A DNA stretch of 38,720 nucleotides from a virus. Both the position numbers and the translations under genes were made by a program. The stretch is from IMG/VR virus record IMGVR_UViG_3300047325_000062, positions 1 through 38,720 of that record, one strand, 5' to 3'. How positions within the stretch are numbered: position 1 is the stretch's first letter; every line of letters starts with the position of its first letter. Of this stretch, positions 1 through 38,720 are shown piece after piece. The notes below the pieces were generated by a model. It had not been told where the DNA came from, ran no database searches, and saw only the letters and a program-made list of their open reading frames with translations.

Positions 1-127
1 ACCCTGCCGTCCACCGCCGGATATGTCTATTCGGTTTACATCGGCACCAGCGCCACCGCGCTGACGAACCTTGCCGCCACGTCAAGCACGTCCGCTCCGA
101 CAAGCGGCCCGTATGCAGGCATGGCAA
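1..127. repeat. Terminal direct overlap, identical to 38594..38720 (signature of a circular assembly)
   Basis: Base-by-base comparison: accctgccgtccaccgccggatatg...gcaggcatggcaa occurs at both window ends, 127 nt with no mismatch seen. Confidence 0.95.
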
Positions 128-426
128 CACAGCTGCCGCCCGGCGCCACCGTGGTTCTGACCGCGCTCGGCGTGTCGCAGACCCCGCCCGCCGCGCCGGC
201 GACCGGACTCACCGTGTTCCCGACCTTCGTCATCGGCAAAGACTTCTACAGCTGCATTGATCTCGACAGCACGAAGATGACCTATCTGACGACGGCCGAT
301 AAATCCGACCCGCTGAACCAGCTTCGCATTGTCGGCTGGAAAAAGTTCTACGGGTTCCTGATTTCGAATCAGCAATTCGGCTGCCGAATCGAATCGACGT
401 CGGCCTTTACCGCAACCTTCGGCTAA
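1..426 (+). CDS. Major capsid protein, C-terminal part (continuation of 37661..38720 across the circular junction)
   Basis: After collapsing the overlap (38594 = 1), the frame of ATG 37661 matches this frame (both 1 mod 3). Stop TAA is at 424-426. The tail ...ADKSDPLNQLRIVGWKKFYGF... looks like an HK97-fold capsid C-terminus. The gene follows the scaffold gene. Confidence 0.85.
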   Translation, partial: TLPSTAGYVYSVYIGTSATALTNLAATSSTSAPTSGPYAGMATQLPPGATVVLTALGVSQTPPAAPATGLTVFPTFVIGKDFYSCIDLDSTKMTYLTTADKSDPLNQLRIVGWKKFYGFLISNQQFGCRIESTSAFTATFG

Positions 427-440
427 AGAGGCGAAATCTC

Positions 441-686
441 ATGTCCGTTTCTATTTTCGGCACGCTAACGATCGGCTGGGTTCCAGACGGGTCCGCCGGC
501 GAGTTTGTTCCTTCAGCCCAAAGTCTGACGGTGGTGGTCGCGCCACAGATTTTGGCCGGCGGCAACTCGCCCACCACAAGCCAGGTCAGCACCGGCTGCA
601 CTTTGGTTGCGACTCTGGCGGCTGCGCAGTTCAACACCACCACAAACAGCGCCATCATCGATGGTTGGGCATCCGGCAACCCGTAA
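441..686 (+). CDS. Hypothetical small protein in the head module (81 aa)
   Basis: ATG preceded by AAGAGG. Lies 15 nt after the capsid stop. No recognisable motif. Confidence 0.6.
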   Translation: MSVSIFGTLTIGWVPDGSAGEFVPSAQSLTVVVAPQILAGGNSPTTSQVSTGCTLVATLAAAQFNTTTNSAIIDGWASGNP

Positions 687-712
687 GCCACACGCTGCAA
701 AGGGCCATCTGA

Positions 713-1021
713 ATGTCCACCATCACCGGCGGCACCACGACCACCAGCAACCTGACCGGCATCGTCGTGCCGAGCAAAACGAGCGGCGCGACGACTCACT
801 TCCTGCCGGCCGACATCGCCACCATCAACAACTTGATCAAAGACGATCTCAACAACCTTCATCCGATCCTCAAAGGGGGTTTCAGAAACGAAATCCTGAT
901 CATTCCGAACCGCGGGCCTCTTCTCGTTCAACCCGGTGACTATGTTTTCGTTGATGCCAACGGCTGGCCGATCCTGGTCTCGGCTCATTCCATCGCCACC
1001 GGCGGCTGGACGCATACCTGA
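713..1021 (+). CDS. Hypothetical protein in the head module (102 aa)
   Basis: Complete ORF on the same strand as the capsid gene, with a weak AAGGG RBS. No motif recognised. Confidence 0.6.
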   Translation: MSTITGGTTTTSNLTGIVVPSKTSGATTHFLPADIATINNLIKDDLNNLHPILKGGFRNEILIIPNRGPLLVQPGDYVFVDANGWPILVSAHSIATGGWTHT

Positions 1022-1047
1022 CCGCTCATTCCTGACTGAGAGGAAAA

Positions 1048-1548
1048 ATGACCAAAGAGGAATTTGAAACGCGAAATCTGCGCCGTGTCGAAGCGCAAGC
1101 AGCTGCCGCACGCGCCGGCAATTCAAGCCTTCAGTCTTTGACGGTCGAGCTGACCCCCGAGGAGCTGGAAGAAATCCGAGCCGATGCGCGGGCTCAAGTC
1201 GCAAAGGAGATGCGCAAAGAGGCTATGAAGGCTGCGATGGACGCGGCGCTTCGCGAGGAACGCCTTGCCGCCGGCCTGGATCAGCCGACTTCGTGCGAGG
1301 AAATGGTCGATTATACTCCGGAAATCCCGGATAACATCACCCCGCACGCGTGCTGGACGATCGACGGTCGCACCTACTGGCACGGTGTCACCTATCGCGT
1401 CACGAAAGCTCAGGCGCAGTCCTTTATCTCGATGGAAGCCCGAGCGCGCGAGAACCTTGCGCGCGAGCAGGGGCGCTGGTTCGACCCGCGAAAGCCCAAT
1501 CAGGGGCTTCGGCCGGTCGGCGGCATGCCCGGAATGATGCTGTCGTGA
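1048..1548 (+). CDS. Hypothetical protein with charged helical N-terminal half (166 aa)
   Basis: GAGAGGA RBS 6 nt upstream of the ATG. E/K/A/R-rich stretch EELEEIRADARAQVAKEMRKEAMKAAMDAALREE. Confidence 0.65.
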   Translation: MTKEEFETRNLRRVEAQAAAARAGNSSLQSLTVELTPEELEEIRADARAQVAKEMRKEAMKAAMDAALREERLAAGLDQPTSCEEMVDYTPEIPDNITPHACWTIDGRTYWHGVTYRVTKAQAQSFISMEARARENLAREQGRWFDPRKPNQGLRPVGGMPGMMLS

Positions 1549-2111
1549 CGGCTTCAAATGGCGGCGCACCGCCTGTCATCCCGGCCGTTGGTTGCAGTCT
1601 GCAGATCGACCTCGGCAACGGCACCGTCTGCATGCTGCAGACTCACTACGAACGGGACATGGGGGCGCTCGAGCGAAGCTTTATTCAGGACACGCTTTTC
1701 GATGATGGCGAGCGGCTTAAGGCTCGGGCACGAATCGCGGCGATTTCCAAGGAGATCGACGGCATCAACAGTCAGCGCGCCCTGAACGCCGGGCAGCTGG
1801 AACGCGCTGAAGCTGACTACCAGGCCAAGACCGCCGAGCGGATCAAGCAAGGCGACGAGGCCGTCGAAGCCGACTCGAAGCTGCACGCTGAACAAGAGCG
1901 TCGTGGTCCATACACTCCTTCGACCAAGCTTGCCGCTTACTTGAAAACGCTGGCGCATCAGCAGAGTGCCGCGGATACTGAGCGGACACAGACGCTGAAC
2001 AATTTGCAAGCGACCGAACGGATGCTCGATGGCACGATCGCAAAACTGCGCGCCGAGTCCGCCGCTCTGAAAGCGATCGTCGATGCCCCTTACTGCCGCG
2101 CAGATCGTTAA
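1545..2111 (+). CDS. Hypothetical coiled-coil protein (about 188 aa, GTG start)
   Basis: The track ORF 1350..2111 overlaps the previous gene. An in-frame GTG at 1545 forms a GTGA overlap with the stop at 1546-1548. The C-terminal half is heptad-like (ERAEADYQAKTAERIKQGDEAVEADSKLHAEQE). Confidence 0.55.
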   Translation: MTASNGGAPPVIPAVGCSLQIDLGNGTVCMLQTHYERDMGALERSFIQDTLFDDGERLKARARIAAISKEIDGINSQRALNAGQLERAEADYQAKTAERIKQGDEAVEADSKLHAEQERRGPYTPSTKLAAYLKTLAHQQSAADTERTQTLNNLQATERMLDGTIAKLRAESAALKAIVDAPYCRADR

Positions 2112-2805
2112 TCTGGCGCTTACGACGGTTCAAGCGCCCGGCTGGACGACGCAGGCTGGCCAGCTTCTCAATGTTATCCTGGCCGATCTCGCTGACAACC
2201 AGGACCTCGATCTCTGCCGCGGCAACTTTCAGTTTAATTTCGTCGTGGATAACGGTAGCGGAAACGGCTCAGGGCCGTATCAGCTGCCGCTCGACTATAA
2301 GCGTGCGGAAAAAGGTGGAGTTTTTTACACCTACGACGGCGTGCCGTATTATCTGAAGAGCATCGATTACACTGAATATCTGATGCAGGTTCAGCAGGCG
2401 GGTATTGCCAACTTCCCGGTTTTTTTCGCGACCGACATATCGCCGTTGGGCCAGGAGCCGCCGCTCAATCCGAACATGTATGTCTGGCCGCCGGCGAGCA
2501 GCGCGTTTCCCGTGACGGTGATCTACCGGCGACTGCTTGCTGACATCACAAGCCCGCAGACCTCCACTGAGGTCCCGTGGTTTCCGAACCAGGGCTATCT
2601 GATAGCGGAACTTGAGGCTCGTATGGCAAAGCTTGTCGGCGATCCTCGATCGGAAATGTTCTTCCGAGAGGCGATGGACCGTTTGAGAAATTTCATGCAG
2701 CTGACCAACGACGACGAAGGGCGTGCAAAGAAGGTAACGCTGGACAGCCGGCGCTTCGGTAGGAACTTCAATCAGCTGCCAGATACCAAGCTGGTTGGCT
2801 GGTGA
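2083..2805 (+). CDS. Putative head-to-tail adaptor / tail-tubular-A-like virion protein (240 aa)
   Basis: Assigned from its position between the head genes and the tail-fibre genes, and from its size. No catalytic motif. The functional call is positional only. Confidence 0.4.
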   Translation: MPLTAAQIVNLALTTVQAPGWTTQAGQLLNVILADLADNQDLDLCRGNFQFNFVVDNGSGNGSGPYQLPLDYKRAEKGGVFYTYDGVPYYLKSIDYTEYLMQVQQAGIANFPVFFATDISPLGQEPPLNPNMYVWPPASSAFPVTVIYRRLLADITSPQTSTEVPWFPNQGYLIAELEARMAKLVGDPRSEMFFREAMDRLRNFMQLTNDDEGRAKKVTLDSRRFGRNFNQLPDTKLVGW

Positions 2806-2819
2806 TGGTGCTCTAGAGC

Positions 2820-4058
2820 ATGCCGATCGCTGGCGCTCGGAATCTCGCATGGCGCCCGAAAGGCGTCACTGACACGATCGATTCCACTAGTACCGGGCTC
2901 GGCAGCATGGCCGCGCTCGCCAATCTGGTTCCGGACCCTTCGACGCGGAATGTCTATGTCCCGAGGCCGGCTGCGGTGCAATATCCCGGTTTTTCGGTCG
3001 GGCAGGGCACCGTTTCGGTCTATTTGATCCTCGGCGACACTGTTTATGGCATGATCGCCAACGGTCAGGGCTACGACATACCGTTCGTCTACAACCTACT
3101 GGACGGCAATTTTACCGCGGTCACAGGCATCGACAATTCGAACATTCCTGCGACGGCATCACTGATAGGCGACTGGACCCCGCCGACGATGGACACGTTG
3201 GGGGCCTATGTCCTTGTCACGCATCCAGGCTTTACGGGTGCGGCCAACGGGTTCTTCGGCTGGTTTGATCTAACCAAGCCATCCAGCCCGGTTTGGCATT
3301 CGGGAAACCTGTCGATCAACCCGCTGGTTGCGGTGCCGGTCGGCGTGGCCGTCTATGGCGGTCGCGCTTATTACGCGGTGCTCAATGCAACCCAGGCCAG
3401 TGACGAATTCCTGCCGCTGCAGCAGACAAACGCGAATCAGGTCCTGACCTATGGCGACTCGACACCGGTCACAAAGATCGCCGGGCTGCCGCTCAACAAT
3501 ACGAGCGGCGGCATCGTCCAATCGCTGATGGTTTTCAAGGACGTGCAGCAAATCTATCAGCTGACCGGCGATTACACAGGGATCCCGACAGCCTGGGCGA
3601 TCAACACCCTCAACGTCGCGACCGGGACCGATGCGCCGAATTCAGTGACCTCCACGCCACTTGGACTGACCTTTATCGCGCCTGACGGCCTACGGCTGAT
3701 CGACTTCAACTCCACCGTTTCCGACGTGATCGGTGAATTCGGCGAGGGCATTTCAACCGTTTTTCAGCGCGCTCCAAACAGGAGCCGAATCGTATCCGCT
3801 TTCAATGTGCAGACCCTTCGCGTTGCGGTGCGGCAGAGCGAGACGAGTCCCGAGGACACTGTTGAATATTGGTTCAATTTCGGATTGAAAGCATGGACTG
3901 GGCCGCATTCGCTGCCCACGGTCTTCATGCGCTCTTACAAAAACACCTTCGTCGCCGCCTTCGTGCAGAATTTGGCGGGTATCGGGGTGCTGGGCGCGTA
4001 TATATCGAGCAACGGCACCTTGGCCAGCTCGACCGGCTCTTTACTGGTGGATACCTAG
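2820..4058 (+). CDS. Virion structural protein, possibly a tail nozzle or beta-propeller-like protein (412 aa)
   Basis: Complete ORF in the tail module. Beta-rich composition with repeated G/T/V/Y segments. The function is positional inference. Confidence 0.45.
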   Translation: MPIAGARNLAWRPKGVTDTIDSTSTGLGSMAALANLVPDPSTRNVYVPRPAAVQYPGFSVGQGTVSVYLILGDTVYGMIANGQGYDIPFVYNLLDGNFTAVTGIDNSNIPATASLIGDWTPPTMDTLGAYVLVTHPGFTGAANGFFGWFDLTKPSSPVWHSGNLSINPLVAVPVGVAVYGGRAYYAVLNATQASDEFLPLQQTNANQVLTYGDSTPVTKIAGLPLNNTSGGIVQSLMVFKDVQQIYQLTGDYTGIPTAWAINTLNVATGTDAPNSVTSTPLGLTFIAPDGLRLIDFNSTVSDVIGEFGEGISTVFQRAPNRSRIVSAFNVQTLRVAVRQSETSPEDTVEYWFNFGLKAWTGPHSLPTVFMRSYKNTFVAAFVQNLAGIGVLGAYISSNGTLASSTGSLLVDT

Positions 4059-4078
4059 TCGTGAGAGGGGCGTAGAGC

Positions 4079-6046
4079 ATGTCCGGCTCAATCGACATTT
4101 CGAACTTGCCGTCCGACACGAGTGTCGGCAGCACGACCAATTTAGTCACGACGATCCCGCTTTCCGGTGGCGGCGGCAAGGTCGCGCCCATCGCAACGGT
4201 GATCGAGCGCGCTTTGCCTCTGATGCCTACTGTTTCGACGGTCGGCACGGCGGACATGGTGGCGGGCATCTTCAACGGATCCGCAGGCCTGGCGCCGGCC
4301 GATACCCTGCCTGCCGGCGCCCCTAACCTAGTGGTGGTCAGCCAGGCGGGTACGGTGTCTTCGGTGGGCACGCTCGACTTCCTCGGCCGCGTCCAGGTCA
4401 CAACCGGGGCCTCGGGCGTCGCCACGATCACGATCCTGACCGGCGGCGCGTCGGTCCCGTCAACCGGCATGGTGGCGAGCAACGGCACGAGCCTCATCAC
4501 CGCTTCACTCGTCGGCGCGAGTTACAGCAACGGCACCATGACCGTCAGCGGAGCCACAGTGCCATCCGCAGGCCTCGTGGGCAGCACCGGCAGCGCGCTG
4601 ATCGACGTGGCGTTCGTCGGCCCGGTCTCTTACTCGGCCGGCACCCTCACGGTGTCAGCTGCATCGGTCCCGTCTGCCGGCGCGGTCTACTCAAACGGAA
4701 CCACACTCGGGGCGCTGACTCTTGCGGGGCCTTTGTCGTACGCAACCGGCACCCTGACCTGCAGCGCCGCAGCGGTTCCCTCCTCGGGCGTGGTCTATTC
4801 GAGCGGTTCAACGCTCGGAGCCCTGACCCTGGCGGGGCCGGTCAGCTACTCGGCCGGCACCCTCACGGTGTCAGCTGCATCGGTCCCGTCTGCCGGCGTC
4901 GTCTATTCGACCGGCAGCGCGCTCGGAGCACTGACCCTCGTCGGCGCGTCTTACGCCAGCGGCACCCTCACCGTCAGCACTCAGGCGCCCAGCGCGGGGC
5001 TGGTTTATTCTACCGGCAGCGCCTTCGGCGATGCCACGCTTTCCGGGGCGACCTTTTCCTCGGGCACGCTTACGATCACCAATCAGGCGCCGGCAACCGC
5101 CGGCATCGTCTACTCGACTGGCAGCGCCTTTGCCCACACGACCCTGGCTGGCGCACTTTCGTACGCCTCCGGCACTCTGACCTGTTCGGCTGCGTCGGTC
5201 CCGTCGGCGGGTGTGGTCTATTCGAACGGCACGACGCTGGGGGCTCTGACCCTCGTCGGCGGGACTTATTCAAGCGGCACGCTGACCACCGGCGCCGCGT
5301 GGCAGATCACCGACGGCACCCACACCGTCACCGCGGTTTCCGATCTGATCATCAGCAGCGGCGGCACGCTATCGGGTTCCGGGACCGGCACCGCGACGGT
5401 GTCCTTCGGCGGCGGTTCCGGCACCGGTCCTGCATACGCTCCCGGGTGGGGCAATTATTACAGTTTTTCATCCGGCTCTTGGAATCGGCCGGCCGGTTCC
5501 ACTTGGACGTGGATGAATCAGCAGGGAGCGAGCTACACTGATATATCCGGCGGCCCGCTGCAAATATACGGAGGCACGCTTGGTTACTGGCACCTGCTTA
5601 CAAAAAGTGTATCAGGGAGTTTCGATCATACGTTTCTGTTTACCGCTAATGGACGGGTGGCCGGTGGCGATAGCATCGGCATAATTCTAGGCAACTCTTC
5701 TACCGGTAACTTCATGCCGTTTTACCTGTATTTCGGTTCGAATCCAATACAGCTTTATATTGACCATTGGAGCGGGCTCACGACAAGTCAGAGTTACGTT
5801 TCCCATCAATCTAACTATAATCCTTCTCCTTTGTTGGGTAATATGTTCGCCCTGCGTGTTACCAGTGACGGAACAACCCTCAAATTTTATTTTTCTTACG
5901 ATCCGGTGAACACCAACGCATTTTGCTATATATACAGCGAGACGATTGCCACTTATTTGACGGCGCTAGATACCATAGGGTTTGGCTATTACAACAACGA
6001 TACAACTAGCCAGTATACATCGATCGCGCTTTACGGCTTTGCGTGA
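4079..6046 (+). CDS. Tail fibre protein with about 8-9 tandem repeats of about 35 aa and an AT-richer lectin/jelly-roll-like C-terminal domain (655 aa)
   Basis: GAGAGGGG RBS. Repeats resemble SVPSAGVVYSTGSALGALTLAGPVSYSAGTLTVSAA. The C-terminal 170 aa (from about 5530) has clearly lower GC. Confidence 0.8.
   Translation: MSGSIDISNLPSDTSVGSTTNLVTTIPLSGGGGKVAPIATVIERALPLMPTVSTVGTADMVAGIFNGSAGLAPADTLPAGAPNLVVVSQAGTVSSVGTLDFLGRVQVTTGASGVATITILTGGASVPSTGMVASNGTSLITASLVGASYSNGTMTVSGATVPSAGLVGSTGSALIDVAFVGPVSYSAGTLTVSAASVPSAGAVYSNGTTLGALTLAGPLSYATGTLTCSAAAVPSSGVVYSSGSTLGALTLAGPVSYSAGTLTVSAASVPSAGVVYSTGSALGALTLVGASYASGTLTVSTQAPSAGLVYSTGSAFGDATLSGATFSSGTLTITNQAPATAGIVYSTGSAFAHTTLAGALSYASGTLTCSAASVPSAGVVYSNGTTLGALTLVGGTYSSGTLTTGAAWQITDGTHTVTAVSDLIISSGGTLSGSGTGTATVSFGGGSGTGPAYAPGWGNYYSFSSGSWNRPAGSTWTWMNQQGASYTDISGGPLQIYGGTLGYWHLLTKSVSGSFDHTFLFTANGRVAGGDSIGIILGNSSTGNFMPFYLYFGSNPIQLYIDHWSGLTTSQSYVSHQSNYNPSPLLGNMFALRVTSDGTTLKFYFSYDPVNTNAFCYIYSETIATYLTALDTIGFGYYNNDTTSQYTSIALYGFA
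4450..5290 (+). repeat. In-frame tandem repeat region (about 105-bp units) inside the tail fibre gene
   Basis: Periodic SxPSxG(V/L)VYSxGSxxG...SG TLT(V/C)S motif. It includes an exact 52-bp duplicate, 4631-4682 = 4847-4898. Confidence 0.85.
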
Positions 6047-6049
6047 CGA

Positions 6050-8041
6050 ATGTCCGGCTCTTTATCCGGCACGCTGAACGCAGGAATTGGTGGACCTCCA
6101 CCGAGACCTAGCGCGACCTTTAGCCTGCCCGGTGGCGCGATCGTTTCTGGTTGCGTTTTTTCTGCTCAAGCCTCCTTCATTTATACCGGCGACGCAGACG
6201 GCGCTGTCGGCGGCGACATTGGCGTCGAGCTTTTCACCGATCCGTTCAATCCAGACTTTTTCCCGGTTCTCGGCTGCACGCTGACTGTTCCCGCCCCTTC
6301 GACAACCGGGCAAACAGTAGGCAGCCTGCTCATCAATGGTCTGGTGGTCGAAGGCAGCACCACCTTTACGCTGACCTGTCCGAAAAACCCGATGCCCGGA
6401 GACACATTCACCGGTTTTTCGATCAGCGGCACATTTCGCACCTACTGCCTGCTGCAGCTCGGAGAGGGGTTTGCATACCCGCAAACTGGTTACTACGCAT
6501 ACCTGACAGGAGAGACGCCAGCGGGGCCACTGGTCATATCGCAGATTGCGTTGCCCTCTTTGTCTGGCACGCCAGACGCCTTTGCAGGCATAACAATCGC
6601 CCTCGACGCCGGCATTTTGATTTATGACATCGACATAGTAGAGCAAGACCCTTCCGAAATCATTTTCCTGGATCAAATCGGCACTCTTTCGGTCGGCGCG
6701 CCGTTTGTCGCTCAAGGCACAAACTCAGGCACCATCGCGACAAACATGTATTACGTGCTGGACGGCTTTGCCGCACCCGGCAACCCCGATTCCGGTCCGG
6801 GCTATGGCGTGTATCTGCAGCCAAGCAATTTTCAGGGTGGCAGCAACTGGTCAGCGATCATCCCTGCGGTGCCGTCCGGAGCCTATCAGATCGGGCAGCA
6901 TACCCTGGTCATGGCAGACGCGACCTGGGGCGTTCTCTCCAACGTCGTGACGTTTACGGTCGCGGGAAGCTTTGTGCCGTCGATCGGGTTGAACACTCCG
7001 ATAGCCACGTATGAAACGCCTGTCGTCATCGGCGGCGTTGATGTCGAATACCCAGTTGCGACCGCGCTCGATTATCAGCTCGACGGCGGAACATGGACGA
7101 TCAACGGGGTCACGTCTTTCGTGCCCGCGGAAGCCGAGGATGGCACGTGGAGCGGCGTAGGGCCCGCATCGGCCGTAGGAACGCACACTCTCACCGTGCG
7201 CAACACTAACGCAACCTCAGTTGTCAGCAATACGGTCACATATGTCGTCCCCCCGCTGTCGCAAACCATCCTTCTATCGATTCCCTCTGCCCAGGCTTAT
7301 GTCGCGCCGATCATTTCCGGCACCGACACCGAAACGCCCAACGCTACTTCGATGGATTACATGGTGGACGACAGCGGAACATGGGTCACGATTCCAATGT
7401 TCGGCCCGGCGCCGTCACGAGGCGCCGCCTGGGGTGGAATAGGGCCAGCGGAAGGCCCCGGCACTCACACACTTGTCGTTCGCAATACGAACGCAACAAG
7501 TGTCGTCTCAAATACTGTCACCTACACAATCCTAGGCAATGTCACGACTGCGCGGATCGGTTTGTTTGAAAGCGACGTGCTGCCCTCGTCCACGACGATT
7601 TACGAAGAGTTCGGTGACTCCATGACCTGGGTCTTCACGACCTCGCTTCTGCCAGACAATCAGCAGCAGATGGAGAATTCAACAATTCATTCGGCGCTTG
7701 ATCTGCAATTCGTCGGAAGCGGCCCTGTCGTTTCAGCGACCTTCAGCGACTCAAGCGGCACAATGCTCGTGGACAGCCAGGGCAACCCGGTCGGCGAATA
7801 CAGCGTCACCCCGCTCGGCACAGAATCAACCTGGGATTTTGCGATCTGGGACACAAACGAATGGGACGGCACACCGCAGTCCTTCGCGCCGAATCAGCTT
7901 TGGTGGCTCGGTCCTCTTGTGTTCAAGCAGGGTATTTTTTCATGCACCGGCATATCGCAAACCGGCTTCAAAATCGGCACGCTCTATATGCAGTATAAGG
8001 TGCTGGGATATACGCAACAGTTCCCATCGGGCGTGACTTAG
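6050..8041 (+). CDS. Tail fibre/spike protein with duplicated Ig-like domains (663 aa)
   Basis: Starts 3 nt after the previous stop. Internal duplicates are GTHTLTVRNTNATSVVSNTVTYVV and GTHTLVVRNTNATSVVSNTVTYTI, plus a weaker third copy HTLVMADATWGVLSNVVTFTV. Confidence 0.7.
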   Translation: MSGSLSGTLNAGIGGPPPRPSATFSLPGGAIVSGCVFSAQASFIYTGDADGAVGGDIGVELFTDPFNPDFFPVLGCTLTVPAPSTTGQTVGSLLINGLVVEGSTTFTLTCPKNPMPGDTFTGFSISGTFRTYCLLQLGEGFAYPQTGYYAYLTGETPAGPLVISQIALPSLSGTPDAFAGITIALDAGILIYDIDIVEQDPSEIIFLDQIGTLSVGAPFVAQGTNSGTIATNMYYVLDGFAAPGNPDSGPGYGVYLQPSNFQGGSNWSAIIPAVPSGAYQIGQHTLVMADATWGVLSNVVTFTVAGSFVPSIGLNTPIATYETPVVIGGVDVEYPVATALDYQLDGGTWTINGVTSFVPAEAEDGTWSGVGPASAVGTHTLTVRNTNATSVVSNTVTYVVPPLSQTILLSIPSAQAYVAPIISGTDTETPNATSMDYMVDDSGTWVTIPMFGPAPSRGAAWGGIGPAEGPGTHTLVVRNTNATSVVSNTVTYTILGNVTTARIGLFESDVLPSSTTIYEEFGDSMTWVFTTSLLPDNQQQMENSTIHSALDLQFVGSGPVVSATFSDSSGTMLVDSQGNPVGEYSVTPLGTESTWDFAIWDTNEWDGTPQSFAPNQLWWLGPLVFKQGIFSCTGISQTGFKIGTLYMQYKVLGYTQQFPSGVT

Positions 8042-8062
8042 TCACAAAGCAGGAGCCTTCAA

Positions 8063-9163
8063 ATGCCAGCGGGCGTTCCCTATACCTTTTCGCCGGGCAC
8101 GACTATTGCTTCCGCGCAAGTGAATGCGAATTTTCAGGCGCTGATAAACTACCTCAACGGCTTGAATATCCCAACGACTCCTGTGTCGATAGCGAACGGC
8201 GGCACCGGATCGGCCACGGCAGTAGCGGCGCTGGAAGCTCTTGGACTTGCCACAGGCACCATCATTCCGTGCAGCGCGGCATATTCCGGAACGCTCATCC
8301 AGCTGACAGGCGCAAGCACGGCGCCGGCGGTCACGGCGTACAAGGCCGGCACGACCTATGTGTTTTTGGCACCCGGCAGCCTCAGCGGCCCCTTTACCGT
8401 CCAGGACGTGACCACAAGCGGTTCCGGCCTGGCCGCGCTTCCGCTCAACGATTCCCCTGGCTTTTCCAACACGGCCAGCCTGCAGGCGAACCAGCTGTGC
8501 CTCATCACCTACTCGGCACAGTCCAACAGTTTCGTCCTGATCAACCCCGTTTCGTCGAGCAGTGTCGCCGCGCGGTTTGCCACGTTCAACGCATCCGGCA
8601 CTCTGACGGTCCCGGCCGGGGTCACTTCGATGTATGCGACGGGATGCGGCGGTGGCGGTGGGGGCGGCGCCAGCAACGGGGCGAATTTCGCCGGCGGGTC
8701 AGGTGGTGGCGGGGCAGCGGCCAGCATGGATGTGCCGATCACCGTGACGGCCGGCACTGTCCTGACCATTACAGTCGGCGCGAGCGGAGCTGGAGCGGTT
8801 TCGACGGCCGGCACGCAAGGAGGCACGAGCGCGATCGTCAATTCCTCATCGGCCACGCTCGTATCGTGGACTGGGGGGCAGGGCGGCGTATTAGCAAGCG
8901 GCACGAGTGACACGACCGGCGCGGCGGCTGGCGGAACGGGCGGCATTTCCGGCGGCAATGGAAAGTTTGTCACATCGAGTTTTGGCGCGGGCGGTTTCGG
9001 CGGCGGGTGCCTTCTGGGTGGCGGCGGGGTAGGCGGAGCAGGGGACCTGCCGGGCCAGTCGCCCGGTCAGTTCGGCGGCGGAGGCGGAGGCGGCGGATCG
9101 GGAACCGCAGGCGGCGCCGCGGGCGGAAATGGGGCGCCCGGGACGGTAAGATTGAGGTGGTAA
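8063..9163 (+). CDS. Tail fibre protein with a glycine-rich C-terminal domain (366 aa)
   Basis: AGGAG RBS. The N-terminus ...ASAQVNANFQALINYLNGL... is typical of phage fibre N-termini. The C-terminal half carries FNASGTLTVPAGVTSMYATGCGGGGGGGAS followed by long G-rich tracts. Confidence 0.7.
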   Translation: MPAGVPYTFSPGTTIASAQVNANFQALINYLNGLNIPTTPVSIANGGTGSATAVAALEALGLATGTIIPCSAAYSGTLIQLTGASTAPAVTAYKAGTTYVFLAPGSLSGPFTVQDVTTSGSGLAALPLNDSPGFSNTASLQANQLCLITYSAQSNSFVLINPVSSSSVAARFATFNASGTLTVPAGVTSMYATGCGGGGGGGASNGANFAGGSGGGGAAASMDVPITVTAGTVLTITVGASGAGAVSTAGTQGGTSAIVNSSSATLVSWTGGQGGVLASGTSDTTGAAAGGTGGISGGNGKFVTSSFGAGGFGGGCLLGGGGVGGAGDLPGQSPGQFGGGGGGGGSGTAGGAAGGNGAPGTVRLRW

Positions 9164-9188
9164 CTACCGGAATTATACGCTTTAGGGC

Positions 9189-9217
9189 TTGATGCCTAAA
9201 CCTTGATCGGCTACATT
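9189..9217 (+). promoter_or_regulatory. Candidate sigma70-type promoter (TTGATG-N17-TACATT) upstream of the 9260 gene and packaging genes
   Basis: Hexamers were read directly: -35 at 9189-9194 and -10 at 9212-9217, with a 17-nt spacer. It lies in the 96-nt gap after the fibre gene. Confidence 0.3.
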
Positions 9218-9259
9218 CCTGCTTACCCGCGCCTCGGGGTTCAGGGACGGAGACGACAC

Positions 9260-9613
9260 ATGACAATGGAAACTACTCAATACATCGTTGAGTTGATTCC
9301 GAATACCGCCGTCGAAAAGGTATATACCAAACACCGGGCCGAAATCGATGCGGGCGCCAGCGTTTGGGATTTCACACAGCCTGAGTATCTTACCCAGAGC
9401 CTGACGGCGAGCACCGAAAAAGAAGCATGGGATTGCGCGAAACGACACATCGAGGTTGACGAATTTGGCGAGGTTCATGTCCTGAAACAGGACCGGCGCA
9501 AGTTCCGTGACGATCAAGAATCGTGGGCTGATTGGATCACGACGGCGCGGGCAGTCGTTTATCATGACACTACGGAATTTGATTGGGACATGTGCGATTG
9601 CGGGGAGGATTGA
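9260..9613 (+). CDS. Hypothetical protein (117 aa)
   Basis: In-frame ATG at 9260 within track ORF 9203..9613, preceded by GGGACGGAG. GC is lower than its surroundings. No motif recognised. Confidence 0.55.
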   Translation: MTMETTQYIVELIPNTAVEKVYTKHRAEIDAGASVWDFTQPEYLTQSLTASTEKEAWDCAKRHIEVDEFGEVHVLKQDRRKFRDDQESWADWITTARAVVYHDTTEFDWDMCDCGED

Positions 9614-9710
9614 GCCATGGTCAACCATCCCAACCGGACGAAAACCATTCCTGTCATGCCGCTTGGAACCGATCCGTGATTTCTCCCGGCAACAAGATGG
9701 TGTCCGGACA

Positions 9711-10301
9711 ATGATCAGCATCGTCGAAGTCTATCGCCGCTGGCCCGACCACGCGGCGTGCATCAAACACCTTGAAGCGGTGCGGTGGGGCGAAAGCCCC
9801 ACCTGCACTTATTGTGCGTCGGAGAAGGTGTCGAAACACCGCGAGGCGCACCGGGACAGGTGGCAGTGCCAGGCGTGCAAAAAGAGCTTTTCCGTTACGG
9901 TCGGCACGATTTTCCACAACACCCATATCGACCTGCAACGCTGGTTTTTGCTGGTCTCTCTGATGCTGAGTGCGAAAAAAGGTCTGTCCTCCATGCAGGC
10001 CGCGCGAGACATCGAAATTCGCCAGCCCACGGTCTGGTCGATGATGCACCGCATTCGGAAAGCGATGACGGACGACGGCGCGCTGCTGACTGGACTGGTC
10101 GAGATGGATGAAACCTACGTCGGCGGTAAACCCAGGAAGGCCAACCGTCACTCTGATGACCCACCGGGCGGTCAAGGCGTTTCGACCAAACTGCCGAAGA
10201 GTGACGGTTGGCCTTCCTGGGTTTACCGCCAACGCGTTCGGCCTCGCGCTTCATCTTGCGGTTACGCCCCAAAGTGTATAACTCCGGTAACGACGGACTA
10301 A
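9711..10301 (+). CDS. IS1595/ISXO2-type transposase N-terminal fragment (zinc ribbon + HTH), with the DDE domain truncated
   Basis: The sequence reads RWPDHAACIKHLEAVRWGESPTCTYCAS...WQCQACKKSFSVTVGTIFHNTHIDLQRWFLLVSLML...LTGLVEMDETYVGGKPRKANRH. This matches the Zn_Tnp_IS1595 N-terminus and the first motif (VE.DETY.GGK) of the ISXO2-like DDE domain. The ORF then runs into the second arm of an inverted repeat and stops. TAATG overlap with terL. Confidence 0.75.
   Translation: MISIVEVYRRWPDHAACIKHLEAVRWGESPTCTYCASEKVSKHREAHRDRWQCQACKKSFSVTVGTIFHNTHIDLQRWFLLVSLMLSAKKGLSSMQAARDIEIRQPTVWSMMHRIRKAMTDDGALLTGLVEMDETYVGGKPRKANRHSDDPPGGQGVSTKLPKSDGWPSWVYRQRVRPRASSCGYAPKCITPVTTD
10122..10230. repeat. 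Perfect 33-bp inverted repeat (10122-10154 / 10198-10230) with a 43-nt spacer
   Basis: GGCGGTAAACCCAGGAAGGCCAACCGTCACTCT and its exact reverse complement. Both strands therefore encode GGKPRKANRHS. Confidence 0.95.
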
Positions 10302-12325
10302 TGCTGATCGACCTCACCGAAACGGACGCACTCTGGCGCGACATCGAGACCCAGCGGCTTCGTCGCGATTTGCTTCGGTGCCTGAAGGACGATCCGATTC
10401 GCGCGCATGCAATCGTCTTTAGTGATGCTCACCAGTTCCCGGATCCGCCTTTCCACGCACAGATGCTGCGGAATTTCCACTCCGACAATCCGCGTGAGGT
10501 AATAGAAGCCTTTCGAGGCGGCGCGAAATCCACCCGCGCTGAAGAAGCCATTGCAATACGCATGGCGGCAGGACTTTTCAAATATGGTCTTCTATTATGC
10601 AATACTTACAGCAAGGCGGTTCAAAGACTTTCGTCTATCCGCTCTATTATTGACAACAACCCCGTCATCAACCGTCTGTTCGGCGATCTGCACGGCGACG
10701 TGTGGAACGAAAGCCGCATCCGGCTGACGAACGGCGTCACACTGGCCGCGCATGGCGCGCGAATGAGCATGCGCGGACTGAAGGAAGGCGACAGCCGGCC
10801 CGACTTCTGCCTGATCGACGATCTTGAGGACGAAGAATGGATCAGCACGCCGGAAGCGATCGAGGCGAACAAGCTCTGGCTTTTCCGCGAGTTGGTTCCG
10901 GCTCTCGCGTCCTTTCGCACGCCTATCCGGATGATCGGGACCCCTCTTGCTGACAACTCTCTGTTGCGGCAACTGGCTCACTCAGACGAGTGGCACGCGG
11001 CGCGCTTTCCGGTGCGGTATCTGGACGCGGAAGGTCAGTTGACTTCTGCGTGGCCGGAAAACGAGCGTTTTACGTTGGAAGCGATTGCCGACATCGAACG
11101 GCGCTATACAGAGCTGGGGGCGCATACTGTCTTCATGCAAGAGTACATGTGCGAAGCGACCTCGCCCGTAGACAAGGTTTTCACTTCGGCGATGCTCCGG
11201 TGCGAGCCGCGCATTCGCACCTGGCAGGCGGTCTACGCGATGATCGACCCGGCCCGAACCACCCGCTCCACCAGCGCCCAGACTGGTCACGCGGTTTGGT
11301 CGTGGGCGCCCGGCGGCCGGCTGGACGTGTGGGAATGCGGCGGCGATTTCCTGCAACCCGACGCCATCGTCAATTTGCTATTCCGCCTCCACGAAACCTA
11401 CCGCCCGGTCGAGATCGGCGTCGAACAGGACGGGCTCGAAGAGTGGATGATGCAGCCGATCCGCCACGAGCAAGCCAAGCGAGGCGTCATCCCGGTCCGC
11501 CCGGTGCGAGCGCCGCGAGGCAAGATTGACTTCATCAAAGGACTGCAACCCTTCCTGGCTGCAGGAACCGCGGTTTTCTGCCTCGAACCCGGCGAAACCG
11601 AAGGCAAATTCCGCAACGCATGGTCGCAATTCCTCTCCTTCCCGCGTGGCGTGATCGACGCACCCAACGCACTGGCTTACGCTACCAGCTTACGGCCCGG
11701 CATCCCGGTCTATGCCGACTTCAGCTTCGAATGCGTGGAGATCGACCCGCAGCCGATGCCCGGTCGGCCGCATGTGGCTTGCTGGAATGCAGACGGCAGC
11801 AGGGTGACTCTGTTGCTTTGCCAGGAATACGCGGGCGTGCAACGGATCATGGCGGAATGGATCGATGAGGGACAACCCGCCGATGTGGTCCCGGACCTTG
11901 CGCGAGCTGCGGCTTTGGTGGCGGCCGGGCCCCTCATCCACTGCCTGGGGCCTCAGCACTTCGAACGGTACACCAATGTCGGGCTGCACCAGGCACTGCT
12001 TCGGGCGCGATGCGAGCCACGGCCTGGGGCTGATACGCTTAAGGGCCGGGTGGAAGTGCGGGCTATGCTCAAGCGCAGGTCGCGAGGCCTGCCGGGGTTG
12101 ACCGTGTCGCAAACCTGTCGATTTGCCCTCAACGCATTTTCGGCCGGCTTTGCGTTCCCAGTACAATATAACAACGTGGCCAAGGAGCCCGGCCCTGGGC
12201 TATATCGGACCCTGATCGAAGGGCTAGAGAACTTCGTGGGGTCTGCGGTGCTGCCCGATCGCGACGAAGAGGGGTTGTTCCGCGAAACGGCCGATGGGCG
12301 GCGGTATCGGAGTGCAATGCGATGA
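10301..12325 (+). CDS. terL: Terminase large subunit (674 aa from ATG 10301)
   Basis: P-loop-like FRGGAKST. Walker-B-like PDFCLIDDLEDEE. A C-terminal RNaseH-like nuclease begins at YAMIDPARTT. It sits immediately upstream of the portal gene. The track ORF starts at 10208, but that extension is the repeat arm. Confidence 0.85.
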   Translation: MLIDLTETDALWRDIETQRLRRDLLRCLKDDPIRAHAIVFSDAHQFPDPPFHAQMLRNFHSDNPREVIEAFRGGAKSTRAEEAIAIRMAAGLFKYGLLLCNTYSKAVQRLSSIRSIIDNNPVINRLFGDLHGDVWNESRIRLTNGVTLAAHGARMSMRGLKEGDSRPDFCLIDDLEDEEWISTPEAIEANKLWLFRELVPALASFRTPIRMIGTPLADNSLLRQLAHSDEWHAARFPVRYLDAEGQLTSAWPENERFTLEAIADIERRYTELGAHTVFMQEYMCEATSPVDKVFTSAMLRCEPRIRTWQAVYAMIDPARTTRSTSAQTGHAVWSWAPGGRLDVWECGGDFLQPDAIVNLLFRLHETYRPVEIGVEQDGLEEWMMQPIRHEQAKRGVIPVRPVRAPRGKIDFIKGLQPFLAAGTAVFCLEPGETEGKFRNAWSQFLSFPRGVIDAPNALAYATSLRPGIPVYADFSFECVEIDPQPMPGRPHVACWNADGSRVTLLLCQEYAGVQRIMAEWIDEGQPADVVPDLARAAALVAAGPLIHCLGPQHFERYTNVGLHQALLRARCEPRPGADTLKGRVEVRAMLKRRSRGLPGLTVSQTCRFALNAFSAGFAFPVQYNNVAKEPGPGLYRTLIEGLENFVGSAVLPDRDEEGLFRETADGRRYRSAMR

Positions 12326-12525
12326 GCGGACTGTCTGAGGGGGAACAAGTCATTGTCGGCGCCGGCGGCGCAACGTGGGACATGCCCCCAGGGCTGAAGA
12401 TCGCTCGACAGCAAGCGATCGAGGTCACAGAGGCGATCATTTTCCAGGACCGAGAGGATAGCCCTCATTCGCTGGCGCTGACAATCGTGGACTGCCTCAT
12501 TGCGCGATGGCTGATCCGTGGCTAA
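12322..12525 (+). CDS. Hypothetical small protein between terminase and portal (67 aa)
   Basis: ATGA overlap with the terL stop. Its own stop overlaps the portal GTG start. Confidence 0.5.
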   Translation: MSGLSEGEQVIVGAGGATWDMPPGLKIARQQAIEVTEAIIFQDREDSPHSLALTIVDCLIARWLIRG

Positions 12526-14617
12526 GACCGTAACCCGCGCTGAGGAGCTGTCCGGTAAGCCGAAGATCAAGGAAAAACTCCTGAAAATGTATGAGTCCAT
12601 CGACTCTGCATGGCAGGACAATGCTGATCGCATCAATAACATTTGCGATTGGTGGGACATTTGGTTCTGTAAATTGGGACCGAAGCAATTCTACAACGGC
12701 AATTCCCAGGTCTTCGTGCCGATCGTTCGTGATGCCGTTGAAGCCAGATGCACCCGCTTCGTCAATCAAGTGTTTCCGGTGAACGGCCGATACATTGACG
12801 TCGTCACGTCAGACGACGAATTGCCCCAGGCTCAGATGGCCCTGGTGGACCATTATGTAGATCGAGCCAAGCTGCGAACGGAGGTCATACCCTCTCTCTT
12901 TCGCAACGGAGACATTGAGGGCCAATACAACATATACGTGTCGTGGCGGGAGTATGAGCGCCATACCACCGTCAAGACGCTTAAGGGTCCGATGATAGAA
13001 GGCGTCGAAATGGATGCCGACGAAATCGGTCAGGACCCGATTGAGGACGTCGAAGACGAAGTCACCAAAGATTTCGGGCCTCACGTCGAGGTAATTCCCG
13101 ATACCGACGTGATCATGCTACCAGCCATGGCTGCCAGCGCCGATGAAGCGGTAATGCATTACGGGGGCAGCGTGACGATCATGCGTCGCTGGACAAAGCA
13201 GAACATCGATGATGCCTGCAGCCGAGACGACATAACGAAGGACGCCGCGGAAGCGCTCAAGGAGCGCATGGATGGCAAGGGAAATGACCCGAGTCGCAAG
13301 GACGCAGCAAAGATGCATCTCGACAGCGCCGGCGTTAAAAAGGCCGGAAAGTATGTCCTGGTGTACGAGACCTGGACGCGCCTCAAGGTCGGCGATGACA
13401 TGAGGATCGTCAGGGTCTATTTCGGCGGCCCCGATCTGATCCTAGGTTGTAAGCTTAACCCTTATTGGTGCGATCTTCTGCCGATCATCTCGGCCCCCGC
13501 AAAAAAGGTTGCGGCATCGGGGAAGGGAAATTCGATGGTCGGCATCGTCGCCGACATGCAGATTGCCGCCAACGACTACTGGAACCAGGGCGCGGATAGC
13601 GCGACTTACGCCCTCCTACCGATCATCATGACCGACCCGATCAAGAACCCGCGCGTCGGATCCATGGTGCTCGACCTGGCCGCCGTGTGGGAGGTTGACC
13701 CTGGAAGCACGAAATTCGCCGAGTTCCCGCCACTTTACAAAGAGGCAATCGAACTGATCAGCGCGATCAAGGCGCAGATATTCGAAAGCCTAAGCGTGAA
13801 TCCGTCGATGGTCAGTCAGCGTCCGTCCTCGAAAAAGCCGACACAGGCAGAGATTGCCTCAGAGCAGCAGATCGACATGATGACTGTGGCGGACGTTCTG
13901 ACGCCTTTTGAGCACGGCATCCTGACCCCGATGGTGCAGCGTTTCGTCGCATATGACGCGCAGTTCCGCTCTGAGTCGCTTGCGGTGAAGTCTTTCGGCG
14001 AAGACGGGCAGAGGATGAATATGCAGGAAATCCCTCCGCAGCAAATGAACAACCGCATCTGGTATCGCTGGAACGGGGTCGAGCAAGCCCGCACCGCCCA
14101 GCAGATGCAGATGCAGATGGCCGGCCTGAAAGTCTTGTCCGAAGTGCCCCCGCAGATGCTGCACGGCCGGACGATCGACATGGCGCCGATCGTTGAACGC
14201 TTTGTCGAAAGCACTTACGGTCCAAGGCTCGGCCCAAAGGTGTTCAAGCAGCTCGCCGATCTCATGGGCGAGCCCCCCGAGGAGGAGAACCAGCTGCTAG
14301 CGCAGGGCTTTGACCTGCCGGTCCATCCGGTGGACAACGACGCGAAGCACATGGCCATTCACGCGCAGCTGCTTAGACAGGGCGATCCGCGTGGCGTCAT
14401 CCGCCAGCACATTCTCCGCCATCAGCAGCAGATGGCAAACAAGAACGCAGCTGCTGCGCAGGCACAGGCTCAGCAGCAGGGCCAGGCGCCGCAAGGTCGA
14501 GGCCAGGCTGGAGCTATGACCCGGGGGCGTGGCAAGCCCAAGCAGCCGCCGGGCAGCCTTCGGCCTGGGCAGATGCCGACCGCAATGCCTGCGGCCGGGC
14601 AAGGAGGTCTTCAATGA
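12518..14617 (+). CDS. Portal protein (about 699 aa; start uncertain, GTG 12518 or ATG 12587)
   Basis: Supported by size, position after terL, an acidic central region and a Q/A-rich C-terminal tail (QQMQMQMAG...AAAAQAQAQQQGQ) as in long-barrel portals. Confidence 0.75.
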   Translation: MAKTVTRAEELSGKPKIKEKLLKMYESIDSAWQDNADRINNICDWWDIWFCKLGPKQFYNGNSQVFVPIVRDAVEARCTRFVNQVFPVNGRYIDVVTSDDELPQAQMALVDHYVDRAKLRTEVIPSLFRNGDIEGQYNIYVSWREYERHTTVKTLKGPMIEGVEMDADEIGQDPIEDVEDEVTKDFGPHVEVIPDTDVIMLPAMAASADEAVMHYGGSVTIMRRWTKQNIDDACSRDDITKDAAEALKERMDGKGNDPSRKDAAKMHLDSAGVKKAGKYVLVYETWTRLKVGDDMRIVRVYFGGPDLILGCKLNPYWCDLLPIISAPAKKVAASGKGNSMVGIVADMQIAANDYWNQGADSATYALLPIIMTDPIKNPRVGSMVLDLAAVWEVDPGSTKFAEFPPLYKEAIELISAIKAQIFESLSVNPSMVSQRPSSKKPTQAEIASEQQIDMMTVADVLTPFEHGILTPMVQRFVAYDAQFRSESLAVKSFGEDGQRMNMQEIPPQQMNNRIWYRWNGVEQARTAQQMQMQMAGLKVLSEVPPQMLHGRTIDMAPIVERFVESTYGPRLGPKVFKQLADLMGEPPEEENQLLAQGFDLPVHPVDNDAKHMAIHAQLLRQGDPRGVIRQHILRHQQQMANKNAAAAQAQAQQQGQAPQGRGQAGAMTRGRGKPKQPPGSLRPGQMPTAMPAAGQGGLQ

Positions 14618-15297
14618 AAGACGGTCAAACCGGTGACATGATGGACATTCCGCCGCGGCGCGAGCCTTTGCGACTAGCGGCCTTCATGATGCGGCTTTTC
14701 CTCGTCTTGTACGTGGTCGGCATAATCACCGCGATTTTAGTCATGGTGATTTGCTGGGCTTTTCGGCAGCCCGCCAGAGCCGCCACCACGCCGAATTACT
14801 TCTACGAGTACACCGCCGTCGCGTTTACCGAAAACTCGGCCAACGCGGTGGCCACAGTCATGCCGCAGCGATCGGTGCCCTACACACTTCTATCCCTGTG
14901 CTCCGAGGACGGATACCAGTCTGCCTGGGCGAACGCTTTTCCGTTCCTGGCTGCAGGCATGACGGGACAGGTCGCAGGGGTCTGCACGCCGATTCAGACG
15001 ACATACGGCACCGCGAACGCAATCATGGTCATCAGTCTTGTCGGCCCGAACCGGCCGCTCTGGCAGATGGTGATCCCGTGGGCGACGCAAACCCTCTGCC
15101 GCGCGAACATCGACAACGTAACCGACCTGCAGGCATTCCTCGGCACATTTCTGATGGGATCGTTCAACAACTTGATCCCGATGCCGGTCACACTGGCCGG
15201 CAGCAGCATGTCCACTCAAGCGCAGTATCAGGCAACAGACGTGGCTGGCGGCACCGATAACGTGACGGTGGCCTGTCCTCCTGGCGGACCTACCTAG
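14614..15297 (+). CDS. Membrane-anchored hypothetical protein (227 aa)
   Basis: ATGA overlap with the portal stop. One strong N-terminal TM segment (LRLAAFMMRLFLVLYVVGIITAILVMVICWAF) is followed by a Cys-containing extracytoplasmic domain. Confidence 0.6.
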   Translation: MKDGQTGDMMDIPPRREPLRLAAFMMRLFLVLYVVGIITAILVMVICWAFRQPARAATTPNYFYEYTAVAFTENSANAVATVMPQRSVPYTLLSLCSEDGYQSAWANAFPFLAAGMTGQVAGVCTPIQTTYGTANAIMVISLVGPNRPLWQMVIPWATQTLCRANIDNVTDLQAFLGTFLMGSFNNLIPMPVTLAGSSMSTQAQYQATDVAGGTDNVTVACPPGGPT

Positions 15298-16625
15298 TCT
15301 GCTTTGTAGTCCATGCCGACCGCATATCCGTGCGCTTGAAGCTTCGGCAGCTGGATCTGCAAGCGCCGCCCGATATCGCCGCGCCACATCGGCGAGTTGG
15401 GCAAGCTCACGCTTTCGAGACACTGGTAAGCATGCCGCCGGGCTTCCTCGACCGTTTTCCCTAACCCGCTGGCGACCAGCACATAGGTCCCAGCAGTCAC
15501 CGGACACGGCACATCGTCCATCACCATCCCGTCAATCGACTGCGGAGCGGTGCCTTGTGCCATTTCGCAGAAATGCAGGTTGCTCATCCTGCCCGGCTTC
15601 ACCCCATAAACCGGGATCTCGGCCACGTCCGAAAGTGGAAACTTATTGTACGGATAATCGGGGATGCTCATCACCACCCCAGCCGCTACCGAATTCCACA
15701 CGCACTGTCCAATCGGCGCGCCAGCTGCAAGCGCCAGCATCCAGTCCGCGGGGCAGCCTTCATGCGTCGCCTGTTGAATGTTGAACGTGGGCCAGCCAGG
15801 CCGCATCGTCCATTCGAGGGGCCACGGATTGCCTTCGTCATCAATGATGCAATTGACATCAACGTATCCGACATGCCCCGTTTTCACGATGTCGGCTTCA
15901 AATGGTTTCAAGACCTTATCGGCAAGCTTTGATTTGCCGGCGTAGCGAAGGACGGTACCTTGTTCTCCCGTTTGTGGGCCCCTCTCACCGTCCATCAGCT
16001 TCTTAAACTCGAAATTCTCGCACCATCCACCATCGAACCCGTTAGGCCCGATCCAGCCGCCGACCGCCATTTCAACGCCGGAAACCTTTTCCTGCAGAAT
16101 GAACGGTGATTTGAGCTTCCCCAGCTTTTTCCATCGCTGAAGCATATAGACGAGGTCTTCGGGTGACTTAGCGACGTAGGACAGCGCCTTGTCTGCATCT
16201 CCCGACGGCTTTGAGACGAACGGCCGATCCTCTTTCTTCACGTAGGCGATGGCTTTGTCATAGTCGCTGAAGCAGCGGCTTGCGGGAACGGCGATGCCTT
16301 TTTTTCGGAATTGGGCCATTCCAACGTCGCGATCTAGCTCCCATTCCGAGCTTTCGGGGGTTGCACCGAACACGTAGGCGGAGCTGCCCGTGGTGCGGAT
16401 CACATCGCGGACTTCAGACAGGTAGGCGGTATTGTCGGTCAAGAAGATCAGATCGGCCCAGCGCACCCATTCGCGCCAGTTCGCAACCCTGCGAATAAGC
16501 CCGCGGCCGATCAGAGCAAGGCGAGGCTTGTCCGGAATGTAGAGCCGAACATCGTGGCCGGCGCGCTGCGCGCGCATGCACCAGTCCAGACCGTTACCGC
16601 CGGCATCAAGGACAAGTGCCCGCAT
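15294..16625 (-). CDS. PurD-like ATP-grasp enzyme (phosphoribosylamine-glycine ligase family fold, 443 aa)
   Basis: Colinear with E. coli PurD, recalled from memory. N-terminus MRALVLDAGGNG vs MKVLVIGNGGRE. FVSKPSGDADK vs IVIKADGLAAGK. GPQTGEQGT vs GPNTGGMGA. GNPWPLEWTMRPGWP vs GNPKVIEFNCRFGDPE. TAGTYVLVASGLGKTVEEARRHAY vs TNGGRVLCVTALGHTVAEAQKRAY. Confidence 0.8.
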   Translation of the reverse strand: MRALVLDAGGNGLDWCMRAQRAGHDVRLYIPDKPRLALIGRGLIRRVANWREWVRWADLIFLTDNTAYLSEVRDVIRTTGSSAYVFGATPESSEWELDRDVGMAQFRKKGIAVPASRCFSDYDKAIAYVKKEDRPFVSKPSGDADKALSYVAKSPEDLVYMLQRWKKLGKLKSPFILQEKVSGVEMAVGGWIGPNGFDGGWCENFEFKKLMDGERGPQTGEQGTVLRYAGKSKLADKVLKPFEADIVKTGHVGYVDVNCIIDDEGNPWPLEWTMRPGWPTFNIQQATHEGCPADWMLALAAGAPIGQCVWNSVAAGVVMSIPDYPYNKFPLSDVAEIPVYGVKPGRMSNLHFCEMAQGTAPQSIDGMVMDDVPCPVTAGTYVLVASGLGKTVEEARRHAYQCLESVSLPNSPMWRGDIGRRLQIQLPKLQAHGYAVGMDYKAD

Positions 16626-16627
16626 GG

Positions 16628-16834
16628 TCAGCAGAAACGCCGGCCGCGCTCATACTCTTCGCGCTTATCCATCGCCCTGTGCTCAACGACGCCATCGACA
16701 CGCTCAGGACCGCACCAACACTCGGCGCTCGGCTCATGGTCACGCAAATCGTCGATGGGGATGAGTTGCGGTTCTCCACCGTCGAACAAAACCAGCCAGC
16801 CGCTGGCGTGAGCAGTCCCATCACTCGTCTGCAT
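16628..16834 (-). CDS. Hypothetical small protein (68 aa) with an ECWCGP motif
   Basis: Complete ORF 2 nt upstream of the ATP-grasp start. Its start overlaps the stop of the upstream acidic ORF. Confidence 0.55.
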   Translation of the reverse strand: MQTSDGTAHASGWLVLFDGGEPQLIPIDDLRDHEPSAECWCGPERVDGVVEHRAMDKREEYERGRRFC

Positions 16835-16964
16835 CGTCTTCCTCCATTTCCTCGTCCGGTTCGCCCTCTGGATCGCCGCATTCCTCTTCCTGATGTACCG
16901 CGTCGGTTTCGACCGGCGAGTTTACCGACGGGTCGAGATCGTCATCAGGCCCGGATTGTGGCAT
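16821..16964 (-). CDS. Possible very acidic small protein (47 aa, 21 D/E, no K/R)
   Basis: Hand translation gives MPQSGPDDDLDPSVNSPVETDAVHQEEECGDPEGEPDEEMEEDDADE. It is below the length cutoff of the ORF track. AAGGTG lies about 13 nt upstream. It fills the gap between the 789-aa gene and the 68-aa gene. Confidence 0.4.
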   Translation of the reverse strand: MPQSGPDDDLDPSVNSPVETDAVHQEEECGDPEGEPDEEMEEDDADE

Positions 16965-16987
16965 AAAGTACCATGCACCTTTCAGAG

Positions 16988-19357
16988 CTAGTTGAGCGCA
17001 CTTGCGTCTTGTGGCTGATCGGACTCCTGCTCTCCCTGCCTAGAGTTAGTCGCCAGCGTTCCCGCCCGCCGGAAGTTTTCAATATACGCCCTCGCCTTCG
17101 GGCTGGGGACCATGCTCAACAGCGTCCGGCCCCTCTGCGTATCGAGGTTAACCGTCGGGTCAAATAGCAGCCGCGCCATCGCCTCATTCACCTTTTTGTC
17201 GCCGATGATCCCGAGGTCACGCTTGGCTTTGAGGAAGTCGCCTACCGCGCCGAAGTAATTTCCGCCGGCCGCTTTCACCAAGCCCTTCGTAGCATTGGCA
17301 GCAGCGCCCATGCCAAGTTCCGCATCTTCCGCCTGACGCTCCGCTGTTTGCGAGCCGCCTAGTCGCTTACCGGCCTGAACGAAGACTGTACGTTCGTCGG
17401 TCACTGCTTGAATAAAATCGTCAAACTTTTTTTGACTGCTGAACAATGGACGCAAGCGCTCTTTTATCATGTCGTTGAAGTCGTTCTTGTCCAAACCTCG
17501 CGCCGACGGGGACTTTGGCCCCGCCTTGCTAATCTCGTCTCTCCACCAATCCGCAACCCCCAGCTTAAAATGCTCTCTCTCCGCAGGACTCAAGGGATTC
17601 CAAACCTCTTGGACCTCTTCTGGATGCATGCGAAATATGTTGCGACCTTGCAAGACTAGGCCCGCGGCCTTCGCCGGCCCTGCCCAAGCTGCGCGAGCCT
17701 CTTTGTAAACCGGATTGATTTCGTCGATCTGATCCAGAAAATCCCTCCTGATCGTGTTGAGATTTTGAGCAATCTGACCTCGATCTCCGCCGTTCATGAA
17801 GTCCAGCTTGCCGGTCAGAGGATCGCGGAAGTCCTCTATGATCTTATCCATGCCTTTCTTGATGCTGTCGAGCAACCTCATATTCGGAACCCGATCGACA
17901 ATCGGCTCACCGGACTTGTCGTAACCTGTGATTGCATAATCGCGCGGATTGAACGGCTTTCGGTCTGCCAGGGCTTCAATACGTTGCACTTCAAGCCCTC
18001 TGGCGATCGCAGGCTTCATAATGGGATCGGAGATAATTTGCTGAATGTACGGGGACCATACGCCACCGCGCTGCCCCGCCGCCGCGGCTGACTGAGCCTC
18101 GCGGAGCCTGGCGAGAACCGCTTGCTTGGCTTGAACTGCGGCCTGAGCTTTCTGCTGCGCCTCTTGCAAAGCCGTTCGAGCCTGCGCCTGTTCTTTCAGC
18201 GCCGCACTCGCCATGTAGACGTTATCGCCGGCCCGCGAGACTTTGGCAGCAGCCACCGTCATCGCATTCTGGGCTTTCTGAAGATCCTTTCGAGCCTCCG
18301 ATTCGGCTTTCGACGTGTCGCGGAACACACCCTCAAACTGTTTTTCCAGGGGCGCAACACTGCCAGGCGCCATTGCTTTTTCGTAAAGCGGCGCCGCCGC
18401 GGCTTTCTGCGCAGCGGTCAAGGCTTTAACCGATTGCCGCATAGATGGCCCGGAACTGATGTGCGCGGCACCTATCTGGGTGAGCCTGGCGCCGGCCTCC
18501 CGCATCTGGTTTTTCGCTTGCTCCTCAGCGATGGACTTTGGCGGCCCCGGCTTTCGCGAAAGGCTGCCAGCCAAGCCCTGCACGTTTTTGCCTCCGGCAT
18601 CCGCAAGCGCCATCGGCGTGCCGCGCGCCCTGGCCGCATTGACCGCGGCGATCGCCTCTGTCGCGGACGGACCACCGCCTTTCTCATCGTCCGAAAACCG
18701 TTGCAGGACCTTCGCAACGGCCTGTGCCTGGGCCCTGTCAGCAGCGCCGGCCGGGGTCAGAGTGTTCAGGATCGCCTGCCTGGCAGGGCCAAGGGCGTGA
18801 AACAACGCGCCGAGTCCCGTCGCGGTCGCAGCTCCCTCCGCTGCGTTCTTCGCGCGCTCGAAAATTGGGCTGTCGCTTGTCGTCGGCTGCATGGCGCCGG
18901 TCGCGGCCCCCATGCCCGCGCCCTTCAGCAACCCAGCACCGCGGACGGCATAGTTCAGCGGATTGATCGCCTCTCCGACTGTGTCATGCACGTCGAAAGC
19001 GCCTGGAGCTAATCCAGCTTGCTGTCGAAGACGCCCCTTTGCGCCTTGCAGAGCAGCAGCCGCATCGTCATACCCCTGCTGCCGGTCTTTACCGATGATC
19101 CCGAGCCGCCCAGCTACATCTGCGGTACCCTGCATGATCCCGACCGCCGGCGTCGCAAACCCCAAAAGCATGCGCTCGGTTTGGTTCCACGGACCGGGTC
19201 TGGCCGCTGTTTGTGCAGACGCCGGCGATTGCGGGGTCTGTTGTTGGGTCTGCTGTTGATTCACCATCGGTGCTGCCATCCAGGCAGGCCGCGCCCCCTG
19301 TCCAGGCTGCGCGCCCTGGCTGACAATCGGCGCGCTCATCCAGTCTGGATCGGCCAT
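16988..19357 (-). CDS. Large virion-associated (internal/ejection-type) protein, 789 aa
   Basis: TGATG coupling to the upstream gene. Q-rich N-terminus, long Ala-rich helical segments, no enzymatic motif recognised. Function is inferred from size and context in a podovirus-like genome. Confidence 0.5.
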   Translation of the reverse strand: MADPDWMSAPIVSQGAQPGQGARPAWMAAPMVNQQQTQQQTPQSPASAQTAARPGPWNQTERMLLGFATPAVGIMQGTADVAGRLGIIGKDRQQGYDDAAAALQGAKGRLRQQAGLAPGAFDVHDTVGEAINPLNYAVRGAGLLKGAGMGAATGAMQPTTSDSPIFERAKNAAEGAATATGLGALFHALGPARQAILNTLTPAGAADRAQAQAVAKVLQRFSDDEKGGGPSATEAIAAVNAARARGTPMALADAGGKNVQGLAGSLSRKPGPPKSIAEEQAKNQMREAGARLTQIGAAHISSGPSMRQSVKALTAAQKAAAAPLYEKAMAPGSVAPLEKQFEGVFRDTSKAESEARKDLQKAQNAMTVAAAKVSRAGDNVYMASAALKEQAQARTALQEAQQKAQAAVQAKQAVLARLREAQSAAAAGQRGGVWSPYIQQIISDPIMKPAIARGLEVQRIEALADRKPFNPRDYAITGYDKSGEPIVDRVPNMRLLDSIKKGMDKIIEDFRDPLTGKLDFMNGGDRGQIAQNLNTIRRDFLDQIDEINPVYKEARAAWAGPAKAAGLVLQGRNIFRMHPEEVQEVWNPLSPAEREHFKLGVADWWRDEISKAGPKSPSARGLDKNDFNDMIKERLRPLFSSQKKFDDFIQAVTDERTVFVQAGKRLGGSQTAERQAEDAELGMGAAANATKGLVKAAGGNYFGAVGDFLKAKRDLGIIGDKKVNEAMARLLFDPTVNLDTQRGRTLLSMVPSPKARAYIENFRRAGTLATNSRQGEQESDQPQDASALN

Positions 19358-20925
19358 CAGGGTTTCCTGCGATGCGATCCGTCAGGTGCGATGAATTCTG
19401 CGCCAGACGGCAACTTCGCATAGTCGGCATCGGATTTGATCTGCGGCACACCCGAATCCCCCGGCCTTGACATGATATCACGCCCGGTTTTCTGCGAAGC
19501 CGTTTGTGCTCGATCAAGTTCCTGCATGATCTGGTCAGTCGCCGCGCTGATCTGGCCCTTACTCCATGCCTGATTCAGTAAACCATTCGCCTGCTCCCGA
19601 CTTGAGTTGGTCGCCGCGCCACCGCCATTGAGAAGGCGAGCGTAAATGTCCCTGACCGTTGCTACCGCAATGCCGAGACGGACCACGTTCGTATCACCTG
19701 TTCCCTTCTGTGCTGCCTCGATTAATTTGTTTACGGAAGGATATTCTGTTCTGTCGACCTTTGCCGACAACTCGTTGACCACAGGAATGGTCGCACGAGT
19801 TTCGTTGCCCAGCTGATCGAGAGGCACGGTCTTTTTCGCAAGTAGCCGCGCTGAGGTAATCAATCGGGCGTTATTCACCAGGAAGTCCTGCATGTCGTCT
19901 TCAGTGTAATTCGGGTGCTCCTCCTTCCACTTCTGCATGAGCATGCCGGTTGCCGTCTTAGGACCGGTATTCTGCCCAAGACGCGACATGCCGGCCGGTG
20001 CGCCGTCCATCGGAACGACTTCGCCGGTTCTGGCATTGCCACGATAAATCTTGCCGTCCTTGCCGGTGAAAATCTGCCAACCGCGTTGTGACAACCCTTG
20101 AGTCGCCAGCGCCATGGTCGCCTCACGCATTGCCATGCTGTCCGCATGAGACTGAGCGGTAGCCGCACGAGTTAGACGACGATCTTCCTCCGTATCCTCG
20201 TGCGCGGCCAAGCGATCGCGCTCCGATTGCTGGTATTGGAGCTGCTCTCGCCGCGCGTTCCACTGCTGCATAGCTTGAGGATAGAACTGCTGTGCCGTGG
20301 CAATGATCGCTTGCGGAGGAGGGTTCAGACCTTTTTGCTGGGCTCGGCGCGCTAGCGCCTGCGCGAGAGTTTGGAGCGAAGGAGGTGGACCGAGTGAATC
20401 CACACCCGGTGACTGGCTCATAGACTGACCAACCGGAATTGCCGGCGCACCTTGGCGCTGCGCTCCCGGCTGCATAAGACCCTGCGGCGGTAGACTAGGA
20501 GACATTCCGCCGGCCATCATCCCTGTCGGAGCGCCCATCGAGTTAGAAGGCGGCGCGCCTTGCGGCATCGGTCGCGCTCCAGGCAATCCACCTTGCATCC
20601 CGCCGGCGGCCGGAGGCTGGCCAGGCATTCCGCCAGCCATTCCACCAGCGGGCATTCCCTGCGCAGGCATCGGCTGATTTACGCTGTAAGGCTGCACCGG
20701 CAAGCTAGACGGCTGATCGCCTTGCGCATCAGCCAGCGCACCGTACACATCAAGCTTGCCTTGCCAGCCCGCTATCTGCGCCTGCTGTTGCATGGCCTGC
20801 AGCTCGACCTGCTTCTGCTGCATTTCGATCTGCGCCAGCTTCATCCGCTTCTGGCGGTCAATCTGGTCCTGATAGGTGTCGAGGGCGGTTGATAGTCCCT
20901 TTAGAAATCCCAGTCCGGCAGGCAT
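19357..20925 (-). CDS. Low-complexity (M/G/P/Q-rich) virion-associated protein, 522 aa
   Basis: N-terminal coiled coil (QKRMKLAQIEMQQKQVELQAMQQQAQ). It is followed by about 150 aa such as GMPAGGMAGGMPGQPPAAGGMQGGLPGARPMPQGAPP, then a globular C-terminal half. TAAATG coupling to the upstream gene. Confidence 0.5.
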   Translation of the reverse strand: MPAGLGFLKGLSTALDTYQDQIDRQKRMKLAQIEMQQKQVELQAMQQQAQIAGWQGKLDVYGALADAQGDQPSSLPVQPYSVNQPMPAQGMPAGGMAGGMPGQPPAAGGMQGGLPGARPMPQGAPPSNSMGAPTGMMAGGMSPSLPPQGLMQPGAQRQGAPAIPVGQSMSQSPGVDSLGPPPSLQTLAQALARRAQQKGLNPPPQAIIATAQQFYPQAMQQWNARREQLQYQQSERDRLAAHEDTEEDRRLTRAATAQSHADSMAMREATMALATQGLSQRGWQIFTGKDGKIYRGNARTGEVVPMDGAPAGMSRLGQNTGPKTATGMLMQKWKEEHPNYTEDDMQDFLVNNARLITSARLLAKKTVPLDQLGNETRATIPVVNELSAKVDRTEYPSVNKLIEAAQKGTGDTNVVRLGIAVATVRDIYARLLNGGGAATNSSREQANGLLNQAWSKGQISAATDQIMQELDRAQTASQKTGRDIMSRPGDSGVPQIKSDADYAKLPSGAEFIAPDGSHRRKP

Positions 20926-21753
20926 TTACCAGCCTCCTTGGTCAGAACCCGCACCTGACCAGATATTGCCTCCACCCCCGCCCATACCAAAAATGTTGGA
21001 CAGGCTACCTCCCGGTTGGAAGCCTCCGAGAAGGGTACCGGCGACGCCGCCAAGATCTTGCCAGAATGATTGATTCTGCTGCTCTTCCGCCCCGTACTGC
21101 TGCATCTGATCGCCAAACACCTGCTGGACCCAGTTGCCGGCTGTGTTAGTCGGGCTGCTGTACAGACCCTGCTCCGTCTGCAACGCGTTCAAACTCGCGT
21201 TGTTGATCGTGTTGCTCGTGGAGTAGGGCAACGCTGATCCGGCAGCACCGAGGTTCGTCCCCGCGCCGTAGCCCGAGGCAGCCGAGTCCAGAAGCGAGTC
21301 GTAGCTGCTGATGCCCTGGGATTCGCGCTGAAGCTGGTTGTTCTGCCAGTCGATATTAAAGTTGGACAGGGCCTGGTCCATCACCCCTTGCCCAAACGGT
21401 GTGGAGCCAACCCCGGAGGCGGCCAACTGCGCGCCAGCCTGGTCCTGCACCTGCTGTTGCGTGCGAGCATACAGCAGGTTTTGAGGGTCGAATGCGTTGG
21501 TCAGGATCTGCTGGCCATAGGGCAATGCGGAGTTCACAGACGAGAACAGATTACCCGATCCGGCTTGCGCCTGGCTGCCAGTCAGATTAGCGCCGCTCTG
21601 ATACCCGCCGGCGTACTGGTTGTTGATGATCCCGGAAACCGGCGCTGCGGCCTGCCCTGCAATCCCGTACTGCGCGTTCAGCCCGCTGTTGAAAATGCTC
21701 TGGGCATTACCGGTGCTAGGGGCTTGTGGGACCGATGGGCTGCCCATCCTCAT
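20926..21753 (-). CDS. Q/N/G/S-rich hypothetical protein, 275 aa
   Basis: Complete ORF, translationally coupled downstream. Composition is dominated by Q, N, G, S and A, and there are no charged clusters. Confidence 0.5.
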   Translation of the reverse strand: MRMGSPSVPQAPSTGNAQSIFNSGLNAQYGIAGQAAAPVSGIINNQYAGGYQSGANLTGSQAQAGSGNLFSSVNSALPYGQQILTNAFDPQNLLYARTQQQVQDQAGAQLAASGVGSTPFGQGVMDQALSNFNIDWQNNQLQRESQGISSYDSLLDSAASGYGAGTNLGAAGSALPYSTSNTINNASLNALQTEQGLYSSPTNTAGNWVQQVFGDQMQQYGAEEQQNQSFWQDLGGVAGTLLGGFQPGGSLSNIFGMGGGGGNIWSGAGSDQGGW

Positions 21754-22090
21754 TCTCCTTCGACTTCAGCCGGCGGTAGACAGCGAACGCCCCGCCCTCG
21801 ATCACGTCCCAAATCGTCCAACCCTCATCCAACCAATGCTGGTGATTGCCCTTGTCCATCGAGACATGCGCCTCGTCATAATCGTGCGGGTCGATGATGT
21901 CGGGCTGGGGTGCGTCAAGCGGGTGGGGCGCCTGTTCCGGATAGTCTTGCGGCACCAAGTCGTGAGCGCCGTCGATCTGCGGATGCTCCGGCTGTGCAGG
22001 ATGGTCGAGCGGCTCGGCCTCCCACCGACCGCCGGCGTCACGCCTCTGCTGGATCGGTTCGTCGGAGAAAGGAGGGTCGCTCATTCTCAA
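21716..22090 (-). CDS. Hypothetical P/D/H/Q-rich protein (124 aa)
   Basis: Complete ORF. It overlaps both neighbours, by 38 nt downstream and 53 nt upstream. Confidence 0.45.
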   Translation of the reverse strand: MRMSDPPFSDEPIQQRRDAGGRWEAEPLDHPAQPEHPQIDGAHDLVPQDYPEQAPHPLDAPQPDIIDPHDYDEAHVSMDKGNHQHWLDEGWTIWDVIEGGAFAVYRRLKSKENEDGQPIGPTSP

Positions 22091-22637
22091 GCTCCTGCGG
22101 ACTCAGGTCCGGCAGGGGCCGGTCCAGATATGCGCTGTATACGACTTCCTTGGCTGTCAAGCCACACCGCTCTAAAATCCGCCCAGATCGACCGTCTTTC
22201 GTCGTCAGCCGGCTCTTGATCTGAACCGTGCACGGCCGAGGCAGGGCTTTCAGAGCCTCCCGAACCAGGCGCATCCATACGAGCCCCCTGTCGCGCTCGG
22301 TCGGGACCACCCAGATCGTGTCTTCAACGGCAAACAAGCTGCCGCGGTATCGTTCCGGCTGGAAGAAGAAGAACGCAATATAGCCGACGATCCGGCCGCC
22401 GCGGCGAGCCACGAAAGCGCGCCATCCGCCATCCCGCTCCCGCTGCAGGTAGGCCAACCAATCGACCCGCAGCGGGACCTTGTCCTGAGAAGTGGCAATC
22501 TCGCGCCAGTGCTTATGCACCAGCGCCGGCAGCCCTTCGCCAAGCAGATTGATCAGCGGCTCCCAGGCGAAGGTCAGCCGAGGTTGCAGGGCGCCGCCGG
22601 CCGGTGTCAGCGAGCCTGGTTCGACGCCCACAGCCAC
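22038..22637 (-). CDS. GNAT-family N-acetyltransferase (199 aa)
   Basis: Typical GNAT core: ...GGRIVGYIAFFFF...LFAVEDTIWVVPTERDRGLVWMRLVREALKAL... This is beta4-alpha3 with an R/Q-x-x-G-x-G/A-like acetyl-CoA loop. Confidence 0.7.
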   Translation of the reverse strand: MAVGVEPGSLTPAGGALQPRLTFAWEPLINLLGEGLPALVHKHWREIATSQDKVPLRVDWLAYLQRERDGGWRAFVARRGGRIVGYIAFFFFQPERYRGSLFAVEDTIWVVPTERDRGLVWMRLVREALKALPRPCTVQIKSRLTTKDGRSGRILERCGLTAKEVVYSAYLDRPLPDLSPQELENERPSFLRRTDPAEA

Positions 22638-22696
22638 CCGATCACGATCGCCAGGACGTAGAGCCAGATCAGCCCCTCAAGCAAGGCGGGGCTCAT
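22607..22696 (-). CDS. Possible 29-aa single-TM peptide
   Basis: Hand translation gives MSPALLEGLIWLYVLAIVIGWLWASNQAR. ATGA-type overlap with the upstream small ORF. Confidence 0.35.
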   Translation of the reverse strand: MSPALLEGLIWLYVLAIVIGWLWASNQAR

Positions 22697-22827
22697 GCCA
22701 TGCGCTCCCCGGCGATGCGCGGAATGTCCGGCGGCGACTTCCGGGTCGCTTCGGCGTTCACGCTGGCTTTTGGCAGGCTGCGGGTGCTTTTGTCGTCAGA
22801 TGCGACACTGCCGCAAGTCTTCTCCAT
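22693..22827 (-). CDS. Possible 44-aa hydrophilic peptide
   Basis: Hand translation gives MEKTCGSVASDDKSTRSLPKASVNAEATRKSPPDIPRIAGERMA. A strong GGAGG lies 6 nt upstream of the ATG. Confidence 0.4.
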   Translation of the reverse strand: MEKTCGSVASDDKSTRSLPKASVNAEATRKSPPDIPRIAGERMA

Positions 22828-22896
22828 GGGGATACCTCCGGTTTGGTGGTGGGCTAAAATTCTACACACAAACGGAACGGCTTTCCAGGGCTTTGA

Positions 22897-23127
22897 TCAG
22901 CGAACTTCCTCAAGACCAAACTCCACCAGCTCGCGCACGGCCGCCGAGACGGAAACCCTGCCGCGTTGCGCGTAAGCCTGGATCTGGCCGAACGTCTCCT
23001 CGTCGATATCCAGCACCAGGCGCTTGCCGCCGCGGAATGTGCAGCCGGTGGCGAGTGCGACCGGCTGACGATCGACTAGAGCGCGCCCCAGCACACGGGC
23101 AAGCAGATCGGCATTGATGGGCCTCAC
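22897..23127 (-). CDS. Ribbon-helix-helix (CopG/Arc-type) DNA-binding protein (76 aa)
   Basis: The C-terminal KRLVLDIDEETFGQIQAYAQRGRVSVSAAVRELVEFGLEE fits the beta-strand/helix/helix pattern of RHH proteins. Confidence 0.6.
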   Translation of the reverse strand: MRPINADLLARVLGRALVDRQPVALATGCTFRGGKRLVLDIDEETFGQIQAYAQRGRVSVSAAVRELVEFGLEEVR

Positions 23128-23128
23128 G

Positions 23129-23542
23129 CTATTTCGCCACAGCCCCAGGCCCGATGCCCAGCAGCTCGTGGATCACCGCAAAAGCCTCATCCAGCCGCTT
23201 CTGATCCGCCGGCGACAGGTGGCTGATGTCCACCACGCGGCCATCCTCCGCCGGCGGTAGGTCGCTGACCTTGCCGAGCCCCCGGTCCAGCACCTGCTGC
23301 AGATTGATCGTCCGCACCCGGCTGTCCGGATCGTAGAGGGCCAGCCTGATGGTCTCGTCCACGGCCTCAGGCGAATAGTCGGCCATCCGCCGGGCAGCGG
23401 CCTTCTTGAGAGCCCGGATGCTCGACCGCCCGGCTGCAGAGCCCGAGGACGAGGTCCATGGCCTCAGCGCGCCCCCATGAGGCTGTGGGATCAGATCGTC
23501 AGACACAGCCGCCGATGCGCGCCTGCGGCCACGCTGCTCCAT
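23129..23542 (-). CDS. Hypothetical protein (137 aa), a possible small-terminase-like or DNA-binding protein
   Basis: First gene downstream of the iteron region. The ...PHGGALRPW... and ...RVRTINLQQVLDRGLGKV motifs recall helical small-terminase-type proteins. This is memory-based and unverified. Confidence 0.3.
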   Translation of the reverse strand: MEQRGRRRASAAVSDDLIPQPHGGALRPWTSSSGSAAGRSSIRALKKAAARRMADYSPEAVDETIRLALYDPDSRVRTINLQQVLDRGLGKVSDLPPAEDGRVVDISHLSPADQKRLDEAFAVIHELLGIGPGAVAK

Positions 23543-23583
23543 TTAACCACGGTGATGCCGCTCACACGACGCCCGAGTAGGGT

Positions 23584-23804
23584 GCGCCAAAAGCGCGCCA
23601 AAAGCGCGCCAAATCCAAGCCTTTGAAAACTCACGAAAGATGGCGAAAAACGCGCCAAAAACGACGAAAAACGGCGCCTAAGGATGATGGTTAGCGCCAA
23701 ATAGGGGGGTTTTACCCCCCCTATTTGGCGCAAACCATCCATCGGCGAAACGAAATTGCGCCAAAAGCGCGCCAAAAGATGGGTTGATTTCGGGCATTTG
23801 GCGC
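23584..23804. promoter_or_regulatory. Iteron cluster with a 16-bp-stem palindrome: putative replication origin or operator region
   Basis: GCGCCAAA(A/T) occurs in direct orientation at 23584, 23595, 23606 (11-bp phasing), 23652, 23694, 23758 and 23769. It occurs inverted at 23724-23731 and 23797-23804. Phased A-tracts lie at 23642-23675. A perfect hairpin pairs 23694-23709 with 23716-23731. Confidence 0.6.
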
Positions 23805-23825
23805 AAATCATGTGTGGGGGCAGAC

Positions 23826-25055
23826 TCATGTTGGCCTCTTCGAGTCATCCACTCTGACGCCGGTGAGGTTCTTCCGGGTAGCCGGGTGGCGGAAGTCTGA
23901 TTCGAACAATAAACCCGTATGGAGCCAGGCATCAATCATTGCTTGAGCTTGGGACTCGCTGACGTCGCAATGCCGTCGGATCACATCTCCGGCCCATCGG
24001 CCGGATCGCCCCCGAGCAGTGGCACCATACAGGACGCCGGGCTCTGGGCCGTCCGCCAGGTGGTCCAGGACGAGGGAGATCTGCTCCGGCGTTTGATGTG
24101 AGAACAATTTCGGTGGCGACCACGGCACGATGGCCGCCACGGTGTCGCCGTTCTGGTAGATAGGATCGGTATTTCCGAGCATCACTTGCTCAAGCCGGAA
24201 CCAGGTCGCTCGGTCTATCCTGGGTGAGAGATTGACCTTGCCGTCATCGACTCGGATGTAAGTGAATCGCTCCTCGACGGGTATATTAAGGGCCGCTGCC
24301 TCGTCTGCGGTCATGGTTTGCATAAGCAGACCGACCCTGGCGGAATCAGTCAGGCCCTTGGCGCCCCTGGCGGCCTCGATCGACCCCTCTATCGCGCCTT
24401 TTCGGACGTGGTGCACAAGGAGGATCGAGCAGCCTGTCGTACGGGCAACCCTTCGCCATGCCCGTGCCGCGGCGATCATGTCGGGATTGGAATTCTCTTC
24501 GAGGGAATGTGACTCGGCAAAGGGATCAATGACTAGGAGCCCGATCTCATGTTCGGTGATCTGATCGATCAGAGCGGCCTCGTCCGGGTAGACCACGCTG
24601 TAGCCGTCCGGACCGCGTTCGGCCATCCTCACCAGCCGGTCATCCATGGAATTGAGAAAGTAGCGTCCGACTACGTCCTGACTGTCTATTTTGTGCCGGA
24701 TCATGATGGCAGCGAGTCTGCGCTCAAGCTCCTCCATCGGGTCCTCGTTTATGATGGCGACGTTCACACGCTGCCAGACATGGAGATCGAGGAGCTTTTT
24801 TTTGGTGGCCAGAGAAAGGCCCGCAGTCATTGCATATATGCTCTTACCGGTTCCGCCTGGGGCCACCAGGACCGTGACGAAGCCTTTGAGCAGCTGGGTC
24901 CCGAGCAGCCACTGGCGGGGCAGGATCGTCGCGGGATCTGGTAATCTGGCTGGAGTGAAGACAAGCGGAGTCGATGTCTCGTCATCATGGGACGAGACTG
25001 GGTGTATCCCCCAAATTATGTCATCTCGACGCAATGCGGCGTTGCGATTGTGCAT
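23826..25055 (-). CDS. RepA-like (AAA_25/RecA-fold) replicative helicase/ATPase (409 aa)
   Basis: Walker A VLVAPGGTGKSIYAM. Walker B GLLVIDPFAESH. ILLVHHVRKG is typical of RSF1010 RepA / phage-plasmid primase-associated helicases. Confidence 0.75.
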   Translation of the reverse strand: MHNRNAALRRDDIIWGIHPVSSHDDETSTPLVFTPARLPDPATILPRQWLLGTQLLKGFVTVLVAPGGTGKSIYAMTAGLSLATKKKLLDLHVWQRVNVAIINEDPMEELERRLAAIMIRHKIDSQDVVGRYFLNSMDDRLVRMAERGPDGYSVVYPDEAALIDQITEHEIGLLVIDPFAESHSLEENSNPDMIAAARAWRRVARTTGCSILLVHHVRKGAIEGSIEAARGAKGLTDSARVGLLMQTMTADEAAALNIPVEERFTYIRVDDGKVNLSPRIDRATWFRLEQVMLGNTDPIYQNGDTVAAIVPWSPPKLFSHQTPEQISLVLDHLADGPEPGVLYGATARGRSGRWAGDVIRRHCDVSESQAQAMIDAWLHTGLLFESDFRHPATRKNLTGVRVDDSKRPT

Positions 25056-25485
25056 GTGCCAGCGTCCTGAGGAACTCGATCAAGGGCGTGTCCGGTATGC
25101 AGAAACCGCCCCTCTGGTTGGTGCGCTGGGCCGCCGCGAAGATTTCGTCGCCAGGTTGGCGCGCACGGATCAATGGCATGACAGCCCATCGGATCCTTTC
25201 TTTTGCCTCCCGGCAGTGGTTGAGTGCGTCTTTAAGTGCGGTTTGTGCGACGTGATCCACGAGGTGCATGTTTAAGTCGTTAGCTTTGGCGATATTGGCC
25301 GCCGCGTTGCTGATCTCCGCAAGAGCAAGGGATTCCGAGTCCTGATTGAAGACCACATGCAGCGCCCATCCATCAGCGAATGATTGCACACGAATGCGCA
25401 GCCACTTGATTTGGTGCTGGGTATCGGCGTTCTTTGGCGGGGGTGGCGTGTAGTCTGTCACGAGGTTTCGCCAGGCAACAAACAC
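25021..25485 (-). CDS. Hypothetical protein (154 aa)
   Basis: Complete ORF in the early-left operon. It overlaps the helicase start by 35 nt. No motif recognised. Confidence 0.5.
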   Translation of the reverse strand: MFVAWRNLVTDYTPPPPKNADTQHQIKWLRIRVQSFADGWALHVVFNQDSESLALAEISNAAANIAKANDLNMHLVDHVAQTALKDALNHCREAKERIRWAVMPLIRARQPGDEIFAAAQRTNQRGGFCIPDTPLIEFLRTLAHAQSQRRIASR

Positions 25486-25778
25486 GACGGGGGCGGAATC
25501 ATCCGCACGTCCTGGATTTCATACGCGGTCCCCGCGCGCACCAGTCTGCCAAGCAGGGTAAACCCGAGGGCGCAGTGCAACCGGAACTCGCTGCGATCGG
25601 CCGAGACATGACCGCGCCAGTGTTCGTTCGAAAGCGTGCCCGTCAATTCGACGGGATAGCGGTCGACGATTTTTCCAACTCGAAGCACCAGAGGCATCTC
25701 CGGTTCAGCATCGTGGACAAGCAGGCCACCGTCACGACCAATCGTACCACGCCATGAGCTGGTGTTGCCCATGGTCAT
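25458..25778 (-). CDS. Hypothetical protein (106 aa)
   Basis: Complete ORF in the early-left operon. Confidence 0.5.
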   Translation of the reverse strand: MTMGNTSSWRGTIGRDGGLLVHDAEPEMPLVLRVGKIVDRYPVELTGTLSNEHWRGHVSADRSEFRLHCALGFTLLGRLVRAGTAYEIQDVRMIPPPSCLLPGETS

Positions 25779-25924
25779 ACTACGACCCCGTCCTTGCGCG
25801 ACCGCTCCAAAGCGCGCCGCACCGCCGCTGTCTGGCGTTTGGCGAGCATGCGCTTCAACGCCGGCGACAGAGGCCGCTTCGGCTTGAAGGGGGACGGCTT
25901 ACTAGTCGGGGTTTTATCACTCAC
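25775..25924 (-). CDS. Possible 49-aa basic peptide (GTG start)
   Basis: Hand translation gives VSDKTPTSKPSPFKPKRPLSPALKRMLAKRQTAAVRRALERSRKDGVVV. Its stop overlaps the next ATG (ATGA) and its start overlaps the nuclease stop. It contains one copy of the 31-bp repeat. Confidence 0.35.
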   Translation of the reverse strand: MSDKTPTSKPSPFKPKRPLSPALKRMLAKRQTAAVRRALERSRKDGVVV

Positions 25925-26426
25925 CCGATCGGTTTCCACTTTCGACGCGTCCACGAAGCCGGGCGCCGTGCTGAATCAGGAAGTCGATCGCTTCCTCCAC
26001 GCTCCGGCAAATCGGCAACACTGGAAAACCGGCCGCTGAAAGGCGGGGGTGGAGGTCCTTTTGCGACTTGGTCAGAACGCCATGACGATCCTTAAGCTCG
26101 ATCAGCCAGACCCGTCCATCGCCCCAAACCGCGATGTCAGGCCAGCCGGGCACCTGGCCCTGGGACCGGGCAAAAATGCTCGCCTGCCGGCCCTGGCGCT
26201 CCTGGACGTTCGCCTGGACGATGTAATCGGGAGGAACGATCGCGCGTAGCTGGGTGACGACAGCGCGCTGAATATCGCGCTCGTATGGATTGACCGCGCG
26301 CTCACCGCGCGACCTTTTCTTGCGGGCTTTAATCGGTGGATTTTCTGAAGAGCCGACAAGATCAGCGTAATCTGCCTCGCCGCGGTATAAGCGCGCTAGA
26401 TCGGCCTCAGAAATTCTAGCGGTCAT
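25917..26426 (-). CDS. VRR-NUC domain nuclease (169 aa)
   Basis: PD-(D/E)xK core GWPDIAVWGDGRVWLIELKDRHGVLTKSQKDLHPRLSAAGF. Preceded by ERDIQRAVVTQLR. Confidence 0.75.
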   Translation of the reverse strand: MTARISEADLARLYRGEADYADLVGSSENPPIKARKKRSRGERAVNPYERDIQRAVVTQLRAIVPPDYIVQANVQERQGRQASIFARSQGQVPGWPDIAVWGDGRVWLIELKDRHGVLTKSQKDLHPRLSAAGFPVLPICRSVEEAIDFLIQHGARLRGRVESGNRSGE

Positions 26427-26427
26427 G

Positions 26428-26967
26428 TCAGTTCTGCGTCAGAAACTGCGGTGAGGCCATCGCATCGCGACGAGGTCGCGCGTAAGCAATGTTGCAATGT
26501 GCGGTGCAGTAGGGCTTTCCGCGCTCAACTGGCTCGCAACAAAAAACAAAGCGGCCTGCCTTGACGGTCTTAACCGGCCAGGCGCACTCGCCATGCATCA
26601 CATAACGTTGCGGAGATGGTGGAGCGGTCCTTTCGATCGCTAGAACAGGCTTTTCCTCGACCGGTTTCGGCGAGGTGACAGGATCTACAGCCTCGCTCAA
26701 GCCGCCGGTGGCTTGCAGCTTGGCAAGCGTGTGTTTACCACGCACCTGAGACGGCCGCGGGGTGACTTTTGGTGCCGCATCTTCGGCCCTCCGCTTAATC
26801 GGAGATGGGCGGGACTTAAGACCCATTCGATGAGCAGCGCCGATGACACTGGATTTAGAGCATTTCATCTGCAGCGCAATGACCGAAGTCGTGTGGCCTT
26901 CAGTCCACAACCGGCGCAGCATGTCGCGTCTCTTCGGGTCGGCCCAGGCTGATAGACGCGTAGGCAT
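26428..26967 (-). CDS. gcrA: GcrA-family cell-cycle transcriptional regulator homologue (179 aa from ATG 26967)
   Basis: N-terminal HTH W..(8)..LRRLWTEGHTTSVIALQMKCSKSSVIGAAHRMGL, then a basic/Pro linker. C-terminal signature CAWPV...FVFCCEPVERGKPYCTAHCNIAY. The track ORF extension 26968-27096 overlaps the upstream gene. Confidence 0.8.
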   Translation of the reverse strand: MPTRLSAWADPKRRDMLRRLWTEGHTTSVIALQMKCSKSSVIGAAHRMGLKSRPSPIKRRAEDAAPKVTPRPSQVRGKHTLAKLQATGGLSEAVDPVTSPKPVEEKPVLAIERTAPPSPQRYVMHGECAWPVKTVKAGRFVFCCEPVERGKPYCTAHCNIAYARPRRDAMASPQFLTQN

Positions 26968-27443
26968 TACCTGTTCCCGCCCGAAAAATCCGCCGCCGGG
27001 AGCGATTCCCCGGCGGCGCAGGTGACTAGGGAGGAAACGGCCCGTGACGTGGGCAAAGCGATCGCCGCAGACGCGGTGATTCCGGGATGGGCGCAATCAG
27101 CCAACAGGAAATAGCCGACGCGAGGCTCGCATGCGATCTGCAGATGCGGCGCCACATCATTCAGCAGAAGCCGCAAACGCCACACGACGGTAAAAAGAAG
27201 ATTTCTGTAAGATTTTGTGCCGGGCTGAGAAAAAGAACCAACCGCTCGGATGAGGTCGCTGTAAGCCTTCACCTGGCCGACGTCGGCCAATGCTGCAAGC
27301 AGACGGGCCTGCTGTGCATGCATGCGATAGCGACCGCGCGGTGTGGTGAGGATGTGCGTCTGCAGGTCGATCGTGACACCGCCAGGCAGGTCAACGACGA
27401 AACCATGCATATACGGACAGGAGCTGCAGCATTCCAAACTCAT
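26967..27443 (-). CDS. OmpR/PhoB-type winged-helix DNA-binding protein with no receiver domain (158 aa)
   Basis: ...IDLQTHILTTPRGRYRMHAQQARLLAALADVGQVKAYSDLIRAV...YRNLLFTVVWRLRLLL...IACEPRVGYFL matches the trans_reg_C pattern. A Cys-rich N-terminus (CCSSCPYMH) precedes it. Confidence 0.6.
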   Translation of the reverse strand: MSLECCSSCPYMHGFVVDLPGGVTIDLQTHILTTPRGRYRMHAQQARLLAALADVGQVKAYSDLIRAVGSFSQPGTKSYRNLLFTVVWRLRLLLNDVAPHLQIACEPRVGYFLLADCAHPGITASAAIALPTSRAVSSLVTCAAGESLPAADFSGGNR

Positions 27444-27694
27444 TCCGAGGACTCCGTTACCTCGTCTGTCTTTGGCCGCGGAAATATGTCAGGTCGAAGC
27501 TGATGCGGATCGATACCGCTCAACCGGCTGATTTCCGCCACGTGGAGGGCCGGAGGACGGCGCCATGCTGATACCGCTTGCTTAGTGACCCCGAGGGCTC
27601 GCGCTAGACGCGTACCGCCACCCACGAGGCTTATCGCCCGCTGCAACGACTCGGTCTGACGGGATGCGTCATTATTGCGCTCGGCGTCTTCCAT
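27440..27694 (-). CDS. Cro/YdaS-like HTH regulator (84 aa from ATG 27694)
   Basis: AISLVGGGTRLARALGVTKQAVSAWRRPPALHVAEISRLSGIDPHQLRPDIF fits the YdaS/Cro-type HTH. It is the first gene of the leftward operon. ATGA overlap with the next gene. Confidence 0.7.
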   Translation of the reverse strand: MEDAERNNDASRQTESLQRAISLVGGGTRLARALGVTKQAVSAWRRPPALHVAEISRLSGIDPHQLRPDIFPRPKTDEVTESSE

Positions 27695-27724
27695 GCGCCC
27701 GAGCGAACCACCAAAAAAAATCGC

Positions 27725-27773
27725 AGTCAAGGCTAATTTGACCGTTGCGCTATGGGTCAACCTATGCTTGACT
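27725..27773. promoter_or_regulatory. Divergent early control region with nested inverted repeats and face-to-face promoter-like hexamers
   Basis: AGTCAAG (27725-31) pairs with CTTGACT (27767-73). TTGACC (27738-43) pairs with GGTCAA (27755-60). The + strand reads TTGACC-N18-CTATGC and the - strand reads TTGACC-N17-ATTAGC. Confidence 0.45.
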
Positions 27774-27835
27774 TGTTTCGACGCCAAGCCGCTCCTGCAA
27801 TCAAGCAGGCGGCTTGGCGGGCTAGGAGAGGTTAG

Positions 27836-28198
27836 ATGAAAACGATAGAAATTAAAAATCGCTGGAATGGCACGACGTTGTTCTCCTGCGAAATAACGCC
27901 GGACGTCGAGGACATGCCATACGGGCAACAGCTTGGTTTTGCCGTGAGAAAAGCACTGGCCTCAAACATCCGTCTGTCGGGCGCCGATCTGCGGGGCGCC
28001 GATTTGTCGGGCGCCGATTTGTCGCGCCGCGATCTGTCGCGCTGCGATCTGTCGCGCTGCGATCTGTCGGGCGCCGATCTGCGGAACTCCATGCTGTTGG
28101 GCGCCATTCTGCGAGGCACCATTCTGTTGGGCGCCATTCTGTCGGGCGCCTATTTGTCGGGCTCCATTCTGTTGGGCGCCGACGAGACGGTTGCGTAA
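27836..28198 (+). CDS. Pentapeptide-repeat protein, short paralogue (120 aa)
   Basis: A(D/N)LxG/R-type pentads: SGADLRGADLSGADLSRRDLSRCDLSRCDLSGADLRNSMLLGAILRGTILLGAIL. It shares its N-terminal 45 aa with the next gene. GGAGAGG RBS. Confidence 0.8.
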   Translation: MKTIEIKNRWNGTTLFSCEITPDVEDMPYGQQLGFAVRKALASNIRLSGADLRGADLSGADLSRRDLSRCDLSRCDLSGADLRNSMLLGAILRGTILLGAILSGAYLSGSILLGADETVA

Positions 28199-28266
28199 TT
28201 GCTTGAACGCCAGCCAGGTTAATCGTGGCTGGAATTCTGGCGATTGTGCGAACTAGGAGAAGCTAG

Positions 28267-29058
28267 GTGAAAACGATGGAAATTAAAAATCGCTGGAATG
28301 GCACGACGTTGTTCACATGCGAAATAACGCTGGACGTCGAGAATATGTTATACGGGCAACAGCTTGGTTTTGCCGTGAGAAAAGCACTGGCCTCAAACAT
28401 CCGTCTGTCGGACGCTGATCTGTCGGGCGCCGATCTGCAAGGCGCCTATTTGTCGCGCTGCGATCTGTCGGACGCCGATTTGTCGCGCTGTGATCTGTCG
28501 CGCTGCGATCTGTCGGGCGCCGATCTGCGAGGCGCCGATCTGCGAGGCGCCGATCTGCGGGGCGCCGATCTGTCGCGCTGCAAGCTATCGGGCGCCTATT
28601 TGTCGCGCTGCGATCTGTCGGACGCCGATCTGTCGCGCTGCAAGCTATCGGGCGCCGATCTGTCGCGCGCCGATCTGTCGCGCGCCAATTTGTCAACAGT
28701 CAAGCAGGACTTCCTTGCCGAAGTCCTACGCCTTCCTAACGAGCTTGAGGCGCTTAAAGACGCGCTGCTCGCGGGCCGAGTAGACGGTTCGATATATAGC
28801 GGAAGTTGTGCATGCCTGGCCGGTACCTTGGCCAAAGCGCACGGCATCAGCAATTATAACGGCCGTGACATTAACCTTGGCAACAATATTGTTTTTCATG
28901 CAAACGCCGAGAGTCCGCGGGAGATGTTCTTCACCGCCATACAGCCGGGTGACACACCAGAGAAAAATGGCGCGGCGCGGATCGCGCTGCAATGGACCGA
29001 AGAGGCTATTGCTATCCGGGACATGATCCGCGTTACCGCCCCCAGGGAGGCAGTATGA
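28267..29058 (+). CDS. Pentapeptide-repeat protein, long paralogue with a Cys-containing C-terminal domain (263 aa; GTG 28267 or ATG 28276)
   Basis: About 20 consecutive pentads (ADLSGADLQGAYLSRCDLSDADLSRCDLSRCDLSGADLRGADLRGADLRGADLSRCKLSG...). The C-terminal domain contains GRVDGSIYSGSCACLAGTLAKAHG. Confidence 0.85.
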   Translation: MKTMEIKNRWNGTTLFTCEITLDVENMLYGQQLGFAVRKALASNIRLSDADLSGADLQGAYLSRCDLSDADLSRCDLSRCDLSGADLRGADLRGADLRGADLSRCKLSGAYLSRCDLSDADLSRCKLSGADLSRADLSRANLSTVKQDFLAEVLRLPNELEALKDALLAGRVDGSIYSGSCACLAGTLAKAHGISNYNGRDINLGNNIVFHANAESPREMFFTAIQPGDTPEKNGAARIALQWTEEAIAIRDMIRVTAPREAV

Positions 29059-29396
29059 TGGGCACCCTCTACTACGAGCTTGAACGCGCCATCGGCTTTG
29101 ACGAGGCCGATTACCTGGAAGTCGCGGTCCATTTCATTAGCCGATGTACAGTGAAAGCCTACGCGGGCGACTGCACAGACCCGCCCTGGCCGGCCGAATA
29201 CGAGCACACGCTCGATGGCATGGAGATCATCGAGCCGGGCTGCCACGCGCCGCTGACCGATGCCGAGCGGGCACAAATCGCTGCTTGGTTTGAAACGCGC
29301 ACGCGCGAGTGCGACGAGCTGGCTGCGGCCGACGACGACTTTGGTGAGCGCGCCGACTACGAATACGACCGGCGTCGTGACGAACTGACTTTCTAA
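29055..29396 (+). CDS. Hypothetical acidic protein (113 aa)
   Basis: ATGA overlap with the previous stop. GGGAGG RBS. Confidence 0.6.
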   Translation: MMGTLYYELERAIGFDEADYLEVAVHFISRCTVKAYAGDCTDPPWPAEYEHTLDGMEIIEPGCHAPLTDAERAQIAAWFETRTRECDELAAADDDFGERADYEYDRRRDELTF

Positions 29397-29446
29397 CCCC
29401 CGCGCCGGCGCATCCTGACCCCCAGCCGCCAACAGGAGAAACCCCC

Positions 29447-29665
29447 ATGTCCTACATCTTCAACAAGGAACTCAACGCGATGGACACGGTCCACAAGGCG
29501 CTGGATGGCCTGACGCCGACCGAGCGCGCCCGCGTCATCGCCTGGGTGCAGGAGGTTTTCGAGGAGGCCGAACTGGCGGCGCTGGATGCGAAAACCGCTG
29601 CGGTTTTCGATGCGCCTGTCGGAATACCGGCAGTCGCAGCGGCGCCTGCGGCGGAGGCGGCGTGA
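29447..29665 (+). CDS. Hypothetical protein (72 aa)
   Basis: CAGGAGAAA RBS. Complete ORF. Confidence 0.6.
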   Translation: MSYIFNKELNAMDTVHKALDGLTPTERARVIAWVQEVFEEAELAALDAKTAAVFDAPVGIPAVAAAPAAEAA

Positions 29666-29841
29666 TGAATGACTCATACACCCGCCTGGCCGCCCACTGC
29701 CGCGCCGTCGCTGGCACCGAGCGCCCAATCAGCCCAGCGGTCTACGCAGGCGCGCTGCTGCACGCGGCGATGACCCTGGAAGCCTGGGCGTCAGACCTGG
29801 ATTGCATTGCAAACTTCGAAATCAGCGGAGAAAGCAAATGA
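29665..29841 (+). CDS. Hypothetical protein (58 aa, below the track cutoff)
   Basis: Hand translation gives MNDSYTRLAAHCRAVAGTERPISPAVYAGALLHAAMTLEAWASDLDCIANFEISGESK. TGATG overlap upstream and ATGA overlap downstream. Confidence 0.45.
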   Translation: MNDSYTRLAAHCRAVAGTERPISPAVYAGALLHAAMTLEAWASDLDCIANFEISGESK

Positions 29842-29945
29842 TCAGATACGCATTCGTCAAATGGACGCTGCTCACATGTTCATGTGTGCTGGCCGCAACA
29901 TTAGCCTACGCCTTCGTCGTGCTTTATGCGTGGAGTGTGCAGTGA
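29838..29945 (+). CDS. Possible 35-aa hydrophobic peptide
   Basis: Hand translation gives MIRYAFVKWTLLTCSCVLAATLAYAFVVLYAWSVQ. Start and stop overlap both neighbours. Confidence 0.35.
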   Translation: MIRYAFVKWTLLTCSCVLAATLAYAFVVLYAWSVQ

Positions 29946-30355
29946 TGGGCGTCATTTCGGAAAAGCTGATCAAAGCGTGCGAAGCGCAATATTCGCTCGT
30001 GCAAAATTCCCATCTAGTAGTATCGGCGCCTGCGGCAGTGGCGTTGCTCGGCATGGACGTTTGCGCTTTAGCCAAAGAGGTCGAGGCGGTGGAATGCCGC
30101 CAAATGAGCATCACGGCTCAGTTGCTTTCAAGCCGGCAGAAGGCTCTCGACACCGACGCCGCGCTGCGTCGGATTGCTGCTCAGCTTTCTGTGGCGCTTC
30201 AGCACGATGTGCCGGACTCTGTTGTGCGGTCCGCTGCTGCACATACAACCGCTGAAATACAGGCTTTGTTGGACCGAGACTCCCAGCCTCATAAGTTCAG
30301 CCGGCCGCGCGGCGACTTCCTGCGTGTGTTTGAGGGCGGGGCAGTCAAAAGATGA
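29945..30355 (+). CDS. Hypothetical protein (136 aa)
   Basis: In-frame ATG 29945 within track ORF 29807..30355. This start was chosen because it removes overlap with the two small coupled ORFs. Confidence 0.5.
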   Translation: MGVISEKLIKACEAQYSLVQNSHLVVSAPAAVALLGMDVCALAKEVEAVECRQMSITAQLLSSRQKALDTDAALRRIAAQLSVALQHDVPDSVVRSAAAHTTAEIQALLDRDSQPHKFSRPRGDFLRVFEGGAVKR

Positions 30356-30561
30356 CACAGCTTCGAGTTTTGCAGCGCAACATGACAGAGGCGTATGCAA
30401 CCGCCAGAATTCTGGCCATCTTAGCCCGCCGGATTCGCGCTCAAGCCGCGTCCGGAGACACTGTGGGACTTCAAGCCGATCTGAACGAAATGGCCCGGGA
30501 GGCCGCGGCCCTGTCTGAGATGATAAACTCGTGCGCCAAGATACGGGTCACAAGCTTATGA
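30352..30561 (+). CDS. Hypothetical protein (69 aa)
   Basis: ATGA overlap with the previous gene. Helical composition. Confidence 0.55.
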   Translation: MTQLRVLQRNMTEAYATARILAILARRIRAQAASGDTVGLQADLNEMAREAAALSEMINSCAKIRVTSL

Positions 30562-30731
30562 GCAAGGACGAAGCGCGAGTGCTGCTCGGCTATCTCTCTG
30601 AAATCATTTCCGATCTGCGCGATCTCGCCCAGGACGCTCCATTACATGTTGCAACGAACAGGACGCAGCATATTGCTGCGTTGCAAGAGGCAAGCCGCGC
30701 GCTGGCTGAAACCTTTGGAGTAAGTTCATGA
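30558..30731 (+). CDS. Hypothetical protein (57 aa)
   Basis: ATGA overlaps at both ends. In-frame ATG 30558 inside track ORF 30531..30731. Confidence 0.5.
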   Translation: MSKDEARVLLGYLSEIISDLRDLAQDAPLHVATNRTQHIAALQEASRALAETFGVSS

Positions 30732-31627
30732 ACGCAATTTCGAAAAGTAAGCTCAGGGCCGTTGCACCGAAGGCTGCCGCACCGGCCAAGCCTAAGGTTC
30801 TGATTTTTGGCGCTGCGGGTGTCGGAAAGACATGGACTGCGCTGGACTTTGCGGCCTGCTATTACATCGACACGGAAGGCGGCGCAAACCTCAAACGCTA
30901 CATCGAAAAGCTGGAGCGCAGCGGCGGTGTTTATCTCGGGCCTGACCAGGGCGCTTTGTCTTTCGACACGGTGCTGGAGCAGGTGCAGCTACTTGCCACG
31001 CAAAAGCACCCCTACCGTACCCTAGTCATAGATTCGGTTTCCAAGTTGTTTGGCAGCGCCGTCGCCCAGGAGGCGGAGCGTTTGGCGGACGCGGGAAAAA
31101 AGAATGAATTCGGCGCGGACAAAAAACCAGCGGTGGGCGCTATGCGTCGGCTTGTTTCCTGGCTCACGCGCCTGGATATGACGGTTCTGCTGATCGCGCA
31201 CCAGAAGGAGGAATGGGGCCTGAACGCGAAAGGCGAACGGGAAGCGATCGGCCAGACGTTTGATGCATGGGATCGTCTGGAATACGAGCTGCATCTGTGC
31301 CTGCAGGTGATTCAGCAGGGCAACAATCGCTTCGCCAAGGTTCGTAAGTCCCGGCTGGAAAATTTCACCAAGGGTGAATCTATGCCATGGTCTTACGAGG
31401 AATTTGCGACGCGCTACGGCAAGGAAACCATCGAAGAAGATGTGAAGCCGATTGAGTTAGCGAGCGATGAACAGCTTGCCGAAGTCCGTAAGCTCCTGGA
31501 AGTCGTCAAAATACCAGACGATCAGGAAGCCAAGTGGTTCACCGCTGCCGGCGTCACGTCATGGCCCGAGATGGACGCTGAAAAGGTGGACAAGATTATC
31601 AGCTGGCTGAAAGGGAAACTGCCATGA
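30728..31627 (+). CDS. Sak4-like AAA_24 (RecA-fold) ATPase, a recombination/annealing accessory protein (299 aa)
   Basis: Walker A VLIFGAAGVGKTWTA. Walker B YRTLVIDSVSKL. LLIAHQKEEW. Typical pairing with a downstream DUF669-type SSB. Confidence 0.8.
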   Translation: MNAISKSKLRAVAPKAAAPAKPKVLIFGAAGVGKTWTALDFAACYYIDTEGGANLKRYIEKLERSGGVYLGPDQGALSFDTVLEQVQLLATQKHPYRTLVIDSVSKLFGSAVAQEAERLADAGKKNEFGADKKPAVGAMRRLVSWLTRLDMTVLLIAHQKEEWGLNAKGEREAIGQTFDAWDRLEYELHLCLQVIQQGNNRFAKVRKSRLENFTKGESMPWSYEEFATRYGKETIEEDVKPIELASDEQLAEVRKLLEVVKIPDDQEAKWFTAAGVTSWPEMDAEKVDKIISWLKGKLP

Positions 31628-32109
31628 GGTTTACACCCAAAACGGAAGCCGAAATTGAGGCGGAAGCCGCTGCACGCGGCCCCTTCAAGCCAGGCATCTA
31701 CGATTTCGACGTGATCAACGCATTGGATGAAGTTTCCAAAAGTGGCAATGACATGATCACGCTTGAAATCCGGGTGTTTGACGGCAACGGGGAAACCAAA
31801 AAGATCACGGATTGGCTGGTCGATAAGATCGCCTACAAGGTACGTCATGCCGCCTACTCCGTCGGTCTTGGCCGCGAGTATGAGGCTGGCAAGCTGGAGG
31901 CCAGCGATTTCCTAAATCGCAGTGGCAAGGTAAAGCTGAAGATCAAGCAGGAAAATCCGTATCCGCCAAGGAATGTGGTTTATGATTATGTAGTCGAAGA
32001 CAAACCGGCGAACGTCTCATCTTCCCGGCCCCCAGCCCGCAAATCCGTCCCCGCAGGCGGCGGCGATTCGTTTGACGATGATATTCCGTTCGCTGCGGAG
32101 TGGCGGTAA
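31624..32109 (+). CDS. DUF669-type single-stranded DNA-binding protein carrying a DDDIPF motif (161 aa)
   Basis: N-terminus ...FKPGIYDFDVINALDEVSKSGNDMITLEIRVFD... (DUF669-like). An unstructured G/P/S linker follows, then DSFDDDIPF followed by AAEWR-stop. Confidence 0.7.
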   Translation: MRFTPKTEAEIEAEAAARGPFKPGIYDFDVINALDEVSKSGNDMITLEIRVFDGNGETKKITDWLVDKIAYKVRHAAYSVGLGREYEAGKLEASDFLNRSGKVKLKIKQENPYPPRNVVYDYVVEDKPANVSSSRPPARKSVPAGGGDSFDDDIPFAAEWR

Positions 32110-32212
32110 CCCGGACGCATGACTCTCATAGCCGACGATCACGCCGCACCGCCGCTGTCTGGCGTTTGGCGATCCGCATTTTCGCGTGTGCCAGGCTTGA
32201 GGAGAAACCCAA

Positions 32213-33285
32213 TGAAAGTGAAACTGCGAGACGGCAGCACCATAAATTCGCTGCCCGAAACCGCCTCGCAGGCGGCGTTGGTCGTCGCAATCGACTCAGG
32301 CGCCGACCTGGAGGGCTACGCCCACGCCCTCCCGGCGCTTACCTCCATCGGGGGTTCCGCCTACCTGGAGGGCTACGCCCATGCCCTCCCGGCGCTTGCC
32401 TCCATCGGGGGTTCCGCCTACCTGCGGGGCTACGCCCATGCCCTCCCGGCGCTTACCTCCATCGGGGGTTCCGCCTACCTGGAGGGCTACGCCCATGCCC
32501 TCCCGGCGCTTACCTCCATCGGGGGGCCCGCCGACCTGGAGGGCTACGCCCACGCCCTCCCGGCGCTTACCTCCATCGGGGGTTCCGCCAACCTGGAGCG
32601 CTACGCCCACGCCCTCCCGGCGCTTACCTCCATCGGGGGTTCCGCCTACCTGGAGGGCTACGCCCACGCCCTCCCGGCGCTTACCTCCATCGGGCGTTCC
32701 GCCTACCTGCTGGGCTACGCCCATGCCCTTCCGGCGCTTACCTCCATCGGGGGTTCCGCCTACCTGCTGGGCTACGCCCATGCCCTTCCGGCGCTTACCT
32801 CCATCGGGGATTACGCCTACCTGGAGGGCTGCGCCCACGCCCTCCCGGCGCTTACCTCCATCGGGCGTTCCGCCTACCTGCGGGGCTACGCCCATGCCCT
32901 TCCGGCGCTTACCTCCATCGGGGATTACGCCTACCTGGAGGGCTACGCCCATGCCCTCCCGGCGCTTACCTCCATCGGGGGTTTCGCCGACCTGCGGGGC
33001 TACGCCCATGCCCTCCCGGCGCTTACCTCCATCGGGGGGCCCGCCGACCTGCGGGGCTACGCCCACGCCGATTGGCCTTGGTTGATAAATGGCGGGGCCG
33101 AGAGCCGTGGATATTATTTCACTGGCATGCTGGTGGATGGCGAGTGGCGTATCCGCGCGGGCTGTCGCGATTTCACAATCGAGCAGTCCCTGACTCACTG
33201 GGGATCTGGTGGCCGAAGCAACAGGCCAGATTGCCTGGCACTCGTGAATAAGATCAAGGCCATTGCCGAGGAACGTGGCAAGTGA
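32213..33285 (+). CDS. Solenoid/LRR-like protein built from 13 tandem 19-aa repeats plus a unique C-terminal domain (357 aa from ATG 32213)
   Basis: GAGGAGAAACCCA-ATG RBS. The unit is GYAHALPALTSIGxxAxLx, repeated 13 times. The C-terminus is DWPWLINGGAESRGYYFTGMLVDGEWRIRAGCRDFTIEQSLTHWG... The track ORF start at 32119 lacks an RBS and contains the 31-bp repeat. Confidence 0.75.
32313..33053 (+). repeat. Tandem repeat, 57 bp x 13, in-frame and near-identical
   Basis: GGCTACGCCCA(C/T)GCCCT(C/T)CCGGCGCTTACCTCCATCGGG... recurs at 32313, 32370 and every 57 bp up to 33054. Confidence 0.95.
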
Positions 33286-33386
33286 CGGGTACCAAGCGCT
33301 AGGAAAGCCGATGCCCTAGTGGAAAGTCTCATGCCTATCCGCCTTACACCCGTGGTGGTCATGGGTGAGAACCGGACAGGCATGGA

Positions 33387-33599
33387 ATGATCAACAATTC
33401 TGACCTTGACCGAATCGGCCTTCTGCTAGACCTGCGCGCTCGGGTGCTTTATTTCGCAAACCAAGTCGATAGTTTGTCTGAATTGAAAAGCATTGTTCAG
33501 GTGCGAACATACGCACCGTTTCTGGCCGATCAGATGCGCGCACTGGTTAGCGAAGCGAAATATGTGGAAGGGTGCAAGCGCCATGATGCAACGTACTGA
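33387..33599 (+). CDS. Hypothetical protein (70 aa)
   Basis: Complete ORF in a lower-GC segment. Its stop overlaps the next start by 17 nt. Confidence 0.5.
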   Translation: MINNSDLDRIGLLLDLRARVLYFANQVDSLSELKSIVQVRTYAPFLADQMRALVSEAKYVEGCKRHDATY

Positions 33600-33780
33600 C
33601 CAAGAAGCTTTTGCACTAACGCCACCAATATCCAGCATAGCGGATCACGTTGGCGGAAGCTGCGAAGACGGATACCTTGTGCAGTTTATTCTAACTGACG
33701 GAGCAGAATATTACGCGTGGATGGCATGGTTGCACGACCAAAGAATAAAAATGTTGGATGGGTGCAAGCGTGACAAGTAA
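33583..33780 (+). CDS. Hypothetical protein (65 aa), paralogous at both termini to its neighbours
   Basis: In-frame ATG 33583 (MMQRTDQEAFAL...). It ends ...LDGCKRDK, while the previous gene ends ...VEGCKRHDATY. Confidence 0.5.
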   Translation: MMQRTDQEAFALTPPISSIADHVGGSCEDGYLVQFILTDGAEYYAWMAWLHDQRIKMLDGCKRDK

Positions 33781-33967
33781 ACGCACTGACCAAGAAGCTT
33801 TTGCACTGTTGAGCGCAATAGGACTGACCACACACGATGCGGCAATCGTTGCTGGTGATGGCGAATGGATCGTGCTGCTACTATTGCCGATCAAACCCCC
33901 AAAATTGTCAGTGTTTGATGGATGGCCTATCAAATACGATTACGCGCATAAAGGTGCATGGCTTTGA
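33758..33967 (+). CDS. Hypothetical protein (69 aa; may start at GTG 33770)
   Basis: Its N-terminus ..SKRTDQEAFAL.. is paralogous to the previous gene's N-terminus. Confidence 0.45.
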   Translation: MGASVTSKRTDQEAFALLSAIGLTTHDAAIVAGDGEWIVLLLLPIKPPKLSVFDGWPIKYDYAHKGAWL

Positions 33968-33973
33968 AACCCG

Positions 33974-34068
33974 TTCGCTGCCCGAAACCGCCTCGCAGGC
34001 GGCGTTGGTCGTCGCAATCGACTCAGGCGCCTACCTGGAGGGCTACGCCCACGCCCTCCCGGCGCTTA
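33974..34068 (+). pseudogene. 95-bp remnant of the 5' end of the repeat-protein gene (copy of 32247-32341, 1 mismatch)
   Basis: Direct alignment. It encodes SLPETASQAALVVAIDSGAYLEGYAHALPAL and then diverges. There is no start codon or RBS of its own. Confidence 0.8.
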
Positions 34069-34211
34069 TTCAGGCGGAACGTTTGATTGAGCGGCTTTGG
34101 TGCATTTGGAGGCGCGTCCTTCGGCGGTCGCCCGGTCTTCAGGTTGCCCGAAGCGCGGAACATGCGCAGCCGGTGCGGCTATCGGCTTGCGACCTTCACC
34201 CGAGGACTGAA

Positions 34212-34946
34212 ATGGGAGGCACAATGGGCAACGAGCACGACGAAATCGTTTGCTGGTCACGCATGCAGGCTGAGGCCGGTCAGTCGCTTCAGGATATCGT
34301 CGTCCGCAAAGAGATCGAACGCAGGACCGGGGACGGTCTTTTCTGCTGGGGAGTGGGAAATGCGCCAGGGCAGACGGCTGCCAAAATTGCGGCCAGTGGG
34401 ATGAAGCCCGGCGTGGTGTTCTCCGTGATGAAGGGCCGTCCGAGGGAGGTAGATGCCAGGCCGGCAGCCGTCGTCGTATGGCGGGGCTATATAGGAGCTG
34501 ATGGCATAGAGAGGCCCCTGCCGGATCACTGCCTCGTAACGAGCCGGTCCGCCGCGACGCACCTTGGACCGGGCCGGCACTACGCCCTCATGTGTCGTTC
34601 GGAACAGGAACTCGTGCTTGGCGATTACGGCCCATTTGATCCGGAGGATTACCGCAATGTCGGTGGCACAGGCGCGCGTGTGGGAGCATCACAGGCAACC
34701 GCCATGCTTCGTCGGGTAAGTTCAAACGGTAAGGGATCATATCGTATCAACGTCAGGGCGAGGCTCGACCTCGACATGTGGGTAAAGCTCACCGATCCAG
34801 TGCTCCTTAGCCGCACCCGCCTCGAAGCTCTTCGCGATCTGCCGAGCGATATGGCTGGCGAGGCGTGGCGGTGTTTCGTCGCCTCGCTGAAAGATGGGCT
34901 GGCTCGCCGCCTATTCGAAACAGCCTATCAACCGGCGCTCCTTTAG
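34212..34946 (+). CDS. Hypothetical protein (244 aa)
   Basis: In-frame ATG 34212, or 34224, inside track ORF 33837..34946. Upstream of that point the frame reads through the gene remnant. No motif recognised. Confidence 0.55.
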   Translation: MGGTMGNEHDEIVCWSRMQAEAGQSLQDIVVRKEIERRTGDGLFCWGVGNAPGQTAAKIAASGMKPGVVFSVMKGRPREVDARPAAVVVWRGYIGADGIERPLPDHCLVTSRSAATHLGPGRHYALMCRSEQELVLGDYGPFDPEDYRNVGGTGARVGASQATAMLRRVSSNGKGSYRINVRARLDLDMWVKLTDPVLLSRTRLEALRDLPSDMAGEAWRCFVASLKDGLARRLFETAYQPALL

Positions 34947-34987
34947 AGGATGCCGACCGTCTAATCGACCGACTGCTTGTATCGATA

Positions 34988-35422
34988 TCAACACGGGGGT
35001 GCTGCCGACTTATGCCCGATGGCCAACCTCATGGCTGACAGCTTCGACGCCAAGTCGCTTCGACGTGCATTGCGGCATGCTGGCCTGAGCCGCAGCGCCG
35101 TTGATGCTGCATGGCCGGATTGGTGGACCGACGAAGCTGAAACGTCCCCCTCGGCGCGAGCCGATCTTCGCTTTGCCCTCGCACATAATCTTGGGCTTTC
35201 GCCGAAGGCTCTCATCGGCGGCTCGGGCTTGGCCGGCTTTCGCTTGGGTGGCCCGCGCTTGACTTCGCCAGACTTGATCAAGCCTAGCCGAACCGCGCGC
35301 TGCCTGATGCTGGCCCTGGTGCGGCCCATGGTCAGGGCGATCTTGCCTCTGTCCATGCCGGCCGCGAACAGGCGTTCCAGTTCTGCTGTCTCTTCAGGCG
35401 TCCAGTGTGGGCACCTGGTCAT
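34988..35422 (-). CDS. GcrA-N-terminal-domain-like HTH protein (the first about 70 aa are convincing; the C-terminal extent is uncertain)
   Basis: WTPEETAELERLFAAGMDRGKIALTMGRTRASIRQRAVRLGL aligns with the phage GcrA N-terminus W..LRRLWTEGHTTSVIALQMKCSKSSVIGAAHRMGL. The remainder is Arg-rich and overlaps a + strand ORF. Confidence 0.5.
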   Translation of the reverse strand: MTRCPHWTPEETAELERLFAAGMDRGKIALTMGRTRASIRQRAVRLGLIKSGEVKRGPPKRKPAKPEPPMRAFGESPRLCARAKRRSARAEGDVSASSVHQSGHAASTALRLRPACRNARRSDLASKLSAMRLAIGHKSAAPPC

Positions 35423-35444
35423 TCCTCCTATAGCACCCGTCCTT

Positions 35445-35810
35445 TCAGCTCGTCGTGGGCACGCTCGATACGATCAGCCGCGCGATGGCCAAGCCCGCCG
35501 CGATCTCGGCCTGGTGCTGCGGACTGAGCGTGTTCGCCGGAAGCGCCGCATCGATCGCCTGGATATCGGCCAGCACGGCTGCCGCGTTGGAAGGCGTGGG
35601 CGCGGAGGCCAGGGCCGCCAGCGCCGCGTTCAACGTGCTCTCGGCTTTCTGGAATGCAGGCGTGTTTGTCGCGGGATACAAGGCAAGTGCCGCTTCGATG
35701 ACAGGCACCGAAGCTTGCAAACCGGCAATGTTCGACTCATAAGCGGCCGGGTTTTGACACGCGGCACACGCCAGTCCTGATGCCAGGGCGGCATTGCGAT
35801 ACAGGTTCAT
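35445..35810 (-). CDS. Ala-rich exported protein, possibly a lipoprotein (121 aa from ATG 35810)
   Basis: AAAGGATGAAGCC-ATG RBS. Signal-like N-terminus MNLYRNAALASGLACAAC. Confidence 0.5.
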   Translation of the reverse strand: MNLYRNAALASGLACAACQNPAAYESNIAGLQASVPVIEAALALYPATNTPAFQKAESTLNAALAALASAPTPSNAAAVLADIQAIDAALPANTLSPQHQAEIAAGLAIARLIVSSVPTTS

Positions 35811-35814
35811 GGCT

Positions 35815-36009
35815 TCATCCTTTCGGTTGCATGGAGGGGGAAGGCAGGTGGTAGAAACCGGCCGCCGCACCGGCCGCCACGAAGACGCCTATCCACCCTG
35901 CGGTCGTGGTGGGCAGCGTATCGCTCTTCGCAAGTTGTGTCAGAACCGGGATCAGTCCGCCCACGAAGGCCACGGCCGCAGTTTTCAGTGTCGGCAGGAA
36001 AGCGTTCAT
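35815..36009 (-). CDS. Two-TM small membrane protein, holin-like (64 aa from ATG 36009)
   Basis: GGAGAAAACAACG-ATG RBS. TM1 is TAAVAFVGGLIPVLTQL and TM2 is GWIGVFVAAGAAAGFY. Confidence 0.5.
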   Translation of the reverse strand: MNAFLPTLKTAAVAFVGGLIPVLTQLAKSDTLPTTTAGWIGVFVAAGAAAGFYHLPSPSMQPKG

Positions 36010-36057
36010 CGTTGTTTTCTCCAAAAGCAGCCTCGGGCGACCCCTTAGCAAAGATTA

Positions 36058-36543
36058 TTACGGTCTATACTCCATCTGTTTCTTTTGGTGAAACTTAGCC
36101 TGATTCGGAATCTGTGTAGGAGGCAAGGGCAAGCCGCGAGATTTTAGTTGCGTCTCTTCCATCACCTCAATGCGGCGCGTAAGAGCCTCAAGGCGGTCAT
36201 TAGTTTCGGTTTCGTACTTGCGAAATTCTTCCGTTTGTTCGTTCCGCGCCGCGCTTTCCTGCGCCGCAGCAATCTCACGCTTCGCGCTGGCGACTCCGGC
36301 CTGATAGATCGAGTCCGACACGCTTTCGCCAAAGTGCCATACGGTGCCCACCATGCCGCTCAGGCCGACAATGAGCGCAACCCAGGTGCCAATCAGGCTC
36401 AGCCTCGCCCCGTCCGTCAGCTCTAGCTTGTTACCGTGCCTATCCTGGACCACCGCGAACCCGCCCGGAAAAAATCGTCGGGGAGCCGCCGCCGCCGGGA
36501 CCGCTGAAGACGAAAGTGATCTGTGAAAAAGGACCTCGCTCAT
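36058..36543 (-). CDS. Single-TM protein with a periplasmic coiled coil (161 aa), possibly i-spanin-like
   Basis: TM segment LSLIGTWVALIVGLSGMVGTVW, followed by a helical E/R/A-rich segment and a Pro-rich end. Confidence 0.45.
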   Translation of the reverse strand: MSEVLFHRSLSSSAVPAAAAPRRFFPGGFAVVQDRHGNKLELTDGARLSLIGTWVALIVGLSGMVGTVWHFGESVSDSIYQAGVASAKREIAAAQESAARNEQTEEFRKYETETNDRLEALTRRIEVMEETQLKSRGLPLPPTQIPNQAKFHQKKQMEYRP

Positions 36544-36766
36544 TCATCTGGACCCTGCAGTTCTCCATTCTCTGCCGAGGAAGCGCCCTTGCTGTAAAGT
36601 CACACGCAATTCAGGAATCAGACGCCTAGGAACGCTCGCAGAAGTTTGAGCAAGCCAAAACCGACCCTTAACCCACGGTTAACATTATGCACGCCATGCG
36701 TGCAAAGTGTCTTTCGCAAGACGCCCAACTGTCCGCCAAGCACCCCTCTTGACAACGCGCGAAAAT

Positions 36767-36796
36767 TTGACCCAGGAATGACGCGCTGGCCATATT
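36767..36796 (+). promoter_or_regulatory. Candidate promoter for the scaffold/capsid operon (TTGACC-N18-CATATT)
   Basis: Hexamers were read at 36767-72 and 36791-96, in the 327-nt divergent intergenic region. Confidence 0.25.
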
Positions 36797-36870
36797 TCCG
36801 GTTGGCACCCGACCCCCGGGCGTAACCCGGTCCCGACGCTGGTTACGTATCCAGCAGGCTGAGAGGCACC

Positions 36871-37620
36871 ATGCCCCCGGAGATTGACCCCGATGTCGAT
36901 GCGGAAGAAGACCCCATCAATGAAGCGGCCGGCGAAGCCGGCGATGCTGACGAAAGCCTCGAAACCGGCGATGAAGCCGGCCAAGAAGCCGATGATGGGA
37001 ATGAAGTCCCGCAAAGAGAAAATGGCGGATTAGACACCCGCCAGTCGAGTCGATCTTCCGAACGAGTCCGCGCAGCCCTCCGCGAGAGGGACGAAACCAG
37101 GGCCGAAATTGCCGCAATCCGCGCCGAGCTGGCAGCGGTTCGCAATCGCCCCCCGGAACCGGACCCCAGGGCAATTCAGGCGGAGCGCGAACGACTCGCG
37201 CTGATGGACCCTGATCAGCGGTTAGAATATTACCGCCATCAGGATCAGCAGCGGCTCGCGTCCCTGGAACAGCGCCTCAACTTTCGGCTTGAGGACGCGA
37301 CCGACCGCGCCGCATTCGACGCGCTACAGGCCCGCAACCCGCTCGCCGCAAAGTACGCCTCCGACGTGGAAAAGCTTCTCGCGTCAGAGCGTCAGAGCGG
37401 CCGTAACGTCAGCCGGGAGGTCGCTCTGAAATTCATCATCGGCGAGAAGGTGATGCAGAAGGCCGGATCCGCAACCAGCAAGCAGCGCAAGGCTGCAACC
37501 GGCCGAGTCCAGCAGCAGACCACGACCCCGAGAAATCCCGGCAGCATGAGCCGCGAGGATCGAGGCGCAGGGGACGACATCAAAACGCTTGAGCGGCGCT
37601 TGGCTAACATCATCATCTGA
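36871..37620 (+). CDS. Scaffolding protein (249 aa)
   Basis: Lies immediately upstream of the capsid gene. Very acidic N-terminus, long helical R/E/A-rich middle, no Cys or Trp. Confidence 0.7.
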   Translation: MPPEIDPDVDAEEDPINEAAGEAGDADESLETGDEAGQEADDGNEVPQRENGGLDTRQSSRSSERVRAALRERDETRAEIAAIRAELAAVRNRPPEPDPRAIQAERERLALMDPDQRLEYYRHQDQQRLASLEQRLNFRLEDATDRAAFDALQARNPLAAKYASDVEKLLASERQSGRNVSREVALKFIIGEKVMQKAGSATSKQRKAATGRVQQQTTTPRNPGSMSREDRGAGDDIKTLERRLANIII

Positions 37621-37660
37621 GGCGCGGAAATCCCCGCGTCACAGCGGGGAGAAGGGTTAA

Positions 37661-38720
37661 ATGGCTACGAACACGAGTACCCAGTACGCGGGTGATGTCA
37701 GCAAGTACATCGAGAAGAAGGTGCTGCCGCTCGCGCGCAGGCAGCTCGTAGCGTATCAATTCGCGACCCCCGCCACCCTGCCGAAAGGCATGGGCACGCA
37801 GTACACCGCAACTCGCTTCAACCGCCTGCCCCTGCCGTTCGCGCCGCTGGCGGAAGGCGTGCCACCCGTTGGCGAGACTATGACCATCAGCCAAGTCACC
37901 GCGGTCTGCCAGCAGTGGGGCGACAAGGTCACGATCACCGACGTGGCCGAGCTGACCATCTTCCATCCGCTCTTTGAGCAGGCGATGCGCCTCTGCTCTC
38001 TGCAAATTTCGGAATCGGACGAGCGGAACACGTATCTGACGCTGATGGGCTGCGCGCAGGTCAACTACGTCAACCAGCGCGGCTCGCGCGCTGCTCTGCA
38101 AACCGGCGACGTCCTCGACACGCACACGATCAACCGCACCGTCGCGGCCATGATGCAGATCGGCGCCCCGCGTTTCATGGGCGACGAGATGACCAATACC
38201 AAGGTCAACGCGTTGGAGGGCGGCGCCCGCGCCAGCCAGAATCCCAGGCTGCATGAGCACTATGCTGCGATCATCTCGCCGCTCTGCATGGGCGATCTGC
38301 GCGAAAATAACACCGTCGTCCTTGCCTGGTCCTACAGCGACATCAACCGCCTCTACAATTTCGAGGTCGGTGAGTGGGGTGGGGTGACTTTCTGCGCGTC
38401 GAACATGGTGCCCTATTACACCGGCGCTGCGGCCGTGACTGGCGCGGCCGGCACAACCGGCGGCAGCCTGACTTCCGGCACGACGTACTACACGCAAGTG
38501 ACGGCCAGCGATCCGCAGAAGCAGTATGAGACTGTCATCTATCAGATCGACGGCGGCACCGCGCCGGGCGGATCAAACACCGCGCTGACCCTCACCCTGC
38601 CGTCCACCGCCGGATATGTCTATTCGGTTTACATCGGCACCAGCGCCACCGCGCTGACGAACCTTGCCGCCACGTCAAGCACGTCCGCTCCGACAAGCGG
38701 CCCGTATGCAGGCATGGCAA
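37661..38720 (+). CDS. Major capsid protein, N-terminal part (open at the window end, continues at 128..426; full length 452 aa)
   Basis: GGGGAGAAGGG RBS. MATNTSTQYAGDVSKYIEKKVLPLARRQLVAYQFATPATLPKGMGTQYTATRFNRLP... resembles the N-termini of N4-gp56/HK97-type capsid proteins. There is no stop before the window end. The - strand ORF 37613..38497 is its shadow. Confidence 0.85.
   Translation, partial: MATNTSTQYAGDVSKYIEKKVLPLARRQLVAYQFATPATLPKGMGTQYTATRFNRLPLPFAPLAEGVPPVGETMTISQVTAVCQQWGDKVTITDVAELTIFHPLFEQAMRLCSLQISESDERNTYLTLMGCAQVNYVNQRGSRAALQTGDVLDTHTINRTVAAMMQIGAPRFMGDEMTNTKVNALEGGARASQNPRLHEHYAAIISPLCMGDLRENNTVVLAWSYSDINRLYNFEVGEWGGVTFCASNMVPYYTGAAAVTGAAGTTGGSLTSGTTYYTQVTASDPQKQYETVIYQIDGGTAPGGSNTALTLTLPSTAGYVYSVYIGTSATALTNLAATSSTSAPTSGPYAGMA
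38594..38720. repeat. Terminal direct overlap, identical to 1..127
   Basis: See the first feature. Confidence 0.95.

Follow-up and report, generated by a model that had tools for sequence, protein, structure and literature searches.

The region at about positions 9169-10285 of the window (i.e. the whole stretch of 38,720 nt of viral DNA analysed here, IMG/VR record IMGVR_UViG_3300047325_000062) is an IS1595-family element with terminal inverted repeats, passenger genes and a broken transposase gene, and it very probably represents a decaying insertion that carries the fold-back scar of a template switch. A sequence-only reading of this stretch had pointed to the ORF at 9711-10301 as a truncated transposase with a 33 bp inverted repeat in the small-terminase position. 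The finding is real, but the 196 aa ORF is only the right half of the larger unit. Of the explanations offered by that reading, the one borne out is a decaying IS insertion bearing a fold-back scar, as supported by the terminal repeats, the probable target duplication, the existence of a full-length relative and the eroded second gene, as well as by the many differently truncated copies in other phages.

The following history would account for the region. An IS1595-family element with passenger genes would have transposed into the gap of about 10 nt that separated tail-fibre gene and terL in a 38.6 kb circular phage genome, and one template-switch event during replication would later have inactivated its transposase gene. 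In this event, the nascent strand would have left its template at 10197, copied the opposite strand from 10154 back to about 10122 and rejoined 370 nt downstream via the 4 nt microhomology CGCC, leading to the loss of residues 163-286 (the rest of the DDE domain), a shift of the reading frame and, as a by-product, the 33 bp inverted repeat. A separate second deletion probably took most of passenger gene 2.

Structure of the mobile element

Table 1. Features of the element, its neighbour terL and the candidate small-terminase gene (positions in the window)
Feature	Position	Strand	Remarks
Left copy of the probable 8 bp target-site duplication (GGTAACTA)	9159..9166	+	Includes the tail-fibre stop (9161-9163)
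Left terminal inverted repeat (IRL)	9165..9188	+	21/24 complementary to 10266-10289; element probably starts with GG at 9169
Passenger gene 1, 117 aa	9260..9613	+	Gene also called here in an independent assembly (L010 4392-4745)
Passenger gene 2 remnant, 20 codons (MVNHPNRTKTIPVMPLGTDP and stop; MVNHPNRTKT...)	9617..9679	+	Eroded
Transposase 5' part, codons 1-162	9711..10197	+	Zinc ribbon, HTH and start of DDE; 89% nt identity to L005, 96% aa identity to P0001
Arm 1	10118..10154	+	Native transposase coding (VGGKPRKANRHS), probable template for arm 2; collinear with L005
Spacer (loop)	10155..10197	+	Native transposase coding (DDPPGGQGVSTKLP); collinear with L005 up to 1045
Arm 2	10198..10234	+	Reverse complement of 10122-10154, probably inserted by inverted templated copying; stands in place of 370 bp of the transposase gene
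Read-through tail of the 196 aa ORF (KSDGWPSWVYRQRVRPRASSCGYAPKCITPVTTD and stop)	10198..10301	+	Coded by arm 2 and by the 3' remnant read out of frame; ends at TAA over the terL ATG
Transposase 3' end, last 17 codons and stop (ANAFGLALHLAVTPQSV and stop)	10228..10281	+	Out of frame with the 5' part; 94% to P0001 287-303
Right terminal inverted repeat (IRR)	10266..10289	-	Element end at about 10285; overlaps the native transposase stop
Right copy of the probable target-site duplication (GGTAACGA)	10286..10293	+	7/8 match to the left copy
terL, 674 aa (neighbour outside the element)	10301..12325	+	phrog_38, E=9.5e-49
Weak TerS candidate, 137 aa ORF	23129..23542	-	Best PHROG is the small terminase phrog_2538, E=0.0039

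The ends of the element are marked by the motif TATRCRNTTTNGGGC, which occurs at two sites in the window, i.e. on the plus strand at the left repeat and on the minus strand at 10266, with 0.1 sites expected. The same ends were seen in at least six other loci (L016-L019, L032 and L034). In L016-L019 and L034 the motif stands in plus/minus pairs around the same gene unit, and it is single where a contig edge or a deletion removes the other end. When left ends and reverse-complemented right ends of three elements were aligned, about 26 terminal positions were conserved, with GG first. A possible sigma-70 promoter within the left repeat (TTGATG-N17-TACATT) fell below the scan criteria in the window.

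Elements of the IS1595 family duplicate 8 bp of their target and encode a zinc finger at the N-terminus and a DDE domain at the C-terminus of the transposase; a terminal GG is a trait of the related Merlin elements (PMC8101967). The two octamers that flank the window copy differ at one position, and about 1.2% of random position pairs equal this match at the same tolerance. A perfect duplication (9/9, ATTCTTTCC) flanks the element in L016, and none is evident in L034. The predicted empty site reads GAGGTGGTAAC(T/G)ACGGACTAATGCTG; no relative with such an empty site was found by TerL searches of IMG/VR, the JGI metagenomes and the large protein set.

Between its ends, the element carries two passenger genes in front of the transposase gene. 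The product of the first had no match in Pfam, PHROG or NCBIfam and no relative in IMG/VR, and the same slot is occupied by an unrelated gene of 89-90 aa in L016 and L032, between conserved linkers. These linkers (9226-9254 and 9599-9636) are shared with L016, L032 and L005, the second one being 85-88% identical to these three loci, and the passenger genes between them differ. In L005, L016 and L032, the transposase gene comes after a gene of 95 to 126 aa starting with MVNHPNR(G/S), and at this position the window holds the eroded passenger gene 2.

The broken transposase gene and its inverted repeat

The zinc ribbon and HTH of IS1595 type that the sequence-only reading had recognized are confirmed by profile scores: Pfam Zn_ribbon_IS1595 (PF12760) matches residues 13-58 of the 196 aa ORF (E=2.3e-8, 34.3 bits, cut-off 25.4), the four Cys of the ribbon being invariant in the alignment of relatives, and NCBIfam transpos_IS1595 (NF033547) reaches 80.7 bits (cut-off 75) over profile positions 1-82 of 215. 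From DDE_Tnp_IS1595, profile positions 2-24 of 153 alone match, at 19.5 bits and below the cut-off of 27. The complete DDE catalytic domain is missing from the window ORF; the full-length 303 aa transposase P0001, its best-matching relative from the large protein set (96% aa identity over residues 1-162), covers all 215 positions of NF033547 (181 bits). Since its DDE domain is incomplete, the window copy is a defective derivative of an IS1595 family member and not an autonomous IS. Judging from its domains, the 196 aa ORF is probably a catalytically dead fragment.

Where the gene breaks can be read from L005, the contig of P0001. Positions 559-1045 of this contig align to 9711-10197 of the window with 89% nt identity, and 1416-1486 align to 10227-10297 with 90%. 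The intervening 370 nt (1046-1415) have no counterpart in the window and are replaced by a 29-33 nt inverted copy, while window positions 10198-10226 have no collinear counterpart in L005. The missing 370 bp cover residues 163-286, among them the conserved motifs TTDENRAY and NTIEGFW. The deletion takes about 40% of the transposase gene, and the net length change of -341 nt causes a frameshift. Residues 287-303 of P0001 are found at 10228-10278 in another frame, 94% identical. The claim of a truncated transposase therefore stands for the missing DDE core and not for the gene end, as the last 17 codons and the stop persist at 10228-10281 in another frame. Nor does the gene break off at arm 1, as had been proposed; homology instead continues across arm 1 and the entire spacer as far as 10197 (residue 162, ...STKLP).

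The remaining 34 residues of the ORF had no match among the best 120 hits from 5.8 billion protein clusters, which cover at most 94% of the ORF, and the hit of widest coverage among these, P0116, ends in an unrelated tail. The stop TAA (10299-10301) is the first one in the shifted frame and overlaps the terL ATG (10301-10303), in agreement with the TAATG overlap noted before. Both the tail and this overlap are probably accidents of the reading frame.

The inverted repeat consists of two arms of 37 nt with one mismatch (10118-10154 and 10198-10234, 97% complementary), separated by a 43 nt spacer. Its perfect core of 33 nt (10122-10154 and 10198-10230; 33/33 identical to the reverse complement) is as the sequence-only reading had given it. 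No longer inverted repeat was found in the whole contig, and the longest perfect inverted repeat with arms no more than 200 nt apart measured 11.4 nt on average and 13 nt at most in 60 shuffles, vs 33 nt in the window. RNA folding of the 221 nt region gave -109 kcal/mol compared with -72.7 for shuffles (z = -7.7), supporting the very stable RNA hairpin that had been predicted ahead of terL, and DNA folding of the hairpin region gave -54 kcal/mol (z = -12). The hairpin was absent from every relative examined, and an exact search of IMG/VR for the fold-back junction CAAACTGCCGAAGAGTGACGGTTGG returned 0 matches. An inverted repeat of 19 nt (84%) in the same coding stretch of L007 was attributed to chance, given similar pairs nearby and a second arm outside the element.

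In the four-point description of template-switch mutations, the product runs from L to point 1, then from 2 to 3 reverse-complemented, and then from 4 to R, and the order 3-2-1-4 is one of two common patterns that yield a single perfect inverted repeat (PMC7954356). In the window, point 1 lies at 10197, point 2 at 10154, point 3 at about 10122-10126 and point 4, in the ancestral gene, 370 nt downstream of point 1. This order, 3-2-1-4, fits the four-point model; likewise, the insert is an exact reverse complement of nearby sequence, and its flanks are collinear with L005 at 89-90%. The right junction of the insert shows the 4 nt microhomology CGCC (10227-10230), and the left junction is blunt. 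Read from one product, a template switch is the probable mechanism. The perfect match of the arms would then reflect the copying of one arm from its partner and not selection, and the hairpin is probably a scar without function rather than an evolved site.

The junction of the left side of the insert, which shows no microhomology, and the imperfect target duplication were both counted against a decaying insertion.

Related copies, the small-terminase position and alternative explanations

Among cultured phages, a blastn search with 9200-12400 as the query gave no match in 50,697 phage records, and tblastn of the 196 aa ORF against phage records found distant transposases only. In phage contigs, this IS lineage is common and mostly broken. 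Two of 12 IMG/VR loci look full length, and nine of the 12 copies are truncated or carry internal deletions, the breakpoints differing and several lying at microhomologies; the broken copies end early at residues 131-230, have lost an internal part, retain the C-terminus alone or are split by a second copy. For instance, L034 lost 67 nt at a 7 nt microhomology and L041 lost 453 nt in frame at a 3 nt microhomology. How many deletions in the relatives are in frame and how many out of frame was left unused as evidence, the search finding only copies that keep the N-terminus. The flanks of the IMG/VR copies share nothing with the window, which implies that the element moves between unrelated phages. 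In L032, it follows a similar tail-fibre end, with the transposase cut at residue 128 and then a methylase fragment; in L033, the transposase is cut near residue 120. Conservation of the truncated form in relatives, suggested earlier as a check, was not found: the copies end at other residues, have other neighbours and lack the hairpin. We thus see an IS lineage with a swappable two-gene passenger slot that has spread over unrelated phages and survives mostly as deletion derivatives.

Lineage-specific changes were counted over the first 118 codons. The ratio of synonymous to non-synonymous changes was 11/1 in the full-length copy of L005 and 8/2 in the truncated window copy, and the truncated copies of L032, L033 and L035 had 0/3, 5/4 and 7/4, respectively. 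From these counts, the latter three look to be under relaxed selection, and the window copy looks either recently broken or still constrained. The intact N-terminal 162 codons, with 8 synonymous vs 2 non-synonymous lineage-specific changes, were counted against decay, and the N-terminal fragment could still be expressed and bind DNA. In the phage group of L007 and L024, an in-frame allele without DDE domain, with an apparently shared junction, has a dN/dS of 0.13.

It may be asked whether the zinc-ribbon/HTH fragment has been kept as a working DNA-binding protein, either acting like InsA of IS1 on the terminal repeats, where binding could modulate terL expression, or serving as a TerS-like packaging-specificity factor that uses the palindrome. 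The intact ORF with its conservative substitutions only, the overlap of its stop with the terL start, the DDE-less allele of L007 and L024 and a weak IS1-family similarity of residues 32-143 would favour such a role. We nevertheless consider it unlikely. After removal of the element in silico, the tail-fibre stop TAA, about 10 nt and the terL ATG remain; with a gap this short, the remnant does not lie in a former TerS slot. Moreover, the last 34 residues are junk translated from arm 2 and from the remnant in the other frame; hairpin and tail are unique to this contig, and the close truncated copies end elsewhere, next to other neighbours such as the methylase fragment of L032 and apparently under relaxed selection. 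The earlier suggestion of a TerS-like factor with a pac-like palindrome is unlikely for the same reasons, i.e. there was no former TerS slot and the hairpin occurs in no relative.

The terminase genes of related phages bear on this question from both sides. The TerL relatives, 650-680 aa long and thus in keeping with a start at 10301, reach at most 51% identity in IMG/VR and the JGI metagenomes and at most 64% in the large protein set. In the closest ones, L030 (64%) and L031 (61%), a Pfam Sf6_terminase gene overlaps terL, yet the window contig has no confident TerS, which speaks for a retained fragment. Against this, the more distant relatives L001 and L004 also lack an adjacent Sf6-type TerS; a 70 aa ORF of L001 looks like a KTSC-domain protein by its sequence. 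No IS1595 gene was found in the TerL relatives L001-L004, L030 and L031, and none of the IS copies in the 12 IMG/VR phages adjoins a related terL or TerS.

No recognisable small terminase lies beside terL, as had been stated, and this holds in Pfam and PHROG searches. The 196 aa ORF itself had no TerS match in either collection and no similarity to the Sf6-type TerS of L030, L031 and L024 by tblastn or with a three-sequence HMM. Elsewhere in the contig, no TerS was recognised by tblastn with three Sf6-type TerS or by a local HMM against the six-frame ORFs, and none with confidence by PHROGs (about 35 ORFs) or Pfam (about 25 ORFs).

A weak candidate for TerS exists on the minus strand (Table 1), which also counts against a TerS-like role of the remnant. 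This ORF directly follows the primase/helicase gene, and TerS likewise follows a primase gene in L031; five of its 56 relatives match the phrog_2538 family, and Foldseek listed the NV1 small terminase only at a non-significant E=3. Its PDB profile matches to HEAT-like alphaRep repeats were discarded as probably spurious.

That no confident TerS was found anywhere in the contig, although the nearest TerL relatives carry one overlapping terL, was counted against decay; we regard it as a separate question. The region is best labelled a mobile-element remnant, not a terminase subunit.

A more specific proposal is that the DDE-less fragment binds the right terminal repeat, which ends 15 nt before the terL ATG, or the palindrome, and controls terL expression or packaging specificity, as one case of a recurrent exaptation of IS1595 N-termini in phages. 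We judge it very unlikely, although the in-frame DDE-less allele of L007 and L024 (dN/dS 0.13) points in this direction.

It is highly improbable that the hairpin, once a scar, is now kept for an action on the terL transcript, be it as an RNase III site, a ribosome roadblock or an insulator from the element operon. The stem is very stable and lies on the coding strand, 66 nt upstream of the terL ATG. However, it occurs in this genome only, no U-tract or terminator-like site was found at the stem, and the perfection of its arms would come from copying and not from selection. Searches of Rfam 15 gave no match at or above the gathering score, the only matches being miRNA-precursor models at 20-38 bits vs gathering scores of 67-100. 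Sub-threshold matches of this kind are expected for any long hairpin.

The first and last 127 nt of the contig are identical (circular closure), which suggests a de Bruijn assembly with k=127. As this probable k exceeds the 117 nt of the fold-back, read-derived k-mers would span both arms. In addition, the Logan k=31 contigs of ERR9963758 cover the phage at 100% identity: L010 stops at 10151 and L006 restarts at 10201, i.e. at the last and first 31-mers outside a 33 nt perfect inverted repeat, and the transition from arm 2 to the 3' remnant is present in L006 with 100% identity. Amplification chimeras typically show inverted junctions with short microhomology. An inverted chimera from library preparation or amplification, as also considered in the sequence-only reading, or an assembler error is the least probable explanation of the second arm: a single contig carries the fold-back, with an inverted junction at short microhomology, and 10197|10198 was not seen in the independent assembly, but the inferred k is longer than the fold-back, the k=31 contigs break as predicted with one junction confirmed, and a random chimera would not reach consensus. 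A library-level chimera as the consensus is unlikely.

Comparison with known systems

Like other members of the IS1595 family, the element combines a transposase with PF12760 zinc ribbon and ISXO2-like DDE domain (PF12762, NF033547) with short terminal inverted repeats that start with GG and a probable target duplication of 8-9 bp, and it is compact, the transposase gene running into the right repeat. The IS1595 family in ISfinder reportedly includes members that carry passenger genes (as said to be described by Siguier et al. 2009). Unlike intact members, the window copy is non-autonomous, has an eroded passenger gene and resides in a phage genome just upstream of terL. It is probably a new member of this known family, and a defective one.

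The Sf6-type small terminase (PF20901) lies directly upstream of terL and overlaps it in L030 and L031, which is the position now held by the remnant ORF. In contrast to that protein, the remnant has no sequence similarity to it, belongs to another fold family and origin, and has no known part for oligomerisation or TerL binding.

InsA of IS1, a programmed product of the intact element, is a zinc-finger and HTH protein equivalent to the N-terminal portion of its transposase. The window ORF resembles it as a zinc-finger and HTH protein matching the N-terminal part of a transposase; unlike InsA, the fragment stems from a deletion, and binding to the repeats or regulation would be hypothetical.

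Finally, the scar resembles short-range (four-point) template-switch mutations and quasipalindrome-associated rearrangements in that a nearby reverse complement replaces a stretch of sequence. Here too the result is a perfect inverted repeat, and the return switch shows microhomology. It differs from a typical template switch in its return jump, which skips 370 nt and hence creates a sizeable deletion as well, and in its blunt first junction. If the region did arise in this way, a single event would have deleted the catalytic core and created a long perfect hairpin, making it a clean natural example of the birth of a hairpin.

A DDE-less allele and the passenger slot of the insertion element

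The transposase family of the defective IS1595-family element lying just upstream of terL also occurs in contigs of another phage group (L007 and L024), where an in-frame allele lacks the catalytic DDE domain. In this allele, the N-terminal domain is fused to a C-terminal ..GVLHLA(L/V)(K/N)P, with a fusion junction that appears to be common to both contigs. The two versions share 74 % nucleotide identity with a dN/dS of 0.13 over 139 codons, and the allele of this group was found in many samples; it may represent a zinc-ribbon/HTH protein that has been kept for a long time.

Single phage genomes can carry multiple copies of the element, i.e. L024, with the deleted copy (5001-5516) and an apparently full-length copy (9947-10516) separated by 4.4 kb, and L035 (3001-4818), another contig with related copies, in which the transposase gene of one element is interrupted by another, whose left repeat lies at 3667. 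The passenger slot of the element consists of two genes; its short linkers are conserved, the gene bodies that they enclose are unrelated, and passenger gene 2 always starts with MVNHPNR(G/S/T), regardless of the downstream sequence.

Features of the window and of related contigs
Feature	Contig	Position	Strand	Remark
DDE-less in-frame transposase allele	L007	6001-6507		168-171 aa
DDE-less in-frame transposase allele	L024	5001-5516		168-171 aa
Conserved linkers, passenger slot	window	9226-9254, 9599-9636
Conserved linkers, passenger slot	L016	4376-4404, 4665-4702
Conserved linker, passenger slot	L032	2661-2693
Conserved linker, passenger slot	L005	162-199
SU10-type adaptor protein	window	2083-2805		Pfam E=4e-7
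137-aa ORF	window	23129-23542	-	directly downstream of primase/helicase gene
Primase/helicase gene	window	23826-25055	-
GcrA-like regulator	window	26428-27096	-	E=1.5e-17
Repressor-like gene	window	27440-27928	-	adjoins 15-nt-periodic arrays

A candidate small terminase

The 137-aa ORF is a weak candidate for the small terminase. It matched phrog_2538 with E=0.0039, five of 56 relatives also matched this family, and its Foldseek comparison with the NV1 TerS gave a non-significant E-value. The gene order of L031, a contig of one of the two closest TerL relatives, in which the primase gene is followed by TerS, also counts towards this assignment. The intergenic stretch that separates the ORF from the primase/helicase gene contains an inverted repeat of 24 nt whose loop measures 6 nt (23686-23739), and TGCGCCAAAAGCGCGCCAAAAG is present three times within 23583-23778.

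Genome form, repeats and gene order

With 100 % identity between its first and last 127 nt (1-127 and 38594-38720), the window contig closes into a circle of 38,593 bp and probably originates from a k=127 assembly. Two 15-nt-periodic arrays (27930-28227 and 28376-28733), which look like iterons or operators, lie either side of the start of ORF 28267-29058. Within ORF 32119-33285, a 57-nt unit is repeated in about 18 tandem copies (32187-33227), encoding 19-aa repeats, and a 95-nt stretch of this array (32247-32341) reappears at 33974-34068 with 99 % identity. An exact 31-nt direct repeat links 25815-25845 with 32142-32172, 6.3 kb apart.

The presence of the GcrA-like gene points tentatively to a host among the Alphaproteobacteria. 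The window and L030, the contig of the other close TerL relative, encode portal proteins that share 72 % identity. Downstream of terL, and in its orientation, L031 (6144-9610) encodes homologues of two window proteins of 522 aa and 789 aa. In the window, the genes of these proteins (15294-21753, minus strand) lie past the portal gene on the strand opposite to terL, an arrangement that points to a large inversion, or to a shuffling of modules, within this phage group.

What the first reader, a model, noticed from the sequence alone, without database searches (positions are those of the whole stretch)
27836..29058. Two paralogous pentapeptide-repeat (DNA-mimic-type) proteins are the first genes of the early-right operon
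The segments 27822-27985 and 28253-28416 are about 165-bp near-identical copies. Each covers the RBS, the start codon (ATG vs GTG) and the first 45 codons. The first copy (120 aa) ends after a degenerating pentad tract (..LLGAILRGTILLGAILSGAYLSGSILLGAD). The second (263 aa) has about 20 clean A(D/N)LxX pentads plus a Cys-containing C-terminal domain. Pentapeptide-repeat proteins such as Qnr and MfpA fold into right-handed quadrilateral beta-helices that mimic B-DNA and target gyrase. The first-expressed gene of a phage is a classical location for DNA-mimic anti-restriction proteins; T7 Ocr is the analogy. Together with the 19-aa-repeat gene downstream, this operon carries three solenoid/repeat proteins. 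That suggests a host-takeover or anti-defence arsenal.
Basis: partly seen in the sequence, partly recalled or inferred. Interest (0 to 1): 0.65.

Follow-up and report, generated by a model that had tools for sequence, protein, structure and literature searches.

The report
Duplicated phage pentapeptide-repeat early genes
The two genes are real pentapeptide-repeat paralogues at the start of a regulated phage early operon, but they belong to a large uncharacterised phage family whose constant part is an unknown C-terminal domain, and nothing tested here supports a Qnr/Ocr-like DNA-mimic role.

Summary
Segments 27822-27985 and 28253-28416 are 92% identical. ORF A (27836-28198, 120 aa) and ORF B (28267-29058, 263 aa) are both pentapeptide-repeat proteins (PRPs). 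They are the first genes after a 141-bp divergent control region that holds two operator-like palindromes.

B is a complete member of a large, unnamed phage/prophage family. It has a 45-aa N-terminal cap, a β-helix of variable length and a conserved 115-aa Cys-containing C-terminal "head". The head has no Pfam, PDB or BFVD match and occurs in 867 protein clusters.

A is a recent partial copy without the head, partly derived from a different allele. The closest relative carries a single copy.

The DNA-mimic reading is not supported:
- Scores lie far below the Qnr and MfpA cut-offs.
- Net charge is only -1 (A) and -5 (B).
- The rod has about 5 coils and is capped at both ends.
- Alleles with near-identical end domains carry 8 to 143 aa of repeats, while the head is conserved.

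The gene usually lies on the same strand as the phage recombination module, like the λ/P22 early-left accessory genes. The downstream 19-aa-repeat gene has the same cap-solenoid-head design. The function is unknown. My best inference is an accessory factor that binds a host protein through its head.

The parts
27440..27694 (-). Divergent HTH regulator gene (YdaS/Cro-like, 84 aa from ATG 27694). The mechanical ORF listing extends it to 27928, overlapping A.
   Evidence: Pfam YdaS_toxin 3e-13 and P22_Cro 2.7e-06; phrog_35 'transcriptional repressor' 2e-15. Homologues in related loci are 68-71 aa.
27726..27742 (.). Operator-like palindrome GTCAA-N7-TTGAC, copy 1, in the divergent intergenic region.
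   Evidence: Exact match. Three matches in the whole window against 0.78 expected; two of them lie 30 bp apart in this 141-bp intergenic region.
27756..27772 (.). Operator-like palindrome GTCAA-N7-TTGAC, copy 2.
27782..27819 (+). GC-rich stem-loop (11 + 4 bp) directly upstream of A's RBS, with no U-tract.
   Evidence: RNA fold -33.3 kcal/mol, z -3.5. Inverted repeat I18. Function unknown.
27836..28198 (+). Paralogue A (120 aa). N-terminal cap: aa 1-45. Eight canonical pentads: aa 46-85. Six variant pentads with I/M/Y at the outward i-1 position: aa 86-115. Then DETVA and stop. No C-terminal head.
   Evidence: No self hit in the 5.8-billion-protein collection, so it is apparently not a called gene there.
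28196..28246 (+). Stem-loop between A and B. This region and the RBS are homologous to the region upstream of the single-copy gene in relative L004.
   Evidence: RNA fold -30.5 kcal/mol, z -4.0. Alignment with L004. No informative covariation.
28267..28401 (+). Paralogue B, N-terminal cap (aa 1-45): β-hairpin plus helix.
   Evidence: AF2 model pLDDT 95-98; strands 2-8 and 14-20, helix 29-42. Family motif FxIKNRWxGxVxFxCEL...LGFAVKKA.
28402..28701 (+). Paralogue B, pentapeptide-repeat β-helix (aa 46-145, about 20 pentads, about 5 coils).
   Evidence: PF00805 7e-46. PDB sequence matches are to PRPs only. DSSP shows a regular rung every 5 residues.
28702..29058 (+). Paralogue B, conserved C-terminal 'head' (aa 146-263) with the motif GRxDGSxYxGxCxCLxGTxA...SPRE..F..I..GDTP...W, plus the stop codon.
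   Evidence: Invariant residues E159 G170 Y177 C181 C183 L184 E219 F222 I225 W243 in 96 sequences. No Pfam, NCBIfam or PDB-sequence hit. Foldseek best E 2.5 against PDB and 3.1 against BFVD. 867 clusters at E<=1e-3. pN/pS 0.24 against L004.
29055..29396 (+). Downstream ORF (113 aa) whose start overlaps B's stop (ATGA). Strongly acidic.
   Evidence: Net charge -18, pI 4.2. No family or phage match.
32212..33285 (+). Third cap-solenoid-head protein of the operon: 13.5 copies of a 19-aa repeat plus a C-terminal 'AGCR' head that other phages carry on cap-PRP proteins.
   Evidence: TRF 57 bp x 13.5 copies, 92% matches. Translation. Head against P0185 E 2e-14, P0162 6e-08, P0132 1e-06. Homologue P0383 has only about 1.5 repeats.

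Best explanation
Anatomy (shown). B is an intact member of a widespread, unnamed phage/prophage accessory-protein family with three modules: a 45-aa N-terminal cap, a pentapeptide-repeat β-helix 'stalk' of freely variable length, and a conserved 115-aa Cys-containing C-terminal 'head' with no known fold relative. A is a recent partial duplicate (RBS, cap and about 14 pentads) with no head. It arose by recombination involving a second allele. The pair are the first genes of an early operon controlled from a divergent HTH/operator region, and the operon runs on into the phage recombination module.

Mechanism (inferred). The protein is a non-essential, fast-evolving factor for host interference or counter-defence, and it acts by protein-protein binding. 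The head is the specificity or effector part. The PRP is a rigid spacer whose length changes quickly by repeat slippage or unequal recombination. It is not a Qnr/MfpA-type topoisomerase-protecting DNA mimic. A is either a decaying remnant or a headless competitor/modulator of B.
For: PRP identity and structure:
- Both proteins match the pentapeptide family.
- The AF2 model of B has pLDDT 92 and pTM 0.82. It shows a cap, 19 rungs and an α/β head.

Size and spread of the family:
- Full-length homologues number in the hundreds.
- 222 IMG/VR viral contigs encode a relative.
- 54 loci were found in genomes from many phyla.
- Among 50,697 GenBank phage records, only Bordetella phage IFTN6 carries the head.

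The head is the constant part:
- 867 clusters at 50% identity match it, and it is always C-terminal.
- Its N-terminal partners range from cap + PRP of any length (down to 1-2 pentads), to other solenoid repeats, to nothing.
- It is under purifying selection (pN/pS 0.24 against L004, compared with 0.54-0.76 for the cap).

The stalk is hypervariable:
- 24 of 26 pairs with near-identical cap and head differ in PRP length, by multiples of 5 aa, over a range of 8-143 aa.
- Published cases agree. Phages L and ST64T differ by one 15-bp repeat. Caulobacter phages RW and GB2A differ by 375 bp.

The cap + PRP unit also carries other heads.

Genomic context:
- Two operator-like palindromes lie in the 141-bp divergent region.
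- Locus L146 is syntenic with the window: HTH, GcrA, RusA and helicase on one side; orf66, PRP, DUF3799 and AAA_24 on the other.
- Loci L087 and L145 are similar.
- Wherever a recombination gene was detected within 6 kb, it was on the same strand as the PRP gene (22 of 22).
- The same holds for the loci with Pfam annotation.
- The position parallels the P22-like early-left accessory region: ral, orf-232 (a PRP), 17, kil, erf, abc.

Origin of A:
- The closest relative, L004 (79% identity), has one copy.
- Its upstream hairpin and RBS are homologous to those of B, not A.
- A's cap resembles alleles P0002 and P0006.
- A's tail matches the L004 allele best.
- Independent duplications exist elsewhere (L045, L032, L070).

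A third cap-solenoid-head gene lies in the same operon.
Against: - No functional data exist for any member. The paper library held no phage PRP with an experimentally tested function.
- The role as an accessory binding protein is inferred only from architecture, variability and position.
- Part of the PRP length variation in metagenome contigs could be repeat collapse during short-read assembly.
- The tandem A-B arrangement rests on one contig and could not be checked against reads. A look-up of the called product gave nothing.
- Expression timing is inferred from gene order, not measured.
- Co-occurrence with recombination genes, as detected by my small tblastn panel, was only 34% of viral loci of at least 10 kb. 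That is not above a rough chance estimate; only the strand agreement is striking.
- An acidic pI (5.2) and an Asp on nearly every pentad keep some DNA-like character possible.
Confidence: 0.5

Rival explanations
1. A and B are DNA mimics of the Qnr/MfpA or Ocr functional type. They are made first after infection to block a host DNA-binding enzyme or defence system (gyrase, type I R-M, BREX, RecBCD).
For: - The PRP β-helix has roughly the dimensions of B-DNA; this is established for MfpA and Qnr (PMC7980463, PMC8145042, listed).
- B has pI 5.2 and an Asp at the outward i-1 position of 15 of its 19 pentads counted in register.
- The genes are promoter-proximal in an early operon.
- In P22-like phages a PRP gene lies between ral (antirestriction) and gene 17, upstream of abc (anti-RecBCD).
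- The gene shares a strand with recombination genes, which need protection of DNA ends.
- One family representative is fused to a UvrD-helicase N-terminal part (P0248).
Against: - Scores are far below the Qnr and MfpA family cut-offs.
- Arg at positions i+1 and i+2 balances the Asp residues. Net charge is -1 (A) and -5 (B), or -3 over B's 100-aa PRP, and each face nets between 0 and -3.
- Family net charge ranges from -24 to +8.
- The rod has about 5 coils, is not interrupted by Qnr-type loops, and is capped at both ends by globular domains.
- PRP length varies from 8 to 143 aa between alleles that are otherwise identical, and the PRP can be replaced by other solenoids, while the head is conserved.
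- The adjacent ORF at 29055-29396 (net charge -18) is a better mimic by charge.
Confidence: 0.17
2. The genes are prophage-encoded defence or superinfection-exclusion genes (morons) that protect the lysogen, rather than lytic-cycle factors.
For: - The family is common in bacterial genomes as apparent prophages.
- In Bordetella phage IFTN6 and a Burkholderia prophage the gene is on the repressor side of the switch.
- PRPs occur in at least one defence effector, Hailong HalA.
- Hypervariability is also typical of defence loci.
Against: - No PADLOC match.
- The HalA match is E 0.094 and covers the repeats only.
- There is no membrane or ion-channel domain.
- In the window and in L087, L145 and L146 the gene heads the operon that carries lytic recombination functions, divergent from the HTH regulator and downstream of operator-like sites.
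- No integrase was found among the window ORFs I scanned.
Confidence: 0.12
3. This rival concerns A only. A is a non-functional by-product: a truncated recombination remnant on its way to loss, or a misassembly of two co-occurring alleles across the 15-bp repeats.
For: - The arrangement is found on one contig only, and A has no self hit among called proteins.
- The closest relatives have a single copy.
- A lacks the conserved head.
- A's last 6 pentads put Ile, Met or Tyr at an outward position.
- A's cap and tail resemble other alleles (P0002, P0006, L004) more than they resemble B, as expected for a chimera.
Against: - A has an intact RBS, an ATG start and an open frame of 120 codons.
- A's 3' junction (GACGAGACGGTTGCGTAA) is unique sequence, not repeat.
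- Headless cap-PRP proteins of similar size exist elsewhere (P0133 of 121 aa, P0211 of 119 aa).
- Tandem paralogues occur independently in other loci, for example L045.
- At 92% identity too little time has passed for decay to show either way.
Confidence: 0.4

Closest known systems
Qnr / MfpA / AlbG / McbG topoisomerase-protecting pentapeptide-repeat proteins
   Same: Same Pfam repeat family (PF00805) and the same predicted right-handed quadrilateral β-helix. PDB sequence hits include Qnr at 3e-18, QnrB1 at 1.7e-15 and MfpA at 9e-11, through the repeats only. The pI is mildly acidic.
   Different: - Far below family cut-offs: 56.9 against 240 for Qnr, 36.9 against 360 for MfpA.
- About 5 coils, with no loop interruptions.
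- An N-terminal β-hairpin/helix cap, and a 115-aa globular head in place of a C-terminal dimerisation helix.
- Phage-borne.
- Repeat number is hypervariable.
Bordetella phage vB_BaM-IFTN6 gp49 (UOK17382.1, annotated 'pentapeptide repeat family protein')
   Same: The only one of 50,697 GenBank phage records with the same three-module architecture including the head. 49% identity over 94% of B. It lies in an early operon upstream of exoVIII and RecT.
   Different: Single copy. It lies four genes downstream of the repressor, on the repressor's strand. It is uncharacterised.
Salmonella phages ST64T / L Orf-232 (P22-like early-left operon PRP)
   Same: A PRP with non-repeat N- and C-terminal parts in the early accessory region (24, ral, orf-232, 17, c3, kil, erf, abc). 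The repeat number differs by one 15-bp unit between near-identical phages.
   Different: The end domains show no resemblance to those of A and B on inspection, and its C-terminal part carries the 'GCQxH..W' motif seen in Acinetobacter prophage PRPs. That head type gave no significant profile match to B's. Its function is also unknown.
T7 Ocr, ArdA and λ Gam (phage or MGE DNA-mimic inhibitors)
   Same: Small proteins that are promoter-proximal or expressed early. The analogy is positional only.
   Different: No sequence or fold relation. From my own knowledge, those mimics are extremely acidic, whereas A and B net -1 and -5. The neighbouring ORF at 29055-29396 (net -18) fits that profile better.
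Hailong HalA (defence effector with pentapeptide repeats and an ion-channel domain)
   Same: Contains pentapeptide repeats and is associated with mobile elements.
   Different: The match is E 0.094 and covers the repeats only. There is no channel or membrane domain and no PADLOC hit.

Membership tests
Pentapeptide-repeat proteins (Pfam PF00805) | At least 8 contiguous A(D/N)LxX pentads scoring above the Pfam gathering threshold (20.2 bits) | tested here: met
   A scores 72.8 bits (E 1.5e-20) and B scores 153.8 bits (E 7e-46). B has 19-20 pentads. A has 8 canonical and 6 variant pentads.
Pentapeptide-repeat proteins (Pfam PF00805) | Right-handed quadrilateral β-helix fold | tested here: met
   AF2 model of B: pLDDT 92, one strand every 5 residues from 50 to 141. 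Foldseek matches phage PRPs.
Qnr family (NCBIfam NF033086) | Whole-protein score of at least 240 bits | tested here: not met
   B 56.9 bits, A 25.0 bits.
Qnr family | Loops A and B interrupting the β-helix, and a C-terminal dimerisation helix (PMC3089455, PMC10886550) | tested here: not met
   The model shows an uninterrupted repeat ladder followed by a 115-aa globular α/β domain.
MfpA (NCBIfam NF000349) | Whole-protein score of at least 360 bits | tested here: not met
   B 36.9 bits, A 25.2 bits.
DNA-mimic proteins (functional class: Ocr, ArdA, Gam, MfpA) | A surface with DNA-like negative charge | tested here: inconclusive
   From sequence alone: net -1 (A) and -5 (B), per-face net between 0 and -3, with Asp balanced by Arg.
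DNA-mimic proteins (functional class) | Binds and inhibits a DNA-binding enzyme | not testable with these tools
   Needs biochemistry.
Cap-PRP-head phage family (unnamed; this report) | N-terminal cap motif FxIKNRWxGxxxFxCE...LGFAVKKA | tested here: met
   Present in both A and B.
Cap-PRP-head phage family (unnamed; this report) | C-terminal head with the invariant residues E, G, Y, CxCL, E, F, I and W | tested here: met
   B has all of them. A lacks the domain entirely, so A is a truncated derivative and not a full member.
Phage early (immediate) genes | First genes downstream of a regulated early promoter, transcribed first | tested here: inconclusive
   The position is met: divergent HTH gene, two operator-like palindromes and no ORF in between. 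No sigma-70-like promoter was found by the simple scan. Timing cannot be tested here.
Known anti-phage defence proteins (PADLOC-DB) | Match to a defence-system model | tested here: not met
   No hit for A or B at E<=0.01.

The most novel reading that the evidence does not exclude
Phages carry a combinatorial class of early 'cap - β-solenoid stalk - head' effectors. Small orphan-fold head domains, some with conserved Cys motifs, are mounted on solenoid stalks (pentapeptide, 19-aa or hexad repeats). Stalk length is tuned quickly by repeat gain and loss. This operon holds three such genes (A, B and the 19-aa-repeat gene). The heads would target host defence or DNA-metabolism proteins, and stalk length or headless copies would modulate reach or act as decoys.
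Probability: 0.3. Interest if true: 0.7.

Novelty: new variant of a known kind. Interest (0 to 1): 0.45.

Why it matters
Pentapeptide-repeat genes are annotated in hundreds of phages, but the paper library searched here held none with a tested function. This locus is a compact example of a large family (867 clusters at 50% identity for the head alone). The family's conserved head has no Pfam model and no structural relative in PDB or BFVD.

The analysis moves attention from the repeat tract, which invites the DNA-mimic guess, to the head. It also gives concrete constructs to test: head alone, a cap-head allele with few repeats, and Cys mutants.

If the family turns out to be a counter-defence or host-takeover factor, it would add a widespread new class. 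It would also explain why PRP genes in phage early regions change their repeat number so readily. If not, the result is still a useful correction: the label 'pentapeptide repeat = Qnr-like DNA mimic' should not be carried over to these phage proteins.

Tried and rejected
- A near-identity DNA search of 26000-32000 against 50,697 phage records found nothing.
- Pfam, NCBIfam, PHROGs and PADLOC give no named function for the cap, the head or the neighbouring small ORFs.
- PDB sequence search and Foldseek searches (PDB, BFVD) with the head alone found nothing below E 2.5.
- I tested whether all the alternative C-terminal heads (type 1 'GxCxCLAGT', type 2 'IGCQxH', type 3 'HCRAGW', type 4 'AGCR') form one superfamily. 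hhalign gave E values of 0.079 to 0.58, which are not significant, so I rejected the idea.
- I asked whether the PRP is specifically linked to recombination genes. A small tblastn panel found such genes within 6 kb in only 16 of 47 large viral loci, about the chance level. Only the strand agreement (22 of 22) is notable.
- The hairpin upstream of B is conserved in L004 but shows no compensatory changes, so RNA structure is not demonstrated. Rfam found nothing in the window.
- The simple promoter scan found no sigma-70-like site in the control region.
- The small ORFs that precede the PRP gene in L146 and L087 are unrelated to A.
- The last protein search, with the 19-aa-repeat gene's head, returned only two hits.
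- The look-up of the called product P0001, to find the source sample, returned nothing.
- The first genome-collection scan with alignment A2 failed for lack of a conserved stretch. It was rerun successfully with A1.
- pN/pS for the A and B caps is 0.65, based on about 8 changes, which is too few to support any claim of selection.
- Model coordinates are not exposed to the scripting tool, so no electrostatics could be computed.
Full report
OBSERVATION

The described duplication is real. Segments 27822-27985 and 28253-28416 share 151 of 164 bases (92%) at an offset of 431 bp. The repeat finder extends the pair to 27808-28107 and 28239-28538 at 84% identity. The copy covers the RBS, the start codon (ATG at 27836, GTG at 28267) and about 50 codons. 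There are five amino-acid differences in codons 2-48.

ORF A is 27836-28198 (120 aa) and ORF B is 28267-29058 (263 aa). Both match Pfam PF00805, at E 1.5e-20 and 7e-46. Tandem Repeats Finder reports 15-bp arrays of 14 and 19.4 copies. B has 19-20 regular pentads. A has eight canonical pentads followed by six variant ones (MLLGA ILRGT ILLGA ILSGA YLSGS ILLGA) and then DETVA-stop.

SETTING

The window is a whole phage-like contig.
- Capsid, tail-fibre, terminase and adaptor genes lie at 0-15 kb.
- A leftward operon starts at 27694. It carries a YdaS/Cro-like HTH gene, then a GcrA-like gene, an HNH/resolvase-like gene and a primase/helicase-like gene.
- A rightward operon carries A, B, several small ORFs, a Sak4-like AAA_24 ATPase (30728), an SSB-like protein (31624) and a 19-aa-repeat protein.

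The HTH gene most likely starts at ATG 27694. This gives 84 aa, close to its 68-71-aa homologues in related loci. The control region is then 141 bp long. It holds two exact copies of the palindrome GTCAA-N7-TTGAC, 30 bp apart. The whole window has three copies against 0.78 expected.

So the statement that these are the first genes of an operator-controlled early operon is supported by position. Timing cannot be tested here, and the simple promoter scan found no sigma-70-like site.

Strong stem-loops precede both RBSs (-33.3 and -30.5 kcal/mol, z -3.5 and -4.0). Their role is unexplained.

WHAT B IS

A search of 5.8 billion proteins returned hundreds of full-length homologues of 190-330 aa. Their alignments show three modules.
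1. A conserved 45-aa N-terminal cap.
2. A pentapeptide tract whose length differs widely between members.
3. A conserved 115-aa C-terminal domain. Its invariant residues in 96 sequences are E159, G170, Y177, C181, C183, L184, E219, F222, I225 and W243.

AlphaFold2 models B with pLDDT 92 and pTM 0.82. The model shows a β-hairpin-plus-helix cap, 19 β-helix rungs, and an α/β head that follows the helix. The conserved DGSxYxGxCxC stretch is the least confident part of the head.

The head has no relative in any library searched:
- no Pfam or NCBIfam hit;
- no PDB sequence hit;
- Foldseek best E 2.5 against PDB and 3.1 against BFVD.

An exhaustive phmmer search of 1.84 billion cluster representatives found 867 clusters at E<=1e-3 and 302 at E<=1e-10. 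The domain is at or near the C-terminus in almost all of the 150 listed hits.

The family occurs in 222 IMG/VR viral contigs. It also occurs in genomes from many phyla, including Pseudomonadota, Acidobacteriota, Bacteroidota, Planctomycetota, Actinomycetota and Cyanobacteria. Among 50,697 GenBank phage records, only Bordetella phage vB_BaM-IFTN6 carries the head.

THE HEAD IS CONSTANT AND THE REPEATS ARE NOT

Upstream of the head one finds several arrangements:
- cap + PRP of any length, down to one or two pentads (P0257, P0299, P0309);
- other solenoid repeats (P0296, P0364, P0334);
- essentially nothing (P0252, P0264, P0294);
- in one representative, a UvrD-helicase N-terminal part plus PRP (P0248).

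I found 26 pairs of family members whose caps are at least 85% identical and whose heads are at least 90% identical. In 24 of these pairs the PRP length differs, always by multiples of 5 aa, over a range of 8-143 aa. Each pentad turns the helix by about 90 degrees, so the cap and the head keep no fixed mutual orientation.

Some of this variation could be assembly collapse of repeats. Variation is real in isolate genomes, however (Burkholderia P0064, P0097 and P0109). Published cases agree. Phages L and ST64T differ by one 15-bp repeat, and Caulobacter phages RW and GB2A differ by a 375-bp deletion in their PRP gene.

The head is under purifying selection (pN/pS 0.24 between B and L004, against 0.54-0.76 for the cap).

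Conversely, the cap + PRP unit carries other C-terminal domains in other phages and prophages. Profile comparison found no significant similarity between these head types.

WHAT A IS

The closest relative (P0003 on L004, 79% identity) has a single gene preceded by unrelated small genes. Its upstream hairpin and RBS align with the region upstream of B, not A. B with its leader is therefore the ancestral cassette. A's similarity to it begins at the RBS (27821).

A is not a plain in-place copy of B:
- Its cap carries residues typical of alleles P0002 and P0006 (S17, VEDMPY).
- Its tail DNA matches the L004 allele best (93% over 43 nt).

A therefore looks like a recombinational fragment of a second allele. 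It lacks the head. Its last 1.5 coils place Ile, Met or Tyr at the normally Asp/Asn outward position.

A has an intact RBS, an ATG start and an open frame. However, it has no self hit among called proteins in the large collection, and the arrangement rests on one contig. Independent duplications exist elsewhere. L045 has two complete tandem paralogues with identical heads and different arrays. L032 has a second copy with a different head. I cannot decide whether A is functional.

CONTEXT ACROSS RELATIVES

The loci with Pfam-annotated neighbours show the following.
- L146 is syntenic with the window. An HTH gene, GcrA, RusA, a helicase and a methylase are on one strand. A 66-aa ORF, the PRP, small ORFs, DUF3799 and AAA_24 are on the other.
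- L087 has a divergent YdaS gene, then a 70-aa ORF, the PRP, Gp157 and RecT.
- L145 has the PRP first after a divergent gene, leading on to AAA_24.
- In L147, L148, L006, a Burkholderia prophage and phage IFTN6, the PRP lies in the same operon as Sak4, ERF, RecT or YqaJ-type genes, but further from the promoter.

With a small tblastn panel, every locus that had a detectable recombination gene within 6 kb had it on the PRP's strand (16/16 viral, 6/6 genomic). Co-occurrence itself (34% of large viral loci) is not above a rough chance level.

The arrangement parallels the accessory part of the λ/P22 early-left operon. In Salmonella phage ST64T a PRP gene (orf-232, whose end domains show no resemblance to those of A and B) lies between ral and gene 17, upstream of kil, erf and abc.

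THE DNA-MIMIC READING

Points in its favour:
- the PRP fold itself;
- a mildly acidic pI;
- an Asp on most pentads;
- the early, recombination-linked position.

Points against:
- Both proteins score far below the curated cut-offs. For Qnr they score 56.9 and 25.0 against 240. For MfpA they score 36.9 and 25.2 against 360.
- Arg balances Asp. Net charge is -1 for A and -5 for B, and each face nets between 0 and -3.
- Family net charge runs from -24 to +8.
- B's rod has about five coils, has no Qnr-type loops, and is capped at both ends.
- The repeat tract is the dispensable and variable part of the family.

The library held no paper that tests a phage PRP. Mentions are annotations or HHpred remarks. 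The mimic idea is therefore weakened but not refuted.

The ORF that overlaps B's stop codon (29055-29396, 113 aa) has net charge -18 and pI 4.2. By charge alone it is a better mimic candidate than either PRP.

THE THIRD REPEAT PROTEIN

The 57-bp x 13.5 array at 32301-33069 (92% matches) encodes 19-aa repeats. These lie between a cap-like N-terminus, which probably starts at ATG 32212, and a C-terminal domain containing GEWRIRAGCRDFTIEQSLTHW.

That domain is homologous to the C-terminal domains of cap-PRP proteins P0185 (E 2e-14), P0162 (6e-08) and P0132 (1e-06). A homologue, P0383, has the same cap and head but only about 1.5 repeats.

The operon thus holds three genes of one design: cap, solenoid of variable length, and small head.

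CONCLUSION

Shown:
- the paralogy and the PRP identity;
- the three-module architecture;
- the orphan, conserved head;
- the hypervariable stalk;
- the recent and partial nature of A;
- the promoter-proximal position beside an operator-like control region.

Inferred: B is an accessory early factor that binds a host or competitor target through its head, with the PRP acting as a rigid spacer of variable length. A is either a remnant or a headless modulator.

It is not a member of the Qnr or MfpA families. Nothing tested here supports an Ocr-like role.

I rate it a new variant of a known kind and give it moderate interest (0.45).

Noticed in passing
window 32212-33285 (+); repeat array 32301-33069: The 19-aa-repeat gene (57 bp x 13.5 copies, 92% matches) has a cap-like N-terminus. 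Its C-terminal 'AGCR' domain is homologous to the C-terminal domains of cap-PRP proteins from other sources (P0185, E 2e-14). Homologue P0383 has the same ends but only about 1.5 repeats. The mechanical ORF start at 32119 is probably too early.
   Followed up: partly
window 29055-29396 (+): A 113-aa ORF whose start overlaps B's stop codon (ATGA). It is very acidic (28 D/E against 10 K/R, net -18, pI 4.2). It has no match in Pfam, PHROGs, NCBIfam or GenBank phages. By charge it is a better DNA-mimic candidate than either PRP.
   Followed up: partly
window 27726-27742 and 27756-27772 (also 17420-17436): Two exact GTCAA-N7-TTGAC palindromes lie 30 bp apart in the 141-bp divergent region between the HTH gene and A. 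They are probably operators. A third copy lies at 17420.
   Followed up: partly
window 27782-27819 and 28196-28246: GC-rich stem-loops without U-tracts lie just upstream of both PRP ribosome-binding sites (-33.3 and -30.5 kcal/mol, z about -3.5 and -4). The second is conserved upstream of the single-copy gene in L004, but without compensatory changes. Their role is unknown (processing site, stabiliser or attenuator).
   Followed up: partly
window 23686-23739: A 24-nt inverted repeat, 96% complementary, with a 6-nt spacer (GATGGTTAGCGCCAAATAGGGGGG / CCCCCCTATTTGGCGCAAACCATC). It lies next to the primase/helicase-like gene, and a further TTTGGCGCAA / TTGCGCCAAA pair is nearby. It may be an origin or a terminator.
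   Followed up: no
window 15294-16625 (-): A 443-aa ORF with weak ATP-grasp (GARS_A, GARS_C) matches. It sits between the structural genes and a block of leftward genes with no family match, which is unusual content for a phage.
   Followed up: no
window 26428-27096 (-) and 26967-27443 (-): A GcrA-like cell-cycle-regulator homologue (Pfam 1.5e-17) lies in the leftward early operon. GcrA-like genes recur next to the PRP family in L146, L088 and L147. The listed ORF overlaps the upstream 158-aa ORF, so its true start is probably later.
   Followed up: no
L045 4900-6828: Two complete tandem paralogues of the cap-PRP-head gene, with identical heads but different repeat arrays. This is an independent duplication in another phage-like element.
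   Followed up: partly
L032 5977-6807 and 8069-8839: Two cap-PRP genes lie 1.3 kb apart in one phage contig. One has the type-1 head. The other has a different head ('SRWHSCQTTHCRAGW'), which also occurs in about 25 other proteins retrieved here.
   Followed up: partly
protein P0248 (566 aa; no locus fetched): One cluster representative joins a UvrD/Rep-helicase N-terminal part to PRP repeats and the type-1 head. It may be a true fusion or a gene-call artefact.
   Followed up: no
L147 13069-13314 (-): A gene of the Acb2/Tad1-hairpin family (anti-CBASS/anti-Thoeris sponge family) lies about 5 kb from the PRP gene in a related phage contig.
   Followed up: no

Follow-up and report, generated by a model that had tools for sequence, protein, structure and literature searches.

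An early-operon phage gene with a 57-bp repeat array encodes a predicted LRR-like solenoid joined to the conserved C-terminal domain of a widespread, unannotated family

What kind of protein is specified by a phage early gene that consists largely of near-identical 57-bp units, and what might such a protein do for the phage? It is chiefly in their early regions that phages harbour anti-defence and host-takeover proteins still to be discovered. We analysed a gene of this kind in a viral sequence of 38,720 nucleotides (IMG/VR record IMGVR_UViG_3300047325_000062; hereafter the window). The original prediction had placed the gene in an early operon beside recombination genes and knew of no characterised phage function for its product. 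Both statements hold: the gene follows those for a Sak4-like ATPase and a DUF669-type single-strand DNA-binding protein (SSB) in rightward orientation, and neither database scans nor the literature yielded a function.

The gene (Table 1) encodes a 357-residue product (357 codons plus a stop codon at 33283-33285). Its ATG lies at 32212 and not at 32213 as first given, and the Shine-Dalgarno-like element in front of it agrees with the strong ribosome-binding site that had been proposed. The leader and the degenerate unit 0 share 35 of 39 residues with the orthologue P0040. TRF reported a single array at 32301-33069 with a period of 57, 13.5 copies, 92% matches and 0 indels. In the LPAL register, this corresponds to 13 full units with the degenerate unit just before them; the thirteen units originally located at 32313-33053 are the same array read in another register. 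Each of the 13 units spans exactly 19 residues, and the reading frame is intact throughout. A composition profile marks the array as a strong anomaly, with a GC content of 0.70-0.73 and negative GC skew. A scan for promoters and terminators gave nothing on either side of the gene and nothing above shuffle expectation.

Table 1. Coordinates of the repeat gene, its parts and neighbouring features in the window
Feature	Position	Strand	Basis
Complete gene: leader, LRR-like solenoid and conserved C-terminal domain	32212..33285	+	ORF list, translation
Shine-Dalgarno-like GAGGAG	32199..32204	+	7 nt 5' of ATG, from sequence
N-terminal leader (MKVKLRDGSTINSLPETASQAAL) and degenerate unit 0 (VVAIDSGADLEGYAHA)	32212..32328	+	Translation
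13 head-to-tail 57-bp/19-aa units of LPALTSIGGSAYLEGYAHA	32329..33069	+	TRF, per-column analysis
71-aa conserved C-terminal domain, four strands and two helices	33070..33282	+	Alignments, profile search, domain model
Second copy (95 nt, 94/95 identical) of gene positions 32247-32341	33974..34068	+	Repeat search, pairwise alignment
Sak4-like AAA_24 ATPase, recombination module, upstream	30728..31627	+	Pfam PF13479 at 1.7e-19, phrog_124
DUF669-type single-strand DNA-binding protein, upstream	31624..32109	+	phrog_378 at 1.8e-5; Pfam DUF669 match weak
Second solenoid protein of the operon: pentapeptide repeats and non-repeat C-terminal domain	28267..29058	+	Pfam PF00805 at 7e-46

An AlphaFold2 model of the full protein (mean pLDDT 93.4, pTM 0.78) contains two short strands per unit. 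Its N-terminal 287 residues are confidently predicted to form a solenoid, as the original prediction had supposed. Judged by alignment, the units appear to be BspA-type leucine-rich repeats (LRR_5, PF13306; TpLRR class) shortened by three residues. Four similarity-search matches (P0023, P0027, P0036 and P0037; E 1.9e-9 to 9e-4) score 154-264 bits on LRR_5. One of them, P0023 (220 bits), matched the window protein at 1e-18 in BLASTP and at 1.9e-9 in a database-wide phmmer search, scores of a kind that repeats inflate. It aligns in register, unit for unit, with a 3-residue gap in each unit, and the loose BspA/LRR_5 likeness suggested earlier has become a correspondence with genuine LRR_5 proteins. 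The core motif LPA-TSIG--A is common to both classes, and a solenoid is predicted here as well. By contrast, the BspA-type unit has 22-24 residues and the window unit 19, and the window protein is cytoplasmic, phage-encoded and equipped with a different C-terminal domain. In hmmscan against Pfam-A, the 357-aa protein matched 0 families at E <= 0.01, so neither LRR_5 or any other Pfam LRR family nor PF00805 was detected. Foldseek, proposed earlier as a check, gave nothing against PDB at E <= 1e-3 for the full model, and no significant match to solved LRR structures (TM about 0.2). Its best weak matches were LRR proteins and a 19-residue-repeat beta-helical antifreeze protein (TM about 0.2-0.26). 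Against BFVD, only A0A6J7XCT0, a homologue that is itself uncharacterised, and weak matches to solenoids were returned; PHROGs gave repeat-level matches to phrog_13106 and phrog_34596 only, both of unknown function, and NCBIfam gave spurious sub-threshold matches for the protein and for its isolated C-terminal domain. A natural, truncated LRR of 19 residues would be of interest for repeat-protein design.

The C-terminal domain had been described as unique. An exhaustive profile search recovered 666 cluster representatives that carry it, nearly all of them small proteins in which it is C-terminal. The motif set GxDxRGYxF...WRxxAGCR...HWG...RPDC characterises the domain, and the window protein has all of its near-invariant residues (G295, D297, R299, Y301, F303, A316-G317-C318-R319, H329-W330 and C341). 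Modelled alone, the domain reached a pLDDT of 94.4. It has no meaningful match in Pfam, PHROGs or NCBIfam, and its region is free of Pfam assignment in 129 matches. The profile found 0 matches among PDB sequences at E <= 1, Foldseek of the domain alone found nothing in PDB at E <= 1e-3, and a literature search found no paper on the family. The domain is the conserved hallmark of a large, widespread phage family. The analysis thus defines an abundant family (666 sequence clusters), for which Pfam, PHROGs and NCBIfam hold no annotation and no solved or similar structure was found. The domain offers no structural or sequence relative that hints at an activity, which weighs against assigning it a binding role; the invariance of its Cys and His may point to catalysis instead of docking.

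Relatives were sought at several levels. A scan of species-representative genomes gave seven loci, 7/7 in MAGs and mostly from Alphaproteobacteria. Looked up by exact identity, the window protein had no record in public assemblies, a metagenome scan for close relatives returned none above 65% identity, and megablast of 30000-36000 against a phage collection produced no match. The terminase of the window has only about 26% identity to that of any cultured phage.

Across the family, at least six unrelated types of solenoid repeat are fused to the same C-terminal domain. These partners include 19/20-aa LRR-like repeats, GCTALTE-type 19-aa repeats, NCPGL-type 20-aa repeats and 22-aa TGITALP LRRs, as well as CxNCxN, hexapeptide-like and pentapeptide repeats. 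The pentapeptide repeats are genuine PF00805 members in P0152-P0157, L018, L021 and L036-L038. Several phages carry two or three paralogues whose solenoid types differ. This swapping of unrelated solenoids speaks against a specific conserved repeat surface, and in that respect against a binder. The operon in the window itself contains a second solenoid protein (Table 1). A likeness of its C-terminus to the CGTxHCxAGW domain of P0018/P0019 was considered and dropped, as BLASTP gave no significant match.

Genes of this family belong to phage early operons and repeatedly neighbour recombination modules of several kinds (Sak4 plus SSB, YqaJ/RecT, RecET and ERF). In L003/L004, the homologue has a cro/cI-like HTH gene on one side and a DUF3799 exonuclease plus Sak4 on the other, and in EBPR podovirus 1 a homologous repeat ORF lies 5' of RecT and exo. 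The only homologue that we found in a cultured, annotated phage is Edno5_0047 of Edwardsiella phage Edno5 (AYP69195.1, 'hypothetical protein'). There the order is an N-like gene, a Ral-like anti-restriction gene, the homologue, three small ORFs, RecE and RecT. Edno5_0047 resembles the window protein in its position in an early operon 5' of RecE/RecT, its 8 LRR-like units, the GG-x-L-(D/Y)-L-(E/R)-G alternation and a related C-terminal segment (FRIAAGC). It differs in its 22-aa unit, an identity of 39% and a divergent C-terminal domain that lacks the HWG and RPDC motifs. Homology between L001 and the window extends from the ATG to 11 nt past the stop codon within otherwise unrelated surroundings, as is expected of a cassette. 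The linkage with recombination genes may only mean that both belong to early operons, a possibility that counts against a binder. Lambda Gam, P22 Abc2 and T7 gp5.9 are phage inhibitors or modulators of RecBCD, all small early proteins encoded beside recombination genes. This family occupies the same genomic position, an analogy of position only, and searches of Pfam, PHROG, NCBIfam and, by Foldseek, PDB and BFVD revealed no likeness to Gam, Abc2, gp5.9, Ocr or ArdA.

We propose that the gene encodes an early accessory protein in which a conserved anchor is combined with a fast-evolving solenoid, a modular binder serving host takeover or anti-defence; we put the chances of this reading at about even. 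The early-expressed protein would act as a binder or inhibitor during host takeover. Its last predicted coil runs into the C-terminal domain, and this mildly basic domain may dock onto a conserved partner. The recurrent linkage to recombination modules suggests that such a partner functions in DNA-end processing or recombination, or that it belongs to the host, as a nuclease or defence protein working on the ends of phage DNA. A quickly changing surface, or a spacer of variable length, would be provided by the solenoid, in which the residues at unit positions 9, 10, 12 and 14, presumably exposed, differ from coil to coil in this array. A comparable architecture is found in poxvirus ankyrin-repeat/PRANC (F-box-like) host-range proteins and in F-box-LRR adaptors, which join an exchangeable repeat domain to a small constant domain. 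By analogy, the two groups may share variable-number repeats, a C-terminal domain of about 60-70 aa, multiple paralogues and rapid turnover. They differ in repeat type, domain and kingdom, with no homology implied, and to our knowledge SCF ubiquitin machinery is absent from bacteria. A bolder version seems less likely to us: the family would comprise widespread, hitherto unrecognised counter-defence adaptors, phage counterparts of the F-box or PRANC repeat proteins, in which a structurally novel anchor of ~70 residues blocks or hijacks a conserved host DNA-end or immunity machine. A plug-in solenoid of whatever repeat type, changing length quickly in evolution as units are gained and lost, would set specificity or reach. 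Three properties of the family are unusual, namely one domain with at least six repeat types, a several-fold change in length between otherwise identical proteins, and linkage to varied recombination modules. Together they would be the signature of an arms-race gene and offer a testable entry point.

The main rival to a modular binder is a DNA-mimic rod, in which the solenoid imitates double-stranded DNA and blocks RecBCD/AddAB, a restriction enzyme or gyrase. The C-terminal domain would help targeting, and array length would be mimic length. Pentapeptide-repeat proteins such as MfpA and Qnr mimic the shape of DNA; they are beta-solenoid rods, and genuine PF00805 repeats, joined to the same C-terminal domain, stand in for the LRR-like units in some relatives. 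What the repeat types seem to have in common is no more than the general character of a rod. The N-terminal parts of the family are mildly acidic on average (median pI 5.1; below 5.5 in 120/206), and the gene takes the place that gam- or ral-type genes have in lambdoid phages, adjoining the Ral-like gene in Edno5. However, 23 of the 206 N-terminal parts are basic, and the window solenoid, with a net charge of -8 over 287 residues and a pI of 5.9, is not strongly acidic and bears little resemblance in charge to Ocr- or ArdA-type mimics. DNA mimicry is not known for LRR-type solenoids, the window units have no PF00805 match, and Foldseek gave no significant structural match to MfpA or Qnr. We consider a DNA mimic unlikely.

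The protein might also assist recombination by the phage itself, as an accessory subunit that mediates or regulates by binding SSB, annealase or exonuclease and is not aimed at the host; this appears to us less probable again. Such a role would account for linkage of the gene to four different recombinase types and for the union of an ERF domain and the C-terminal domain in a single protein (P0201). Those companion recombinases are non-homologous, though, so that one conserved phage partner is impossible, and the gene moves as a cassette between unrelated contexts. A YqaJ-like exonuclease or RecT lies within 4.5 kb at 9-10 of 20 IMG/VR loci, leaving about half with no recombinase at that distance, many of them truncated. 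Extreme length variation and multiple paralogues would also be unusual for a core cofactor.

The comparison of repeat number among relatives, which had been suggested as a check, revealed 14 units in the window (13 plus the degenerate one) against 3 in P0040, the nearest orthologue, with 97% identity in the C-terminal domain. As no metagenome relative exceeds 65% identity, P0040 is the one close relative in this comparison of copy number. A similar pair occurs elsewhere in the family: L036 and L037 are identical at 83/83 C-terminal residues and carry about 26 and about 7 pentapeptides, respectively. The window array appears to have expanded recently by unequal recombination between units. Alternatively, 13-14 copies could be an assembly artefact or over-count of a gene with about 3 units, as in P0040. 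The N-terminal part of the window protein is the longest among 208 database relatives, and repeats do disturb assemblies, with 8 of 20 IMG/VR contigs starting inside such arrays. Yet exact internal repeats reach at most 72 bp and no k-mer >= 77 occurs twice, so that the array is resolvable in principle with reads of 100-150 nt and unit order can be determined from ordinary reads. The frame is intact across all units, and arrays of 10-16 units occur independently in other branches (L006, L027, L033, L034, P0003 and EBPR podovirus 1). An artefact is therefore improbable in our view. The broken contigs carry a warning, since such genes would be systematically broken or collapsed in short-read viromes.

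Within the array, 13 of 57 nucleotide columns vary. Ten of these fall in columns 25-47 (codons 9-16), in line with the short variable patch first described. At the protein level, variation affects unit positions 9 (G/R/D), 10 (S/P/Y/F), 12 (Y/D/N) and 14 (E/R/L); positions 5, 15 and 16 contribute singletons. The patch changes had been called non-synonymous without exception; GGT/GGG is synonymous, as are the CTC/CTT and CAT/CAC differences between units. Clustering of variable columns gave P = 0.054 in a scan-permutation test, and non-synonymous columns per non-synonymous site differed between the patch and the rest at P = 0.001 (Fisher). A dN/dS-like ratio was 3.2 in the patch and 0.22 outside, from very small counts. 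These statistics are modest, and the within-array case for diversifying selection is thin. Among 65 distinct homologous units, variation extends to positions 3, 5, 6, 10, 12, 14, 17 and 19, so that confinement to one patch does not carry over to the family as a whole. This census was made by regex, a 19-aa unit HMM (hmmsearch) having recovered too few units. The tight patch in the window array is largely explained by recent amplification of a few unit types.

Diversification of a single surface, as originally envisaged, receives a mixed answer. Positions 10, 12 and 14 alternate with the invariant A11 and L13 in the predicted second strand and, judging from DSSP, should share one exposed face. 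However, the D/Y and E/R alternatives of the window units reappear in distant homologues, which points to variants that are old and have been reshuffled, and not to new diversification. Such recurring alternatives fit structural alternation no less than target binding.

It is highly improbable that the repeats act as DNA (iterons, a replication origin or a recombination hotspot) or owe their diversity to a programmed mechanism: they do form a tandem DNA repeat of anomalous composition in a replication/recombination region, and their variable codons include first-position changes of the TAC/GAC/AAC type, but homologues keep the protein motif and solenoid pattern despite differing DNA and repeat types. 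A diversity-generating retroelement in particular was rejected, with no reverse transcriptase among the large ORFs scanned, no template repeat, and substitutions that involve all four bases with no adenine bias. The only extra copy of any part of the gene is the 99%-identical fragment downstream (Table 1). Its edges are sharp and it lacks a start codon; it probably represents what is left of a tandem paralogue, or a scar of recombination.

The gene encodes a 357-aa protein whose predicted anatomy is a repeat solenoid joined to a C-terminal domain, and by sequence it belongs to a large unannotated family. The reading frame opens at ATG 32212, one base before the start originally given. Tandem Repeats Finder reported one array only (32301-33069; period 57, 13.5 copies, 92% matches, no indels), with a GC content of 0.70-0.73 against 0.50-0.58 in the flanks. 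A promoter/terminator scan found no promoter-like or terminator-like sites flanking the gene, counts not exceeding those in shuffled sequence. Features are collected in the following table.

Features of the window and family paralogue clusters in other phage loci
Feature	Coordinates	Strand	Remarks
Terminase	10208-12325		
Portal or adaptor-like gene			
Tail-fibre gene			
442-aa ORF	15294-16625	-	between structural genes and leftward phage genes
Repressor	27440-27928	-	
Pentapeptide-repeat protein	28267-29058		PF00805, 7e-46; further upstream, same early operon
Primase-helicase			
Sak4-like AAA_24 ATPase	30728-31627		directly upstream of gene, with SSB
DUF669-type SSB	31624-32109		directly upstream of gene
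GAGGAG			7 nt 5' of ATG 32212
Gene under study	32212-33285	+	357 aa; stop codon 33283-33285
N-terminus			39 residues, degenerate unit at its end
13 exact-period units	32329-33069		consensus LPALTSIGGSAYLEGYAHA
C-terminus			71 residues, non-repeat
Three tandem small ORFs	33387-33967		about 65-70 aa each; GC about 0.50 (array 0.70-0.73)
53-nt repeat	33565-33617, 33755-33807		83% identical; across two small-ORF junctions
Downstream gene	34212-34946		244 aa
Downstream gene	34977-35780		267 aa
Paralogue cluster, L022	2506-6204		
Paralogue cluster, L023	196-1262		
Paralogue cluster, L018	2004-6186		
Paralogue cluster, L021	3810-4762		

Although no Pfam model matches the protein, a database-wide search recovered relatives, the more distant of which are genuine BspA-type LRR proteins; Pfam LRR_5 scores of the database proteins P0023, P0027, P0036 and P0037 were 154-264 bits. 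In a BLASTP alignment with P0023 (E = 1e-18), LPALTSIGGSAYLEGYAHA pairs with LPAATSIGDYAFSGCNALASIS in successive units with a single 3-residue gap each. On this alignment, the 19-residue unit is a BspA-type LRR shortened by three residues, which bears out the earlier suspicion of LRR/BspA likeness. An AlphaFold2 model from a 106-sequence alignment was confident (mean pLDDT 93.4, pTM 0.78) and places two short strands in each unit, at positions 5-7 and 10-14. Since variable positions 10, 12 and 14 alternate with invariant A11 and L13 in the second strand, we infer a single exposed face of the predicted solenoid on which the variable residues lie. Foldseek found no solved structure similar to the full model at E <= 1e-3; the best weak matches were LRR ectodomains and a 19-residue-repeat beta-helical antifreeze protein (TM about 0.2-0.26).

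The C-terminal domain, originally described as unique, proved to be widespread. It was common to seven of the first database matches, and an exhaustive profile search of 1.84 billion cluster representatives recovered 666 proteins at E <= 1e-3 (84 at E <= 1e-10), almost all of 90-250 aa with the domain at the C-terminus. An indexed search added 129 more, and in none of them does Pfam assign a family to the domain. Residues G295, D297, R299, Y301, F303, R313, A316-G317-C318-R319, A326, H329-W330 and C341 are nearly invariant. The domain is the marker that defines the family. It matched nothing in PHROGs, NCBIfam or PDB sequences, nor any PDB fold when modelled alone (pLDDT 94.4; best Foldseek E = 0.54, TM <= 0.37), and no description of the family was found in the literature.

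Across the family, this one domain type is joined to very different tandem-repeat arrays: 19/20-aa LPA(L/G)xS(I/V)GG units as in the window, 19-aa GCTALTEINAPxAExIxAS units (13 copies in locus L006, 12 in L027), 20-aa NCPGLxALPxLPAAT units, 22-aa TGITALPEGLxVGGSLxL LRRs (at least 13 copies in L033), Cys-rich CxNCxN repeats, hexapeptide-like GDAxVxG repeats and genuine pentapeptide repeats. Conversely, units of the 19-aa type are also found joined to other small domains, namely DUF5758, PcfJ, DUF7930 and an N-terminal domain without a name. In several phages two or three paralogues lie close together, often with different solenoids (L018, L021, L022 and L023). The most likely function of the window protein would be that of an early accessory factor of modular build, in which the conserved C-domain would dock on a conserved partner tied to DNA-end processing or defence, and the solenoid would supply a quickly evolving surface or a spacer. 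A DNA-mimic rod is the chief competing explanation. The pentapeptide-bearing relatives with the same C-domain and the mild acidity of N-terminal parts (median pI 5.1, against a mildly basic 8.1 for C-domains) speak for it, but the near-neutral charge of the window array counts against it.

Another rival is that the protein serves the phage's own recombinase as a cofactor. As originally placed, the gene lies in a rightward operon beside recombination genes, with the ATPase and SSB directly upstream. The window itself is a phage genome very distant from cultured phages: its terminase is about 26% identical to the best cultured match, and megablast of the gene region found no match in the phage collection. 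In L003 and L004, the gene is flanked by a cro/cI-like HTH gene and by a DUF3799 exonuclease with a Sak4-like ATPase; database protein P0201 combines the C-domain with an ERF annealase. Edwardsiella phage Edno5, the sole cultured phage found with an annotated homologue (Edno5_0047), has the order N-like antiterminator, Ral-like anti-restriction gene, Edno5_0047, three small ORFs, RecE and RecT, and EBPR podovirus 1 has a repeat ORF, absent from its annotation, upstream of RecT and exo. Among 147 ORFs from 20 IMG/VR loci, the commonest neighbour family was a RecE/YqaJ-like exonuclease (9 loci); RecT was also present, and these genes mostly shared the strand of the family gene and lay 0.5-3.3 kb downstream of it. 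Bacterial genomes seldom carry the family: 185,579 species representatives yielded 7 loci, every one in a MAG and most of them in Alphaproteobacteria.

Array length varies strongly. Database protein P0040 shares 97% identity in the C-domain and 35 of 39 N-terminal residues with the window protein but has 3 units only. The match on its 585-bp contig runs from the ATG to 11 nt beyond the stop between unrelated flanks, indicating that the gene moves as a cassette. Within the pentapeptide branch, the proteins of JGI metagenome contigs L036 and L037 share 83 identical C-terminal residues but carry about 26 and about 7 pentapeptides, respectively; L038 (90% identical) has about 16. The 287-aa N-terminal part of the window protein is longer than that of any of 208 database relatives (median 68 aa, maximum 189); other family branches also contain 10-16-unit arrays. 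These genes disrupt short-read assemblies, as 8 of 20 IMG/VR contigs start inside the array (L005, L009, L012, L013, L014, L016 and L020 among them; L029, L032-L035 and L039 do likewise), so database repeat counts are probably biased low. That the window's copy number is itself an assembly artefact is a weaker alternative: the longest exact repeat is 72 bp and all k-mers of at least 77 are unique, so unit order is determinable in principle with ordinary reads. A role of the repeats at the DNA level is a further, unlikely rival.

Variation was originally said to be confined to one patch with all changes non-synonymous. Within the window array the confinement largely stands: 10 of 13 variable columns (out of 57) fall in codons 9-16, where residues are G/R/D at position 9, S/P/Y/F at 10, Y/D/N at 12 and E/R/L at 14; positions 5, 15 and 16 differ in a single unit each. 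The statistics are modest, the clustering being borderline (scan-permutation P = 0.054) and the excess of non-synonymous columns per non-synonymous site inside the patch over outside it clearer but from very small counts (Fisher P = 0.001). Patch changes are not all non-synonymous, since GGT/GGG, one of three synonymous variable columns, lies inside it. Family-wide the confinement fails, because high-entropy positions in 65 distinct units from relatives are 3, 5, 6, 10, 12, 14, 17 and 19. Confinement in the window largely reflects amplification of a few unit types, in a recent expansion of the array. The D/Y(/N) and E/R choices at positions 12 and 14 recur in Edno5, EBPR podovirus 1, P0003, L005 and L034, and GAG to CGG requires two nucleotide changes whose intermediates are absent from the array; the variants look like old alternatives reshuffled by unequal recombination, not fresh point mutations. 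A diversity-generating retroelement was excluded because no reverse transcriptase was found among the window ORFs scanned.

The upstream pentapeptide-repeat protein ends in a domain of about 110 aa that lacks repeats and includes SGSCACLAGT. Its likeness to the CGTxHCxAGW domain, which P0018 and P0019 join to 19-aa repeats, did not reach significance by BLASTP. No family matches were found for the three small ORFs, or in Pfam and NCBIfam for the two downstream products, the 267-aa one matching only phrog_18577 (function unknown) weakly (2.8e-5). The 442-aa ORF has weak ATP-grasp/phosphoribosylglycinamide-synthetase-like Pfam matches (GARS_A 5e-6, GARS_C 8.5e-7), both under gathering scores.

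A 95-nt direct repeat of the gene's 5' part (32247-32341) recurs at 33974-34068, 94/95 identical, the sole difference being GAC to TAC at variable unit position 12. This copy has sharp edges and no start codon, begins just after a small-ORF stop, and is spanned in frame by ORF 33837-34946, which continues into the next gene (ATG 34212). As other phages carry tandem paralogues, it is probably what is left of a second family gene, or else a scar of recombination. If the two copies recombined, the whole array, the C-domain and the three small ORFs would be lost.
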